Made by a program: the position numbers and the translations under genes. From IMG/VR virus record IMGVR_UViG_3300025728_000289: a DNA stretch of 54,424 bases; one strand, given 5' to 3'. The notes below the pieces were generated by a model that had not been told where the DNA came from, searched no databases, and saw nothing but the letters and a program-made list of their open reading frames with translations. Shown here piece by piece: positions 1 to 54,424 of this stretch. Source of the stretch: an uncultured virus (IMG/VR IMGVR_UViG_3300025728_000289) (taxonomy: Duplodnaviria; Heunggongvirae; Uroviricota; Caudoviricetes). How positions within the stretch are numbered: position 1 is the first letter of the stretch; each line of letters begins with the position of its first letter.

Positions 1-1
1 A

Positions 2-1156
2 TGTAGAAAAGGTATAGAAGAAGCTGATGCGCGTTCAGAGGAACTTTTGAAACAAGCGAAAGTAATCGTGGGTGTTGATGTCAACTTAAACAGCCCTGTA
101 CAACTTATGAAGATACTTGGCCTAACCACCACGGCTAAGGAGGCATTGGAAGAGAGTAGCCATCCTCTTGTATCTACAGTGCTTGAGTACCGAGCATGGC
201 AAAAAGTCAAGACAACCTACTACGAAGTGTTTTTGAATGATCGCGACGAACAGAATAGACTTCATCCAGACTTGTTCCAGATTGGAACGGTGACTGGTCG
301 GTTGTCTTGTCGGAATCCGAATCTCCAAGCACTACCACGGGCGAAGGATGACACTGATCCCTTTGCTCATATCTACCGTGTCCGTAATGTAATCGTGCCT
401 CCGGGACCAGATTATGCTCTTGTGTTTTCTGACTTATCTCAGGCCGAAATGCGGATAGCAGCCCACTATGCTAAAGAAACAGCGATGATAGACATTATTA
501 AAGCTGGAGGAGACTTGCATACCCAGACGGCTGTCGTTATGTTTGGTGACAAATGTATAGACCCTCGTACGGGTGTGCCTACAAAAGAATATCGTAACTT
601 TGCAAAAAGACTTAACTTCGGTATCATTTACGGTATGGGTGCAAAAGCCCTAGCAGGAAACTTGGGGTGCAGTATTGAGAAAGCTAAAGAACTGCTTGAC
701 CAATACCACGAAAAATTCCCAGGGTTCAAAAAGTTGTATGCAAGTGCGGAAATGCGAGCTATAGTACGTGGCTGGATTACTATGTGGTCAGGTCGTAGAC
801 GCCGTTTCAAAGGCGACAAAATTGAAATGTGGGAATGCAGAAAGGCCATGAACAATCTGATCCAAGGATCCGTATCGGAAATGATGAAACACGCGATGAT
901 CAAAGTGGACAAATTGTTCCGTGAAGAAACCGGCGACCGCTCCTATATATTCAATCAAGTGCATGATGACCTGCAAATGGCGGTTCACAAGGATGACTGG
1001 CACTTGGTCCCTATCATTCGAGACATTATGCAGGACCACCCTTGGTGCACAGTTCCTATCATCACAGATACAGAATACTCTCTTACTTCTTGGGGAGAAA
1101 AGAGCAAGTGGAAAGAGGGTATCGACCCGTGGGCAACTAAGTCCTTTGTAGTCTGA
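2..1156 (+). CDS. polA: Family A DNA polymerase, C-terminal polymerase domain (5' truncated by window edge); phage-type, candidate DpoZ-like
   Basis: Motifs TGRLSCRNPNLQ, motif A DLSQAEMR, motif B RNFAKRLNFGIIYG, motif C VHDD. Frame is open from base 2. Confidence 0.93.
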   Translation, partial: CRKGIEEADARSEELLKQAKVIVGVDVNLNSPVQLMKILGLTTTAKEALEESSHPLVSTVLEYRAWQKVKTTYYEVFLNDRDEQNRLHPDLFQIGTVTGRLSCRNPNLQALPRAKDDTDPFAHIYRVRNVIVPPGPDYALVFSDLSQAEMRIAAHYAKETAMIDIIKAGGDLHTQTAVVMFGDKCIDPRTGVPTKEYRNFAKRLNFGIIYGMGAKALAGNLGCSIEKAKELLDQYHEKFPGFKKLYASAEMRAIVRGWITMWSGRRRRFKGDKIEMWECRKAMNNLIQGSVSEMMKHAMIKVDKLFREETGDRSYIFNQVHDDLQMAVHKDDWHLVPIIRDIMQDHPWCTVPIITDTEYSLTSWGEKSKWKEGIDPWATKSFVV

Positions 1157-1161
1157 TATGT

Positions 1162-1195
1162 GTGGAGGGGGTATAGAGTCATGAACCCTCTCCAC
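1162..1195 (+). terminator. Hairpin after polA (probable terminator)
   Basis: GTGGAGGGGGT...ACCCTCTCCAC inverted repeat just after the stop codon. Confidence 0.55.
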
Positions 1196-1401
1196 CAAAT
1201 CCTCTTTTGCATTTATGAACTGCAATTATTGAGTTAACTACAACCGCATGTTAGAATACATATAAGAATTAATGGTTGATTTATATAGCACCTTAGAATG
1301 ACTAACAAAATAGAACACCCATCCCATAGACTGTCTAGTTAAGATACCGTTAGCTAGGTGGTCTATTTACTTTCTATATATTCATAAAAGAGGTGAAATG
1401 T

Positions 1402-1848
1402 ATGTTGTTCATTGTTCTAGACCCTGGAAAATCTACAGGCATGACTGTTATGAAAGACGGAAAGTACATATTTGGATGTACTGTTGAGGATTATAACTGG
1501 ACTTGGCTCATGGAAAAAGTGGAAAGTCTAGCTGCGAGACACAAAAATGTGACAGTCATTACAGAGGAATTTCGCGTATACCCTGGAATGGGTGCACAAC
1601 AAGCTCTCCAACCTGCTTGGAGTGCACAAATAAATGGGATGCTAGAGTATTTTGTGTATTTGAATAGTAGAAAAGGAAAAAACTATCACTTTATAAAACA
1701 GTGGGCATCGACAGCTAAGACATATAGCAGTGATGATAAACTTAAGCAACACGGGTTATGGAAAGGCACGAAACATCAAAAAGACAGTGCACGTCACTAT
1801 ATATTCTATATTGAAAATACACGCAATAAGGAGATGAAAAGGGCATGA
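1402..1848 (+). CDS. RuvC-like Holliday junction resolvase (phage type)
   Basis: N-terminal LDPGKSTG, central EEF, C-terminal HQKDSARH. RBS GAGGTG favours ATG at 1402. Confidence 0.7.
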   Translation: MLFIVLDPGKSTGMTVMKDGKYIFGCTVEDYNWTWLMEKVESLAARHKNVTVITEEFRVYPGMGAQQALQPAWSAQINGMLEYFVYLNSRKGKNYHFIKQWASTAKTYSSDDKLKQHGLWKGTKHQKDSARHYIFYIENTRNKEMKRA

Positions 1849-2372
1849 GACTCCCGCAAACAGAGTATACGTTATCCATGCACACACTGAAAGGCTCCCG
1901 TTTTTCATGGGTATGGTATACCTTCTCTGTATGTCTCGCTATTGCATATGTGACGGTTGCATTTAACTTTAATAGCCTCTATGTCAATGATATAGTTTTT
2001 CTACTGCAACTGCCAGTGTACGTAGCTGTGATCATCCTGCATGAGGGAATACATATTGTTTGGAAGATCATATTTGGCTATACTGGGAAAATGGTGCGCG
2101 TAAGGAATGGGTCGACATCTATAATAACCTTCGTTGTGGATCAGCCCATCAAGAAATGGCACTTTTTGGCTATCGTATCCAGCCCGTTTATTTTGCTTAA
2201 CATCGCGACCATACCATTCCTGTTTACACCTTATGCACCCTATATACTTCTCCCCATGCTGTTGAACAACTTGGGGTGCCATATTGATGCCAAACTCACA
2301 GCTGTTGCGTTGTTATCTAATCCGAAACATGTGGAAGTAAACAATGGCACTATTCGGTATGTGTATACTTGA
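1845..2372 (+). CDS. Membrane protein with HExxH motif (DUF3267 / putative zincin peptidase)
   Basis: LHEGIH motif, several TM segments, ATGA overlap with upstream gene. Confidence 0.65.
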   Translation: MRLPQTEYTLSMHTLKGSRFSWVWYTFSVCLAIAYVTVAFNFNSLYVNDIVFLLQLPVYVAVIILHEGIHIVWKIIFGYTGKMVRVRNGSTSIITFVVDQPIKKWHFLAIVSSPFILLNIATIPFLFTPYAPYILLPMLLNNLGCHIDAKLTAVALLSNPKHVEVNNGTIRYVYT

Positions 2373-2444
2373 GACATGTATACTTTGACGTCTTTTCTGA
2401 CATAGATGGAATTGAGCATGTTCCGAGCATCCGGTTTTAATTCA

Positions 2445-2474
2445 TTGACTATACATACCGAACTGTGATACAAT
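2445..2474 (+). promoter_or_regulatory. Sigma-A promoter of purZ
   Basis: TTGACT-N18-TACAAT with TG extended -10. Confidence 0.7.
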
Positions 2475-2512
2475 TACAGTACAACACCAAAATTGATTTA
2501 GGAGGACTTAAT

Positions 2513-3595
2513 ATGGAAAGATCTTTAGATGTTATTCTCGACTTGTCGTTTGGTTCGTGTGGTAAAGGCCTTATCGGGGGCTATCTCGCCACTCGTAACA
2601 AGTACGACTTCGCTATAGAGAGCTATGGTGTGCAGGCTGGCCATACGGTTATTAAGGAAGATGGCACTACATACGTTGTACAACAACTCCCACAAGCACT
2701 GATCGACCCAGATGTGAAATTGTATATTGGGGCTGGAGCAGTAATCGACATTGATCAGCTCAAAAAAGAAGTGGATGAGTATCTAGGCGGCATGGAAAAA
2801 GCAAAAGGTCGTTTGTTCATTCACCCACGCGCTTCTGTAATTCAAGACCAACATAAACAGTGGGAAAGAGAAAACATTAGATCTGGTAGCACATTTAAAG
2901 GTGTTGGAGCAGCCAGTGGGTTTAAGGCCATGAGACACCCGGATCACACCCTCATTAAAGATTTACCAGAGTGGGCCGACTTTATTGCGGATACAGCTGA
3001 ACTCGCTTGTGATGCTTTAGAAGATGGCAAATCAGGCATTCTGGAAGTGGCTCAAGGATTCGAACTAGGTTTAAACCACGGGTTCCAGTATCCTAATTGT
3101 ACAAGTCGGGAATGCACACCTATGCAAGGTCTATCGGACAATGGTATTCCTCCAAAACACGTTCGCGACACATATGGTGTAATCCGGACGTACCCAATTC
3201 GTATTTCCAATGAAATGGCTACTTCCGAAGGTGGACAAGCCTACTCAGGTGATGGCGGTAAAGAAATCACCTGGGAAGAAGTAGAAGACCGGGCAGGTGC
3301 TCCACGTGGTGCATTCTCCTCAAAAGAATTAACTACAGTGACTAAAAAGCTCCGTCGTGTCTTTGAATTCGATGTGGAACGTATCAAGCGGGCTGTGAAA
3401 ATCACAGGGGTAAACAAATTGGCCGTCAACTTCATTCAGTATGTCAACTATGTTGATGCTGGCGTTACTGATTACGAAAAACTGTCTGAAAAATCAAAAG
3501 AATTTATTCGGATGATTGAGAAAGAAACAGGTGTACCAGTAGTTCTTATTGGTACCGGACCTCGTAACGACCAAGTCATCGACCTAGAAGCATAA
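2513..3595 (+). CDS. purZ: PurZ-type adenylosuccinate synthetase homologue (candidate succino-2-amino-dAMP synthase, Z-base pathway)
   Basis: FGSCGKG (Ser where PurA has catalytic Asp, GDEGKG), AGHT, GSTFKG, AQG, RTYPIRI, TTVTKKLRRVFEF, NFIQY, GTGP. 360 aa. RBS AGGAGG before ATG 2513. Confidence 0.85.
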   Translation: MERSLDVILDLSFGSCGKGLIGGYLATRNKYDFAIESYGVQAGHTVIKEDGTTYVVQQLPQALIDPDVKLYIGAGAVIDIDQLKKEVDEYLGGMEKAKGRLFIHPRASVIQDQHKQWERENIRSGSTFKGVGAASGFKAMRHPDHTLIKDLPEWADFIADTAELACDALEDGKSGILEVAQGFELGLNHGFQYPNCTSRECTPMQGLSDNGIPPKHVRDTYGVIRTYPIRISNEMATSEGGQAYSGDGGKEITWEEVEDRAGAPRGAFSSKELTTVTKKLRRVFEFDVERIKRAVKITGVNKLAVNFIQYVNYVDAGVTDYEKLSEKSKEFIRMIEKETGVPVVLIGTGPRNDQVIDLEA

Positions 3596-3603
3596 TATAA
3601 AAC

Positions 3604-3640
3604 AAAAAGAGAGAGTTCACACATGTGACTCTCTCTTTTT
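3604..3640 (+). terminator. Intrinsic terminator after purZ
   Basis: AAAAAGAGAGAGT...ACTCTCTCTTTTT. Confidence 0.8.
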
Positions 3641-3711
3641 ATGCTAGAATTGACACAGTATGTTGATGTGTGTTATGATAACAGCATAAACCATATAAGG
3701 AGTGTTTTATA

Positions 3712-3969
3712 ATGTATGTGTATATCGTTGTTTTTCCAGGATTTGAATTCGAGGGATCAGCTGTTATCGTAGCTAGTGACCAAGAAAAAGCATGTACTCA
3801 ACTAGAAGATCACTTCCGTCAGGAAAGATTTGGAAAAGAAGGTGAAGAAAATTTTCACCCCGACCACCCAGAAGTTTTCTCATATAGTGTTGTATCTAAA
3901 ATAAAAGCGGCAACAGATGAAGAGCCTAGCTTAAAATACATTAATTATGGTGGAGAAGGATCTAGATAA
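3712..3969 (+). CDS. Hypothetical protein (85 aa)
   Basis: Own promoter TTGACA-N18-TATGAT (3650-3679), RBS AAGGAG, terminator 3980-4016. Confidence 0.7.
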   Translation: MYVYIVVFPGFEFEGSAVIVASDQEKACTQLEDHFRQERFGKEGEENFHPDHPEVFSYSVVSKIKAATDEEPSLKYINYGGEGSR

Positions 3970-3979
3970 CACACACATA

Positions 3980-4016
3980 AATGAAAGGGAGTACCAAGAA
4001 GGTACTCCCTTTCATT
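3980..4016 (+). terminator. Intrinsic terminator
   Basis: 16-bp stem AATGAAAGGGAGTACC / GGTACTCCCTTTCATT. Confidence 0.75.
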
Positions 4017-4130
4017 TATGTATTTACCAAAAACATTCCGGAACAGAGAAGGAAATACATATTATTGATTCGTCTCCTGGCACATGGTAGAATGGTGTAT
4101 GTATTTTACTATGTATGTGAGGAGATAAAT

Positions 4131-6734
4131 ATGAGAGATACATCATTCAAGTTTATAGATTTGTTTGCTGGTATAGGAGGTTTTCGTACAGCTTTTGAAA
4201 GACTGGGCGGTCAATGTGTTTTTTCTTCAGAAATAAACCCTTTTGCACAACAAGCCTATAACATATTGCATGGGGAAGTACCAGCGGGAGATATACGACA
4301 AGTACAGGCAGATGATATCCCTGATTTCGATTTGCTATGCGGAGGCTTTCCTTGTTTTGCTGCAGGTGAATTGGTCACTACATCTATGGGTATGAAGCCC
4401 ATCGAAGATATAAAAAAGGGTGACTATGTGCTAACACATAAAAATCGGTTTAGAAAAGTAGTTATGCCTATGGTGAAACACAAACAAGGAATCTTCCGGT
4501 TAAGTGTTTTGGGAAGCCCGAGCACTTTTGTTACTGAAGAGCACCCATATTATGTACGTCGTTATACCAGAGTTTGGAATAATGATAAGAGGACATATGA
4601 AAGAGTGTGGGGGCCCCCTGAATGGAAAGCTGTCAAAGATTTAACCAAAGAGGATTATGTTGGGTTTGCCACAAATAAAAAGGCAGAGAACATAAAGAAC
4701 TTAACTGCTGAGCAGTGTTGGCTTTTAGGGCGATATGTCGCAGATGGGTATATCCGCAATTATGCACGAAAAGGGAGACAGAACTCACATCATCATATTG
4801 TCACCTTCTGCATTGGAAAACACAAACTTGATAATTTTCGACAACGAGTGACTGAGTATTCTCTAGGTGTGACAGAAGAAAAAACTTCATACAAATGCAG
4901 AATCATAAACGAACACTTTATGAATCTGTGTATTGAGTGTGGGCGAGGCGCGCACAATAAACAAATTCCTGGATACATCATGGATTTACCTGAAGATCTC
5001 CTCCAGCATTTTTTAGATGGGTACATATCTGGGGATGGGGATGTGAACAAAAATAACGTGATAAAAGCCACAACTGTTAGCAGACAACTAGCCTACCAAG
5101 TATCCCAGGCAGTGCAAAAAGTGTATAAAAAGCCTTGTAGCATTATCAAAGTAAAAACGGCTGATCAAAAAGTTATTGAGGGACGAGTAGTGAATCAATC
5201 TGATTACTTTCAGATACGATTCAAGACCACTCCTTCCAACCGAGATAGATCTAAATATCTTGATGATATGCTTTGGTGCCCCGTGAAAGATCTAACTTGG
5301 ATTCCTAATTATGACTCCGTAGTCCACAACTTCGAAGTTGAAGAAGACAATAGTTATGTAGTCAATAACTGTGTCGTACACAACTGTCAGGCCTTCTCCT
5401 TTGCTGGCAAGAGGCTCGGATTTGCCGATGAAACTAGGGGTACCTTGTTTTTTGAAATAGCCCGCATAGCAGAAGCTAAGAAACCGAAGTACCTATTCCT
5501 AGAGAACGTGAAAGGTCTGGTGAACCACGAAAAAGGACGTACTCTAGACACAATTGTCAGGACTCTATCGGATCTGGGATATTCTGTAGACTTTGAAGTG
5601 ATAAACTCAAAGTACTATGGCGTTCCTCAAAATAGAGAACGTATCTATATTGTAGGTGTGTTGGATGGGGAAGTAAGCCCATATGTTGTCTCAAAGAAGA
5701 AGTCCATTATATCGGCAGCAAAGAAAAGACAAAATGAGTATGGGGATATACGGTCTTTCAACTTTGCATGGCCTACAAATTCCGAGGTCACTACATCTGT
5801 ACGTGATATTATGGAAGACAATGTTGATGACATCTTCTATATGACTGAGGACAAAACTGAAAAATTGATAGATGTGTTGACAAACCGAGGGTACTTTTCT
5901 GAGGAACGTCTTGGCAGGATGGAAATGGTGGGATTGTTACATTACCGTGGCACAGATCAAACACGGCGTGTATATGATGCGAATGGGTTGGCTCCTACAT
6001 TGACGGCACATAGTGGTGGAAGTACAGAACCGAAGGTTCTATATTCAGAAGATATCATGGAGTTTTCCATGGGTGATGGCATAACCTGTTGTGTGGATGC
6101 TAGTTACTCCAAGGGGGTTTCACCCAATTGTGTAGGCAAGGGTAGGCGTACTCATATTGTGGAACCTAATAGTGCAAATCTCACACCTAAGTGGAAGATA
6201 CGTAAACTTACACCGGTGGAGTGTTTCAGACTCCAGAGCTTTCCCGAGTCCAGCATTATCAAATTAAAACAATCCGGCATCAAAAACACTCAGCTATACA
6301 GAATGGCGGGGAACTCAGTAACAGTAAATGTCATACAAAGTATTGGAACTAATATAGTCCATTTATCTAATGGGAGTTCACCTGTACAAGAGTGCCTGCC
6401 GTTAGAACCTCAGACCTCTATGACATGCGAATATGAGAAAAATGAACATGAAAGACGAGTTTCCAAGGCCCCATCTGATGTGACTGAACAATGTGGTTCA
6501 TTTACTCAACTCATGTTTAAGTATATTAAACACACTAAGATAGTGGAAAGAAAAACAACGACAGATTTATACAATGACGTCAAGAGTTTTGCAAATGAAC
6601 TAAATATTTCAGATCCTGGTTTAAGCAACCCTATATATTTTGGCACTATTATGAAGATAAAATCTGAAGAATTAGCCAATTTAGGTATACGTGTCAATAA
6701 AAGCAAGAAGCATTGGTCAATAACTCGGCCATAA
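4131..6734 (+). CDS. DNA (cytosine-5) methyltransferase, intein-containing, with long variable region and C-terminal extension
   Basis: Motif I DLFAGIGG, split motif IV GGFP|CQAFS, motif VI ENVKG, motif VIII PQNRERI, motif X MAGNSV. True start 4131 (RBS GAGGAG, promoter 4065-4093); the track start 3981 lies in a terminator. Confidence 0.92.
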   Translation: MRDTSFKFIDLFAGIGGFRTAFERLGGQCVFSSEINPFAQQAYNILHGEVPAGDIRQVQADDIPDFDLLCGGFPCFAAGELVTTSMGMKPIEDIKKGDYVLTHKNRFRKVVMPMVKHKQGIFRLSVLGSPSTFVTEEHPYYVRRYTRVWNNDKRTYERVWGPPEWKAVKDLTKEDYVGFATNKKAENIKNLTAEQCWLLGRYVADGYIRNYARKGRQNSHHHIVTFCIGKHKLDNFRQRVTEYSLGVTEEKTSYKCRIINEHFMNLCIECGRGAHNKQIPGYIMDLPEDLLQHFLDGYISGDGDVNKNNVIKATTVSRQLAYQVSQAVQKVYKKPCSIIKVKTADQKVIEGRVVNQSDYFQIRFKTTPSNRDRSKYLDDMLWCPVKDLTWIPNYDSVVHNFEVEEDNSYVVNNCVVHNCQAFSFAGKRLGFADETRGTLFFEIARIAEAKKPKYLFLENVKGLVNHEKGRTLDTIVRTLSDLGYSVDFEVINSKYYGVPQNRERIYIVGVLDGEVSPYVVSKKKSIISAAKKRQNEYGDIRSFNFAWPTNSEVTTSVRDIMEDNVDDIFYMTEDKTEKLIDVLTNRGYFSEERLGRMEMVGLLHYRGTDQTRRVYDANGLAPTLTAHSGGSTEPKVLYSEDIMEFSMGDGITCCVDASYSKGVSPNCVGKGRRTHIVEPNSANLTPKWKIRKLTPVECFRLQSFPESSIIKLKQSGIKNTQLYRMAGNSVTVNVIQSIGTNIVHLSNGSSPVQECLPLEPQTSMTCEYEKNEHERRVSKAPSDVTEQCGSFTQLMFKYIKHTKIVERKTTTDLYNDVKSFANELNISDPGLSNPIYFGTIMKIKSEELANLGIRVNKSKKHWSITRP
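4353..5384 (+). mobile_element. Intein (344 aa) with LAGLIDADG homing endonuclease
   Basis: Starts CFAAGELV, block B TEEHPYY, LLGRYVADG and FLDGYISGDG motifs, ends VVHN followed by Cys+1. Confidence 0.92.
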
Positions 6735-6735
6735 A

Positions 6736-6835
6736 CAAAAAGAGGGGGACCGCCAGTTGGGCGATCCCCTTCGTCCGTTCGTGTAAAATGTAAAGAGTGT
6801 TGTGAGTGTCGCAGCAACTGTGTCAAGGTTGCTAC
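6736..6835 (-). ncRNA. Candidate small RNA (about 100 nt)
   Basis: Consensus minus-strand promoter TTGACA-N18-TATAAT (6871-6842), 5' hairpin GTAGCAAC/GTTGCTGC, terminator GAAGGGGAT...TCCCCCTCTTTTT, no plausible ORF between them. Confidence 0.6.
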
Positions 6836-6968
6836 ACTTTTATTATATCACACGGACACGCGTCTTGTCAAGTGCAGTATGCTTTCAGGTCAATTGTTAA
6901 CGTCGCGAAAATAGTGTTAGTTATTGACGAATTTTTGTATGTAATGCTATGATGACATGAAGGAGATG

Positions 6969-7187
6969 ATGAAATTGAGTATTCAATTAGGTGCAATTAA
7001 ACTAGAAGTGTTGGAAACGAGTGTGGAAATTTCAGGTATCGGATACACGCATAAGGTTCATGGACTGCCCGATCATGATTATTGGGTGTTTGCACGCCCT
7101 AAGTTCGAGGACGGCAACATTTTGCATATTATCGTCTACAATCCCAGCACTCACAGAAGTAATAAAGTACTAGTAACCAGTCAGTGA
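6969..7187 (+). CDS. Hypothetical protein
   Basis: Promoter TTGACG-N18-TATGAT (6924-6953), RBS AAGGAG; exact start uncertain. Confidence 0.6.
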   Translation: MKLSIQLGAIKLEVLETSVEISGIGYTHKVHGLPDHDYWVFARPKFEDGNILHIIVYNPSTHRSNKVLVTSQ

Positions 7188-7268
7188 GTGAATTCAGACT
7201 AAATTATTGTGTATTACACTTCAGACAGTATATAATTGGAAATAAATACATGTCTAGGAGTGTCGTAT

Positions 7269-8423
7269 ATGCAAAATATGTTGCTTAATTTACGTAGTCT
7301 ACAACAAATAAATACTCGCATTTCGGAGAAATCCACCGAAATAAAACAAACCAAAGCATTTTACACCCAACTGTTTAGCGAAAATTTGCAAGAACTTACG
7401 TCTTTGCTAGGTGGACTAAAGAAAATGCGAGACTTGCATACTCGCTCTGCTGAGTCACTTTATCCTTTACAGTCTGGGTTGTTTGATCTATCGCATATCC
7501 AGGAACTCACACGATCTCTTTCAGATGAGATTGATCATCTGACTCAGCAAGCGGAAGTTAGTATGAATGAACAAAAGGGCACAGAGAAATTGGCAAACCT
7601 CCACGAAGAACTGGAACGCCTAGGGAATGAGCAGGTCAATCTGGAAAAGGCATTGGTTCAAGGTTTTTGGGACTTGTCTGATAACCTGAAGTCTGTACAG
7701 TACGAAACAGCCGATATGTTTGCTGTACACTATGATGTCCTTACACACATCTTGGTAACTGAACATTCTGTTTCACCTGTTGATGCTGCTGACATTGTAA
7801 ACCTTGTCACTCACTACGTGAAGGGTAAAAGTGAATATAGTTCTAGCAGTGTCGAATTAGTAAGAGTGGAAAAAAGTAAGGTCGGATCTTCTTTCGGATT
7901 AGGGGAAGACCCTTTTGAAGTGACCGTGAATGGTCACACACTACAAAAATTTGATCTTGATAAAACAATCGACAAAAAGAAAAACCACATGATCATCTCC
8001 GGTACAGTTGACGTGCAGATAGAAGGGGATGTGTCATGTGTTCTTGATGAGGACGCAGGTGTTTTCGCTACGAAAGACCAGCATTGGATTCTTCAAGGAT
8101 ATACTTTACAAAATTATATTGCCGTGGCTACAGCACATGTAGAATTTGTTTTTGATATGGACAGATGTTTGGAATCGTCTGATATTGATCTCCGACAAGA
8201 AGAAGTGAAATTTACGCTTCCAGTGCTAAAGATCGAACCATGTGTAAATTCAGACACTCTCAACCTTTTGGTAAAGATGTTAATGGAAGAAGTCCAAAAA
8301 GTTGATGTTGAAGAACTAGCGTGGGGAACAATATTAAGTGAAGTGGTATCAAAGGATATTGAAGATTCACTTAAATCTGACATCGAAGATATGGCGAAAG
8401 AAATAGAATTTACAGTGAGCTGA
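7269..8423 (+). CDS. Hypothetical protein, N-terminal coiled coil
   Basis: Long ORF, RBS AGGAG before ATG 7269, terminator 8434-8460. Confidence 0.7.
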   Translation: MQNMLLNLRSLQQINTRISEKSTEIKQTKAFYTQLFSENLQELTSLLGGLKKMRDLHTRSAESLYPLQSGLFDLSHIQELTRSLSDEIDHLTQQAEVSMNEQKGTEKLANLHEELERLGNEQVNLEKALVQGFWDLSDNLKSVQYETADMFAVHYDVLTHILVTEHSVSPVDAADIVNLVTHYVKGKSEYSSSSVELVRVEKSKVGSSFGLGEDPFEVTVNGHTLQKFDLDKTIDKKKNHMIISGTVDVQIEGDVSCVLDEDAGVFATKDQHWILQGYTLQNYIAVATAHVEFVFDMDRCLESSDIDLRQEEVKFTLPVLKIEPCVNSDTLNLLVKMLMEEVQKVDVEELAWGTILSEVVSKDIEDSLKSDIEDMAKEIEFTVS

Positions 8424-8433
8424 ATACTTTTTT

Positions 8434-8460
8434 AAAGAGGTGGCATATGCCACCTCTTTT
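8434..8460 (+). terminator. Intrinsic terminator
   Basis: AAAGAGGTGGCATATGCCACCTCTTTT. Confidence 0.75.
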
Positions 8461-8536
8461 CCTATTTATTGACAGGCCTGTACATATCGTGATAAACTGT
8501 ACATATTAAAACAAGGTATGTACATGATATAAGGAT

Positions 8537-9166
8537 GTGGATATATTGCAACCTGGACTATTTGTTGTGTTTGAGGGACCAGAAGGAGCCTCGAAAGGAA
8601 CACAATCCCAACTATTTGCGGATTATTTACAGGATAAAAAAATCCCATACATACACACACGAGAGCCAGATGGCCCTATTCGTAGTGTTTTGCTTGATCC
8701 TGCAAATACGGGAATGATACACGATGACACAGAAGTGTTGTTGTACGCTGCTTCACGCGTTAACAAATTTTTAACCGAAATAAAACCTGCGCTTGAAGAA
8801 GGAAAAGTTGTGGTATGTGATCGTTACCTTGAGTCCTCTCTCGCATATCAGGGTTATGCTGGTGGAGTGGATCTAGCGAAGATACTGAGCATCCATGACG
8901 CTTTTATAAATGATAGCAGGGTGACTCTGTTGTTTGACATTTCTTATGAAACAAGCAGGAAAAGGTTGGGGACACGGGGAGAAGCGCTAGATAGGCTCGA
9001 GATGAAGTCAGAAGTATATCACAGAAAAGTTATTGATGGTTATAGGAAACTAGCCAAAGATTACTCTCACATTAAGCGTATAGATGCGAATCAAACAATT
9101 GATCAAGTACATTCAGAAGTGTTGAGTTTATTGACTCCACTACTGGAAGAAAGAGGGATGTTATGA
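8537..9166 (+). CDS. tmk: Thymidylate kinase-like dNMP kinase
   Basis: FEGPEGASKGTQ P-loop (variant), TREP, CDRY..SSLAYQG, IDANQ. Confidence 0.88.
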   Translation: MDILQPGLFVVFEGPEGASKGTQSQLFADYLQDKKIPYIHTREPDGPIRSVLLDPANTGMIHDDTEVLLYAASRVNKFLTEIKPALEEGKVVVCDRYLESSLAYQGYAGGVDLAKILSIHDAFINDSRVTLLFDISYETSRKRLGTRGEALDRLEMKSEVYHRKVIDGYRKLAKDYSHIKRIDANQTIDQVHSEVLSLLTPLLEERGML

Positions 9167-9678
9167 GTAAACGAGTAATTATATCTCTCATTTCTCCACC
9201 TGGAGGAGGGAAAACAACTATACTTAAGCATTTGTCTGAGCATCACCAATTGCCCATACTGAGTTCGGGAGATATAGCGAGGCAAATGCAGAGGGATACA
9301 GAAACGAATTTCCTAATACAAGGGGGATTTGCTCCTGAAGAAGAGATGAGACGCAGACTCTTAGAATCCATTGAGACATTATTTGTCTCTAGCAACGTGA
9401 TACTGGCTGATGGGTTCCCGAGATTCGTTGACCAGCTGAATTGGTTGGAAAACTCTCTAGATGGCGTGGATATTGTATTGTACCACTTGGATGTGCCATT
9501 GGACAAATGTAGAGACAGACTGCAGTCTCGCAATCGTTCTGATGACAATGAAGAAACTATAGAGGCAAGATTCAAACAATATACTGAACAAACAGAGCCA
9601 ATTGTCACTTCGCGACATCTGCGACGGTACAATTATGATTTTGTGACTCAAGTAATTCTTGCGGCAAAGAAAAATTAG
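9163..9678 (+). CDS. Adenylate kinase-like NMP kinase (short, no LID domain)
   Basis: SPPGGGKTT, SSGDIAR, DGFPR, RSDDNEE. Confidence 0.82.
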   Translation: MSKRVIISLISPPGGGKTTILKHLSEHHQLPILSSGDIARQMQRDTETNFLIQGGFAPEEEMRRRLLESIETLFVSSNVILADGFPRFVDQLNWLENSLDGVDIVLYHLDVPLDKCRDRLQSRNRSDDNEETIEARFKQYTEQTEPIVTSRHLRRYNYDFVTQVILAAKKN

Positions 9679-9691
9679 GAGGTTTAATACA

Positions 9692-10693
9692 ATGCAAATG
9701 TGCTATCTTGCAGGTGCTATCGATATGGTTATTCCAGAACAGGCTAGAGGTTGGAGAGACAATGTCTCTAAAGTGTTAAACGATCATGGCATCCACACTT
9801 TTGATCCAGCTTCTGCTTTTAATCTATCTCGTAAGGATAGCGAGACATGGTTGTCCAAAACAGATATGGTTATCAAACTAAACAACATGGCCTTAGACAG
9901 TTCCGAGATTATGCTGGCCGAAATGGAATTTAATTGCCAGCATACAGGCACTACCCGCGAACTTATTCGTGCCAGTGAACAAGATGGGAAGCTTGTTGTG
10001 GTGTGGAACTCAAGCGAGTATACTCCCCTATATCTCACAGATATCCCCAATCTTGTTATCAAATCTACACTGGCAGAGTGTGTGGAATATATTATCGAAA
10101 AAATAACAGGGGTCGCTCCTAGTCCCGACGTATGCCGTTCTGTATTGGAAACTAAAGTGGACAAACCTGCCATTAAAGTTATGCTGACTGAAAAGCATCC
10201 TTTAATGATCGCAAAAGAACGTGGTGAAATTTCCGATATTGATCCTTCAATGCTGTTATTCAAGAAACACAGCGATGATACTGGGTATGACATTATGTGC
10301 ACTGAGAACGTGACAGTACCTCCAGGGGGAAAAGTACAAGTGCCAACACATTTGGCTATCCAGCCGCCAAAAGGTTACTGGTATCGTTTGGTTGCTAGAT
10401 CCTCAACATTCCATGTCCATGAGATGCTGGTGGTAGAAGGCATCATCGATACACAATTCCGAGGTGTGTTGTACTGCAACATTCAGAACATGAGCAATGA
10501 GACTAAGACAATCCGTGCTGGTGATTCTGTGGCCCAACTGATATTCCATGAGATCGTAGGCGAACATTGGGATGTGTCAGTGCACGACTCTCTGGATGCT
10601 ACGGATCGTGGTGAAGGTGGATTCGGAAGTACAACTGCTTCTAAAGACTTTATCGTGGAGATGTACCAAAAATACGCTTCCGTGACGGTTTAA
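9692..10693 (+). CDS. Fusion of a nucleoside 2-deoxyribosyltransferase-like (NDT/DNPH1) domain and a trimeric dUTPase-like domain
   Basis: N-terminal YLAGAID..WR..FDP..GTTRE; C-terminal GYDI, ARSS, GIIDTQFRG, AQL, RGEGGFGST. RBS AGGAGG. Confidence 0.82.
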   Translation: MQMCYLAGAIDMVIPEQARGWRDNVSKVLNDHGIHTFDPASAFNLSRKDSETWLSKTDMVIKLNNMALDSSEIMLAEMEFNCQHTGTTRELIRASEQDGKLVVVWNSSEYTPLYLTDIPNLVIKSTLAECVEYIIEKITGVAPSPDVCRSVLETKVDKPAIKVMLTEKHPLMIAKERGEISDIDPSMLLFKKHSDDTGYDIMCTENVTVPPGGKVQVPTHLAIQPPKGYWYRLVARSSTFHVHEMLVVEGIIDTQFRGVLYCNIQNMSNETKTIRAGDSVAQLIFHEIVGEHWDVSVHDSLDATDRGEGGFGSTTASKDFIVEMYQKYASVTV

Positions 10694-10715
10694 CGTACCG
10701 ATTGTTCTTTTTTGA

Positions 10716-10750
10716 AAAGGGGGATTCCCAATGTGGGGATCCCCCTTTTT
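10716..10750 (+). terminator. Terminator ending the nucleotide metabolism operon
   Basis: AAAAGGGGATTCCC...GGGGATCCCCCTTTTT. Confidence 0.75.
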
Positions 10751-10760
10751 CTGGTTAAAT

Positions 10761-10827
10761 ATTGTAATTATTGTGGGTATGTATATATACATGATTTAAT
10801 AAGAATATAAGTTGATATTAAGTGGCA
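10761..10827 (+). promoter_or_regulatory. Conserved regulatory block upstream of the conjugation operon (copy 1)
   Basis: Colinear with 29742-29807: ATTGTAATTATTG, GTATGTA, CATG, TAAT, TATAA, TGGCA. Confidence 0.6.
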
Positions 10828-10954
10828 GATAGAGTGATATAGTAGGACATAATGAACTAACGAAAATATACTGTAATGATTGTACTAAAATACAGTGTAT
10901 GCTATAATGGCGATAGTAGTTCATACGAATGTGTGGAAGGAGATGATAAAGCCA

Positions 10955-11611
10955 ATGATGGGCCACACACATTTCACATTCGGTGCATTATTCGCAGCTG
11001 TCGCTGTCAACACTGGGCATGCGGAACCGACAGTGGCCTTTTTTCTTGGCTCATTAATAGGTTCACTAGCTCCAGATTTAGATCACCCGCAGGCAATGTT
11101 GTCCAAAAAAATACCATTGAGTGGAGCGACAATAGGATTTCTCAGGCATAGAACGCTAACGCATTCTTTGGTTGGACTGGCTATAGCCTATTCTATAGGG
11201 AAATACTTAGTACCCCTACTCCTAAGCAAGTTATGGTCTTTATTGATGACAAGCTTACCTGGGCAAGTAGACACATTGCTCCAGATCCAAGACCTAAGTG
11301 CTACATACTTCGGATCCGGATTTTTGTGGGGGTTCATGCTGGGATATATCAGTCACATTTTTATAGACTTGTTCAATCCCATGGGTGTCCAACTATTTTA
11401 TCCCTTCGAGTTTCTGCCGAATAGAGGATGGGTTAATCCACCTTTTGGTCTTGGGATAGGAACGGGCACTATTTGGGAACTGATGTTTGCAGTAGTGAGT
11501 TTGCTCATTACCACATACGTTAGTCCCATGACCGGTTTATCTGTGGGTATATTAGTCTTTATATTCTGGTACCTCATAGGAAAACCCGGTCTTCCAAGAT
11601 ATAGACTTTAG
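10955..11611 (+). CDS. YdjM-family membrane metal-dependent hydrolase
   Basis: MGHTH, PDLD, HRTLTHS, SHIFID motifs; TM segments. Confidence 0.85.
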   Translation: MMGHTHFTFGALFAAVAVNTGHAEPTVAFFLGSLIGSLAPDLDHPQAMLSKKIPLSGATIGFLRHRTLTHSLVGLAIAYSIGKYLVPLLLSKLWSLLMTSLPGQVDTLLQIQDLSATYFGSGFLWGFMLGYISHIFIDLFNPMGVQLFYPFEFLPNRGWVNPPFGLGIGTGTIWELMFAVVSLLITTYVSPMTGLSVGILVFIFWYLIGKPGLPRYRL

Positions 11612-11629
11612 TTAGGAGGATGTAGAACA

Positions 11630-12490
11630 ATGTTGCGTATCAATCCAAGAGTAATACCAAGGATAATAGCTTGGCTATTGCTAGTATTTATTGCAGGTGC
11701 TCTGTTGATTAATATTCTAGGCGGGAAGGAACAGGTGACTGAAGAGTCCCAGTCCAATCTCGATGATCAGATCTCCAGCATCGCGGTAGCTTTTACCAAG
11801 CAATGGATGACTCTAGAAGAGAAAGAAACACCTGATGTATTCCGGAAGAGAATCGAACCTTATGTAACACCTGCCCTACTAACTAATCAAGCCGGTAGGA
11901 CGAATGTTACTAATGTAACGAGTCAACGGGTCATTGACGCTTGGATGAAGTCTTACACGAAACTCGATGCTACTCATTTCACAGCAGATGTAGTGGTTTA
12001 TGTATCCTCTAACAACATTAAGGCCTATAAAGTGGTAAATGTCCCACTGGCACTTAATGCAGAAACCAATCAGCTTGTCGTGAATGAAAGACCGAGTTTT
12101 TCACCAGTGATAGCCACTAGTGATGTGGGAAGCATGGACTTTGGTAAACAAGTGAATGTAGCTAACACAGATCAATTAAGAGTAACACTTTCCAATTTCT
12201 TCCAGAAGTATCTTGGTTCTTCAGATCCTGCTGAGTTATCGAACTTCCTAATGGATAGTTCCAAAAACACCATTATGCCGAAAGGTGGATTGGTGGAATT
12301 TAAAAACATAGTAACCATGCAGACATTCTTAATGGGGTCTGCAACCGAAGAATCAACTGTTAAAATGTATTTGGCTAGAGTAACGGTAGCTACACAAGAT
12401 GTTTTCTCTAACAGTGTGGTGGAGTCCGACTACAGCTTGATGATACAAGAACAAGGTGATAAATACCTGATACAGAAAATATCGCCTTAA
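11630..12490 (+). CDS. Conjugal transfer protein, TcpC/VirB8-like
   Basis: Single N-terminal TM, about 290 aa, AVAFTKQW and NFFQKY patterns, position before the VirB2/TcpE/VirB4 genes. Confidence 0.7.
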   Translation: MLRINPRVIPRIIAWLLLVFIAGALLINILGGKEQVTEESQSNLDDQISSIAVAFTKQWMTLEEKETPDVFRKRIEPYVTPALLTNQAGRTNVTNVTSQRVIDAWMKSYTKLDATHFTADVVVYVSSNNIKAYKVVNVPLALNAETNQLVVNERPSFSPVIATSDVGSMDFGKQVNVANTDQLRVTLSNFFQKYLGSSDPAELSNFLMDSSKNTIMPKGGLVEFKNIVTMQTFLMGSATEESTVKMYLARVTVATQDVFSNSVVESDYSLMIQEQGDKYLIQKISP

Positions 12491-12511
12491 CTAAACCTAG
12501 GAGGAATTATT

Positions 12512-12880
12512 ATGACTACTCAAAAAATGTTGAAAATTGTAATGATTGCCCTGATGGCGCTTGTTATTGGACTCTCCTTTGCGGCACCTAATGTGGCACT
12601 TGCAGATGGTTTTACAGATGCTCCGACTAGCTTGACAGACACTAGCGGAACAGGAACAGACAGTCCGGTAGGTAAACTTGGTGGATGGGTAGCTCAACAA
12701 TTGATGTACCTCTACGCTTTGATGGTAGCTGTAGTTTCCATCGTCTTTGTTGTTAAACACGAATACAGCAAACTGGTGGCGTTCTTGGTAATTGCGATCA
12801 TCGTTGCTATCCCTATCTTCGCACCAAACGTAATCCCATCCATCGCTGAGTCCATCTCCAAAGCGATCACAGGAAAATAA
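12512..12880 (+). CDS. VirB2/TcpD-like conjugative pilin-type membrane protein
   Basis: Signal peptide (ALA|D) plus two TM helices, strong RBS, T4SS context. Confidence 0.6.
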   Translation: MTTQKMLKIVMIALMALVIGLSFAAPNVALADGFTDAPTSLTDTSGTGTDSPVGKLGGWVAQQLMYLYALMVAVVSIVFVVKHEYSKLVAFLVIAIIVAIPIFAPNVIPSIAESISKAITGK

Positions 12881-12952
12881 GTTTAGCATTAATTGGCAAC
12901 CTTCGGGTTGCCAATCTGCTATCTACATAACGTGCTTGAGGAGGTAAATAGT

Positions 12953-13696
12953 GTGTCGAACAAGAGAGTTGGACCTTTCAGTAGTTACAAAAGCTTATTC
13001 AAAATACAACACGTTATTTACAAATTAGGAAACATAAGACTCTGGGGTTTTGGGGTCAGTTTTGACCAGTTGATCACTGGTGCTGTCGTAGCAGCCTTTT
13101 TGATGGCTCTCTATGCTATATTCCCTTTGCTAAATTACTTTTTCATTAATAAGTGGATAGTTATAGTTGTCGCTTTTTTAGCTTCCATGTGGGCGAGCGC
13201 AAGGTACGAATTAGGCGGTAAGTCAATCCTCATGTGGACAATAGGAATAATTCTTTGGTCTGTAAGAGGTAAATACACCGCGCGTGGTCGTACTATTAAA
13301 AAGCCACGGTACAAGAAAGAAGGAATATACTTTTATGCGTCATCCCGTCGTGTAGAAACAACGAGCACAGGTGCTCAAAGGTGTGTAACACCTGCAGTGA
13401 TTAGCTACGATCAGTTAGAGCATATAAAGGTTTCAGGTGCACACAAACTTCGCATAGATCCAAGCGGCAAGCATATAAAAATAACTCCCCTACGACAGGC
13501 TAAGAAAAGTGCCATAGTGGATGGAGAGATGATCCTCTTACCTAAGAAAAAGATAAGCTCTTTGACAACCCCTGATGTTCCGATCATCATAGATAACACA
13601 CTCATTATTTCCCAACCAGCATCCTCTCCAAAAAAGGTAGTGAAACACAAACCAAAATATGGGATGGCGCTGTTTGTGGAAGAAAACAATTCGTAA
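12953..13696 (+). CDS. TcpE/VirB3-like conjugal transfer membrane protein
   Basis: SYKSLFKIQHVIYKLG N-terminal pattern, two TMs, GGKS, directly upstream of VirB4. Confidence 0.7.
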   Translation: MSNKRVGPFSSYKSLFKIQHVIYKLGNIRLWGFGVSFDQLITGAVVAAFLMALYAIFPLLNYFFINKWIVIVVAFLASMWASARYELGGKSILMWTIGIILWSVRGKYTARGRTIKKPRYKKEGIYFYASSRRVETTSTGAQRCVTPAVISYDQLEHIKVSGAHKLRIDPSGKHIKITPLRQAKKSAIVDGEMILLPKKKISSLTTPDVPIIIDNTLIISQPASSPKKVVKHKPKYGMALFVEENNS

Positions 13697-13724
13697 ACAA
13701 TCTAATTTAGGCGGTGAATGTACA

Positions 13725-16199
13725 ATGAAGTTTCCAATAATCTTCTGGCAACAAAACATTATATTTGACAACAAGCGAAGAGCTTTCGCTGTCTATAAAT
13801 TGCCACTGATAAATTATGCTCTGTTATCTATAAACGATAAGATTGGCGCGATGTACAATCTGAGAGAATTAGTGTACAATGCGCAAGGAGAATACCATAT
13901 TTTGTCTCTTTGTCGTGATTTTGATATCGGAACATATGAGGAACAGCTTAGCAGCTTGCAAAGGGATGATCTCAAGACTACAGATCAATCTCTACCTCAG
14001 GAATTCAGAGACCATGTAGTCGCAACATATAATGGACTGTCAAATAGGAAGCCGTGGAATCGGCACCTATACATCTTAAAGCAAATACCGCTTAAAAACG
14101 TGTTGTTGCAAGTCAAAAGCTTGCATCACCTAAAATCCAACGTGCGAGGATTGGCTAGTTCCCTAATAGATATGTTCGTGCCGTCTGAGCCAACCATCCC
14201 AGAGCAATTGTTAGAAGCAGCTATGATGCAGGAAGATACAATCGCACAAGATATTCGGAATGGTATGGGGGGACAACGGGCTGATTCTAAAGATATTGAG
14301 TGGATGATCAGACATAACCTTTTCCGCTCACTTGGTGAACCTGAAGTTACTTCGGATTGGGCTCCTGCTTCGGTTGTAGAAGTAGCAGGTACTGGTAAAA
14401 AACTCATTCCTATGAAAAATGAGATAGTTTCCCACATAGATGACACCTTCATGTATGAAGGATTAGATCATGTGAAGATAGATCATGTGGATGGGGAACA
14501 CAAAGGTAAAGAATCCTACCAAGCCTTTTTAGCTCTCACGAATTATCCCGAACATTTACGTTTTCCAGGGTTAGAGTTCTACCAATGGTTGGACGAATTC
14601 TCTTTCCCAGTTGACATCAGTATTAGGCTGAATAGTTATGAAAGCAAACATGCACAAATGAAATTGTCAGGAAAGATGAAAGAGTTGCAAGATCAAAAAG
14701 AACAACACGCCAACTCTACGACAGGTGTACCCCTACATATTCATGAGAATGAGTATAAAGGTAAAGACTTGGAAGGCAAAATTAAAAGTGGAATGCCATT
14801 ACTGGATGTGACAACGGTCTTTTGTATAGCAGCATCAGATAAAGAGACCCTGGAAAAGCGTGTAGATGAAGTAATGGGATGGTATCGTCCAAGACAGTTC
14901 AAATTGGTACGGACACCTGGAGATCAGAAAAAGTTCTTTTCCACCTTTATACCGACATACGATGTGAAATTGAAAGAGCACACTGTGGCCATGGATCCTG
15001 AATTCTTCGCTTCAGGCATGATGAACGCATCTAAACAAATTGGTGATCCGAAAGGATTCTACTTGGGGGATAATGTCAGTGGCTCAATGGCTCCTGTACT
15101 CATGCACCCTCTACGAGGGCCAAGATTGCTCAATAGATCTGCGGCTCTAGGCATATTAGGTACACTTGGAGGCGGTAAGTCAGTAACTAGGAAGTATATC
15201 TTGTATGCGGCAATGACTATATGGGGAGCTAAGGTCATTTCGATTGACCCCAAAAATGAGGATTTCTGTTTCTCCCTCATACCCGAAATAGCGAAAAACA
15301 TGAAACAAGTAGACCTTGGTCCAGGATCAAGCATCACTATTAATCCATTTCACATAAGTCCTGTGGAAGCAACCTCGAGATCGATAGTCACAGACTTGCT
15401 GTTCATGCTTTTAAATGCCGAGAGTGACGACAAAGAAGTACGACAAATGGCTATACACAAAGCACTTGGGTATGTAATGGAAAAAACACGATCTGAGAGA
15501 CATATGGATGCTGTAATTGAAGCACTAACGCGAGTGAACTCAGAAGAAGGCCTAGATACGGGGATAAGGGATGAAGCCAATAGATGTAAGTTGTTGCTGG
15601 AATCCTTCAAAGAACTGAATTATTCTAGTCTGTTGTTCTCCAAAGAGAGTAATATTGATGCCTCTGCTCAACTGACAGTATTCAACTTCGCAGGTCTTCC
15701 ATTGCCAGCAGACAAAAATTCAAAAATGTCAAATTCCGAAAAATTTGGTGCTGCTATCCTCTACCTAGTAACATCGTTCTCTCGAGAAGTGCTGATGTCC
15801 AAAGAATACAGAAGTCTGTTGAAAATTCTGTCGATTGACGAAGCTTGGAAAATGATGATGACTCCAGAGGGAATCCGATTGATCACAGAGATTATACGTA
15901 TGGGTCGGTCGATGGGTATTATGCCTATCATTGCAACTCAGAATGCCAATGACCTAAGCGGAACAGATATTCGAAACAATCTAGGAATGATTATGATGTT
16001 CCGTAATCCTGACAAAACGGAAATAGAGCAGTGTCTTGAAATGATCGGACTAGATAAAGAAGACGAGCACTTAAAAGAACGTATACCAAACTTCAAATCT
16101 GGTCAATGCATATTCCGAGATATAGAGGGACGTATAGGAGAGATCCAAGTACGACCTCGGCCTGGCAGATTGTTGGATGTATTTAATACATCTGTGTGA
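13725..16199 (+). CDS. virB4: VirB4-like conjugation ATPase (TcpF/ConE type)
   Basis: Walker A GTLGGGKS, IDPKNE, Walker B IDEAW, RMGRS, TQN, GQCIFRDIEGRIG. Confidence 0.9.
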   Translation: MKFPIIFWQQNIIFDNKRRAFAVYKLPLINYALLSINDKIGAMYNLRELVYNAQGEYHILSLCRDFDIGTYEEQLSSLQRDDLKTTDQSLPQEFRDHVVATYNGLSNRKPWNRHLYILKQIPLKNVLLQVKSLHHLKSNVRGLASSLIDMFVPSEPTIPEQLLEAAMMQEDTIAQDIRNGMGGQRADSKDIEWMIRHNLFRSLGEPEVTSDWAPASVVEVAGTGKKLIPMKNEIVSHIDDTFMYEGLDHVKIDHVDGEHKGKESYQAFLALTNYPEHLRFPGLEFYQWLDEFSFPVDISIRLNSYESKHAQMKLSGKMKELQDQKEQHANSTTGVPLHIHENEYKGKDLEGKIKSGMPLLDVTTVFCIAASDKETLEKRVDEVMGWYRPRQFKLVRTPGDQKKFFSTFIPTYDVKLKEHTVAMDPEFFASGMMNASKQIGDPKGFYLGDNVSGSMAPVLMHPLRGPRLLNRSAALGILGTLGGGKSVTRKYILYAAMTIWGAKVISIDPKNEDFCFSLIPEIAKNMKQVDLGPGSSITINPFHISPVEATSRSIVTDLLFMLLNAESDDKEVRQMAIHKALGYVMEKTRSERHMDAVIEALTRVNSEEGLDTGIRDEANRCKLLLESFKELNYSSLLFSKESNIDASAQLTVFNFAGLPLPADKNSKMSNSEKFGAAILYLVTSFSREVLMSKEYRSLLKILSIDEAWKMMMTPEGIRLITEIIRMGRSMGIMPIIATQNANDLSGTDIRNNLGMIMMFRNPDKTEIEQCLEMIGLDKEDEHLKERIPNFKSGQCIFRDIEGRIGEIQVRPRPGRLLDVFNTSV

Positions 16200-16224
16200 T
16201 TTAATTAACTTGGAGGTGAAAAAC

Positions 16225-19200
16225 TTGGACAGTCTTAGAAAGCATAAGAAGGCCACAGCGGCCTTCTTGACCTTCATACTCTTGATCACTTTTCTTATCT
16301 TCCCGCCCAATGCAAAAGCAGCAGAAGATAAGAGTAAGGCAAATGGTGAAAACACCACATCCAGTGTTTTCTGGTCTTCAAAAGATATGTTGGGATCTGT
16401 ACCTCCCAACACATTGATATTACATGAACAATATCCTAATACCTTCTCAAGATACAGTTTGGATGCACCCCTCAATCTCAAAGTATATGACAAGACTCCG
16501 TGGTGGAAACCCAATGTAGTTAAACGGGTGGAAGATGCTGCGAACACTTGGTCTCTGACTAGAATACTCACAGTTATCGCGGATTTTGGCTTTAGTTTGG
16601 TCAAGCTCATGACGACAATCTCCATCTATGTGATTCAGATTTCAATGGGGGCACAGTGGTCTAGTGCGCTATTTTCCCTCTTTGGGGCGATAGCAAAGGT
16701 CATAGGTGTCACGCTCGTGACTAAGAATCTATTTTACTTAGCGATGATCTGTTTAGGTGGTTACTTAGTATTCCAAGGTCTAATCAAGAGAAAACTTGGT
16801 ACAACATTAAGTGAGACAGCACTAAGCATAGCTTTACTGGCATTCACCATAATATTTATCACTAACCCAGGAAAAGTCATGGGTGGTGTAAACTCAGGTA
16901 CCGATCTCATAGGAACTTGGATATTGCAAATAGCTGTTTCTCAAGATAGTACTGAGAATATCAATAGTGCTATAAAAGATGACAACTATGTGACAAATAA
17001 TAACATTGACAACCAAGTTACTGCCAGCACCAGTTTGTCTGATCTGAAAAATGCCGCTATAGTGCAAATAACTAATAAATTGTGGGCGCTTCAAGTACGT
17101 GCGCCATGGGATATACTACAGTTTGGTCAACTCGATGTAAATGTCAATGACCCACAAAAGATACGTGAAGATGGTGGAGTAAAAATACATGAGTATGAAA
17201 TCGATGCAATACTGAAAATCCTAGAAAATAACTCTGTTGAAATTGGTGACGGTGTATCTTCAGATAAACCAGATGCGCAGAAACTGAAAGAAAAAGGTAT
17301 AGCGGCTGGAGAAAGTTGGGGTAATGCTATACTGGGCCTGAGTGCAGGAGAAGGTGAATTGCGTTCCATCCTAGTCAGTGTGTTAGGCAATAAAGGAACT
17401 GGCGAAGGTAAAGGAGAAGCAGTCTCGATGCATAATGGCGCTGTAGAAGCACTAAATGACGGAGGAACAAAGATATTCGTAGTATTGATACTGCTCATAA
17501 CTACAGCACTAACTACATTCTTCATTTGTACAATCGCTCTAGGATTGTTCTTAGCACAGTTGATCGTATTGATAGCAATGGTTGTGGGACCTTTTGTCTT
17601 GATGTTGTCTGCACTGCCACAGTTTGGGCACAGATACATCAAAAACTGGGGGCTAATTACACTAGGCGCTTTCGGAACCAAGATTATATACTTTACTCTA
17701 ATGGCAATAATGTTCTTGCTAATTTCCACACTTATGACTCTAGCTTTCGACATAAACACACTGGGGTTGGATGAGCAAACAAAGAGCCAGCTTAACATGT
17801 TTTCTCCTGATGGCACAACATCCTTACTACTTGTCCAAGTTCTTGTCATACTTGTCATGTATGGTCTATCCGTGTTCAGGAAAAAGATGTTCCAAAAGAA
17901 CACTTCCGGCACATTTGGCGTAGCGGGTGCACTCATACACAACACAGCAAGTGGCGGAAACTGGGGCCAAAGCATGAGTGTAGTACGAGAATCCATGCAA
18001 GGGCAGTCATATGGACAATATGTCGTTGGTAGTAGAGAAAACCGTAAGTTTAATAAAGATATGGGATTCAATAACAATCGCCAATTAAACAAAGGAAATG
18101 ATGCTGATTCACGTAGAGATGATGAAAACACATATGGATCCTCTGCTGATGAGAAACAAGGAACAGGAAATGAATCTTTGCAGAATAATGGAGAGAATGT
18201 GCAACAACTGGGACAAGGCGAAGGTAATCCCGACTACACAGATGAGAACGGCGCAGATGCTCCAGGTGCAGGGGGTACATCACCTAACAATAAGGACACT
18301 GATGACTATGAATTTAACAACGGAGCCAATGCTAGTGAAGGTTCTGGGTCACAGAAAGAGAATAGGCTGAACTGCCCTATCAACGGAGCCACATGTAGTA
18401 ATGAATCTGTTGCCTATGGCAGTGGTAGTTCAATGTGTTCTGTAACCGGCAAAGTTTGCCCATACAGAAATATGGCAGAAACTGAGCACTACAGTCAAAT
18501 GATGCAACTGCGACGTCAACGAAATGCTAGCAATACAACCGACTCAGTAGCAGCAAGTAACGGGCCGAGGAGGAACGCTGGAAGCAGTACGGAAGGTACA
18601 AATACACCAACAAACTCTGGAGAAACTCAGTACCCCAATAACACTCGCATGCGGTCCGTACAAGAGAACGGAGAAGGAACTCAACAACCGAACAACACTC
18701 GTGTACGATCTGTACAGGATGGGGATACAGGTATTGACGGATCTGGACGTGGCGTGGTAATATCCGAGGGTACAGTTAATGGGGTTAATATTGTTGGTTC
18801 ACGTAGGAACACGTATAGTGATGAAGATGATCATGATTTCGATGACTCCCGTTCCTCAGATGAATTCCTGAGTTCCCGTGGAAGAAGTCATAATAGCATA
18901 TCCATAACCGGTGGCAATGTGAATGCAGAGAACATTTTTGTTGCAGATCAAGCTACCGTACACCAAGATGGATCCGTTTCTGCTAGTCCGAATAGACGAG
19001 ATTATACAGGTAATGACGAGGTCGCCGCTACACGCGAATCCGCAAAACCTCAGTCGCCAGCTCGTGATCAGGATAAACAAAATACATCCAAGAAGGCAAA
19101 AGAAAACACAACTGACAAGTCAGCAAACAAAAAACCTGCGGGAGGGAATACAGAACCTCCAAAACCACCTGTACAGCGTAGTAGCAACAAAACGGAAGAT

Positions 19201-19380
19201 AAACCGCAACAAAGCAAGAATAACTCATCTTCTGGCAAAGATCAGTCACCACAGCCACCTAGAGGAGTAAGAGTTAACCCACAGTCAACAAATGAAGGAT
19301 CAAGACAAACTGACAATGACTTTATCCCTGGTGACCGTGGCTTAGGCCGTGGTCCTGGACCCGGATCGAGTCAAGAATAA
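16225..19380 (+). CDS. VirB6-like (TcpH/ConG) polytopic membrane protein with long low-complexity tail
   Basis: Multiple TMs, LWALQVRAPWDILQFG motif, position after VirB4. Confidence 0.75.
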   Translation: MDSLRKHKKATAAFLTFILLITFLIFPPNAKAAEDKSKANGENTTSSVFWSSKDMLGSVPPNTLILHEQYPNTFSRYSLDAPLNLKVYDKTPWWKPNVVKRVEDAANTWSLTRILTVIADFGFSLVKLMTTISIYVIQISMGAQWSSALFSLFGAIAKVIGVTLVTKNLFYLAMICLGGYLVFQGLIKRKLGTTLSETALSIALLAFTIIFITNPGKVMGGVNSGTDLIGTWILQIAVSQDSTENINSAIKDDNYVTNNNIDNQVTASTSLSDLKNAAIVQITNKLWALQVRAPWDILQFGQLDVNVNDPQKIREDGGVKIHEYEIDAILKILENNSVEIGDGVSSDKPDAQKLKEKGIAAGESWGNAILGLSAGEGELRSILVSVLGNKGTGEGKGEAVSMHNGAVEALNDGGTKIFVVLILLITTALTTFFICTIALGLFLAQLIVLIAMVVGPFVLMLSALPQFGHRYIKNWGLITLGAFGTKIIYFTLMAIMFLLISTLMTLAFDINTLGLDEQTKSQLNMFSPDGTTSLLLVQVLVILVMYGLSVFRKKMFQKNTSGTFGVAGALIHNTASGGNWGQSMSVVRESMQGQSYGQYVVGSRENRKFNKDMGFNNNRQLNKGNDADSRRDDENTYGSSADEKQGTGNESLQNNGENVQQLGQGEGNPDYTDENGADAPGAGGTSPNNKDTDDYEFNNGANASEGSGSQKENRLNCPINGATCSNESVAYGSGSSMCSVTGKVCPYRNMAETEHYSQMMQLRRQRNASNTTDSVAASNGPRRNAGSSTEGTNTPTNSGETQYPNNTRMRSVQENGEGTQQPNNTRVRSVQDGDTGIDGSGRGVVISEGTVNGVNIVGSRRNTYSDEDDHDFDDSRSSDEFLSSRGRSHNSISITGGNVNAENIFVADQATVHQDGSVSASPNRRDYTGNDEVAATRESAKPQSPARDQDKQNTSKKAKENTTDKSANKKPAGGNTEPPKPPVQRSSNKTEDKPQQSKNNSSSGKDQSPQPPRGVRVNPQSTNEGSRQTDNDFIPGDRGLGRGPGPGSSQE

Positions 19381-19441
19381 TAACTGACGTGGGGGAAGGG
19401 GCGTATGTGTCCCTTCCCCTCATTTATAGGGAGGGATATGC

Positions 19442-21436
19442 ATGGGAGATAACGAAGATCGTCAGGACGGAATTGGCATTACTCTGGCAAAACGAGCCTT
19501 GAAGTATTACAAGTCCATAGGGATTGTCACTATTGCATCTGTAACTGCCATATTCATCATAGGCATAATTTTTCTCATAATACTAACATCATCGCAAAAA
19601 ATACCTGACTTGGAGAAATTGAAAAAGAGTACTTACATGTCCCTAGAACCAACCGCTCTTGCTTTGAAAGAGATACCTTCAGATCAGATGGAAATATTCA
19701 GGGAGGGGCAAAAAAATTATAATATTCCATGGACTGTGCTAGCTGCAGTGTCCAAAAACCGGACTAAGTTCGGAAAAGAGATATATAGAAACACTTATGG
19801 AGTATTTGGATTGGATTCGGTCTGGTGGAGTGGTCCGGGATCAAAAAAATATAGTTTAGATCCTGAGGGAAATATAGCAAACAAAGGAAACGGTAAAAAC
19901 GAATACGACATTCCAGACAACTTAGATGACATCGATGCGGCATATGCGGCATGCGAGCAACCTAGACCTTACCCGAATCCGCCAGGAACCCTGTGGACAC
20001 GATCTGACGCATATTGGAGTGAACCCTCTCCCCCAGCAAATACTACTTCTAGTACTGCTGGGACATCAAGTAATACCACTGTGTCAGCAAACAATACTTC
20101 ATCGACACCCGTGGTAAGACTAGCGAGTACAACCTCAACAAGCACCTCTGGGACGTCAAGTAAGCCCAAGCCGTGCAACATACCGGCTCCAGTGTATACG
20201 GCAGATCCAAAAGACGACAGAGATGCAACAATGGCAGTTGCCAAGTACTTAGTAGATCATAATTTCTCTGAGGATCCTCGAGGAGCACTACAAGACCTGC
20301 TTGGCCGTAGAGTTGTAGCCAACATCGTTATCATACAAGCGACAAAATATGGTGTTTTGGTAGACGCATCCACTTTGCCCAACATGTCCTTTGAAGACAA
20401 CCAAATCCCAGCTAAGTACATCCCTATATATCAGGCCGCAGCGGAGAAGTTCAACGTACCTTGGACTCTTCTAGCTGCTCATCACAGGGTAGAGACCAGA
20501 TTTTCAACACACCGACCAATGGTTTCTTCTGCTGGGGCAGAGGGGCACATGCAATTCATGCCGTGTACGTGGGTAGGTTGGTCGGCACCAGGATGTAAAG
20601 GTTCCAACGGTAAGGGCGATATTCCTTCCGCAGATAAAACAAGTCCCGAAGCTATATCGAGATATGGCGGGTATGGTTTAGATGCGAATGGAGATGGGAA
20701 AGCCGATATGTGGAATATAGAAGATGCCATTTACTCAGCGGCATCGTACCTATCAAGAAATGGAGCATCTAGTGGAGATTTAAGAAAAGCCATATATGCT
20801 TATAACCATAGTGAAACTTATATACAAAACGTATTGTACTTCAAAAACACTTATGACAATGGATATGTAGCTGTTGATGAGAACTCTGGGTTTAACGGAA
20901 CTTCAAACCCCTACATCATATGGCCTGTGGATCAGTCCAAATCCACTTTGTCTAGCCCGTATTACTACCGATTCCACCCAGTCGATCTAGTTTACAAATG
21001 GCATAGGGGCATAGACATTGCAAGATCAAATCGTTCGGCTCCATCGCCTTCTATTATGGCTATAGCAGATGGACGTGTGGTGTGGTCCGATGTAGGATTC
21101 GCAGGTTCAGGATACGGTGGTCTTGGCAATTCGGTTGCCATAGATCATGGGAATGGAATATATTCCCTGTATGCACATATGGTTCCGGGCAGTGTACGTG
21201 TTCAAGCGGGACAAAATGTAAGACAAGGAGATATACTAGGAACCATGGGTATGTCTGGAAAAGTAAGCGGTATACATCTCCATTTTGAGATACACATTGG
21301 ATCTCCAAAACATATTGAGGGATCGACTATGTTCTTGAATCCGCAATGTGTATACAAGGCACTTTCAGGCAATCAGTCAGGTGACTGGAGGTCAACCCTT
21401 AACTCACTTGGTGCAGACAGACTGCAAAAATGCTAA
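19442..21436 (+). CDS. Conjugative cell wall hydrolase: lytic transglycosylase domain(s) plus M23 peptidase
   Basis: LAAHHRVETRF, SSAGAEGHMQFMP, AIYAYNHS; M23 HRGIDI, YAHM, HLHFE; an upstream degenerate lysozyme-like repeat (IPWTVLAAV). Confidence 0.88.
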   Translation: MGDNEDRQDGIGITLAKRALKYYKSIGIVTIASVTAIFIIGIIFLIILTSSQKIPDLEKLKKSTYMSLEPTALALKEIPSDQMEIFREGQKNYNIPWTVLAAVSKNRTKFGKEIYRNTYGVFGLDSVWWSGPGSKKYSLDPEGNIANKGNGKNEYDIPDNLDDIDAAYAACEQPRPYPNPPGTLWTRSDAYWSEPSPPANTTSSTAGTSSNTTVSANNTSSTPVVRLASTTSTSTSGTSSKPKPCNIPAPVYTADPKDDRDATMAVAKYLVDHNFSEDPRGALQDLLGRRVVANIVIIQATKYGVLVDASTLPNMSFEDNQIPAKYIPIYQAAAEKFNVPWTLLAAHHRVETRFSTHRPMVSSAGAEGHMQFMPCTWVGWSAPGCKGSNGKGDIPSADKTSPEAISRYGGYGLDANGDGKADMWNIEDAIYSAASYLSRNGASSGDLRKAIYAYNHSETYIQNVLYFKNTYDNGYVAVDENSGFNGTSNPYIIWPVDQSKSTLSSPYYYRFHPVDLVYKWHRGIDIARSNRSAPSPSIMAIADGRVVWSDVGFAGSGYGGLGNSVAIDHGNGIYSLYAHMVPGSVRVQAGQNVRQGDILGTMGMSGKVSGIHLHFEIHIGSPKHIEGSTMFLNPQCVYKALSGNQSGDWRSTLNSLGADRLQKC

Positions 21437-21449
21437 AGGAGGAACACAC

Positions 21450-22202
21450 ATGAGCGAAGAGAAATCTAAGTTTTCTGTTTCAGATAAGGTGAAAGTAGGA
21501 CTTGTCGTGGGGGTGATTGGTATAGCCATTATAGTGAATCAGGTGCTATATAACACATCTGCCCCTCCAATGGACACCATTACTCCAGAGCCTCAGAAGG
21601 GGTCTCAGCAGATAATAGATAATAATATAGCCAAACAACAAGCCGAATTGGAACGACAGAAAAAATTACAGGAGTTGAATGTGGAGAAAGAGAGCGAGCT
21701 AACCCTCGACTCTCTCCTCCCTGATGGTACGAACATTATGGTAGTGAGCCCTAGTCCTGAAGCCGTTGGGAAAGGAAGCCTGACATATTTGATAACAAAA
21801 GGAAAGACCGACACTCGGCATGAGATAACTTGGCAGGGTAACAGTTTTGCCTATGCAACACCAACATCAACAGATCCATTATATCTATCCTCTATGTTCG
21901 CGTCCTATCTGTTAAATCGTGATTCAGTGCAACTTGGGTCCTTAAAGTCCTATATAGATGCTGAGTTGTTGAAATATACTTCTGATCCCAGTATGTTGGT
22001 GGTGAAAGATAAGACAATGACTAGTATGTCCTTCAGTCTACGCGAGAGCCAATTAGTGGTTGACTACATATTGGCAGATCATGTCGATGGGACAGATGAC
22101 GAGATATTTGTGGATATGGGTGTATATCTTGAATTCAAGGGTAACAAATGGATTATAACTGATGTAGACATCAGAAAAGAGGGTGATCAATTTGGCATAT
22201 AG
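21450..22202 (+). CDS. Membrane-anchored hypothetical protein of the conjugation/pilus operon
   Basis: N-terminal TM, RBS AGGAGG. Confidence 0.7.
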   Translation: MSEEKSKFSVSDKVKVGLVVGVIGIAIIVNQVLYNTSAPPMDTITPEPQKGSQQIIDNNIAKQQAELERQKKLQELNVEKESELTLDSLLPDGTNIMVVSPSPEAVGKGSLTYLITKGKTDTRHEITWQGNSFAYATPTSTDPLYLSSMFASYLLNRDSVQLGSLKSYIDAELLKYTSDPSMLVVKDKTMTSMSFSLRESQLVVDYILADHVDGTDDEIFVDMGVYLEFKGNKWIITDVDIRKEGDQFGI

Positions 22203-22800
22203 TATTGTCATAGACTACACCAATGATTTGAGTATCGGAAACTTTCTGAATTCAGAAACATGTTCAGATATAGGAATAAATGCGGTGCAGGTTAACTCTG
22301 TCGATATGCTGTCTCGGGCACTGACAGAGTATAGGCCGAATGCGATTGTATTGAGTACCAGTACGACCAGTGTGTCCGATATGCATGCTTTAATAACAGG
22401 AAATGTAGGACAATATAACTACATTATATGCACGGGCGAAATAAAGAATAAAAAAGATAAGCAACAATTGAAATTATTGCAAGAAGAATATAACTGTAAT
22501 ATAATAGGAAGTGTAGTGACAGACTTGTTGATGCTCAATAGTCTCATCACATGTATTGGTGATGTCACCCATGTACCACATAATTCTCACACACCACAAA
22601 TAGTGGAGGACGTATTTTACAAAGAAGAACCGTATAAAGAGGCGCCAATATCTGATATAGAGGTCACTTCTACAGAGCACGAAGCTATAGAAGGACATGC
22701 ACTAGTTTCCCCACAAGTGCCAGAATACAAAGAAGAAGCACAACCAAATTTACCATCTAGATTCGTGAATAATGACGATGACGATGATGTGGAATTTTGA
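22192..22800 (+). CDS. Hypothetical protein (receiver-like N-terminus, acidic tail)
   Basis: Overlapping operon gene; weak receiver-fold pattern (EYRPNAIVLS). Confidence 0.55.
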   Translation: MAYSIVIDYTNDLSIGNFLNSETCSDIGINAVQVNSVDMLSRALTEYRPNAIVLSTSTTSVSDMHALITGNVGQYNYIICTGEIKNKKDKQQLKLLQEEYNCNIIGSVVTDLLMLNSLITCIGDVTHVPHNSHTPQIVEDVFYKEEPYKEAPISDIEVTSTEHEAIEGHALVSPQVPEYKEEAQPNLPSRFVNNDDDDDVEF

Positions 22801-22828
22801 ATAAATAGCATTGAGGAAGGTGTTATAT

Positions 22829-25147
22829 ATGTCGAAAAAGACTTGCATTCTAGCTATTAATAAGCCCGAGATAGAAAATTGGATGCATGGAGTGGACAGA
22901 GAGGGTAAACTAGCGACATTCCCAATCTGGGAAGATCTGCATGTACTAGATATATTGCAGGATTCTCGTGATGTCATTCCAAGTATAGAAAATAACAACC
23001 CAAGTATACTGTTTATCTCCAACTTGCTGGGTTCTACCGAAAGCCTAAAGATGCTGTTGAAACGGTGCAGACAATCCTACCCACAAGTTCGTGTAGTCTT
23101 CTTGTTGTGGGGCAGTGAAAAAAATGTACAAGAACTGATTCACTTTTCTTTACAGCACACTATCACGACGGACTTAATTACCAAAGTTACAGCGAAGATG
23201 ATCAATAATATTCTAAGTGAATCTCTAAGTCTCGAGGAAGCGGAAGGGCTGAGAGACCCACAATATAAGTATGTGGAACAGGAAGAGATACCACAAAAAG
23301 CTTTACCTGAGGCGAAGGAACCACGTAAATCTTTCTTTCCGAAAAAAGGTACAGCACCTGATCATAAAAAATCTGCAAAAGATAGACTCTCGTTTGATGC
23401 CTTGACCAGTAAACTGAGAGGAAACAAGGGCAATGATGTCCCACCGAAAGTGATGATAGAGCAAGGGAAACAAGGTGAAGAAACATTAAGCACAGAGGCT
23501 GTTCAAGCACCTTTGTCTCCAGAATATGTAGGAGAGACACCGACTGTATCCGGACCCGTTGAAACAGTGAGGGTGCCAATATCGGAACCTGCTCCTACAC
23601 ACACTCAAGTACAAAAACCAAAACCCGTACCGGAGCCAATTCCAGTACCAAAACCTGCACCAGAGCCAATTCCAGTGCCTAAACCTGCACCAGAGCCAAT
23701 TCCAGTGCCTAAACCTGCACCAGAGCCAATTCCAGTGCCTAAACCTGCACCAGAGCCAATTCCAGTGCCAGAGCCAATTCCAGTACCAAAACCTGCACCA
23801 GAGCCAATTCCAGTGCCAGAGCCAATTCCAGTACCTAAACCTGCACCAGAGCCAATTCCAGTACTTAAGCCTGTATCGGAACCAAGGCCGGAGCCAATTC
23901 CAGTACCTAAACCAGTGCCGACACATGTACCTGAGTCTACATCTAAACCGGATACACTGCAAGTGCCTCTTACGCACCCTAGTCAGGACTCTCGTATGAA
24001 TGAAAAGATTGAGCCATTTTTTACTCCAAGGTCTCAACCACAAACACCTCATCAGGTGGAGCGAGATACACTCACGCCTACTGCAGAAGAAGCACAAAGC
24101 ATGCGTGGCATTCTGGACATAGGAGGTCATATAGAGACCGCCAAACCATTGTCTTTTGATGTAGATGCTCCTGTAGGTAAAAGTGAAAGTGGGTCTGGTG
24201 GCTTATTAGGTAAATTTAGTCGTTCGAAGAATGTAATGCCTATGGAAGAGAATACACTTGGTTCAGGTTTAGCCGATATGGGACGAAATATCGAGGTGCC
24301 ACCATCTCCTATCAAACAACCAGAAAGGATCAGAGAAACACAGTCTGCACCATCACCACAGTTCATTAACGCTAAGGTCGTCACATTCTACTCACCGAAC
24401 TCCATTGGAAAGACGACAATCCTAAGTAACATGGCGGTACAAGCAGCTTCGATGGGTTTAAAACCGATAGCCATCGATATGAACGTCGTGAAACACGATC
24501 TAGGCGCCTATTTCAATATTCCTAGAAAGACTCTGGGTCTGGAACAATTGTTGCACGATGGAATAGACGAGTATACGATAAAGGCCCTTCTACAACAACG
24601 TTATGGTGTCGACATACTACCAATTGGTATGGAAAGAGCACGATACGACCTGACTGTAGAAGTACAACAAGTAAAGGACATCATTCATAGAGTATCAAGA
24701 CGAATGGACTACAGCATGATACTGGTGGATATTTGCAACATTATAGACGAAGCAGCCACAGCGACGATGCTAGATCAGTCTGACATTATTTACTTGGTCG
24801 TGGACCAGAATAGAAGCTTCTTAGAAGATATTTATAATGAGCTTATATTTGCCGAAGAAGTCATGAGAATCCCACGGAGCAAGTTTCGACTGATTATTAA
24901 CAACTACATCCCAAAAGTGGATATGAGCCAGAGTCGAATAGAAAGCTATCTGAAAATGAAGGCTGTTTGTGTTATACCTTCTGATAGGTACGGTCATCTG
25001 CAAGCAGTAAATTATGGTAAGCCATACTGCACCAATAAAAATGAGGATTCTCAAGTGTGGGGTTCTCTGATTGAGAATGTAGTAGGGAGAAGTCTCAATG
25101 AAAAGTCCAGTGTATTTGGAAAGCTGGGTAAGTTAATTTTTAAATAA
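22829..25147 (+). CDS. TadZ/CpaE-like protein (receiver-like domain, Pro-rich linker, MinD/ParA-type ATPase)
   Basis: C-terminal YSPNSIGKTT, AIDMN, ILVDI, IINN; upstream of cpaF. Confidence 0.75.
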   Translation: MSKKTCILAINKPEIENWMHGVDREGKLATFPIWEDLHVLDILQDSRDVIPSIENNNPSILFISNLLGSTESLKMLLKRCRQSYPQVRVVFLLWGSEKNVQELIHFSLQHTITTDLITKVTAKMINNILSESLSLEEAEGLRDPQYKYVEQEEIPQKALPEAKEPRKSFFPKKGTAPDHKKSAKDRLSFDALTSKLRGNKGNDVPPKVMIEQGKQGEETLSTEAVQAPLSPEYVGETPTVSGPVETVRVPISEPAPTHTQVQKPKPVPEPIPVPKPAPEPIPVPKPAPEPIPVPKPAPEPIPVPKPAPEPIPVPEPIPVPKPAPEPIPVPEPIPVPKPAPEPIPVLKPVSEPRPEPIPVPKPVPTHVPESTSKPDTLQVPLTHPSQDSRMNEKIEPFFTPRSQPQTPHQVERDTLTPTAEEAQSMRGILDIGGHIETAKPLSFDVDAPVGKSESGSGGLLGKFSRSKNVMPMEENTLGSGLADMGRNIEVPPSPIKQPERIRETQSAPSPQFINAKVVTFYSPNSIGKTTILSNMAVQAASMGLKPIAIDMNVVKHDLGAYFNIPRKTLGLEQLLHDGIDEYTIKALLQQRYGVDILPIGMERARYDLTVEVQQVKDIIHRVSRRMDYSMILVDICNIIDEAATATMLDQSDIIYLVVDQNRSFLEDIYNELIFAEEVMRIPRSKFRLIINNYIPKVDMSQSRIESYLKMKAVCVIPSDRYGHLQAVNYGKPYCTNKNEDSQVWGSLIENVVGRSLNEKSSVFGKLGKLIFK
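23618..23919 (+). repeat. Coding tandem repeat, 30-bp unit encoding PKPAPEPIPV (with 18-bp PEPIPV variants)
   Basis: AAACCTGCACCAGAGCCAATTCCAGTGCCT repeated in frame. Confidence 0.9.
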
Positions 25148-25169
25148 TGTCTGGTAGGGAGGAAACACA

Positions 25170-28100
25170 ATGAAAAGATTGGGTGGAATAAGTAGGAATA
25201 GTTTGACCAAAGTCATGTCATCTTCTGACACATATATGAGAGACAGGAAGACTACTCAAGACTTGGAAGAAACTGGGGAACCGGGTGCAGATGTGCCTGT
25301 TCCCTCCCCAGAGGTTAAGGAAGAAGATCCCGAGACTCATGTATCTTTGATACCGTCAGACCAACAAGAAGAACCGGTGGAGCCTAGAGAAGAGATAGAG
25401 GAAAGGAATATTTCTGGAACTCCTTCGTCATCGAGTGCACCTGCCGACCCACAACCAGTAGACATAGATGACCCAAACAGTATTCACAATAGATTAGCAG
25501 GTTACGATCCAAATGCCTCCAACAGAGGGGGAGGACGACGACCTCCTGGTCCGAATGGTGGTTATCAATCCCCTGCTCCTCTACAAAAGAAGGAAAAAGT
25601 GGAGAAAGACAATACACCTACACCAAAAGTGGGTATTAACATTGGTGGAATCAAAAAGCCATCTCCACCCCCAAAAGTAGAAACACCTCCCACCTCTGTA
25701 GATACAGAGGAGACAAACAAAGCGGGTGTGCAAGAAGGTAGTAATGAGGCAGTTGGTGTAGATGAAAAAGAACATGGAAAGGGGGGTTCTCCTGCTCAGC
25801 AGAACCAAGGGAGTGGGCAAGAAGGAGAATCGAAGAATGCCGAAATGCCGCGTGTTAAGTTTCCGACCCAAGGAACAGGGCATCAGTCAGATAAAAATAC
25901 AAGGCAGACTACACAACAACGTCCTGATCAACAGTCCTCCAAGGAAGAACGGCCCAAGCATCACAGAGAACAACAACGTCCACAATCGAGTCAAGGACAA
26001 CAAGGAACAGAGCAATCTACAAAAACGGAAAAACAACAACCACTACAGCACCAAAATAATCAACGCGCGAGGGATGCGGTTGGACAACAACGGGGGAATG
26101 GGCAACCTTCAGAAAAGTCTCAGACACAATCTGCGCATTCCGTAAAAAAAGCTAATCCTGCGAAAGACGAGAGTGGGAGCAGAACGATGTCCAATGGTAA
26201 AGCAGAAAATAACAAGAGACCCCATACATCTACTCAAACAGGTGTAAATGCACAAAAACCGAACCCAGCATCTCCTTCGCAAAGGGAGGGAAATGTAAGC
26301 GGAGATACTCAGGCACACAGGACCGTCACAGGGAAAGATCGGAACATACAAACCCCTGATGCCCATGTATCCCAAGAAGTGCTGGAGACTCTCAAGTCGT
26401 TCAAGGATCTAAGCTCGGCTATCGCAACCCAAACTCGTGATATGTCCAAAGGCATGTTGGAAACTGCTCAACTTTCCGTAGATAAGATAGCCGGTCAATC
26501 AGACAAGGCCACTGAAGTGTTAATACAGGGTGTACAGGTTATTGCTGAGAGCGTTAATGTTGCTGTAGAGACTTTGGCTGAGAGTATGAATGAGACGGCT
26601 GAAACTTTAGCACGGGGAGCAGAAGCGGCGTCGTACACTATGATAGATGGAGCAAAAGAATCTGCTTCACGCCTCAATAGAGAGACAGAGCACACAACAT
26701 CACAGCTGGTTAGAGTAACTGAGCAAGCATCAGAGACACTTGTGAAGGGGTCTAAGGAAGCCACAGATGTATTGGTACATGGTGTGAGAGAGACCACCCA
26801 ATCCTTGTTGGACACCACTCAAGGTGTAGCAGACACTCTGATACAAGGAACGCAAGATGTGACAGAAAGCCTATCCGATAGCGTCAGAGATACATCGAAG
26901 CAGATGACAACTATAGCCCAGGAAGCTACACAGCAAATAGCAACGCAAGCTATGGAGTCCTCGGCGCTGATGGCAAAGAGTGTGGAGAATGCGATTTCGA
27001 AGCTGTCAGATTCCACACAACATAATCATGCAGATGTAGTAAGTCTCACTCGCGAAGCTACACAGGAACTTGCGAATGAGATGAAGTCCTCAGCAGAGAG
27101 ATTGCTAAGTGCAACAGAGACGGCGATTCGCGAGATAACAGAGGCCGCAAAGGTTAATGTTGAGAATCAGAAGACAGTGACACATGCATCTGTGGACACT
27201 TCTTATCTAGAGAAACAAGTAAGCTTTTTGCAGTCCCAATTGCAATCTTTACAATCTCAAATGTTCCAAATGAGCCGGGAAAAGTCCAGTGCACTTTTGC
27301 CTTCTCAGAATGAACTCCGAGAGGAATCTGATATTCCTCCTCATGTACCAGCACCAGATAGCTTCTTTGACCCTATAATTGACTACACAGCCCACACACC
27401 ATCATACGACCCCACTGTAGTAGCGGACATCCTCCTTGATGTTGCAAATGCTGCGGAGAGTGCAATGGAGGTATATAAAGTGGTAGAAACGGCGTATGGT
27501 GGGTGGACCCCCGACCCACAACTTTTGGCGAATATCAAGTTGGAGCTTATTCAAAATCACTCCCATCTTATGAAGCCGAACTGGGGTAATCCTGCATTGG
27601 AAGAGGAGGCTAGAACACAAATATTAAGCACAGTGAGCGTAAAGTGTAAGGGTCTGTCAGAAGAGGAAGAAAACGTTGTGGGGAGGATCTTGATAGCAGA
27701 GGTTCTAGGCATCGGTAAACTTGATCCTCTTATGGAAGATCGGTCAGTCACAGAAATACTGGTGATAGGACCGAATAAGGTGTTCTGTATAGTCGACGGG
27801 AACCAAATGTTGACAGATGTGACTTTCGATTCTAGCAAAGAACTGAATGGACTAGCAGTATCTATGGCAAGTGCAGTTGGTAAGGCGGTCAATGATGATA
27901 CACCTCACTGTGACGCGAAACTGCAGAATGGCGCACGTGTACACATAATCATACCACCAGCATCAGCAAACGGGCACTCTATCATAACAATACGTAAACC
28001 ACCATCCACAACCAAACCAGTAGATATTGCAAAACTGGTTGAATCACAAGCGCTTAGTGTAAAAATGGTGGAGTTCCTCAAGATGTGCGTCAAAGGAAAA

Positions 28101-28805
28101 GCAAACATTATCCTCTACGGGGAGACTAACTCAGGTAAAACCACAGTAACTAGGGCAATGTCTGGATTTTTCAGTCCCCATGATCGCATAATATCCATAG
28201 AGGACACACAAGAGTTGAATCTTCCAAATTTCCATTATGTGCCCCTTGAAGCAGTAAAAAGGGATAACAAAGATAAGAATATAGGTATACATGAGCTATT
28301 CAAAGATGTACTCAGGATGTCACCTGACAGACTTCTTGTAGGTGAGGTACGTGGAGCCGAAGGTGGAGACATGATAGAAGCTATGCAATCTGGTCAACGT
28401 GGAGGTATTACTACCCTACATGCGGGCGCTCCTGAACAAGTCGTGATGAGGCTAGTAATCATGATGGCGCGGGCTAACTTTGGTCTACCTGAAGAAATTA
28501 TGCGCAGAATGATACACGACTCAATCGACTTGGTTATTCAATGCCGTATTCTGCCAGACAAAACACGGAAAATCACTCGCATTACAGAAGTTATACCCGT
28601 AGATGAAGCCCGCAGACTAGGTATTGTTCCTTTCCGTGATATATTCAAGTTCGACCAGACAGACCTCGAGGAAGATGAGTTTGGTAGAACCAAGAAGGTC
28701 TTTGGTAGTCACCAATACAAAAATCACTTGTCTCTAGACAAAAGAACAAGATTTTTCGAGTTTGGTGCACGTGTTCCTACAGAATTTGGAGGCCTACATT
28801 CGTAG
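25170..28805 (+). CDS. cpaF: CpaF/TadA pilus assembly ATPase with a very long N-terminal extension
   Basis: GETNSGKTT, IEDTQEL, LRMSPDRLLVGEVRG, TTLHA. Confidence 0.88.
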   Translation: MKRLGGISRNSLTKVMSSSDTYMRDRKTTQDLEETGEPGADVPVPSPEVKEEDPETHVSLIPSDQQEEPVEPREEIEERNISGTPSSSSAPADPQPVDIDDPNSIHNRLAGYDPNASNRGGGRRPPGPNGGYQSPAPLQKKEKVEKDNTPTPKVGINIGGIKKPSPPPKVETPPTSVDTEETNKAGVQEGSNEAVGVDEKEHGKGGSPAQQNQGSGQEGESKNAEMPRVKFPTQGTGHQSDKNTRQTTQQRPDQQSSKEERPKHHREQQRPQSSQGQQGTEQSTKTEKQQPLQHQNNQRARDAVGQQRGNGQPSEKSQTQSAHSVKKANPAKDESGSRTMSNGKAENNKRPHTSTQTGVNAQKPNPASPSQREGNVSGDTQAHRTVTGKDRNIQTPDAHVSQEVLETLKSFKDLSSAIATQTRDMSKGMLETAQLSVDKIAGQSDKATEVLIQGVQVIAESVNVAVETLAESMNETAETLARGAEAASYTMIDGAKESASRLNRETEHTTSQLVRVTEQASETLVKGSKEATDVLVHGVRETTQSLLDTTQGVADTLIQGTQDVTESLSDSVRDTSKQMTTIAQEATQQIATQAMESSALMAKSVENAISKLSDSTQHNHADVVSLTREATQELANEMKSSAERLLSATETAIREITEAAKVNVENQKTVTHASVDTSYLEKQVSFLQSQLQSLQSQMFQMSREKSSALLPSQNELREESDIPPHVPAPDSFFDPIIDYTAHTPSYDPTVVADILLDVANAAESAMEVYKVVETAYGGWTPDPQLLANIKLELIQNHSHLMKPNWGNPALEEEARTQILSTVSVKCKGLSEEEENVVGRILIAEVLGIGKLDPLMEDRSVTEILVIGPNKVFCIVDGNQMLTDVTFDSSKELNGLAVSMASAVGKAVNDDTPHCDAKLQNGARVHIIIPPASANGHSIITIRKPPSTTKPVDIAKLVESQALSVKMVEFLKMCVKGKANIILYGETNSGKTTVTRAMSGFFSPHDRIISIEDTQELNLPNFHYVPLEAVKRDNKDKNIGIHELFKDVLRMSPDRLLVGEVRGAEGGDMIEAMQSGQRGGITTLHAGAPEQVVMRLVIMMARANFGLPEEIMRRMIHDSIDLVIQCRILPDKTRKITRITEVIPVDEARRLGIVPFRDIFKFDQTDLEEDEFGRTKKVFGSHQYKNHLSLDKRTRFFEFGARVPTEFGGLHS

Positions 28806-28820
28806 GCCTTTGAGGAGGCA

Positions 28821-29732
28821 ATGGAAATGGATTTTAGCATGATAAATATCGGACTATTAGTACTATTTGTAGTTACTATGACAGTTGCCATATATATGGT
28901 ACTGCCTAGTAGCGAAAGATTACGTGAGATGATGGAAACTTTTAGCGAAAAACAAGAGACGAGTTTAGAAGCAGGCATGAAACAAAAAAGATCTGTTAAT
29001 ATCTCTGCAAAGTTGAAAAGAGCAGGTATTAATATGCACCCTATCCTCTTCCGCGTATTGTGTTTGGCATCTGCTGTTATTGTTGCCATCTTTGTGTGGA
29101 AATATACGAACAACTTGATTGCTGGGTGCATAATAGCCATACTCGGTTACCAGATCCCATTCTGGATACTAAATTTTTTAAATAAGAACTATGATCAGAA
29201 AATGGATGTGCAGATAGGTATATTACTGAGCACTACACCACAGACTATATCCACGTCTGGCTCCATAGACAAAGCACTAGAGAGTATGACTCGTACAGTC
29301 GATCAACCCCTTCGAGGAGAAATAAATAAGATACTGGGGGCATCCCGTCTGGGTCAGTCTTTAGAGGACGGATTCGCTGAATTAGCAATCAAAACGGGGC
29401 ATGATGAGTTACGCACATACGGAAAATTCGTATCTACTGCTCTATACAAGGGAACCGCTGTAGCCGCAGATTCCTTCGCACGTCTCCATAAAGTGGTTGA
29501 AATGGAAAAGTCCTTAGAAAGGGATAAAAAGGCTCAGTTGTCCGAGTATACTATGTTCATAGTCGCTATGTTAGTAGGGTTGCCCTTGGCGTATGTAGGA
29601 GCCTGTACATTTTCGGAAACTGCCCAGGTATCATTAACTACATGGGGGTTGGGGAAAATCGCCACTATTGGTATAGCTATCATGATAGTAGGATCGTACC
29701 TTGGTTACAAAAGCAGCACACGTACTACTTAA
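28821..29732 (+). CDS. tadB: TadB-like membrane protein
   Basis: T2SSF-like pattern (PLRGEINKI, GQSLED), TMs, follows cpaF. Confidence 0.75.
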   Translation: MEMDFSMINIGLLVLFVVTMTVAIYMVLPSSERLREMMETFSEKQETSLEAGMKQKRSVNISAKLKRAGINMHPILFRVLCLASAVIVAIFVWKYTNNLIAGCIIAILGYQIPFWILNFLNKNYDQKMDVQIGILLSTTPQTISTSGSIDKALESMTRTVDQPLRGEINKILGASRLGQSLEDGFAELAIKTGHDELRTYGKFVSTALYKGTAVAADSFARLHKVVEMEKSLERDKKAQLSEYTMFIVAMLVGLPLAYVGACTFSETAQVSLTTWGLGKIATIGIAIMIVGSYLGYKSSTRTT

Positions 29733-29741
29733 TGGGTCTAC

Positions 29742-29807
29742 ATTGTAATTATTGATGTATGTAGTACATCATGTTATAATGTTAGTATAACTGGAATTTT
29801 ACTGGCA
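29742..29807 (+). promoter_or_regulatory. Internal promoter before tadC; copy 2 of the shared regulatory block
   Basis: TTGATG-N17-TATAAT (29752-29780); homology to 10761-10827. Confidence 0.65.
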
Positions 29808-29836
29808 TAAATAAGAAGATGTCTCAGTAACAAAAG

Positions 29837-30679
29837 GTGGTGAGTTTACTAATGCTTGGGCTTATTTTTACTTTGGCCTTTACTGTACTTCTCGGTTACA
29901 CCATTTATCTGTTTATCCCAAAATCTACAGACATGCCAGGGGAATCGATCCTTAGTTTGGAAGCGCAACAAGCTATAAAAGAATTGATGCTCAAGCCAAT
30001 CGACTGGTTGTCCTTTCAGATGGATACAAAAGATAAAAAATGCCTAGAAATACTGGAAGAAAACCCTAATCACTTCATCCTAAAGCGCATAGGATTCATG
30101 TTGGCTTTTGGCTTGGTTCTTTTCATGGTGGCTGGACCGTGGATGATTGCTGTAGGTCTGATTGTAGGTTGGATATTCCCTTCTATGAGTTTAAGAGCGA
30201 GGTATAACAACTGGAGGGACTCTGTATCGGCAGATAGCCCTACTATGGTTGACTATCTGATCATATACTTCTCCATCGGGTATAATGTTCCTATGGCTCT
30301 AAATGAGGCTTCAGAAGTCGTGGGCCCAGACTTATCGCAGGAATTACGTAGGGTCAGTGCCGACATAGCTTTGAACAAAGACTATGCCAGTGCGTTGGAC
30401 AAGTTTAGCGAGCGCGTGGACAACCCACATGTAGATGCTATACTGCAACAACTGAAGGCTTCGTGGTCCACAAAAGCATCACCAGACATGTTCGAAGATC
30501 TAGCAGATTCACTCGTAGAAATGAGAAAGCTGAAAATAAGTATGGCTACTTCCAGACAAAAGATCTTTATGGTGGCTTTACCTATTCTAGGTGTTTTGGG
30601 CTTGCTGACTCTCGTCTGTATCCCTTTAGCATATACAGTAATGGGGCAATTCACTGATATAACTATTACATCCAATTAG
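29837..30679 (+). CDS. tadC: TadC-like membrane protein
   Basis: PTMVDYLII..G.NVPMAL, ELRRV, ALDKFSER; TMs. Confidence 0.75.
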   Translation: MVSLLMLGLIFTLAFTVLLGYTIYLFIPKSTDMPGESILSLEAQQAIKELMLKPIDWLSFQMDTKDKKCLEILEENPNHFILKRIGFMLAFGLVLFMVAGPWMIAVGLIVGWIFPSMSLRARYNNWRDSVSADSPTMVDYLIIYFSIGYNVPMALNEASEVVGPDLSQELRRVSADIALNKDYASALDKFSERVDNPHVDAILQQLKASWSTKASPDMFEDLADSLVEMRKLKISMATSRQKIFMVALPILGVLGLLTLVCIPLAYTVMGQFTDITITSN

Positions 30680-30692
30680 GAGGAAATAAAAG

Positions 30693-30977
30693 ATGAAAAA
30701 TCTAGCAACACGCATGCAGTCTAAGGCATATCTTATGGGTCAATCGATAAAAGACAGATTCCAAACCCGTCTAAATAATGAAAAAGGCGGAATCGAAAAC
30801 TACATCACAATCCTTATCATCGTTGCCATTGTACTTCTTATTGGTTGGGCTGTTTGGAGATACTTCGCAGGCGCCAATGGAGGCAACGTGATCGCGAACT
30901 GGTTCGAAAGCAATGTGAGCAAAATCATTGACTGCACAAGTGATGTCAGTGGTGGCACTGGTTCTAACAACTGCTAA
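30693..30977 (+). CDS. Flp-like major pilin
   Basis: Prepilin site NNEKG|GIENY followed by a hydrophobic helix; strong RBS. Confidence 0.75.
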   Translation: MKNLATRMQSKAYLMGQSIKDRFQTRLNNEKGGIENYITILIIVAIVLLIGWAVWRYFAGANGGNVIANWFESNVSKIIDCTSDVSGGTGSNNC

Positions 30978-31031
30978 AACGACATAGGCCCCCTTCGTAG
31001 GGGGCTTATCTCTTACACGGGGTGGCAAATT

Positions 31032-31574
31032 ATGAAACGAAGACTGGATGAAAAAGGCGGAATAGATACCTATATCGCAACTACAATATGCTTGACCATT
31101 CTCTTAGTATTTGTTGCCGCTACCTTTATGTTGACTAAGGTAATGGGTGACTATACTTCTTTACAGAGAACAATGGATCAAGTAGTGGATGGTGTTAAGA
31201 CGTACGGTGGGTATACTGAGACAACACATCGCTCCGTCCAACACTTTCTTGATGGAAGAAGACTTCCTAAAGGAAAAGTGAGAGTATACGCCGAGAGCAC
31301 TACAGGCGGCTACTTAACAGCCAACCCTCACGTTTATGGTGAAGATGTAAAAGTCACTCTCGTATACGAGTACAACATAAGCATGGTTGGGCTGCAAAAA
31401 ACATATCAAATATCGGTTAGTTCCACAGCAGTTAGTCAATTTATTGAAGGTGCTGCTCCGGAACAGTGTTACATAGCTACAAATGGTGGGGTATTGGTAG
31501 AAGACAAACCATCTTGTAGTCAGTGGACCACACCTGTAAGCAATACACCAGACGATGACTTTTTCTGGAGATAG
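31032..31574 (+). CDS. TadE-like pseudopilin
   Basis: DEKG|G prepilin-like site plus hydrophobic helix. Confidence 0.65.
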   Translation: MKRRLDEKGGIDTYIATTICLTILLVFVAATFMLTKVMGDYTSLQRTMDQVVDGVKTYGGYTETTHRSVQHFLDGRRLPKGKVRVYAESTTGGYLTANPHVYGEDVKVTLVYEYNISMVGLQKTYQISVSSTAVSQFIEGAAPEQCYIATNGGVLVEDKPSCSQWTTPVSNTPDDDFFWR

Positions 31575-31589
31575 TAGGTGATTGTAAAA

Positions 31590-32195
31590 ATGGGTAATGA
31601 ACGTGGATCTGGTATAGCTATATACATCTTCACAGTGTTTTTGGTTTTGACAATTGTGGCATTAGCCACGGCCAACGTATTTATCAAACAAGCCGAATCA
31701 GTTAAGCAACGAGGTCAGGTATTGTTATTCCACGCTCTTTCTGACGCTGTTCATACGGCGGAAATAGTACCAACATATGAGAATGGTAGGATGGTCAATG
31801 AGATGACCATACCGAGTGACACAGCCCTCCATTCCTTTTGTACACCCGATTTTGACGGAGTTAGTGTGTCGAAGGTGTTTAGGGTTCAGGAGGGTGGCCC
31901 GAATTGCATAGGTCAAACATTGAATCCTCTCCCAGGAAACAAAGATTTTCCATACGGAATAAAAGTGACCGATTTCGTAGTAGTGAATAGTATAACTGAC
32001 CCAGCGTACTCCCGGTACCAACAAGTTAATGGGCAAAGGTTCGCACCGCCCTTTATATTTGCTAAAGTGGAAATACCTAGAGACTTTCGAGTCAACGGTA
32101 AGGACTATTCCTTCACATATAAGATTGCTGCAGTGTATAGACCGGCAATGCTAGATGCAACTAAGGGGGATTTCATAATTCCTGACATAAATTGA
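31590..32195 (+). CDS. TadG/TadE-like pseudopilin
   Basis: NERG|S prepilin-like site plus hydrophobic helix. Confidence 0.65.
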   Translation: MGNERGSGIAIYIFTVFLVLTIVALATANVFIKQAESVKQRGQVLLFHALSDAVHTAEIVPTYENGRMVNEMTIPSDTALHSFCTPDFDGVSVSKVFRVQEGGPNCIGQTLNPLPGNKDFPYGIKVTDFVVVNSITDPAYSRYQQVNGQRFAPPFIFAKVEIPRDFRVNGKDYSFTYKIAAVYRPAMLDATKGDFIIPDIN

Positions 32196-32205
32196 GGAGA
32201 TCTCT

Positions 32206-33024
32206 ATGATTAAACGCATAACCAAATACACCAACTACATTCTTTCTCTGGTGCTACTCATCTGGGTGGCACTTGGTTACAATATCATCCCTCTAGCTAT
32301 TGGCGCAGCCTCTATACATTTGGTCTTGTTCGTTATACGATATGCGTCTTCTAAGAAGATTAAAATAGAAGGTGAAGAGGTGGCGGAGAGCCCTTACCGC
32401 ATACTCATCTCCTCACGCCATAAAGAAAGTCCTATCAATGCTGCTGCAAAAGGTGATATAAAAGAGTCAGGGGCTCTTGATGTATTTGAGATCACGGATG
32501 AGGATTTCGAATTTGAGGTAGAAGGATATGACGAAGAAGAAGACACATATGATACAGATGAAGAATCTGAAGCCAGTGTAGGTGAAAGAACGGAACGCAA
32601 TACTGGCATTTCTGACTTCGATGTTCAATATAGACGGAAAAAGATAGATAGCGTCTTGGAAAGAGTAGGTAAAGTGCCAAAAATGGGTGGAATAGAATTC
32701 GAGGAGTTTTTGAGAGACTTATATGACGCCTTGGGTTATGTAGTACACAAGACTGACATCAACGATCAAGGTGCAGATCTTATAGTAATGCATGGGGGAG
32801 AAAAGATAGTAATACAGGCCAAAAGATACAAAAATAAAGTTAATAACAGTGCAATTCAACAGGTTTTCACAGCTAAAGCCTTTTACGAGTGTGATAAGGC
32901 TATAGTAATAACTAATTCGGAGTATACGAAATCAGCGCGTGAAGTGGCTGAAAAGGTGGGCGTGGAACTGTGGGATGCAACCTCACTACAATCAATGCTT
33001 AGCAGCATGAAAAGTATAACCTAA
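32206..33024 (+). CDS. Membrane-anchored Mrr-like (PD-(D/E)xK) endonuclease domain protein
   Basis: Two N-terminal TMs; FEEFL, DQGADL, IQAKRY, ITNS, ELWD. Confidence 0.85.
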   Translation: MIKRITKYTNYILSLVLLIWVALGYNIIPLAIGAASIHLVLFVIRYASSKKIKIEGEEVAESPYRILISSRHKESPINAAAKGDIKESGALDVFEITDEDFEFEVEGYDEEEDTYDTDEESEASVGERTERNTGISDFDVQYRRKKIDSVLERVGKVPKMGGIEFEEFLRDLYDALGYVVHKTDINDQGADLIVMHGGEKIVIQAKRYKNKVNNSAIQQVFTAKAFYECDKAIVITNSEYTKSAREVAEKVGVELWDATSLQSMLSSMKSIT

Positions 33025-33043
33025 TATGACGGGAGGATTTGGA

Positions 33044-33247
33044 ATGAGTACAAACAAATTGGTAAATGCAAAAGAAGCCGCTGACTGGATGGGAGTTTCC
33101 CTGGTAACTTTTTACAAATTTAGAAAAGATGGGATGCCTTACATTAAAATTAGCAGAAACTGCGTACGTTATGATCTGGGGAGAATGAAAGATTGGCTAG
33201 AACAACGCAGTGCTTTGATGATAGCACAGGATAATAAAGCTAGATAA
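33044..33247 (+). CDS. Small HTH DNA-binding protein (excisionase/AlpA-like)
   Basis: KEAADWMGVSLVTFYKFRKDGMP...VRY..DWL. Confidence 0.8.
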   Translation: MSTNKLVNAKEAADWMGVSLVTFYKFRKDGMPYIKISRNCVRYDLGRMKDWLEQRSALMIAQDNKAR

Positions 33248-33290
33248 TTTCAAGGGATATATCCACCACGGATATATCCCTTGAAATTAT
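33244..33290. repeat. Perfect 21-bp inverted repeat with 5-nt loop
   Basis: ATAATTTCAAGGGATATATCC-ACCAC-GGATATATCCCTTGAAATTAT. Confidence 0.85.
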
Positions 33291-33548
33291 TGCTCTGAAA
33301 TCACTAAGATGGTAAAATCAAAGTATAAATTAGTATAAGTATGTATATAATGTCCGAAACTGGAATCTAGCACAGGAATTTACTAGCAAAAAACTCTGGT
33401 TGTTATATTATATTGACAACAGATATATCCTTGTGGTAAACTAAAATTACGAGATACCGTATCTATCGATGTAAGCGTGAAATAAACAATTTGCAATAGC
33501 GCTTGCAACAAACGGAATGTAAATAAATCTATGATCGAGGTGTTTATA

Positions 33549-33689
33549 ATGTTCAAACCAAAATTTTTCACAAAAGTAACCATTATCGCCGTGACATTGG
33601 CTATGACCAGTTTGGCTGTGGGATATGTAGAAGTAGCAGTCCACAACCCTTTCACAGGTAGTGATAGTGTAGTTCAATTGTTCAAATAA
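33549..33689 (+). CDS. Unannotated 46-aa hydrophobic peptide (type I toxin or secreted peptide candidate)
   Basis: MFKPKFFTKVTIIAVTLAMTSLAVGYVEVAVHNPFTGSDSVVQLFK; RBS GAGGTG; promoter TTGACA-N18-TAAACT (33413-33442); hairpin 33691-33722. Confidence 0.65.
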   Translation: MFKPKFFTKVTIIAVTLAMTSLAVGYVEVAVHNPFTGSDSVVQLFK

Positions 33690-33750
33690 GTGCACTCTTT
33701 TGTTTTTCAACATTAGAGTGCAGATACCACTCCGTTTTCCTCTCCCATAT
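33685..33750 (-). ncRNA. Candidate antisense RNA convergent with the 46-aa peptide gene
   Basis: Minus-strand promoter TTGACG-N18-TATAAT (33784-33755); no convincing ORF downstream. Confidence 0.45.
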
Positions 33751-33990
33751 ATCAATTATACCACGAAACAGCCTCTTCCGTCAATACTAAATTAATGTAC
33801 GGATCCGCGTCCTTCTTAAACTCAAAGCACTTAGATACCATAAGGAAAAATACATTGTAGAACTTATAAAATACATATTGTTGTGCCCTCCCAAGGCATG
33901 GTCAAAGGACCATGACAGAACCGGGTTCTTGATCCCTGCGACTAGCCTATGTTATAATTGGTATGGTATTTATAGTAGGCAGAAGGAGGT

Positions 33991-35340
33991 ATGCAGGTGG
34001 ACAAATTGTTTCAAGACCGGTACGAAACTTGCTACAATCCTGACGTCCTTGCCTTGATAAAAGAAGCAAGTAGTATCAGTACGATCCGTGAAATGATATT
34101 GCCCCTTACTCAGCCAAACACAACCATGGATCCCAAGGACCGAGGGAAAAGCGTGGGTGAGATAATATATGCTATTGCCTCGACACACAATATCGAAGGA
34201 TTACTTAAACGTCACAATGTGTACCAGCTCCTGTCAGCAAGTAATTCTACACATATATCTGGTTTGTGTGGCGATATAGGCCTTGTATTACCGCCCAAAG
34301 TAAGGAAAAAAGGAAAAAATGCTATTATAAAAAAGATATTGGAAAAGTATGACACTAATACACGTGTACAGACAAAACTTGATTGGTTCACTGCTCAGTC
34401 CTTGATTCTTAGCTATCCCTTCGCAGGTGCGAAAGACCTTCTGCCTTTTACAGAATTCCTAGGACTTTTGAACAAGAGTATAGAGGAAAAAGACAGGGAT
34501 AAGACATCTCAGACAGTGATGTTCACTTGCATACTATTTCAAACGCCTGCGTCTTCATATATCACCAACATGCTGGATATTTTTGATGATGATATGTGGA
34601 CATACTTTGAGGACATGTTGTTGAATAGTTTTTTACTAGAGTGTGAAATGAAAAACACTAGTAATGACACAGCTAATACAGTGCCTACCATCAACCAATT
34701 GTTGGAAGAGCGCAAAAAATTGTCACAGAAACTGGCTAGACATGAAAAGCAACAAAATCAATTGCAGAGCCTCTTACGCACCGAGATGCTGGAAAGACAA
34801 ACACAAGAAAAAGAATTAAAAACCACCATATACGCGCTCAACCTACAATTGCAACAACAACTGGAATCCGCAGTGTTGGAGATAGAAAGATTGGAGTCAG
34901 AGTTAGGACGTGCTTCTGAGGAAAATGGAAAATTGGTTGCTGAAAACGAAGACTTATGGGCACTACTGAAGAGTTCAAACAACGCCAATATATATGCGCC
35001 TTTAAAGGGAAAGACGATATGTGTGATAGGAGATCCAAATAAAAAAGATTTGTATAAGTCTGTGGTTTTGAAATATGGTGGAGGGTTTGAATTTTATCCT
35101 TCCATACTTGAGACAGGACTGTCAAGAATGGCGGGTCCCGTAGGCAGATCGGATGTAGTCATGTACTTGGCTATTTTCACTGACCATACAATTGGCAACA
35201 AATTAAAGTCTCTTATCGATGTATCTCGTATCAAACCCCTATATGCTAGTAGCCTAGAGTATTTTGAGAACCAACTGGTAAATGAAGTTATACCAGACCT
35301 GACGAAGAGCCAAGATAAAACCAACATAATTGGAGGATGA
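33991..35340 (+). CDS. Coiled-coil protein with C-terminal DUF2325-like domain
   Basis: LKGKTICVIG...SDVVMYLAIFTDH pattern after a long coiled coil; promoter 33929-33958. Confidence 0.65.
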   Translation: MQVDKLFQDRYETCYNPDVLALIKEASSISTIREMILPLTQPNTTMDPKDRGKSVGEIIYAIASTHNIEGLLKRHNVYQLLSASNSTHISGLCGDIGLVLPPKVRKKGKNAIIKKILEKYDTNTRVQTKLDWFTAQSLILSYPFAGAKDLLPFTEFLGLLNKSIEEKDRDKTSQTVMFTCILFQTPASSYITNMLDIFDDDMWTYFEDMLLNSFLLECEMKNTSNDTANTVPTINQLLEERKKLSQKLARHEKQQNQLQSLLRTEMLERQTQEKELKTTIYALNLQLQQQLESAVLEIERLESELGRASEENGKLVAENEDLWALLKSSNNANIYAPLKGKTICVIGDPNKKDLYKSVVLKYGGGFEFYPSILETGLSRMAGPVGRSDVVMYLAIFTDHTIGNKLKSLIDVSRIKPLYASSLEYFENQLVNEVIPDLTKSQDKTNIIGG

Positions 35341-35344
35341 CAAC

Positions 35345-35668
35345 ATGCTAAATCAAGAATCTGTAAAGTTATCAATAGATGAATGCATTAAGGCCATGAA
35401 AGCAGAAAAAAGAAAAACTACAGAACAATACTTTGATGGCTATATTGTCTCCGTCAATGTATCCACACGACAAATCAGTATCGCCGTGTATACAACCAAG
35501 CCAAACCCTATCCTACCGTTGCCTATGGTGGACGAAGAGTATGCGATGGTTTGTTATGATCTTAAGTCACATTCCTATGTGCGAGAGAATAACTCAGACA
35601 TGCTAAAACCAAGTGTTCGTGAACTAAATATGTTGAACAAGACCGGAGAGCTTCACATAGCCAAATAA
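35345..35668 (+). CDS. Hypothetical protein
   Basis: RBS GGAGG, follows the upstream gene closely. Confidence 0.6.
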   Translation: MLNQESVKLSIDECIKAMKAEKRKTTEQYFDGYIVSVNVSTRQISIAVYTTKPNPILPLPMVDEEYAMVCYDLKSHSYVRENNSDMLKPSVRELNMLNKTGELHIAK

Positions 35669-35724
35669 GGGCCGTGGAAAAATGAACAACATTATATCTG
35701 GCACAGAAGAGAGGACTGGAGAAA

Positions 35725-36369
35725 TTAACCAGTCCTCTCTTCATGTATCATTTCATATGCCTCCTTGATGCCACGCACGATATCTCTGGCCGACACAATA
35801 TTTTCCACCCCTGTGCCACGAATTTGTGGTGCTGTGTTGAAATCAACAGCCAGCATCTCATTGCCGCCAACAAAATCTATAGCGTACAGAGGTTCCTTGA
35901 TATCAGAATTAAAGTATCCATCATGCATACTCAATACTTCTATATCAACATCTCCGTAATTGGACTTCCAATCATTTTTGCTCTTATACCTTAGCCAAAA
36001 GTAGGAATTTCCCACCTGGAGCACACGTAAACTCTCACTGTTAGAGGGTATGTACTCAGAAGCAAAACTGGCCGGGAGGGAGCTAATGGCCTCATCCCAA
36101 GGAACCAAGATTTTCCCTTCTCCACAATGTTTGTTCAAATCTGTATACACTACAAGATGAGAAGGGGGCTCGATATTGGTAGTCTTTGCGAATTCCAGTA
36201 TTTTTCGTGTAACTCCAAATATTGGTGTATGTAATCCTTTCGAACGCATGAAAGTGAACATTTCTGCTCTATTCATTCCCTGGTAACTAAAACGTCTTAG
36301 GACCTTTCCAGATATGTCAAAAAAGTGATCGTAGTAGTCCACAAAATCGCTTTGCAGTCGTATGTCCAT
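35725..36369 (-). CDS. ATP-grasp-like protein
   Basis: HCGEGK, SEYIP, YAIDF...AVDFNTAP pattern resembling the ATP-grasp C-terminus. Confidence 0.5.
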   Translation of the reverse strand: MDIRLQSDFVDYYDHFFDISGKVLRRFSYQGMNRAEMFTFMRSKGLHTPIFGVTRKILEFAKTTNIEPPSHLVVYTDLNKHCGEGKILVPWDEAISSLPASFASEYIPSNSESLRVLQVGNSYFWLRYKSKNDWKSNYGDVDIEVLSMHDGYFNSDIKEPLYAIDFVGGNEMLAVDFNTAPQIRGTGVENIVSARDIVRGIKEAYEMIHEERTG

Positions 36370-36385
36370 GTATATCACTCCAAAC

Positions 36386-36604
36386 TTATAATGTCTTACT
36401 TAGTTTATCTGACACTTCTTTGATAAACTGAATTTTTTCTGTATCCAACATAACGAAGAACGAGTCGCTGGTATATAAATACACCAGCACATCTTGCGCC
36501 AATTTTGCGGATAAGTCATTTTCACCTGTTAGATGGAAGGCATACCTGTAACAAAACAGTTCCAGTTTTCTCAATTCTTCTATTCGTGCCTCTCGATCGA
36601 ACAT
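36386..36604 (-). CDS. Small protein resembling ECF sigma factor region 2 only
   Basis: CYRYAFHLTGENDLSAKLAQDVLVYLY. Confidence 0.5.
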   Translation of the reverse strand: MFDREARIEELRKLELFCYRYAFHLTGENDLSAKLAQDVLVYLYTSDSFFVMLDTEKIQFIKEVSDKLSKTL

Positions 36605-36677
36605 TTGTCCCCCTACGCAACATGCATATGGATGGTAATCCGAAGATTACCATCCATGCATGCAGTTACTCTTGATG

Positions 36678-37295
36678 TTATTTTGATGTTTGCAAAGCGC
36701 GAATTATGAGAGCAGCTTCCGCTCGGGTTATTGTATCGGCACCTGAATATAAGACGTTAATCTCATACTCCAACGCCCCTTTCAAGTACAATTGATGCAC
36801 ATCTTCTTTGACAGAAATACCGTAGAAGTAGTTGGAACTCAAGTCCTTTTTGGACAGCCCAAGCATACCCTGCACCGTATCTTTTTTGATCAACTCAGAT
36901 GGCTTTTGTTTGGTTGGGACCTTGAAAGGAATACCCGCTTTCTTTAACCATGATGTGAAAGTCTCAACAGTCACACCTTTGGTTGGCCGAAATGCATCGT
37001 TTTGGATGTTGATAACTCCTTGCGATGCCAAGTCTGCAATTACTCCATATGCCCAATATGAAGGGTCGAGATCTTTAGCCAGCGCTTTGACAGGCGTGGC
37101 AGTCTCGCTTTCTGTTGGCAAATCGAGAATGGCATTGACCATGTCCATCTCAGATTGTTGTGCAAATGGCTCACTTGCGTTTTCCTTAGGACTATTTTCT
37201 GTAGTTAGGGATGCGTCGGCTGATGCCATGTGATCACCACAAATCACAAATCCTACCGACATGAAAAACACTGTGAAAAATTTTCTCATATTCAT
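36678..37295 (-). CDS. Secreted S-layer homology (SLH) domain protein
   Basis: Signal peptide; KDLDPSYWAY...FRPTKGVT and ITRAEAA motifs; promoter TTGATT-N18-TACAAT (37424-37395). Confidence 0.75.
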   Translation of the reverse strand: MNMRKFFTVFFMSVGFVICGDHMASADASLTTENSPKENASEPFAQQSEMDMVNAILDLPTESETATPVKALAKDLDPSYWAYGVIADLASQGVINIQNDAFRPTKGVTVETFTSWLKKAGIPFKVPTKQKPSELIKKDTVQGMLGLSKKDLSSNYFYGISVKEDVHQLYLKGALEYEINVLYSGADTITRAEAALIIRALQTSK

Positions 37296-37567
37296 TTCGA
37301 CACTCACTCCTTAAGATTCTTTACACGACACACACTCTTACATCTTTGCAACATTTATGTACATAGCTCACACCCTTTACATTTCGATAGTCCCATTGTA
37401 CCATAAACTTACCTTTCGAATCAATAATTCATATGTACTTTTTCTTTGGTAAAAAAGATAGGATGTGAGTCTAATCGAAGTCTTGACCTTATTGACAAAA
37501 AGGTATATTAACATGATATAATTTCAGTACAATCAATTATATATGGAAGGAGTGTGGGCTGTATCCC

Positions 37568-38251
37568 ATGTTCAAAACTTTATCTGCTGTTTGGAAAGAC
37601 AAAACGCTCCTCGTGACATTGACTTCAACCTTTGCTGGTTGGGGAACCGCATTAGCTCTAGCTCCCATATTGCCAGAGATACTTTCCTTGAGTGTTCCGC
37701 CCTTGATCGTCCTATCGAGTGCCACGTGGGTCGCTCGTCGCAAAATCAAAGCTCTTGGGTCTGCACCAAACACCCTACCGACTCCAGACGATGCACCTCA
37801 CGAACCGATGTCAGTTGAAGCAGATGAGACATCCGAGGAACCCGCATCGTCATGGGTGAGAGATGTATCTACTTACATTGGGCTGCTTGGAGGTTTATTG
37901 GCTCGAGAACATCAAAATAACAATATTGACAAAGAAATTGTTGATAAGGTAGACTTGTTATTAGCAAAGGTTAGTCATTTACTTCCTAGTCTTGAAGAGT
38001 TTGATATGACTGAACAGAAACACAAGGTTGAGCGACTAGTAATGCAGGACTTAAACAACATGATTGTTCCGTTCACAAAATTGCCTGCGCAAACAAAGAT
38101 TCAAAACCGTCGCAGAATCTTGGACGGATTGAAAGAGATAGATAAGCAGATTACTTCTCTCATAACCGGATTCCAGCAACGGGATATGATGGACTTTGAG
38201 AAAGGGATCATGCTCATTTCTAAAAGATATAACAATAATGATATATATTGA
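37568..38251 (+). CDS. XpaC/YceG-like membrane partner of TelA
   Basis: Two N-terminal TMs plus helical domain directly upstream of telA. Confidence 0.55.
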   Translation: MFKTLSAVWKDKTLLVTLTSTFAGWGTALALAPILPEILSLSVPPLIVLSSATWVARRKIKALGSAPNTLPTPDDAPHEPMSVEADETSEEPASSWVRDVSTYIGLLGGLLAREHQNNNIDKEIVDKVDLLLAKVSHLLPSLEEFDMTEQKHKVERLVMQDLNNMIVPFTKLPAQTKIQNRRRILDGLKEIDKQITSLITGFQQRDMMDFEKGIMLISKRYNNNDIY

Positions 38252-38267
38252 TAAGGAGAGGGTATAA

Positions 38268-39389
38268 ATGTCGGATATGCAAAACGCTGTAGTAACGTTA
38301 TTGAAATCAGATGATGTCGCAAAAATTGAGCAGGAGGCCAATGAGGTCGTAGTTAAGATGTCCAGCACAGGACAACAGCAAATGGACAAGATGATTGACC
38401 AGTTGGGTACTCTTGGTGAGAACACACAGATGGCCGCAGGCCAAGCTCTTGATACACTTCGTCAACCTGTAAAGCATATGATGGATGGTCAACACGGCGG
38501 TATCTCTCAGACATTGTTGCAGTTGCGTTCTCATGTAGACGAATTAAATCCTAACGGACTTACAAAAAGAGGTGGACTGAGCAACTTAATTAGTAAGATA
38601 ACCAAAAAAAGCCCACTCACCAATTATATCCGCAAATACGAAAGTATCCAAACACAAATCGATAATATTGTCACCTCGCTGTACCATGGCAAGGATAAAC
38701 TCCAAGCGGACACTATCGGCTTAAAGCAGTTGAAGATTGCCGCCCAAGACAAAGTGTACGAGTTGGAAAAACGAGTGTACTTCGGTCGTAAGTTGATGGA
38801 ACTTATGGAAGTGGAAATCAATAAACCAGAACGGGAACACGAAAAGCCTCTCTTGGAAAAGGGTATGGTAAAAGTCGTTAGTCGTGTGAACAATATGATG
38901 CAGATGATTAATGTGTTGCAACAATCTGTTGCTTCTGTGGACATTATCGCTGAAAACAACGACAAGCTGGAAGAAGCGGTATTTAATGCTATCACAATGA
39001 CGAAGAATATTGTCACTGTATCAGCATCGATTCAATTGGCTCTGCGGAATCAGCAACAAGTGATTCATGCAGTAAATTCAACTAATGAAGCGATCAGTGA
39101 AATGATCAAGTCGAATGCTGCTACACTGCGTTCTAATACAGAACAAACCAACAAGATGCTGGAGCAACCATCCATTGCCATTGAAACTTTGAAACAGGCT
39201 TTTGAGGATACACTTGCTGCAATCCACAATACCGAAGATTCCAACCGTCGAATCATCGATTCTGGTAAGCAATTTGTGAATGAGCTGGATAAGTTCAACA
39301 AGGATATGCGACAAAAACTGGAATACAAACCATCTTCTGCTCTACCACCATCCTCGGGCACTCAATCTGTTAGTAGCCTCTTAGATTAA
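38268..39389 (+). CDS. telA: TelA/YaaN/YceH toxic anion resistance protein
   Basis: LGENTQ, ELNP, KYESIQTQIDNI, NNDKL, IETLKQAF. Confidence 0.85.
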   Translation: MSDMQNAVVTLLKSDDVAKIEQEANEVVVKMSSTGQQQMDKMIDQLGTLGENTQMAAGQALDTLRQPVKHMMDGQHGGISQTLLQLRSHVDELNPNGLTKRGGLSNLISKITKKSPLTNYIRKYESIQTQIDNIVTSLYHGKDKLQADTIGLKQLKIAAQDKVYELEKRVYFGRKLMELMEVEINKPEREHEKPLLEKGMVKVVSRVNNMMQMINVLQQSVASVDIIAENNDKLEEAVFNAITMTKNIVTVSASIQLALRNQQQVIHAVNSTNEAISEMIKSNAATLRSNTEQTNKMLEQPSIAIETLKQAFEDTLAAIHNTEDSNRRIIDSGKQFVNELDKFNKDMRQKLEYKPSSALPPSSGTQSVSSLLD

Positions 39390-39394
39390 CACAC

Positions 39395-39428
39395 AAAAGG
39401 AGACCCAGCAATGCAGGTCTCCTTTTCT
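39395..39428. terminator. Bidirectional terminator
   Basis: AAAAGGAGACC...GGTCTCCTTTT between convergent genes. Confidence 0.75.
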
Positions 39429-39863
39429 TTACCATCCCACTTCTATTTCTCTCTCTACTTCATGTTTGTCATTTAGATTTATGTTGATAATTTTATCATA
39501 TATCTTGGACTCCAAAGCTGGATTGCTGGTCGACTTCAATATATTTTTTTCTACAATACTTGTGTCATCTAAAGCCAAGGAATTAATATCCTCAGACAAT
39601 TCTTTTGGCACATCATAGTTTATGATGTCTTCTATGTCTAACATCTCCAGGGCCTCTTGAGCTTCCAATTGTTGTTCTTCTAACAGACTCTCTAGTTTTT
39701 CTTGTAGAAGATTAGTCAGCTGTTCTAACAGCTCATCTTCCATACTCTGATCAAATGCTTCGATTACTTCTCTATTTGCATCTATTAGTGATGTCAGTCG
39801 TTGCACTTCCGCATCTGACGATTTCTGTAACAAAGTGTAATCTATTTCAAACTTTTTCATCAT
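39429..39863 (-). CDS. Acidic hypothetical protein
   Basis: RBS GGAGGTG; ORF. Confidence 0.6.
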   Translation of the reverse strand: MMKKFEIDYTLLQKSSDAEVQRLTSLIDANREVIEAFDQSMEDELLEQLTNLLQEKLESLLEEQQLEAQEALEMLDIEDIINYDVPKELSEDINSLALDDTSIVEKNILKSTSNPALESKIYDKIININLNDKHEVEREIEVGW

Positions 39864-39970
39864 ATGCACCTCCACTTAACTTTAAGAATATTAAATCACA
39901 TGTGTAGCCATGACACAATACTTTCTAGAAATTTTACATATTTAAAAATAAATCTTAGGGGTGTTAAAGG

Positions 39971-40408
39971 ATGAATTTGCTGGCGATTTGGAAAGACCAA
40001 ATCTTGGAGGAACTGGCTACAGGGGATTACACTATCCACAAGGTGAATGTGATGCAAAGAAGAGGAGAAATAACCTTCGTATCCATGAAGATAACTTCTC
40101 CTACAATCGAATTTGTAAGTCGAGAGGCCAACAAACCCTACATGGTAGAGATATTGGAAAGACGTGGGACAAACAGTTTTGTGATTCAGTTTTCAGAATA
40201 TACTGAAGGGACGGCATTGCAGTTGCCCCTGAAAAGGATATGTCGATACCGTGTATCTGAGATGGGGACCAGTTTCTGGACACATGACCGGATAGTGGAC
40301 ACTGATCTGGACGATATCCCGAAAATAGAGAACCTTATCCTCTCTGCCAAAATATTCCAGATGATGGATCTGCATTCATCCGAAAAGAAAATACACGCTA
40401 TATGTTAG
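39971..40408 (+). CDS. Hypothetical protein
   Basis: RBS GGGGTG; ORF. Confidence 0.6.
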   Translation: MNLLAIWKDQILEELATGDYTIHKVNVMQRRGEITFVSMKITSPTIEFVSREANKPYMVEILERRGTNSFVIQFSEYTEGTALQLPLKRICRYRVSEMGTSFWTHDRIVDTDLDDIPKIENLILSAKIFQMMDLHSSEKKIHAIC

Positions 40409-40447
40409 GTTATTGACAGACCTCGCCATGACGTGTTATCCTTAAAA

Positions 40448-40515
40448 AACACTCAATGTACAAACGAAGTTTGCCAACAAATAAGGAAGCCACTACATAG
40501 TAGTGGCTCCTTGTG
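40448..40515 (+). ncRNA. Candidate small RNA (about 65-70 nt)
   Basis: Promoter TTGACA-N18-TATCCT (40413-40442) leading to hairpin AAGGAAGCCACTAC/GTAGTGGCTCCTT; no RBS-bearing ORF. Confidence 0.4.
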
Positions 40516-40520
40516 CTTGT

Positions 40521-40733
40521 TCATGCGTATGCTTGTGTGACTGTGTCGTGGTTATCATCAGAGTCAATGACTTTTTTGTTCTGCAAGAATGCCATTATTC
40601 CTTCGTAATTGTAATACGCAGAACTTTTTGCTTCCGGTGCTACAATCAAATCTAGCAACTGTTCAACCATTGAGGACCTTTTGTCTGACATGGCCGCCAA
40701 AATGGCCGCAACTTCGTTATTCGCATTTGTCAT
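40521..40733 (-). CDS. Hypothetical protein (70 aa)
   Basis: RBS GGAGGT. Confidence 0.6.
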   Translation of the reverse strand: MTNANNEVAAILAAMSDKRSSMVEQLLDLIVAPEAKSSAYYNYEGIMAFLQNKKVIDSDDNHDTVTQAYA

Positions 40734-40850
40734 GGATATTACCTCCCAGATGTCATCATTTCTTAACTTTATTTTACATCATGAACAGATGTCTTTTCAA
40801 CATATACCTTGGACAAGCATGACTTTCCATAGAAGAAAAGAGGTATTTAA

Positions 40851-41885
40851 ATGTTCAAGTACTCAGAAAACGCCATATATGTGTCATATAGAGCACCCTT
40901 GGATTATATACATCAGGACTACTATTTGGCTTTAGATAAGCTTTGCATGTACGCTAACAAGATTTATAATTTGGCTAGTCACAATGTAAGAACACATTTT
41001 AAGAAAACCAACCGGTATCTTTTCTTTAACCTCTCGAAACAAATGTGTTTGGATTCCAAATGGTTTGCTTTGCTGGGTGATGATTTGGCCCTCCCGATGA
41101 TCAAAAGGCTGGATAAAGACTACCAATCTTTCTTTCGGTCGCATGAATTACGCAAAAAGGGGATTATCCATACACAAATATCTCGGCCAGCACCGAAAGA
41201 TGAGAGTTCACATGCGTTTCTCATTGTGTCTGCGCCATGTGTGAAAGAGGGAAAAGCGGTAATTCCACTATCTGCAGCATTTCGTAAAAAATTCAAAATA
41301 AGTGAGTTATTGATCGATCTGCCCATTGCGGCGTCTCCCAAAGGAGAGTTGGTCGAGTTACGTATACATCGTTCCAACTCAGGAGAATACTTCTGGGCAG
41401 AGTGTATTTTTGAGTGTATTTCAGACAAAAAACACACATCTACTCCCATCGATGTGATATTCCACAATGGAGATTTTTCTACTACTTTGATGTCCGAAAA
41501 AGGATGTTGCGTAGTCCAGGGTGATTTCTTGGCTTACGCGCATGAATGGTATACTGCAGAGATTGGTGTTATAGACTCTCTCGATTATCCCAAATTATAT
41601 AGAACATTCGCGAAGTACGAGAAAATTATAGATAAATACCTGTCTAATACAGCTCGCATTGTTATGAACCAGGCATTGTCCTTAGGAGCTTCCAAGATAC
41701 GTATCCAACCAAAACATACTGAGATAAACTCAATACCATACAGTATACTTCTTAACAAACTTAGGACACTATCGAAGAAATATAAAGTCGTACTGGTCGA
41801 TGACCAGTATCTTGGTCAGACAGAAACTAACACCTGTCACATTATCAGTGCAGAGTTTCTGAATGACACTGTATTCAAAACATAG
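40851..41885 (+). CDS. TnpB-derived protein with degenerate RuvC (TldR-like candidate)
   Basis: TnpB N-terminal pattern LCMYANKIYN..VR..YQSFF, ELRI; IDLG replaced by VIFH, EESYTS replaced by DDQYLG, zinc finger and NAD motif missing; ORF intact. Confidence 0.65.
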   Translation: MFKYSENAIYVSYRAPLDYIHQDYYLALDKLCMYANKIYNLASHNVRTHFKKTNRYLFFNLSKQMCLDSKWFALLGDDLALPMIKRLDKDYQSFFRSHELRKKGIIHTQISRPAPKDESSHAFLIVSAPCVKEGKAVIPLSAAFRKKFKISELLIDLPIAASPKGELVELRIHRSNSGEYFWAECIFECISDKKHTSTPIDVIFHNGDFSTTLMSEKGCCVVQGDFLAYAHEWYTAEIGVIDSLDYPKLYRTFAKYEKIIDKYLSNTARIVMNQALSLGASKIRIQPKHTEINSIPYSILLNKLRTLSKKYKVVLVDDQYLGQTETNTCHIISAEFLNDTVFKT

Positions 41886-42007
41886 GTTCTCATACAAAGG
41901 AAAAAAGGACTGCCACACCTCTTTTCCTTTACCTATATCTTGATAAGTAGATGGATTACATGGTTTAATCTTCACACTTATCATAATTACATACTGGGGG
42001 TAACGAA

Positions 42008-42376
42008 GTGAATGACAGTATTTTGATTGTAGACGATTCAGCTTTTATGCGCGGCATTATCCGGAACACTCTAAAACAAGTGGGGTATAATGAGATATAT
42101 GAGGCTGCTGATGGTCCCCAAGCCATTGAGGCAGTGGGCTTTCATCACCCTTCTGTTGTTACCCTAGACATCACTATGCCTGGTATGAGTGGACTCGACA
42201 CTCTGGCGCATATCAAGTCTCTTTACCCAGACATCAGGGTAGTCATGTGTTCTTCTATGGGACAATCTTCACATGTAAAAGAAGCCATTCGTTTAGGGGC
42301 TTCAGACTTTATTGTAAAACCCTTTGAGCCAACTCAAATGGTAAGTATAATTACAAAAAACCTTGTCCACAAGTGA
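42008..42376 (+). CDS. cheY: CheY-like single-domain response regulator
   Basis: ILIVDDSAFMR, LDITMPGMSG, SSMGQ, DFIVKPF. Confidence 0.9.
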   Translation: MNDSILIVDDSAFMRGIIRNTLKQVGYNEIYEAADGPQAIEAVGFHHPSVVTLDITMPGMSGLDTLAHIKSLYPDIRVVMCSSMGQSSHVKEAIRLGASDFIVKPFEPTQMVSIITKNLVHK

Positions 42377-42433
42377 CTTGACACGTATCCTCTTTTGGTG
42401 GTAAAATGTTTATAACAAAGGAGAGAGATCAAA

Positions 42434-43003
42434 ATGGACAATAATTCCAGTGTAGAAAGCAAATCAAGCAAAGAATTGAGAGAATGGGTGCTATCACTGC
42501 TTATAGCAGTCGTCTTCGTCGTCCTTCTCAGAACATTTCTCTTCAGTACGTACGTAGTCTCTGGAGTCTCAATGCAACCTAATTTCCACGACGGCGATAG
42601 GTTGATTATAAATAAGCTGCAATACACTTTCGGATCCCCACAGAGGGGGGATGTAGTAGTACTGCATGCATCCGCACAAGATGATTACATAAAACGGGTA
42701 GTAGCGTTGCCTGGAGACACACTAAAAGTTGAGGGTGATGGTGTGTATGTAAATGGAGAACGTATTGTGGAAGGGTACATTCAAGATGAAATCAATATGG
42801 CAAGCGAAATGAAGCTAACCTACAACACTTTGGATCAAGAAGAAGTGACAGTGCCAGAGGGATCTGTATTTGTGCTGGGAGATAATAGATCCAACAGCAA
42901 AGACAGCCGTTCGTTGGGAGCAATACCTATTTCTGAAATAGTTGGAAAAGCGTCTGTACGTTTCTATCCTTTCTCTGATTTCCGTGTTGGAGTTAGCAAT
43001 TAG
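42434..43003 (+). CDS. lepB: Signal peptidase I
   Basis: SGVSMQP, YIKRVVALPGD, GDNRSNSKDSR; promoter 42378-42407. Confidence 0.93.
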   Translation: MDNNSSVESKSSKELREWVLSLLIAVVFVVLLRTFLFSTYVVSGVSMQPNFHDGDRLIINKLQYTFGSPQRGDVVVLHASAQDDYIKRVVALPGDTLKVEGDGVYVNGERIVEGYIQDEINMASEMKLTYNTLDQEEVTVPEGSVFVLGDNRSNSKDSRSLGAIPISEIVGKASVRFYPFSDFRVGVSN

Positions 43004-43015
43004 GAGGCGAAGTGT

Positions 43016-43174
43016 ATGAATACCAAGGGATTCATCGTGATAGGTGCAGGAGTAACTTTATTCATTGTCTCACATCTTATGGGACCATTAGGAACCAATC
43101 CGTCTCTAGCCATCATAGGAATAGGCGCTTGCGCAGCCCTCATCTATGGTGCAGTGAAACTGATCCGTAGGTAA
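43016..43174 (+). CDS. Unannotated 52-aa two-TM membrane peptide
   Basis: MNTKGFIVIGAGVTLFIVSHLMGPLGTNPSLAIIGIGACAALIYGAVKLIRR; RBS AGGAGG. Confidence 0.65.
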   Translation: MNTKGFIVIGAGVTLFIVSHLMGPLGTNPSLAIIGIGACAALIYGAVKLIRR

Positions 43175-43248
43175 ATTTAAATTATTGACACCATACCCAA
43201 CACAAATATACACTTAAAGGTACAAATATGTGTAAGGAGTGTTGGGTT

Positions 43249-43527
43249 ATGTATACTCTGGAACAGATCGTGGAGCAACACAACAAAAAAGAGGCGTTCA
43301 ATAAGCCGATGGGACTCATTGCTACTTCTACTGTCCTTTGTGTAGGCATGGTAGCCGTACTGAGTGTCATTAGCCCCGCTACACTTGTAGTTTTGAAAGC
43401 CCACATGTTGGCCAAGGCAGCTTTGGGACTAAAAATCGCCTCAGGGGGCGTAAAAGTTGCCGGCATTTGTCTTACAGCAAAAGGTGCTTGGGAATTAGTG
43501 CCTTGGAAAAAGGAAGACAGCAAATAG
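43249..43527 (+). CDS. Small hydrophobic membrane protein
   Basis: Promoter TTGACA-N18-TACACT (43185-43214), RBS AAGGAG. Confidence 0.6.
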   Translation: MYTLEQIVEQHNKKEAFNKPMGLIATSTVLCVGMVAVLSVISPATLVVLKAHMLAKAALGLKIASGGVKVAGICLTAKGAWELVPWKKEDSK

Positions 43528-43689
43528 CTGTCTTCCTTTTTTTATATCGATGAAAGACATTGGTTATGCCCATGTCTTCATATAACAAGGTGTCAGTCAT
43601 CGGACTGAAGTGTTTGCACTACTAACACATCCTGACAACAAAGTATTAAAAACAAAGAGAGGGTATCCGAAGATACCCTCCCATATTGC

Positions 43690-44349
43690 CTACTCCTCAT
43701 ATAGGATGCTAGCTGTGACAGCCTTAATATTTACAAGTTCCTCTGCACTATCCAGTAGCTCTTGGAGTATTGTGGTTAGAAAACATTGCACACTGCCCAG
43801 TTCTATGCGTTTTAGTTTACGAACCCCGTCTACATAGGCGTTTTGGAACTCGCGTGAAGGGTTTCCGGCTTGGATCTCATTTAGACACTCCATTAGTAGA
43901 TCTATGGAGTCAGCAGCCTTAAGAATCTGTCCCTCAATAGTATTATCTTTCCCGTTTGAGAGAATATGTTTATACATATCGGCATAAACTGGGGACAACT
44001 GACTGTAAAGCATATCATTCGCAAAGATCTCTTCAATAGTCTCGATATGAGCCTTAACTTCGGGGTTATGGTTTTTGATTGGTCCTTTGATATCCCCCGT
44101 GTAGGCTTCCTTAAAATCGTGGTTTAACGCTTTTTCATACAACTCTTTCCAATTGATTACTTGTCTGAACTCTGTTTCTTCGATTCGTCCGAGCAACTGG
44201 GCTGTCTGAGCAACTGTAAAGCTATGTGCAGCTACAGTTGGTCTGTTGTCCCCCATAATATGAAGACCTGGCCACCGCCATAGTCTGTTGAGTTTCCTGG
44301 AGTCGGATAACACCAAACTTAAATTTTGTAAATTTGCCTCATGATTCAT
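43690..44349 (-). CDS. HD-domain YfbR-like 5'-deoxynucleotidase (DatZ-like candidate)
   Basis: RWPG, VAAHSF, ALNHDFKEAYTGDI, AADSID; promoter TTGACA-N18-TACACT (44430-44401). Confidence 0.85.
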   Translation of the reverse strand: MNHEANLQNLSLVLSDSRKLNRLWRWPGLHIMGDNRPTVAAHSFTVAQTAQLLGRIEETEFRQVINWKELYEKALNHDFKEAYTGDIKGPIKNHNPEVKAHIETIEEIFANDMLYSQLSPVYADMYKHILSNGKDNTIEGQILKAADSIDLLMECLNEIQAGNPSREFQNAYVDGVRKLKRIELGSVQCFLTTILQELLDSAEELVNIKAVTASILYEE

Positions 44350-44478
44350 CTGCATACACTCCTTATCCTTTATGGCAATACACGCCATGTCTGTATATAA
44401 AGTGTAATATGTCACATGCTTTTTTGTCAAGCGAATTGGGACAAGAAAAAAGAGGCACCACGTGTGCCTCCCTCCTCT

Positions 44479-44928
44479 TCAACTGCCTATGAGTCTGTGC
44501 GCTAACATACACTCCCCCACTAATGGGTCATCCATATCTAGGTATTTCAGTTTTCTACTGTCTAAGTCCAAGACCATGGCATACTCCTCGTTGTGCGGAT
44601 GAACATCAAACATACCCTTGAACACTAAAAAAGATCCGGAACAGTAGGTCAGTAAATCTGCCTTGTACTCAGACGCGTTTGTAAACAACATATTGTGCAG
44701 TTCCAACGTTTCTGCTAGTTGCGAATCGCTCAGCACCACTTCAGTTTCCATATCTCGTGATCTTGCTCGATTAAACAGTATTATAGGGTACACAGATAGC
44801 CCCAGAAAACAAGTGGCTCTATCGTTTTTCTCGGACCAGTCACTAGTGATTCTAAGTGTTTTTGTTCGATCACATACAACGGCCGATTCGATATCCCCAT
44901 AGATCGATATATCACGTATCTTACGCAT
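44479..44928 (-). CDS. Hypothetical protein
   Basis: RBS AAGGAG; promoter TTGCGA-N18-TATAAT (44989-44960). Confidence 0.6.
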   Translation of the reverse strand: MRKIRDISIYGDIESAVVCDRTKTLRITSDWSEKNDRATCFLGLSVYPIILFNRARSRDMETEVVLSDSQLAETLELHNMLFTNASEYKADLLTYCSGSFLVFKGMFDVHPHNEEYAMVLDLDSRKLKYLDMDDPLVGECMLAHRLIGS

Positions 44929-45043
44929 ACAAACACTCCTTATATATTGTCCTCTCTCCATTATATCACAGTGAGGGGCAGGGTCGCAATAACTTATTGA
45001 GATACATTTTGTTCATATGTTATGATGTGTTGGAGGTGATAAC

Positions 45044-46237
45044 ATGGAAATTATGTATACTGCACAGGATCTCGATAACCATCATATATTGACGAAATAC
45101 TATTTCATCCAGAAGATAGAGTTAGGCTGGGATGGCCTGTATGATCTTAAAATCACATTTCTGCCGTCGTTTAATATTCCTGTATATGTAAATCGGTTTA
45201 GTCCGGAAAAACGTGGGTTTTTCGCCCAAGTATTTGGACAACAACTACCCGCGTACATAGCGGATGTCCTTGGGTCCATGAGTCCTGAGAATCTTTATTA
45301 CTTCATTTCAAAAAGTCAAGGATCTCCATATTTTGAGGCTAATCAAGTGATCTATTCTAACCAAGCAATGTTTGCTTCGTTACGTGTTTATCTGAGTGGC
45401 AAGGATTACTGGATTAATTGGAACAAGACACCTGTACACCATATCCATGCAGGCCAGTGTGATGGGAGAAGTAATCCAGAGATCCTAGAATCCCTCCGCC
45501 ATGCTATAAATACAGAGATAGCGGACATCAAGGACTTGCATGTGTCTCTCCACCCTAATGGATCTACACATATGCAAGAAAGGTCATTCTCCTTGGTCAA
45601 AGAGGGAATCCAGTGGCGCAGAACAACGGCTAAGAACAATCTCATACACCAACTACAGTGGGAAAACTCTGGAGTTGTATGTCCACCAAAAGATTATGTG
45701 GGCAAAAAGAAATTTATGAAACCACCAGATAATGATGAAGTATACTTGAGACGGTGTCTAGATGTGCAAAAAATGTACAGTTTATGGCAACAAGATACAT
45801 ATGTGGAAAAGAAACGTTCTCACACGGATGTTTACTATCACCCCATCAGATCTGAAGTTTACATTTGTTGCTGGGACCCGATTAAAAAGGTGGAGACTCG
45901 AAAGAGTCATGTGAGTGCTCCACACAAAACAAATAGTTTGCAACAGCCACCTTTGGAGATAGTGCACCCAAGTCAAATCCAATACCTCTATTCAGATATA
46001 GAAGATGCTGTATACACCAAAAATGATAGTATAGTTTTCACGAATGCTGAGACGTATAGGTTGCCAAATGGTGCAACAATATACTGCTTTTGCATTCATA
46101 ATACCACTACGAACGAAGAATCTGAAGAACATTATGCCATTGTGGCGAGTGATATAGTCTATATTCTTTCTGGAGATGACCCGCATGTGAAACAGGTCTT
46201 GAATTTGAGGATGCTGAAAGATGCCTTAATGATATAA
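45044..46237 (+). CDS. Hypothetical protein
   Basis: RBS GGAGGTG; promoter TTGAGA-N18-TATGAT (44997-45026). Confidence 0.7.
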   Translation: MEIMYTAQDLDNHHILTKYYFIQKIELGWDGLYDLKITFLPSFNIPVYVNRFSPEKRGFFAQVFGQQLPAYIADVLGSMSPENLYYFISKSQGSPYFEANQVIYSNQAMFASLRVYLSGKDYWINWNKTPVHHIHAGQCDGRSNPEILESLRHAINTEIADIKDLHVSLHPNGSTHMQERSFSLVKEGIQWRRTTAKNNLIHQLQWENSGVVCPPKDYVGKKKFMKPPDNDEVYLRRCLDVQKMYSLWQQDTYVEKKRSHTDVYYHPIRSEVYICCWDPIKKVETRKSHVSAPHKTNSLQQPPLEIVHPSQIQYLYSDIEDAVYTKNDSIVFTNAETYRLPNGATIYCFCIHNTTTNEESEEHYAIVASDIVYILSGDDPHVKQVLNLRMLKDALMI

Positions 46238-46299
46238 AAATTTCTTGACGGAATCTCTAGGATGTGTTTTACTAAGAAAAAATATAGAGGTGACTAAGT

Positions 46300-46473
46300 A
46301 TGAAAAAACCTATGTCTAGTTTATCTTGGAGGAATCAGTGGCCTGAGGGTGTAAGAGGTGGGGTCACAAAAGTAAAAGAAAACAAGAAAGGAAAAGGGTC
46401 TTACAAAAGATCAAAAGAAAAGAGTGGCCATCGATCATACCAAGATGGCCACTCTTTTTATATATATACATGA
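46300..46473 (+). CDS. Unannotated ArfA-like alternative ribosome rescue factor (57 aa)
   Basis: MKKPMSSLSWRNQWPEGVRGGVTKVKENKKGKGSYKRSKEKSGHRSYQDGHSFYIYT contains the ArfA signature NKKGKGSYxR; RBS GAGGTG; terminator inside the CDS. Confidence 0.7.
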   Translation: MKKPMSSLSWRNQWPEGVRGGVTKVKENKKGKGSYKRSKEKSGHRSYQDGHSFYIYT

Positions 46474-46633
46474 GAGCCACACCCCTATTCCCTTCAGTCG
46501 GAGTGTGGCCAATATTTGGGGCATCGCATTTGAGAAGGGCATCTCATGCTTTCCCTAAGTTAAGGAGTGTATGAAGGGAAACTGTCACGAAGAACTGCGC
46601 CAGCACCACGGATTTAATGTGTTCCCTTCATAC
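46415..46633 (-). ncRNA. Candidate structured ncRNA (about 215 nt)
   Basis: Promoter TTGAAA-N18-TATAAT (46667-46638); stems 46569-46580/46622-46633 and 46475-46485/46500-46510; ends at the bidirectional terminator. Confidence 0.5.
46418..46459. terminator. Bidirectional intrinsic terminator located before the arfA-like stop codon
   Basis: 15-bp perfect stem AAAAGAGTGGCCATC / GATGGCCACTCTTTT. Confidence 0.8.
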
Positions 46634-46699
46634 TTTTATTATACATCATGTACAAATTATATTTCAACATATACTATGGACGAATCCCCTCAGATGCTA

Positions 46700-47578
46700 C
46701 TACTCTACTACCTTAAGAGTGACATACTGTCTACCGAACTGTAGCGCCTCACTCATTGTGGCTTTTAGAACATCTATCCGGAATCCCTTAATATCTCCCC
46801 CGACATCCTTCGTTTCCCAAATTCCTAAGCTCTTCCCATCAACGAACAATTCCACTTTTCTATTTAGATCGATCACATTCGGGTCAACAGCGATGATCTT
46901 CGGTGTTGTTTTTCGAATATCGACCCCGGCTGCAGTGATACCGGAACATCCTGTGCATTTTGCTGTGTATGCCGTAGCTTCTACTGTAAATATCGCCCCA
47001 ACTTGCTGTTTCACTAGTATTGTTTTCTTACTACTAGCTGAAGTAGATTTGATTTTGTTACTTGTAGTTGAAGGTAATGTAGAGGACGTAGTTTTCACCG
47101 TATTTTGTATTTTCGATTGGGCCGCGCCCAACTCAGTTCTAGTATTGTCCAGTTTATTTTTTACGCTACTGAGTTTAGACTCGGCTGTCATCAGTTCTGC
47201 CTGAAAAGCTTTCTTTGTATAAGATATCTGCTTATTTAGGCCCGATATCGTCTCATCTTTCTTTGACATCTCTTCCTTCAGCACCACCAACTCTTGTCTT
47301 ACGGAGTTTGTTGTCTCCTCGTTCTTTGCCAAAGCCACCGAATTGGCTTCATTTGCTTGTTCTATTTTTTGTTCGTACATTGCTTTTGTCGCTTCTATCT
47401 CTGCAGAAGATTTTGTGTACATAGAAGCTAGAGTAACCGTAGATATCATAAATGCTAAAGCGACACCACCACCAACAATCTTTCTCCAATTTGACTTCAA
47501 TAAACTAGGTGTATGTTTGTCCAACGTTATAATCCTCCTATAAATGTTTTTGTTGCTAGTTCCTACCCTAGGTGTCAT
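46700..47578 (-). CDS. 3D-domain cell wall protein with coiled coil (YocH/YuiC-like)
   Basis: EATAYT..C.GC.GIT, IAVDP, DVGGDIKG.RIDV; TM plus coiled coil; start may be TTG 47524. Confidence 0.85.
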   Translation of the reverse strand: MTPRVGTSNKNIYRRIITLDKHTPSLLKSNWRKIVGGGVALAFMISTVTLASMYTKSSAEIEATKAMYEQKIEQANEANSVALAKNEETTNSVRQELVVLKEEMSKKDETISGLNKQISYTKKAFQAELMTAESKLSSVKNKLDNTRTELGAAQSKIQNTVKTTSSTLPSTTSNKIKSTSASSKKTILVKQQVGAIFTVEATAYTAKCTGCSGITAAGVDIRKTTPKIIAVDPNVIDLNRKVELFVDGKSLGIWETKDVGGDIKGFRIDVLKATMSEALQFGRQYVTLKVVE

Positions 47579-47724
47579 AAGTATGCACTCCTGAATTCTA
47601 CCACCATGTCTATATACATGTCAATACTATATGCCTAAGAGACTATCTGCCCTGTGCCTGCATGTACTTGATAGTTGTCCCACCAGCATGCTATGATATG
47701 TGCATACCACAGGAGGTGATACAG

Positions 47725-48798
47725 TTGTTGTTGATTGCGATTTTCGCGGGTATTGTTTTGATGGCCATACCTCTTTATAAATACATAAGATACCTTTCCT
47801 TGAATCGCATGCTTGCGGATATCCTTGTTAGGGGCAACACATTGGAAGATGTTAAGACCTCACAGGCGGCTAATAAGCTACTGCACTTTATACTAGAGAG
47901 AGAGTACCTGACATTATTGGAAAGAGAGAGAAAGAATTTGCCATATTGTTCAGGTCAAGAGCTCAAATTTATGTTCTGGCACAGTTTGACATATAATAAA
48001 AACCATACCGCAGATTACGTGACCTTTCTCTCAATTATAACCAAAGAGTTGAGTCGATACTCAGTATATCCTGATGCTTTTGTCAGATTTTTGCGTAGAA
48101 AAAATCAGTCTACTCAAGTGTCTGGGTTCCTAGATTCTATTCTTAACATCGAAAACAAAGATTGGGAGGCCAAACACTTGCATGTATACAACGATGACGA
48201 GTGTACAGGGTTACTTTTCAAACGGAATAGGCTTAGTCATTATTACGTGTGGAATAAGAAAGGACAGATGCTTGCAAGATGGACAGGCTCAATGCGTGAT
48301 ATTCCTGGATGGAGTGAACGACAGAGTGCCCACCCCTTGGATTTTTACAATGTAGACAGGGATATAGTACCACAGTTAGCTTTCTATGAGTCAAAAATCA
48401 AAGAGCTATCAGAAGACTATCGGGATCTTAGGGATCCCTTAAGGCACCTTAATACATCCTTGGTGTTGTTCAATGACACAGCTCGGTCTTTTGTTGACTA
48501 TATGCAGAGTGATCATTATGTAGTTAGTCAAGATGAAGTGCGAGAAGTATATGCGGAATATATACCCAAAGTTCTTTCTTCTCTTGCCACTCTCGTCGAG
48601 AGTATAAGGTATGGAAAGGATCCGAATGTGTGCATTCAAATTGAAAAATTGAGACAATCTCTGCCTTTTCATCGTGCCACTTTAGAAAATCACATGGATA
48701 CTGTCTCCGATGTATTAGTTAACAACGCTCTTGTGGAACTAGACCATGTAAGACAAATGATAATATGTAAAAATCGGGGAGGCTTTGACATATGGTAG
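47725..48798 (+). CDS. Membrane-anchored hypothetical protein
   Basis: Promoter 47668-47697, RBS AGGAGG, N-terminal TM. Confidence 0.65.
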   Translation: MLLIAIFAGIVLMAIPLYKYIRYLSLNRMLADILVRGNTLEDVKTSQAANKLLHFILEREYLTLLERERKNLPYCSGQELKFMFWHSLTYNKNHTADYVTFLSIITKELSRYSVYPDAFVRFLRRKNQSTQVSGFLDSILNIENKDWEAKHLHVYNDDECTGLLFKRNRLSHYYVWNKKGQMLARWTGSMRDIPGWSERQSAHPLDFYNVDRDIVPQLAFYESKIKELSEDYRDLRDPLRHLNTSLVLFNDTARSFVDYMQSDHYVVSQDEVREVYAEYIPKVLSSLATLVESIRYGKDPNVCIQIEKLRQSLPFHRATLENHMDTVSDVLVNNALVELDHVRQMIICKNRGGFDIW

Positions 48799-49592
48799 AG
48801 ATGATAATAGTGCTAATGGTGGTGGCTATCATTATAATGCTTGTTTTTGGGATAACTACGCCTATGCGTCAACTTGCAGAAACGGCAACGGAGTTGAGGG
48901 ATACAACAGTAGCTACAACAAGTGATATCGCATCAAGTGGAGTGGCTGGAAGGATAGCTTCTGATGGTGTATCAAACCCTATCCCAAATATTGGAGAACT
49001 ATTACTTTACTTCTGGGAAAATCACTGGATTCTGATTGTTGCTCCCATCACAATTTTCGTGTTATTCAAAGTGTTGGCTGTCCTCGGCCGAGTATTGATA
49101 AGCGAAAGTCCTGGACACTCCAAGACATTTGGTATAGATAAAAGGAGTGAAATCCATGAGTATGATACAGATGTGGGTACACCTCAACAGGAAGAACATC
49201 CATATGTAGACGATATATTAAAAATGATTAATGAGTGTAATCAAGTCAAAGGCGTGGTGACAAAAAGCCATAAAGAGTTACTTTCTAGTTTGACCAAGCT
49301 CGCTGACACAGCCAGACAATCTCTAACATTGGATGCATCCGTAGATGAACACACTCATGCTCGTCAGATATTTACCCTCCACCTTGATCAAATCAACAAG
49401 GCCATTGGCACATATGTATCCCTATATCACACGAGTAAGGGTCATGCAGAAGTTCTTGGAGACAACACAAGGAGTGTTGTAAATGAGATGGTAGATGGTC
49501 TTAATTCGTACATGGACGATGTAGCAAAGTCGCATGCTATGAATGCAGAAAGAGGGCTCGAAGTAGTAAAAAGCATGTTGAGTAGAAAATGA
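48792..49592 (+). CDS. Two-TM membrane protein, paralog of 49626-50333
   Basis: Shared HKxLxSSLTxLxDxA, ARxxFTxHL and A..AE..L.VV..M motifs. Confidence 0.65.
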   Translation: MVEMIIVLMVVAIIIMLVFGITTPMRQLAETATELRDTTVATTSDIASSGVAGRIASDGVSNPIPNIGELLLYFWENHWILIVAPITIFVLFKVLAVLGRVLISESPGHSKTFGIDKRSEIHEYDTDVGTPQQEEHPYVDDILKMINECNQVKGVVTKSHKELLSSLTKLADTARQSLTLDASVDEHTHARQIFTLHLDQINKAIGTYVSLYHTSKGHAEVLGDNTRSVVNEMVDGLNSYMDDVAKSHAMNAERGLEVVKSMLSRK

Positions 49593-49625
49593 TCTACCCC
49601 GACACCCGTTAGGAGTGATAATACA

Positions 49626-50333
49626 TTGATCGAAGCAGCTATGATGATAATCGTAATATTGTTCCTACCCATCATCTTTATAATAATCTATCTGGCACTG
49701 CCACATGTTGTAGATGAAAATGGCATGAGAACAGTGGACTGGCCTTTGATAGGGTCGTTCTTACAAAACGATATGCCTTGGGGATATGTCCTGTCAGGCG
49801 CCTTTGCAATTATAGTACTTGCCACTATTTTCTTTTATCGCGAAGAAATATTAGATTGGGTTATGGGCATACGGTTTCGCAAAAGAGAAGATGGGGTTCC
49901 AACACTAGATCCTTCCCAGACGGTAGTGGTACCTGATCAAAAAGAGAGTGCATTGAGTTCTCTTAAAAGATATGTATTTAGATGTAAAGGAAAAAGTGAC
50001 GATGAACAACATAAACATCTTGTCTCTTCTTTGACCAATCTGATAGACAATGCCCAAAAATGTTTGATTTTTAAGGAAGAAATAGATCATAATGATGATG
50101 CCAGAAAGGTATTCACAATACATTTAGGCAAAATCGTTGACACGTTGGAACTCTACTTGTTTATTTTAGAAAAAGATGATGCTAAGGCGACAAAATTGGC
50201 TGAAGACACTTCGAAGGTTGCGGAAATGGTCTCTAACACCCTTTATACTTTCTTGGATTCTATGACAGAGGGGTATGTACATCTAGCCGAAAATCACTTA
50301 GATGTTGTGAGAAGAATGACAAAAGATTCATAG
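49626..50333 (+). CDS. Two-TM membrane protein, paralog of 48792-49592
   Basis: Same shared motifs; RBS AGGAG. Confidence 0.65.
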   Translation: MIEAAMMIIVILFLPIIFIIIYLALPHVVDENGMRTVDWPLIGSFLQNDMPWGYVLSGAFAIIVLATIFFYREEILDWVMGIRFRKREDGVPTLDPSQTVVVPDQKESALSSLKRYVFRCKGKSDDEQHKHLVSSLTNLIDNAQKCLIFKEEIDHNDDARKVFTIHLGKIVDTLELYLFILEKDDAKATKLAEDTSKVAEMVSNTLYTFLDSMTEGYVHLAENHLDVVRRMTKDS

Positions 50334-50370
50334 ATAAAGAGGATACACAAAAATGTGTATCCTCTTTATC
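50334..50370. terminator. Bidirectional terminator
   Basis: GATAAAGAGGATACACA-AAAA-TGTGTATCCTCTTTATC. Confidence 0.75.
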
Positions 50371-50542
50371 TATTTCTTTCCATCCTCGGGTCTGATTCAC
50401 CAGTCTCATACGTATCTAACAAACGCTGAAAGTCAGATTTCTCGGGTTTGGGAGTACGTTCATATGACTTGTGGAGCGATCCATCTCTATCTTTAGGCCT
50501 TGGCCCTGCCTTGAGTACGGGCGCCACTCTCTCGATTTTCAT
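50366..50542 (-). CDS. Small hypothetical protein
   Basis: RBS GGGGGA; follows the exonuclease-like gene. Confidence 0.5.
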   Translation of the reverse strand: MKIERVAPVLKAGPRPKDRDGSLHKSYERTPKPEKSDFQRLLDTYETGESDPRMERNR

Positions 50543-50556
50543 AATCTTCAATCCCC

Positions 50557-51117
50557 CTACCATACTTTTTTAAAAAAGTCCATATCATCTTTTATAGCCA
50601 CTGCTATCTCAGATGACTTTTGTGCGATGTAGAGTGAAGATGTATCATCAAGTTCATATGCTATTTGCAAATGATCTAGTGCCTTTTTGAAGGTAGGCCG
50701 TTCTATGTCGGTTATCTTAGAGAAACGCTTTTTCAAATCCACATTTTTAGAAACCCACTTGTAGGGTTTCCCATACATCTGACAATTATACACAAAGTGT
50801 TGCTTCTCCTTGCTGCCCCAGGATATAGTTTTGACACGTCCTACACCAATCCAAGGCATAAACTCCTTCAGCATTTGCACAAAAGTGGGGGCTGCATCCA
50901 CTTGTTCTTGAGAAACACGATTCGTGGTGACACAGTAATTGCTTAATATAGGACACATACGTGGTTGCACGTAGCTGTGATATTTGGACATAAAGTTTAA
51001 TGATTGATCTAGTTTTACTGCGCCTACCTCTATTATCTCTTTGACATTACCCGAGTTATCATTCCAACGAGTTGTCTTAAGATTCCAAAAAACGTACTGC
51101 CAGTCATAGTATGCCAT
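50557..51117 (-). CDS. KapD/ERI-1-like DEDDh exonuclease fold with catalytic residues lost
   Basis: EIIEVGAVKL, SYVQP, QVDAAPTF, SWG, VDLKK; Exo I DxE reads NLK, Exo III HxAxxD reads SSLYIA. Confidence 0.75.
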   Translation of the reverse strand: MAYYDWQYVFWNLKTTRWNDNSGNVKEIIEVGAVKLDQSLNFMSKYHSYVQPRMCPILSNYCVTTNRVSQEQVDAAPTFVQMLKEFMPWIGVGRVKTISWGSKEKQHFVYNCQMYGKPYKWVSKNVDLKKRFSKITDIERPTFKKALDHLQIAYELDDTSSLYIAQKSSEIAVAIKDDMDFFKKVW

Positions 51118-51324
51118 GAAATTACCTCCTGTATGTTACATACAGCATAACATATATTCGAAGGCAGACACAATATAAGGGTATCATCTTTTTCGCAACA
51201 GCTATTTGCTAACAAAATCATGCCTTATATGCGAGTCTAGTTGAAGCGGCATTGACTAAATACTGTCAGCAATACTTGACAGGTTATCAAGTATGTAGTA
51301 TAATGAGCAGATGGAGGTGATTCT

Positions 51325-51510
51325 ATGGAAATACAAAAAAGCACAAACCTGAGATCAATTAATACGATGATGAATCAATGCTACACCAAAGGGGATGTGA
51401 AGAGAGGGGACACTTATCGCATCTTGTGGTTGGAAATGAAAGAACAAGATTTATTAGAAAAATTAGACAAGATAAGAAAAGAGAAACATATGCTACAGAC
51501 AAAGATGTAG
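51325..51510 (+). CDS. Small protein upstream of the replication gene
   Basis: Consensus promoter TTGACA-N17-TATAAT (51276-51304), RBS GGAGGTG. Confidence 0.7.
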   Translation: MEIQKSTNLRSINTMMNQCYTKGDVKRGDTYRILWLEMKEQDLLEKLDKIRKEKHMLQTKM

Positions 51511-51574
51511 CCCTAACACTCCCATAGCACTGGGGTGGTAGGGCCGAACACTGAGGTTAATCCACGATGCACTC

Positions 51575-51603
51575 ATTATACCATATAAACAAGAAATTGT
51601 CAA
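51575..51603 (-). promoter_or_regulatory. Counter-transcript promoter in the leader of the replication gene
   Basis: TTGACA-N17-TATAAT with TG on the minus strand; no minus-strand ORF served. Confidence 0.65.
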
Positions 51604-51666
51604 TTATGGTAAAGACTTAAGGGTATCTTGGATCCCCCGAAGCAATGAAACTTAAGGAGGATCTCC

Positions 51667-53976
51667 ATGAAGGATGTTGTAAATCGTTTGGGTAAACTAG
51701 TTGACATGTTTGGTGTTGTATCTTTGTTGGATCGGAACTTTACTAGTCACATTGTTTCTTCCCATGACTTTTCCAATACAAATGAGACCGATAAACTTTG
51801 TAAAGAAATTAAATCACGTGTTATAAAACTGAACAGCAACTTGGTTTTAGATAAAAAAACCGTAAAAGAAATAAATACAATCAAGAAAAATATATTGGAA
51901 GTTTACATGAAATATAAAAAGACGGAACCCCTCTCAGATTTCGAAAATGAAGCAATAAAACACTATCTGATAGAAAAGGATAACCTTCTGTCCTCTTTAA
52001 GACCTGACAATACGCTCAATGAAGACGTGCAGGTGTACTCTGAGGCAGGTAGATATTTCATATACAAATCTGAGAATAGGAAAATAAAAAAGATTCCAGT
52101 CACTAACTTCTTATTGTATCCACACAGCATAGTGATAGTAGAAAACAAGGATATACGAAAGTCACTGTATAAATTTGAAGCCGTCTCTGCCATGGATGGA
52201 AAAACCCGGACTATAATATTAACCCCAGAGGACATGGCGAGCATGGCAGAGTTTCAAAAGGCTGTTTTTAGACAAGCAAATGTAATCAAGCCGCAAATAC
52301 ATGATCTGCAGTCCCACATGCGTGGCATGGCATATGAATTAACAGAGTCCGCATGGAAGGATCTTCCACATACAGAAAAGATTGGGACTACTGTTTTAGG
52401 ATATGAACGTTTTTCAGATATGGGGGAGAAGTATATGTGCACTCCCGAAGGTGTGGTTTATAAACAAGATGGCGTTGTGGCGGAAGATGTTGTGTTTGTG
52501 GATCCATCTATCCGTATCCCAGGGGACAATTTTGTAGCCGCAGACAAATATGGAAACATGGACTACACCTTAGAAGAATGGAAAAATACCGCTCGTTTTT
52601 TACTAGAACGAGTAATGAAGTTAAATAAGAAAGATGTGATGGCGAACATAGCTGGTTGGTTTTTTGCAAATACACAAGAGTATAATATCCGTGAAATAAA
52701 CAGGGAATACCCCTTACTGCATGTAGCAGGCCCAAAATCATCAGGTAAGTCTTTGACCATAAGTTCTATCAAGTCATATTTTGGTCATGCCGACGACTCA
52801 CTTGAACACTTCCCTACGCCCCCTGTATTTGTACAGGACCTAACACTATCCTATACCTTGCCTGCTATATACGATGAGTACGGGGGATCAGATAAAAATC
52901 AAGGTTGGTCTGACTTTACATTTAATGAGATGCATAGAATAATGAAGCATGTATTTGACAAAAGCATACTGAAGAAAGCAGGCAAGGGTGAGGGTGGACA
53001 AGGAAGGTTTGTATACAAAATACGAAACAGTTTGTGTTCGATGGGGCAGACGTATATACGAGATGCTTCAATAGCATCTAGGACAACACAAGTAAATATA
53101 GACGGCTCCATAAAGGGTACAGCAGCTGGAGATCTTTCCTTAGTTGTTGCCGATGAACTCAAAAACTATAATAACAAGTCCTTTATAACAGGATATACTC
53201 TGTGGTGTATGCAACAAGATGACTCCTACGTCCAAGAACAAGTACGATATTATAAAAACTCTAATAGGAGGAGAGTGCGAGAACTGGGTTTAAAATATGA
53301 TGAACGACAACAACAAAATACCTCAGCCATACAGACAGGTTTGCATTTGGCTCGTAAGCTTGCCCTTGAATTAGGTGTAGACATTGGGTATGATGAGGAA
53401 TATATAGAAGATTTGGTAGTGAAAAATGCTGAAATAAGTGACCGATTGTTTGAGAAGACCACAGATGATGCCCTACTTGCGTTCCTACGAGATGTGTCTG
53501 TTCATATGAAGAAGTATGGTAACGCGCACTCCAGCAGTGTCATATACGGCCCCAGTGGTTTAGTAACGTATGGAAAAGGGCCAAGTAGTGAAGCTTGTGG
53601 TCAATATGGCCGAACACAAAAAAGAGATGCATGCATTTATGATCATGACTATGTCGCTATTAAGCTGAAAGACATGATTGCAATTGTCAATGCCGACATG
53701 CAAAAAAGAGGAAAAGACGCACACGATTTTGCTAGTATACAACCCTATATTGAGTCCTACTTCAATAAGGCATGCAACACCAAAGGTGACGGTTTGGTGA
53801 TCGCACCTGAGAACTACCGGTACGCGAGGAGAGAAAAGGGTTCGAGGTACCAAGGATGGTATACCCTATTCAACATGAGTGTACTGAGTGAAACAGTAAG
53901 TGAGGACTTTTCCAGCAACAGCTTCTGGAATGTGGAGACTTCTACAGATGCTGGGATAAACATAATATCTATCTAA
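51667..53976 (+). CDS. P-loop NTPase, probable replicative helicase/replication protein (DUF927/Cch-like)
   Basis: Walker A GPKSSGKS, Walker B IYDEY, ASR arginine-finger-like motif; RBS AAGGAGG. Confidence 0.6.
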   Translation: MKDVVNRLGKLVDMFGVVSLLDRNFTSHIVSSHDFSNTNETDKLCKEIKSRVIKLNSNLVLDKKTVKEINTIKKNILEVYMKYKKTEPLSDFENEAIKHYLIEKDNLLSSLRPDNTLNEDVQVYSEAGRYFIYKSENRKIKKIPVTNFLLYPHSIVIVENKDIRKSLYKFEAVSAMDGKTRTIILTPEDMASMAEFQKAVFRQANVIKPQIHDLQSHMRGMAYELTESAWKDLPHTEKIGTTVLGYERFSDMGEKYMCTPEGVVYKQDGVVAEDVVFVDPSIRIPGDNFVAADKYGNMDYTLEEWKNTARFLLERVMKLNKKDVMANIAGWFFANTQEYNIREINREYPLLHVAGPKSSGKSLTISSIKSYFGHADDSLEHFPTPPVFVQDLTLSYTLPAIYDEYGGSDKNQGWSDFTFNEMHRIMKHVFDKSILKKAGKGEGGQGRFVYKIRNSLCSMGQTYIRDASIASRTTQVNIDGSIKGTAAGDLSLVVADELKNYNNKSFITGYTLWCMQQDDSYVQEQVRYYKNSNRRRVRELGLKYDERQQQNTSAIQTGLHLARKLALELGVDIGYDEEYIEDLVVKNAEISDRLFEKTTDDALLAFLRDVSVHMKKYGNAHSSSVIYGPSGLVTYGKGPSSEACGQYGRTQKRDACIYDHDYVAIKLKDMIAIVNADMQKRGKDAHDFASIQPYIESYFNKACNTKGDGLVIAPENYRYARREKGSRYQGWYTLFNMSVLSETVSEDFSSNSFWNVETSTDAGINIISI

Positions 53977-54000
53977 GAGGAGACATGAGTCTCCTCTTTT
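53975..54000 (+). terminator. Intrinsic terminator
   Basis: AAGAGGAGAC-ATGA-GTCTCCTCTTTT. Confidence 0.75.
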
Positions 54001-54017
54001 TGTGTATACACATATGA

Positions 54018-54422
54018 TTGTCACCCCTCTTTAACAAGACCTTGTTTTCTTCGGGACCTCTCTCAAGAGTACGCTCATGTGGTTGTCACCGTTTTTTGGA
54101 AAGGTTTCGATCCACACTTTACACCCACCTACTCTGGTAGATTCTGCTGTACACAGACGTTTCGTAGAAACGGTGACATCCCAATGAGGAGTGTTGAGCA
54201 AATATCATGTAGAGGGCTGTCACCATTTCTCGGCAAGGCGTAAATGGACTAAACCGCAATGGTGTGAGTATCATAGCATAACCAGAGATCCTCTTTGACG
54301 AAATGGTGACAACTATTGTCACCATATTTGTCACCATGTGACAATACGGTCCTTAAAGGCCAAAAGCCACCTTAGAAGTGTCAAACTACATATGTAAATG
54401 GTGACAACTATTGTCACCATAT
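54018..54422. repeat. Cluster of TGTCACC/GGTGACA repeats; candidate origin or centromere-like region
   Basis: Motifs at 54019, 54084, 54172, 54218, 54305, 54317, 54329, 54400 and 54412; identical 27-mer AAATGGTGACAACTATTGTCACCATAT at 54301 and 54396. Confidence 0.75.
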
Positions 54423-54424
54423 CC

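What the first reader, a model, noticed from the sequence alone, without database searches (positions are those of the whole stretch)
2513..3595. PurZ (Z-base, 2-aminoadenine synthesis) gene on a conjugative element with no visible virion genes
Seen: the PurA catalytic Asp (GDEGKG) is Ser15 (FGSCGKG), with RTYPIRI and NFIQY. The gene has its own promoter and terminator. Known (from recalled sequences): Asp-to-Ser, PIR and N-F-x-Q/N in place of PurA TKLD mark PurZ of phages such as S-2L and phiVC8, which convert dGMP toward dZTP. The TTVTKKLRR loop looks more like PurZ0. QAGH (normally NAGH) and EVAQG (normally EGxQG) are atypical. Inference: characterised PurZ genes are in lytic phages, but here the gene lies about 8 kb from a T4SS plus Tad operon. 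This suggests a conjugative plasmid or phage-plasmid that makes Z, or a related modified purine, possibly to evade restriction on transfer.
Basis: partly seen in the sequence, partly recalled or inferred. Interest (0 to 1): 0.92.

Follow-up and report, generated by a model that had tools for sequence, protein, structure and literature searches.

The report
PurZ gene on giant T4SS-bearing element
A real gene for the enzyme that starts synthesis of the DNA base 2-aminoadenine (Z), so far known from small phages, sits with helper genes on a very large uncultured soil-bacterial mobile element that also carries a full DNA-transfer machine, but whether that element is a plasmid or a giant phage could not be settled.

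Summary
ORF 2513-3595 is a real, intact PurZ-type enzyme. It has Ser15 where PurA has its catalytic Asp, and N-F-I-Q where PurA has TKLD. It falls on the phiVC8/S-2L PurZ side of a 100/99-supported split, not with PurZ0. Around it lie a phage-type replication module with its own family A polymerase, Tmk, an Adk-like kinase, an HD 5'-deoxynucleotidase-like gene, and a DmtZ-DutZ fusion that keeps all five residues named for DmtZ. That fusion is reported so far only from PurZ0 phages. An ICEBs1/Tn916-type T4SS gene set starts 8 kb downstream, followed by a Tad-like pilus operon. Composition is uniform across the blocks and no att-like repeats flank them. The window's own contig is 239 kb, and only 62 kb of it could be read. 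That part holds no convincing virion gene, but also no relaxase or coupling protein. The choice between "conjugative plasmid" and "giant phage or phage-plasmid" therefore stays open. Z in the DNA is untested.

The parts
2445..2474 (+). sigma-70-like promoter candidate (TTGACT, 18 nt, TACAAT, TG before the second hexamer)
   Evidence: 10 of 12 matches, but such sites are not enriched in the region (9 found, 8.5 expected)
2513..3595 (+). purZ: PurZ-type succino-amino-deoxyadenylate synthase candidate, 360 aa, with RBS AGGAGG at 2500-2505
3604..3640 (+). hairpin terminator followed by a U-rich tail
   Evidence: -20.5 kcal/mol, z -6.36
2..1156 (+). C-terminal part of a family A DNA polymerase. The full gene is 748 aa with a 3'-5' exonuclease domain, at L002 6398-8644.
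1393..1848 (+). RuvC-like resolvase candidate
   Evidence: phrog_1981 1e-14; phrog_1770 Holliday junction resolvase 5e-4
3981..6734 (+). C5 cytosine DNA methyltransferase interrupted by an intein with a LAGLIDADG domain
   Evidence: PF00145 1.5e-83 in two stretches, plus Hint_2, Intein_splicing and LAGLIDADG_3 at residues 124-468
8537..9166 (+). thymidylate kinase
   Evidence: PF02223 2.5e-38
9163..9678 (+). adenylate-kinase-like NMP kinase, a candidate dZMP/dAMP kinase
   Evidence: 37% identical to the Adk of PurZ-bearing Bacillus phage vB_BpsS-140
9692..10693 (+). DmtZ-DutZ-like fusion (NDT-family domain plus dUTPase-fold domain). The ORF as listed starts at TTG 9659.
   Evidence: Tyr, Asp, Pro, Asn and Glu of Ghobes DmtZ (Y6, D12, P57, N77, E103) are all conserved.
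11630..21436 (+). ICEBs1/Tn916/pCW3-type T4SS channel genes: TcpC/ConB-like 11630-12490, small ORF 12512-12880, TcpE/ConD-like 12893-13696, VirB4/ConE-like 13659-16199, CD3337/EF1877 (ConG/TcpH-like) 16177-19380, and SLT+M23 hydrolase (CwlT-like) 19442-21436
22811..31574 (+). Tad-like pilus operon: MinD/ParA-type (TadZ-like) 22811-25147, CpaF-type ATPase with a 780-aa N-terminal extension 25170-28805, two T2SSF (TadB/C-like) genes 28821-29732 and 29837-30679, small pilin-like ORF 30693-30977, and a related 180-aa ORF 31032-31574
32206..33024 (+). Mrr-type (type IV) restriction endonuclease domain protein
   Evidence: PF04471 6.9e-28
43693..44430 (-). HD-domain YfbR/Lin2634-like 5'-deoxynucleotidase, a possible dA-nucleotide clearing enzyme. 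It is not DatZ by sequence.
50560..51117 (-). RNase T/DnaQ-like exonuclease domain protein
   Evidence: PF00929 3e-9
51667..53976 (+). 769-aa protein with weak primase-like matches
   Evidence: phrog_16345 6e-4, phrog_1139 1.4e-3

Best explanation
ORF 2513-3595 encodes a PurZ-family enzyme. It most likely condenses dGMP with aspartate, using ATP or dATP, to give dSMP, the precursor of dZMP. It is one part of a dispersed Z-DNA toolkit on one large mobile element (at least 239 kb), probably of rhizosphere Paenibacillaceae-like Bacillota.

Inferred pathway:
- The DmtZ domain destroys dAMP and salvages Z base into dZMP.
- PurZ makes dSMP.
- A host PurB makes dZMP (none is encoded in the part seen).
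- The Adk-like kinase and a host NDP kinase raise it to dZTP.
- The element's own exonuclease-proficient family A polymerase copies the element with Z in place of A.
- The HD 5'-deoxynucleotidase-like protein may help drain dA nucleotides.

The same element carries a conserved ICEBs1/Tn916-type T4SS gene set and a Tad-like pilus operon. What is shown: gene content, motifs, phylogeny and physical linkage. What is inferred: substrates, Z in the DNA and any role in transfer. Whether the element is a virus or a plasmid is left open.
For: PurZ identity:
- The best solved relatives are phiVC8 PurZ (6FM1/6FKO/6TNH, E 5e-45), then P. horikoshii PurA, S-2L PurZ 7ODX and PurZ0 7VF6. Bacterial PurA scores 1e-24 or worse.
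- phrog_1211, '2-aminooxy adenylosuccinate synthetase', matches at 5.9e-66.
- Ser15 lies in the Asp13 column, and NFIQ lies where S-2L N305/F306/Q308 bind the adenine of (d)ATP (passages of PMC8342488).
- In the careful tree of 53 rows, a 100/99 split puts the query family with phiVC8, SH-Ab 15497, Bm1 and vB_BpsS-140, apart from PurA and PurZ0.
- An AU test rejects a clade of the family with PurZ0 (p 0.029).
- The model has pLDDT 91.4. TM by query is 0.80-0.86 to P. horikoshii PurA and to PurZ structures.

Toolkit:
- The DmtZ-DutZ fusion aligns over both domains with the biochemically studied Wayne protein (27% identity, E 3e-28).
- All five residues named for Ghobes DmtZ are conserved (PMC12884076 section 23).
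- 110 phage records cover at least 80% of the fusion, and the listed ones are PurZ0-type Arthrobacter and Streptomyces phages.
- The Adk-like kinase is 37% identical to that of vB_BpsS-140, which also has purA-like and dut genes.
- The polymerase carries an exonuclease domain and follows Cas4-like exonuclease, Sak4, DUF669, MoxR-type ATPase and DUF2201 genes.

One element:
- Three assemblies agree across purZ and the T4SS genes: the 239 kb contig, the 146 kb JGI contig, and a 34 kb Logan contig with 0 differences over window 1-20000.
- GC3 is 0.384-0.396 in all four gene blocks and RSCU correlations are 0.76-0.89.
- No att-like direct repeats flank the T4SS/Tad block.
- VirB4-like homologues at 71-77% identity sit on contigs of 31,038, 65,597, 175,240 and 303,462 bases. 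These are the same lengths as contigs that hold PurZ homologues.
Against: - NCBIfam's PurZ model scores 222 bits, under its 300-bit cut-off, and ties with the archaeal-type PurA model (223.6 bits).
- The fold alone does not separate PurA from PurZ. The top structural match is P. horikoshii PurA.
- N38 of PurA is Gln here (QAGH), a change seen only in this family among the rows aligned. Its effect is unknown.
- No DatZ, MazZ, DUF550 or DUF5664 was found. The HD protein matches YfbR/Lin2634, and DatZ is not among its hits.
- The polymerase is not close to known DpoZ. It is 27% identical to Wayne's, its best solved match is Klenow, and no phage polymerase exceeds 31%.
- Continuous dATP depletion is reported as toxic to E. 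coli (PMC8342488 passages). This sits badly with a resident plasmid.
- Linkage in relatives rests on equal contig lengths, not on seeing the contigs.
- No chemistry was measured.
Confidence: 0.75

Rival explanations
1. The element is a conjugative, non-viral megaplasmid or ICE-like element. It makes Z-DNA or a Z-containing transferred strand and moves through its own T4SS, escaping restriction in recipients.
For: - The T4SS channel gene set runs in ICEBs1 order: TcpC, small ORF, TcpE, VirB4, CD3337/EF1877, SLT+M23. A Tad-like operon with pilin-like ORFs follows.
- There is no convincing capsid, portal, terminase or tail match in 56 ORFs over 62 kb.
- Neither PurZ, VirB4 nor the polymerase has a close relative in the IMG/VR collection held here, although another JGI contig with a distant PurZ is in both collections.
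- Plasmid-like cargo is present: TelA, signal peptidase I, a response regulator and Mrr.
Against: - No relaxase, coupling protein, plasmid replication initiator or partition gene was seen in the window.
- The replication and recombination genes give strong phage-family matches.
- There is no relative in 72,556 plasmid records above 35.5% for PurZ or about 28% for VirB4, and none in 185,579 species genomes.
- A resident replicon that depletes dATP should harm its host.
- About 177 kb of the contig was not seen.
Confidence: 0.35
2. The element is a giant (jumbo) phage or phage-plasmid whose virion genes lie outside the part seen. PurZ serves a viral Z-genome as in known phages, and the T4SS and Tad genes are unusual cargo.
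For: - All characterised PurZ, DmtZ and DutZ enzymes come from phages (PMC12884076 sections 4, 24, 25).
- The exonuclease, Sak4, DUF669, MoxR-type ATPase, DUF2201, PolA and RuvC-like module matches PHROG families at 1e-14 to 1e-121.
- A core gene is interrupted by an intein.
- The family is absent from sequenced genomes and plasmids.
- A CpaF homologue exists in the 274 kb Microcystis phage MaAM05.
- Contigs of the family reach 303 kb, and possibly 456 kb.
Against: - There is no virion gene in 62 kb.
- The phage collection gave only 4 records with a VirB4-like match. Two cover at least 80% of the query, at 26% identity, and one of these (Streptococcus phage IPP61) annotates the match as a conjugative transposon protein.
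- The window has no tRNA.
- The element is not in the IMG/VR copy held here.
Confidence: 0.4
3. The protein is a PurA-like enzyme with another role, for example nucleotide-pool manipulation for defence or a small-molecule pathway, and the element's DNA is ordinary.
For: - Ser-type PurA-like genes also occur on Agrobacterium and Burkholderia plasmids. There they are 537-571 aa proteins with an N-terminal P-loop domain, next to UvrD-like, PD-(D/E)XK and transposase genes.
- The protein is below NCBIfam's PurZ cut-off.
- The QAGH change is unexplained.
Against: - Those plasmid proteins branch outside the PurZ-side clade.
- The gene here sits in a replication module with its own polymerase and with a DmtZ-DutZ fusion. 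The only described role of that fusion is Z-DNA synthesis.
Confidence: 0.1
4. The juxtaposition of purZ and the T4SS genes is an assembly chimera of a phage and a plasmid.
For: This is a metagenome assembly, and the second sample gave only short pieces with no bridging contig.
Against: - Three assemblies of the source sample agree.
- Composition is uniform.
- Nucleotide and replication genes lie on both sides of the T4SS/Tad block.
- Relatives at 71-78% identity have both genes on contigs of equal length, one of only 31 kb.
Confidence: 0.03

Closest known systems
PurZ (DgsS) of Vibrio phage phiVC8 and cyanophage S-2L (PDB 6FM1, 6FKO, 6TNH, 7ODX)
   Same: Ser replaces the catalytic Asp. TTVTKK(L/V)RR is shared. 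An N-F-x-Q/N motif stands where PurA has TKLD. It is the short archaeal-type PurA architecture, and it falls on the same side of the 100/99 split.
   Different: Only 36.5% identity to phiVC8. It has QAGH instead of NAGH. No datZ or mazZ lies nearby. The carrier is at least 239 kb, against about 40 kb for those phages.
PurA-like enzyme of Bacillus phage vB_BpsS-140 (MH884512), the closest cultured relative
   Same: 41.3% identity, the EVAQG motif, a Bacillota host, and co-occurrence with adk and dut genes.
   Different: That phage is an ordinary 55 kb siphovirus with tail and lysis genes and no T4SS. Its dut is not fused to an NDT domain. I saw no Z chemistry for it.
PurZ0 toolkit of actinophages (Arthrobacter phage Wayne, Gordonia phage Ghobes; PMC12884076)
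   Same: A DmtZ-DutZ fusion architecture with conserved catalytic residues, and a family A polymerase next to purZ.
   Different: The synthetase here is not PurZ0. It lies in a different clade, the AU test gives p 0.029, and Gln stands where PurZ0 keeps the TKLD Asp. The paper reports dutZ and dmtZ as the PurZ0-genome toolkit and DatZ plus MazZ/DUF550 for PurZ genomes, so this pairing is a mix.
ICEBs1 / Tn916 / pCW3 (Tcp) conjugation systems of Bacillota
   Same: TcpC, TcpE, a VirB4-type AAA_10 ATPase, a CD3337/EF1877 membrane protein and an SLT+M23 hydrolase occur in the same order. The ICEBs1 gene order is recalled, not from a call.
   Different: VirB4 is at most about 28% identical to plasmid homologues. 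No coupling protein or relaxase lies in the window. The set is joined to a Tad-like operon and to a phage-type replication module.

Membership tests
PurZ (succino-amino-deoxyadenylate synthase) | Ser in place of the catalytic Asp13 of PurA. PMC12884076 section 24 reports Ser in 100% of 147 phage PurZ-group sequences. | tested here: met
   Ser15 in FGSCGKG aligns with the Asp of GDEGKG. It is near-invariant in 49 relatives.
PurZ (succino-amino-deoxyadenylate synthase) | Falls in the PurZ clade when PurA is the outgroup | tested here: met
   A 100/99 split puts it with phiVC8, SH-Ab 15497 and Bm1. The quick tree gives 99.
PurZ (succino-amino-deoxyadenylate synthase) | Adenine-recognising N-F-x-Q/N in place of the GTP-recognising TKLD (S-2L N305, F306, Q308; phiVC8 N297) | tested here: met
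   N306-F307-I308-Q309 (residue roles from PMC8342488 passages).
PurZ (succino-amino-deoxyadenylate synthase) | Score above the curated cut-off of NCBIfam NF038379 | tested here: not met
   222.1 bits against a cut-off of 300.
PurZ (succino-amino-deoxyadenylate synthase) | Makes dSMP from dGMP, Asp and ATP/dATP, and the carrier DNA holds Z | not testable with these tools
   Needs an enzyme assay and LC-MS of the DNA.
PurZ0 | Membership of the PurZ0 clade and retention of the Asp of TKLD | tested here: not met
   PurZ0 rows form their own 100/100 clade. The AU test rejects joining the family to them (p 0.029). PurZ0 rows have FAD, MLD or MVD where the query has FIQ.
Z-cluster of PurZ phages (datZ, mazZ/DUF550) | DatZ dATP triphosphohydrolase and a MazG-type or DUF550 dGTP hydrolase near purZ | tested here: not met
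   No MazG, DUF550 or DUF5664 match among 56 ORFs. The HD protein matches phrog_7076 at 2e-13, but its best solved relatives are Lin2634 and YfbR, and DatZ is not listed.
DmtZ-DutZ fusion | An N-terminal NDT-family domain with Tyr6, Asp12, Pro57, Asn77 and Glu103 (Ghobes numbering), fused to a dUTPase-fold domain | tested here: met
   All five are conserved in alignment A2. The NDT Pfam matches are weak (PF15891 6e-4, below its cut-off). dUTPase matches at 4e-22. E is 3e-28 to Wayne gp52 over both domains.
DpoZ (Z-selective family A polymerase) | Membership of the DpoZ-1 or DpoZ-2 clade | tested here: inconclusive
   27% identity to Wayne's polymerase. The best solved match is Klenow, and no chain named DpoZ is among the 60 listed. 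No phage match exceeds 31%. No tree was built.
Conjugative T4SS of Bacillota (ICEBs1/Tn916/Tcp type) | Channel genes: TcpC/ConB, TcpE/ConD, VirB4/ConE, ConG/TcpH-type membrane protein and a cell-wall hydrolase | tested here: met
   PF12642 5e-10, PF12648 1e-9, PF12846 2e-53, and SLT plus M23. NF046089 matches at 2.6e-21 but is below its cut-off (76 against 120 bits).
Conjugative T4SS of Bacillota (ICEBs1/Tn916/Tcp type) | Coupling protein and relaxase | tested here: not met
   Neither was found in the 49 window ORFs or the 7 upstream ORFs. The rest of the contig was not seen.
Tailed phage (Caudoviricetes) | Major capsid protein, portal and large terminase | tested here: inconclusive
   None were found in 62 kb. 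The only hits in structural categories fall on shared enzyme domains: P-loop ATPase, M23/SLT and DUF2201. About 177 kb of the contig could not be read.

The most novel reading that the evidence does not exclude
This would be a non-viral element spread by T4SS: a conjugative megaplasmid of soil Bacillota. It would replicate, or at least transfer, its DNA with 2-aminoadenine in place of adenine, using its own polymerase and a PurZ plus DmtZ-DutZ toolkit. That would be the first Z-genome outside viruses, and the first case of whole-base substitution used to protect conjugative DNA.
Probability: 0.3. Interest if true: 0.95.

Novelty: new variant of a known kind. Interest (0 to 1): 0.75.

Why it matters
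Natural Z-DNA is described only from small tailed phages of Pseudomonadota, Cyanobacteriota and Actinomycetota (PMC12884076 introduction). Here the toolkit sits in a lineage of elements of 239 to at least 303 kb, probably of Bacillota. It combines a PurZ-type synthetase with the DmtZ-DutZ helper that the paper ties to PurZ0 genomes. It has a polymerase unlike either DpoZ group, and it is linked to a complete-looking conjugation channel and a pilus operon. If the element is a plasmid, base substitution is not a virus-only strategy. If it is a giant phage, it is a phage with a conjugation-type secretion system. Either result is new. Both are directly testable, because the source habitat (rhizosphere and root metagenomes) is accessible.

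Tried and rejected
- **Whole genome.** None is held. The 146 kb JGI contig cannot be searched as a record, so the rest of the replicon could not be checked for capsid or terminase genes.
- **Nucleotide searches.** Window 1-12000 found nothing in phages or plasmids.
- **Species genomes.** Two scans of 185,579 genomes found no relative. The second used only two peptide patterns.
- **IMG/VR scans.** Scans with VirB4 and the polymerase found nothing. The scan with PurZ found one relative at 36%.
- **pXO16.** I considered it as a possible relative. Passages of the review PMC9673590 gave no shared feature beyond size and a novel T4SS, so I did not pursue it.
- **ESM Atlas.** Look-ups of the unknown proteins at 45044-46237 and 47662-48798 gave no usable hit. 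The Atlas models were poor (pTM 0.22 and 0.36).
- **Relaxed scans of unknown ORFs.** Pfam and PHROG scans at E up to 1, on 21 proteins each (unknown ORFs and a few domain fragments), gave only noise.
- **tRNA and Rfam.** No matches.
- **Second sample.** Run X2 gave 36 short pieces over 27 of 30 bins of window 1-20000, at 90-100% likeness. None bridges purZ to the T4SS genes, and uncovered bins mean nothing.
- **Earlier notes.** Look-ups for this genome and for look-alike stretches were empty.
- **Literature.** Searches for 'PurZ' with 'plasmid', 'PurZ0', '2-aminoadenine' with 'prophage' and 'PurZ', and 'PurZ' with 'jumbo' found only engineered plasmids and no natural plasmid-borne or jumbo-phage PurZ. 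The same holds for passages of bioRxiv 10.1101/2025.10.22.683976. Supplements of the papers were not opened. Subscription papers, including the 2021 Science papers, were not available.
Full report
**The gene.** The ORF from ATG 2513 to the stop at 3595 gives a 360-aa protein. AGGAGG lies 7 nt upstream of the ATG. A longer reading from GTG 2465 exists. The six close relatives are 332-361 aa and align from the same Met, so ATG 2513 is the likely start. A promoter-like site, TTGACT-18-TACAAT, lies at 2445-2474, but such sites are no more frequent here than in shuffles (9 found, 8.5 expected). The hairpin at 3604-3640 is strong (-20.5 kcal/mol, z -6.4).

**What the protein is.**
- Against solved structures, the best sequence matches are the phiVC8 enzyme (6FM1, 6FKO, 6TNH; E 5e-45). 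They are followed by Pyrococcus horikoshii PurA (9e-43), S-2L PurZ (7ODX; 2.5e-37) and PurZ0 (7VF6; 3e-31). Bacterial and eukaryotic PurA score 1e-24 or worse.
- PHROGs gives one family, phrog_1211 '2-aminooxy adenylosuccinate synthetase', at 5.9e-66.
- In an 18-row alignment, Ser15 stands in the column of the PurA catalytic Asp. The rows read GDEGKG in three PurA, GSTGKG in phiVC8-type PurZ, GSEAKG in PurZ0 and GSCGKG here.
- N306-F307-I308-Q309 stands where PurA has TKLD. Passages of PMC8342488 assign S-2L S23 to guanine specificity. They assign N305, F306 and Q308 (N297 in phiVC8) to binding the adenine of ATP or dATP.
- PurZ0 rows keep an Asp at the TKLD position (FAD, MLD, MVD) and the query does not.
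- TTVTKKLRR is essentially the phiVC8 sequence (TTVTKKVRR), so it does not point to PurZ0.
- QAGH in place of NAGH is confined to this 7-member family among the rows aligned. EVAQG is shared with Bacillus phage vB_BpsS-140.

**Phylogeny.**
- The first tree had 54 rows: 15 named references, the query, and 38 of the 119 other listed homologues (the first 10, then every fourth). This quick tree put the query in a 44-row clade with phiVC8, SH-Ab 15497, Bm1 and vB_BpsS-140 (support 99). That clade is apart from a PurZ0 clade (support 100) and from PurA.
- I then dropped the very long MaF61 row and ran the careful search on 53 rows. A split with support 100/99 separates the PurZ-side clade from PurA, the Asp-keeping Rhizobium plasmid gene, the 537-571 aa plasmid proteins and PurZ0. 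The query and six relatives form a 100/100 clade on a long stem (1.2 changes per column).
- Order within the PurZ-side clade is poorly resolved.
Long branches are in play, so this is moderate evidence.

**Results against.** NCBIfam's PurZ model scores 222 bits, under its 300-bit cut-off. It ties with the archaeal-type PurA model at 223.6 bits, under that model's 368-bit cut-off. A confident model (pLDDT 91.4, pTM 0.91) matches P. horikoshii PurA best (TM by query 0.86) and the PurZ structures at 0.80-0.81. The fold therefore does not discriminate between them.

**Helper genes.**
- ORF 9659-10693, with a probable start at ATG 9692, has a dUTPase domain at residues 201-325 (4e-22). Its first 200 residues give weak NDT-family matches (PF15891 6e-4, PF05014 8e-3, both under their cut-offs).
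- It aligns over both domains with Arthrobacter phage Wayne gp52 (27% identity, E 3e-28). [quoted passage not shown]
- The five residues the paper names for Ghobes DmtZ (Tyr6, Asp12, Pro57, Asn77, Glu103; section 23) are all conserved here.
- 110 phage records cover at least 80% of this protein. The listed ones are Arthrobacter and Streptomyces phages that also carry PurA-like genes.
- The paper reports dutZ in all 98 PurZ0 genomes, and reports DatZ with MazZ or DUF550 for PurZ genomes. A PurZ-side synthetase paired with DmtZ-DutZ is therefore a mix it does not describe.
- One sentence of the paper says PurZ0 and PurZ prefer ATP and GTP 'respectively'. Its own introduction says PurZ uses ATP. 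From recall, PurZ0 is the GTP user, which fits the retained Asp.
- Tmk (2.5e-38) and an Adk-like kinase lie next to the fusion. The kinase is 37% identical to the Adk of vB_BpsS-140, an ordinary 55 kb siphovirus that also has purA-like and dut genes.
- An HD protein at 43693-44430 (minus strand) matches phrog_7076 'dATP triphosphohydrolase' at 2e-13. Its best solved relatives are Lin2634 (2.7e-36) and the 5'-deoxynucleotidase YfbR, and DatZ is not among the hits.
- No MazG, DUF550, DUF5664 or purB gene was found in the part seen.

**Replication module.**
- The window begins inside a family A polymerase. An identical copy on a 146 kb JGI contig (L002) gave 7.5 kb more upstream sequence.
- That stretch holds a PD-(D/E)XK exonuclease (phrog_1218 4e-54), Sak4 (3e-55), a DUF669 protein, a MoxR-type ATPase (1.5e-63) and DUF2201 (3.8e-74). 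It also holds the full 748-aa polymerase with a 3'-5' exonuclease domain (phrog_17 1e-120).
- A RuvC-like gene follows.
- The polymerase is not close to any known one. Its best solved match is Klenow (2.9e-52), it is 27% identical to Wayne's polymerase, and no phage record exceeds 31%.

**The transfer genes.**
- From 11630 the genes are TcpC-like, a small ORF, TcpE-like, a VirB4-type AAA_10 ATPase (2.4e-53), a CD3337/EF1877 'mobilome membrane protein' (2.6e-21, under its cut-off) and an SLT+M23 hydrolase. By recall, this is the order of conB-conC-conD-conE-conG-cwlT in ICEBs1.
- Next come a protein with a MinD/ParA-type C-terminus, a 1211-aa protein with a CpaF-type ATPase at residues 785-1204, and two T2SSF proteins.
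- Two ORFs follow whose N-termini share 'EKGGI(E/D)xYI' ahead of a hydrophobic helix. By recall this resembles Flp-type pilins.
- No relaxase, coupling protein, integrase or prepilin peptidase was found in the window.

**Are purZ and the T4SS genes on one element?**
- The 239,444-base contig, the 146 kb JGI contig and a 34 kb Logan contig (0 differences over window 1-20000) agree. All may come from one sample.
- GC3 is 0.384-0.396 in the four gene blocks, RSCU correlations are 0.76-0.89, and tetranucleotide correlations are 0.84-0.89.
- No direct repeats flank the T4SS/Tad block.
- Nucleotide and replication genes lie on both sides of that block.
- PurZ homologues at 75-85% identity and VirB4-like homologues at 71-77% identity sit on contigs of identical lengths: 31,038, 65,597, 175,240 and 303,462 bases. 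I infer they are the same contigs, but I did not see them.
- A PurZ homologue at 78% identity lies on a 456 kb contig filed under the rotifer Adineta ricciae. No VirB4-like homologue with that contig length was listed.
- A root metagenome from another study holds fragments at 90-100% likeness along the first 20 kb.

**What kind of element?** This stays open.
- For a plasmid: the T4SS and Tad genes, the lack of virion matches in 56 ORFs, the plasmid-like cargo, and absence from the IMG/VR copy held here.
- For a phage: every characterised PurZ, DmtZ and DutZ is viral. The replication module is phage-type, and the methyltransferase carries an intein. The family has no close match (none over 36% for PurZ) in 72,556 plasmids, and the scans of 185,579 species genomes found none. 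dATP depletion is reported as toxic to E. coli.
- Hits in structural PHROG categories did occur. They fall on a P-loop, on the M23/SLT domains and on DUF2201, so they are explained by shared enzyme domains.
- The named proteins closest to the element's signal peptidase are from Paenibacillus, Fontibacillus and Cohnella (44-51% identity). This suggests a Paenibacillaceae-like host.

**Verdict.** The context is unusual and appears conserved. The claim that this is a conjugative plasmid is possible but not shown.

Noticed in passing
window 3981-6734: The C5 cytosine DNA methyltransferase is split by an intein with a LAGLIDADG homing-endonuclease domain (residues about 124-468), between its N-terminal motif and the rest of the enzyme.
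   Followed up: partly
L016 5458-7071; L017 5437-7152: Agrobacterium rubi and Burkholderia thailandensis plasmids carry 537-571 aa proteins in which an N-terminal P-loop domain is fused to a Ser-type (GSEGKG) PurA-like domain. They lie next to UvrD-like, PD-(D/E)XK, transposase and integrase genes, and they branch outside the PurZ-side clade.
   Followed up: partly
L018 298-1305: A Rhizobium leguminosarum plasmid has a short PurA-like gene that keeps the Asp (GDEAKG). It sits between folE and purB.
   Followed up: no
homologues (e.g. P0014, 510 aa): Many metagenomic Ser-type PurZ homologues at 42-46% identity are fused to an N-terminal NUDIX domain (PF00293).
   Followed up: no
P0005: A 78%-identical PurZ homologue is filed in NCBI under the rotifer Adineta ricciae, on a 456 kb contig. 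This probably reflects bacterial or mobile-element DNA in that assembly.
   Followed up: no
window 54301-54327 and 54396-54422: Two perfect copies of a 27-nt sequence lie 95 nt apart at the window's end. Each contains the palindrome TGGTGACAA..TTGTCACCA and looks operator-like or iteron-like.
   Followed up: no
window 23526-23927: Overlapping repeats with 12-, 18- and 30-nt spacing lie inside the N-terminal half of the TadZ-like ORF. The 18-28 kb region also has a high AT skew (0.19-0.24).
   Followed up: no
window 32206-33024: An Mrr-type restriction endonuclease domain protein (Mrr family enzymes are known, from recall, to cut modified DNA) lies just after the Tad-like operon. This is notable on an element that may itself carry modified DNA.
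   Followed up: no
window 40750-40814 and 46617-46681: A 65-nt stretch is repeated at 75% identity upstream of two unknown genes. It may be a shared regulatory region.
   Followed up: no
PMC12884076 section 24: The paper states that PurZ0 and PurZ prefer ATP and GTP 'respectively', which conflicts with its own introduction (PurZ uses ATP). The order is probably swapped.
   Followed up: partly

Follow-up and report, generated by a model that had tools for sequence, protein, structure and literature searches.

An ArfA-like gene on a plasmid-like element

The window, meaning the whole stretch of 54,424 nucleotides analyzed here, carries at 46300 to 46473 an ORF for a 57-amino-acid (aa) protein with the motif KENKKGKGSYKR, as the sequence-only reading had stated, and its TGA stop codon occupies 46471 to 46473. 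The same protein is an already called gene in JGI/IMG, Logan, and ENA. The locus comprises the following features, with L014 and L011 denoting an ortholog and its allele described below.

45044..46237, plus strand: upstream gene for 397 aa, function not assigned; syntenic in L014 (24% identity)
46245..46273, plus strand: likely sigma-A-type promoter (-35 TTGACG, 17-nt spacer ending in TGTG-T, -10 TTTACT)
46286..46293, plus strand: ribosome-binding site AGAGGTGA, 6 nt 5' of the ATG (sequence reading)
46300..46473, plus strand: ArfA-like ORF, 57 aa, basic (ORF reading, Pfam)
46330..46341, plus strand: N-terminal family motif R11-x-x-W14, not found in gammaproteobacterial ArfA (conservation in 87 relatives)
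46366..46410, plus strand: ArfA-like core T23-R37, with a predicted release factor (RF)-binding strand and the KGKGSY mRNA-channel motif (Pfam, PDB chains, HHalign)
46418..46459, plus strand: intrinsic-terminator-like hairpin (15-bp perfect repeat, 11-nt loop) followed by T5, inside the ORF (folding, shuffles, compensatory pairs against L014 and L011)
46411..46454, minus strand: the same hairpin, then TTTTCTTT, a possible terminator for a convergent transcript
46638..46667, minus strand: strong promoter-like site with 11 of 12 consensus matches, aimed at the 3' end of the ArfA-like gene (promoter scan)
46700..47578, minus strand: convergent 3D-domain (cell wall) gene; syntenic in L014 (50% identity)

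The likely promoter at 46245 to 46273 is absent from the list of the consensus promoter scan because the scan demands an A at position 2 of the -10 element. A second ORF for 57 aa, at 46571 to 46744 on the plus strand, has AAGGAG 5' of its ATG and an internal 12-bp hairpin with a T-tract; it had no Pfam match and is not evident in L014.

L014 is a syntenic ortholog on a 303-kb contig with the gene order of the window: signal peptidase, YfbR-like gene, a gene of about 400 aa without assigned function, ArfA-like gene, convergent 3D-domain gene, and exonuclease. Between the two elements, the neighboring proteins share 24 to 65% identity and the ArfA-like proteins 50%. Within residues 11 to 37, 21 of 27 are identical, and 15 of these 21 are conserved through synonymous codon changes. 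Because the codons of 15 of the 21 conserved residues have changed, selection is evidently acting on the protein, and by this comparison 46300 to 46473 is a real gene under protein-level selection. The L014 gene has a promoter-like site of its own (TTGACA-18-TACGAT, with TG just upstream), and its protein scores 28.6 bits, above the Pfam ArfA cutoff. No further orthologous elements were found in viral contigs via two neighbor genes.

The window forms the second half of a 116,424-base IMG/VR record that is classed as linear and about 80% complete, and its proteins have also been recorded from a 239-kb contig. Mating genes on the element encode TcpC, TcpE, a VirB4-like ATPase, an M23/SLT hydrolase, and pilus-type ATPase and F proteins. 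The element also encodes two Replic_Relax proteins, a T4SS coupling protein, an actin-like protein, and HU, and it carries PolA and nucleotide enzymes. No virion family was matched among the 74 ORFs scanned with Pfam, which are a subset of the element's ORFs, and no tRNA or tmRNA genes were found on the element. In a plasmid collection, the GyrB of the element was closest to a Paenibacillus record (67.8%). Judged by its gene content, the element is a large conjugative plasmid-like replicon, and its host likely belongs to the Bacillales (Bacillota). In the window, positions 47 to 10693 hold PolA, an adenylosuccinate-synthetase-like gene, an intein-bearing C5 methylase, two NMP kinases, and a dUTPase fusion; beyond it (G000:C1, 8316 to 15641 and 45652 to 47142) lie gyrase A and B, ThyA- and DHFR-like genes, and one CCA/poly(A)-polymerase-family gene.

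The protein and its family

A search with the ArfA HMM, which the sequence-only reading had proposed as a check, returned ArfA (PF03889) as the sole Pfam match of the protein (E = 5.8e-4), with residues 23 to 40 on profile positions 25 to 42 and a score of 19.7 bits that misses the gathering cutoff of 25.5 bits. A PDB sequence search gave four matches at E <= 10, all of them ArfA chains, and the block KNKKGKGSYMR quoted earlier for Escherichia coli ArfA is present in these alignments. The family profile matched the E. coli ArfA chains in PDB at E = 1e-5. HHalign against gammaproteobacterial ArfA gave a probability of 97.7%, limited to 23 C-terminal columns. In the profile comparison, T23-K26 aligns with ArfA strand residues 27 to 30, which extend a sheet of RF2, and KGKGS (K30-S34) with a basic tail follows as in the channel motif of ArfA, the predicted shortened product containing 14 K/R residues. 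At the place of the KH tail motif of ArfA and BrfA, the window copy has E40-K41 and L014 has K-H.

The N-terminal half lies outside the ArfA profile alignment. ArfA F25 lands on Gly21, and the N-terminal arm of ArfA (short helix, A18, F25) has no counterpart in the window protein in this alignment. The resemblance to ArfA, as traced by profile, PDB, and HHalign comparison, is therefore confined to the C-terminal half, so the earlier designation as an ArfA-type factor holds for the core and not for the N-terminal half. Since it failed both the Pfam cutoff and the N-terminal test, the protein was not filed as a canonical ArfA. An AlphaFold monomer was essentially unstructured (pLDDT, 68; pTM, 0.23), which is uninformative either way; this low-confidence model contains no helix. 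The nearest ESM Atlas clusters (scores of 0.90 and 0.89) carry the name ArfA on 12 to 16% of their members, which serves as a lead only. In NCBIfam, no ArfA or BrfA model matched the protein, a result that is uninformative because the canonical ArfA control was also unmatched. The protein was unmatched in PHROGs, and relatives matched phrog_2701 and phrog_37108, both function-unassigned.

Single-sequence searches with the protein (word-index protein search, tblastn of viral contigs, and phage and plasmid records) found no relative. An exhaustive phmmer search identified P0005 (E = 1.1e-6) and P0006 (E = 1.9e-5) as true relatives; a third match, the 1371-aa repeat protein P0004, was rejected as chance similarity to a short W-containing repeat. 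Pattern scans yielded 8 viral, 5 metagenome, and 95 genome loci, and three matches (L027, L054, and L076) were discarded as chance occurrences inside other frames. With a 17-sequence profile, 306 proteins reached E <= 0.001 among 8000 scored candidates. NCBI gives many of the 120 matches listed the name "alternative ribosome rescue factor ArfA"; these come from Peribacillus, Bacillus, Cytobacillus, Paenibacillus, and Brevibacillus. Twelve of the 17 family members reach the Pfam ArfA cutoff, all of them through profile positions 24 to 44 only, and most of the 17 had been picked by a pattern that already contained the motif. Across 87 members, the conservation of R11, W14, T23, and KKGKGSYxR is 90% or higher.

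By these searches, the family is patchy in Bacillota across chromosomes, megaplasmids, and phages. It occurs in 4 of 401 genomes sampled from the phylum (one of them the center genome), in 17 of 67 of the Peribacillus-genome family, and in 4 of 136 of the Paenibacillus-genome family. Many copies are chromosomal and lie next to housekeeping genes (sucC, spoVA, citrate synthase, and a POT transporter). A mobile-element ArfA in Bacillota had been proposed from the letters; the conjugative plasmid-like element and its likely Bacillota host agree with this, but the gene is not a lone case, having hundreds of Bacillota relatives. Six weaker phage relatives, found by tblastn with P0058 (E of 7e-4 to about 2), occur in Bacillus phages vB_BcoS-136 and FADO and Staphylococcus phages Twort, A3R, Romulus, and SscM-1 and have ordinary stops and a changed core. 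These 45- to 59-aa basic genes of Staphylococcus Twortvirinae and large Bacillus phages (L115 to L118, comprising Twort ORF219 and relatives, with L112 and L113) are annotated as hypothetical or by ORF number and keep an R-x-x-W...P-x-T-R arm, with a K-x-K-Y-x-R-type core replacing KGKGSY.

A hairpin ahead of the stop codon

The terminator of 15 bp with a T-tract ending at 46459, ahead of the stop codon, had also been noticed earlier, and it was borne out by the perfect repeat (arms 46418 to 46432 and 46444 to 46458, T5 at 46455 to 46459), by shuffling, and by recoding. Its predicted 3' end, at about 46461, lies 10 nt ahead of the start of the stop codon, and a transcript ending at 46459 to 46463 is predicted to yield a product of 53 to 54 aa without a stop. 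The G+C-closed stem is only 11 bp (46422 to 46454; -20.1 kcal/mol) because the T-tract itself supplies one side of 4 of the 15 pairs, all of them A-T. The fold has a z score of -5.08, and none of 200 shuffles was equally stable. Nor did any of 2000 synonymous recodings of codons 38 to 57 fold as well (-26.7 against a mean of -8.4), and two control stretches of the same ORF were ordinary in this test; since no recoding reached the observed energy, the hairpin is not a by-product of the amino acid sequence.

Such repeats numbered 10 in the real element and 0 in three shuffled genomes. The hairpin is missing from a simple terminator scan because its 11-nt loop exceeds the 8-nt limit of that scan. 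A terminator script run over the whole element gave 44 strand-specific predictions, 11 of which had no same-strand gene stop within 150 nt. Among the remaining 33 gene-adjacent terminators, 32 end 16 to 146 nt past the stop, and only the one at 46418 to 46459 ends ahead of it. As a positive control, a similar script applied to 17 gammaproteobacterial arfA loci, hand-picked from pattern matches, classified 7 as clearly non-stop, 3 as borderline, and 4 as having the stop in the hairpin, and called no terminator at the other 3, so the script detects the known non-stop layout. The gene layout of ArfA and BrfA, in which a terminator or RNase III hairpin precedes the stop, is likewise present at 46300 to 46473. 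Read-through to the stop is possible, because the plus-strand tract consists of only 5 U followed by AU repeats.

Comparison with the ortholog shows that selection has maintained the structure. The stem ends 50 nt past the core Tyr codon in the window element and L014 alike. Of the 15 stem pairs, 9 are invariant across the window element, L014, and L011, 4 show compensatory changes, 1 becomes G-U, and 1 outer A-U pair is broken; this covariation comes from two independent lineages only, and the shuffle count of 6 in 500 is hence not a probability. The L014 stop lies about 30 nt beyond the predicted transcript end. The L011 and L014 alleles are identical up to the T-tract, and a small indel behind it gives ORFs of 79 and 60 aa; because the alleles differ by this frameshift, the ORF tail looks unconstrained. 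These comparisons point to a conserved hairpin inside the gene that is predicted to end the mRNA before the stop codon.

The non-stop layout is not general in the family, as judged from terminator calls. The 26 distinct Bacillota genome loci with the motif (L122 and L134, HMM loci without it, are left out) comprise 6 non-stop, 4 stop-in-hairpin, 3 stop-before-hairpin, and 13 terminator-less loci; AT-rich hairpins may escape the threshold, and some of the 13 show them by eye. At least two of the six non-stop loci look broken upstream. At all five plasmid or phage loci (L007, L110, L111, L114, and L002), no terminator was called. What had been claimed of the layout therefore stands for the window and L014, with their conserved terminator ahead of the stop, and does not extend to most relatives, which have ordinary stops, including the plasmid and phage copies examined. 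In Peribacillus-group genomes, the same hairpin has a stop in its loop in some cases and is read through in frame in others (L044, L048, and L126 versus L053, L128, and L136), a natural switch by which small loop changes turn the non-stop layout on or off.

The hairpin is bidirectional and, by its sequence, may also terminate a convergent transcript. Within 46411 to 46667 on the minus strand, the promoter-like site where the 3D gene ends could start an RNA of about 220 nt that stops at the shared hairpin and overlaps the 3' end of the ArfA-like gene; further hairpins in this interval lie at 46569 to 46633 and 46476 to 46509 (fold z of -4.7). L014 likewise has a promoter-like site on the minus strand where its 3D gene ends, followed by a terminator within about 90 nt, in a sequence that does not align with the window. 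A conserved small RNA between the ArfA-like and 3D genes found no support, as the intergenic stretch aligns unconvincingly with L014. Rfam gave no match near the gathering score over 44000 to 48500, and an L20-leader match (E = 0.16) was dismissed because it is the terminator itself.

Relation to known rescue systems and alternative explanations

The logic of backup ribosome rescue has been described for several systems (PMC6881298, PMC8012679, and PMC6299226). ArfA (YhdL; PF03889; PDB 5MDV, 5MGP, 5H5U, 5U4I, and 7OJ0), from gamma- and betaproteobacteria, is like the window protein small and basic, with a strand and a KKGKGSYxR block, and its gene likewise has a hairpin within the 3' portion of the ORF, upstream of the stop (PMC8012679). 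In the same source, strand Q27-E30 recruits RF2, and the N-terminal half activates it, A18 and F25 being needed for RF2 activation and selectivity. The window protein differs from ArfA in its unalignable N-terminal half, which has a conserved R-x-x-W and no equivalents of A18 and F25; in addition, the window copy lacks KH, and the gene resides on a plasmid-like element whose host is likely one of the Bacillota. E. coli ArfA is nonfunctional with Bacillus subtilis ribosomes or RF2 (PMC6881298), so a working ArfA of Bacillota must be adapted. BrfA (YqkK) of B. subtilis, probably from the same phylum as the window element, shares the intrinsic terminator inside the ORF, which leaves the final codons absent from the mRNA; in contrast, BrfA has two N-terminal helices, none of which is predicted in the low-confidence window model, and the window protein carries the KGKGS motif of ArfA (BrfA data from PMC6881298). 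Neither the protein nor the family profile matched a BrfA chain in PDB at E <= 10, although such a chain may lie outside the PDB copy searched. ArfT of Francisella is very short and, like the window protein, has a KGKGS-like basic stretch, whereas arfT has no terminator ahead of its stop (PMC6299226), and the motifs, as described, are only loosely similar.

PF03889 matches on phages or large plasmids that are named by annotation alone include gp30 of pelagiphage HTVC027P, an annotated ArfA already in print (PMC12753301), and genes of plasmids pAD3 (Bacillus velezensis) and pSC2 (Paenibacillus polymyxa), named ArfA by NCBI through their Pfam match. In contrast to the window gene, those of pAD3 and pSC2 have an ordinary stop and no terminator called ahead of it. 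In the literature searched, which covers few subscription journals and includes PMC6514570, no paper was found on this Bacillota ArfA-like family, nor, within the same coverage, a description of a plasmid-borne non-stop ArfA-like gene.

From the sequence comparisons, 46300 to 46473 is a real gene for a small basic protein with the ArfA C-terminal core, located on a conjugative plasmid-like element. The protein probably serves as a backup ribosome rescue factor, and the conserved hairpin in the gene is predicted to yield a stop-less mRNA. RNA polymerase would start at the gene's own promoter and halt about 10 nt ahead of the stop codon. Transcription and translation in B. subtilis are largely uncoupled, and a terminator inside an ORF could thus fold. 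By analogy with ArfA and BrfA, ribosomes would reach the end of the message, and tmRNA-SmpB would tag the peptide for degradation; when trans-translation is saturated, the peptide of 53 to 54 aa would escape. Its KGKGSY motif and basic tail may then occupy the empty mRNA channel, the T-K-V-K strand may pair with a release factor, probably RF2, and the R-x-x-W arm may stand in for the ArfA N terminus in opening the release factor.

The protein may be an ArfA-like rescue factor as proposed while the main reason for keeping the hairpin is bidirectional termination that serves a convergent transcript, from the 3D gene or the 46667-46638 promoter, in which case plus-strand messages would often reach the stop and tmRNA feedback would be weak or incidental. 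This fits the T-tracts on both strands of the hairpin, which resemble many on the element, the strong minus-strand promoter aimed at it, the lack of any other minus-strand terminator seen by the script between the 3D gene and the hairpin, the short plus-strand tract of 5 U, and the ordinary stops of most family members. Yet the 3D gene of the ortholog has a separate minus-strand terminator, and the hairpin was nevertheless kept there with compensatory changes; the ortholog tail is frameshifted between alleles, and 32 of the 33 gene-adjacent terminators on the element spare the stop, so we regard this explanation as unlikely. A decaying gene, whose ancestral stop in or before an ordinary terminator was lost and whose product is now always tagged and destroyed, is suggested by the Peribacillus relatives with the stop in the hairpin loop, by several chromosomal copies broken upstream, and by the missing KH motif of the window copy. 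Decay is nonetheless highly improbable given the 15 synonymous changes among 21 conserved residues, the intact ribosome-binding site and the promoter-like site, and a stop-less layout shared with an ortholog of only 50% identity.

The activity of the peptide could also differ from rescue: it may fill the empty mRNA channel like ArfA and not activate a release factor, competing with SmpB, tmRNA, or BrfA or parking ribosomes to the benefit of the element, with the stop-less message limiting the dose. Homology confined to 23 C-terminal columns, an activating N-terminal region different from that of ArfA, and relatives in lytic phages of Bacillus and Staphylococcus, whose genes have ordinary stops and altered cores, are compatible with such a role. 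It is improbable, as the RF2-recruiting strand residues of ArfA (Q27-E30) fall within the conserved block, chromosomal copies sit among housekeeping genes, and ArfT and BrfA have unrelated N termini that can activate release factors.

A broader version of the preferred reading, that of a backup rescue factor made from a stop-less mRNA, has in our view an even chance of being correct: Bacillota may hold, besides BrfA, a second release-factor-dependent rescue family that combines the channel-binding core of ArfA with an R-x-x-W arm adapted to Gram-positive ribosomes and is scattered patchily over chromosomes, megaplasmids, and large phages. The conjugative element would tie the rescue factor to the host's tmRNA load through the stop-less mRNA, and lytic phages and other plasmids would produce it free of this brake. 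In a survey of 15,259 genomes, arfA was recorded in 5 of 2,633 Firmicutes and described as confined to Proteobacteria and the B. subtilis group (PMC11633108). If functional, a Bacillota clade with an ArfA core and a different activating arm would change this distribution map and reveal the parts of ArfA that determine species specificity. A plasmid with its own tmRNA-controlled rescue factor would, if confirmed, mean that mobile elements sense and buffer the translation quality control of their hosts. A published survey records no arfA in Alphaproteobacteria; yet Pelagibacteraceae contigs (loci L032, L049, L050, and L065), at which no terminator was called, carry ArfA-core genes of 38 to 43 aa with ordinary stops.
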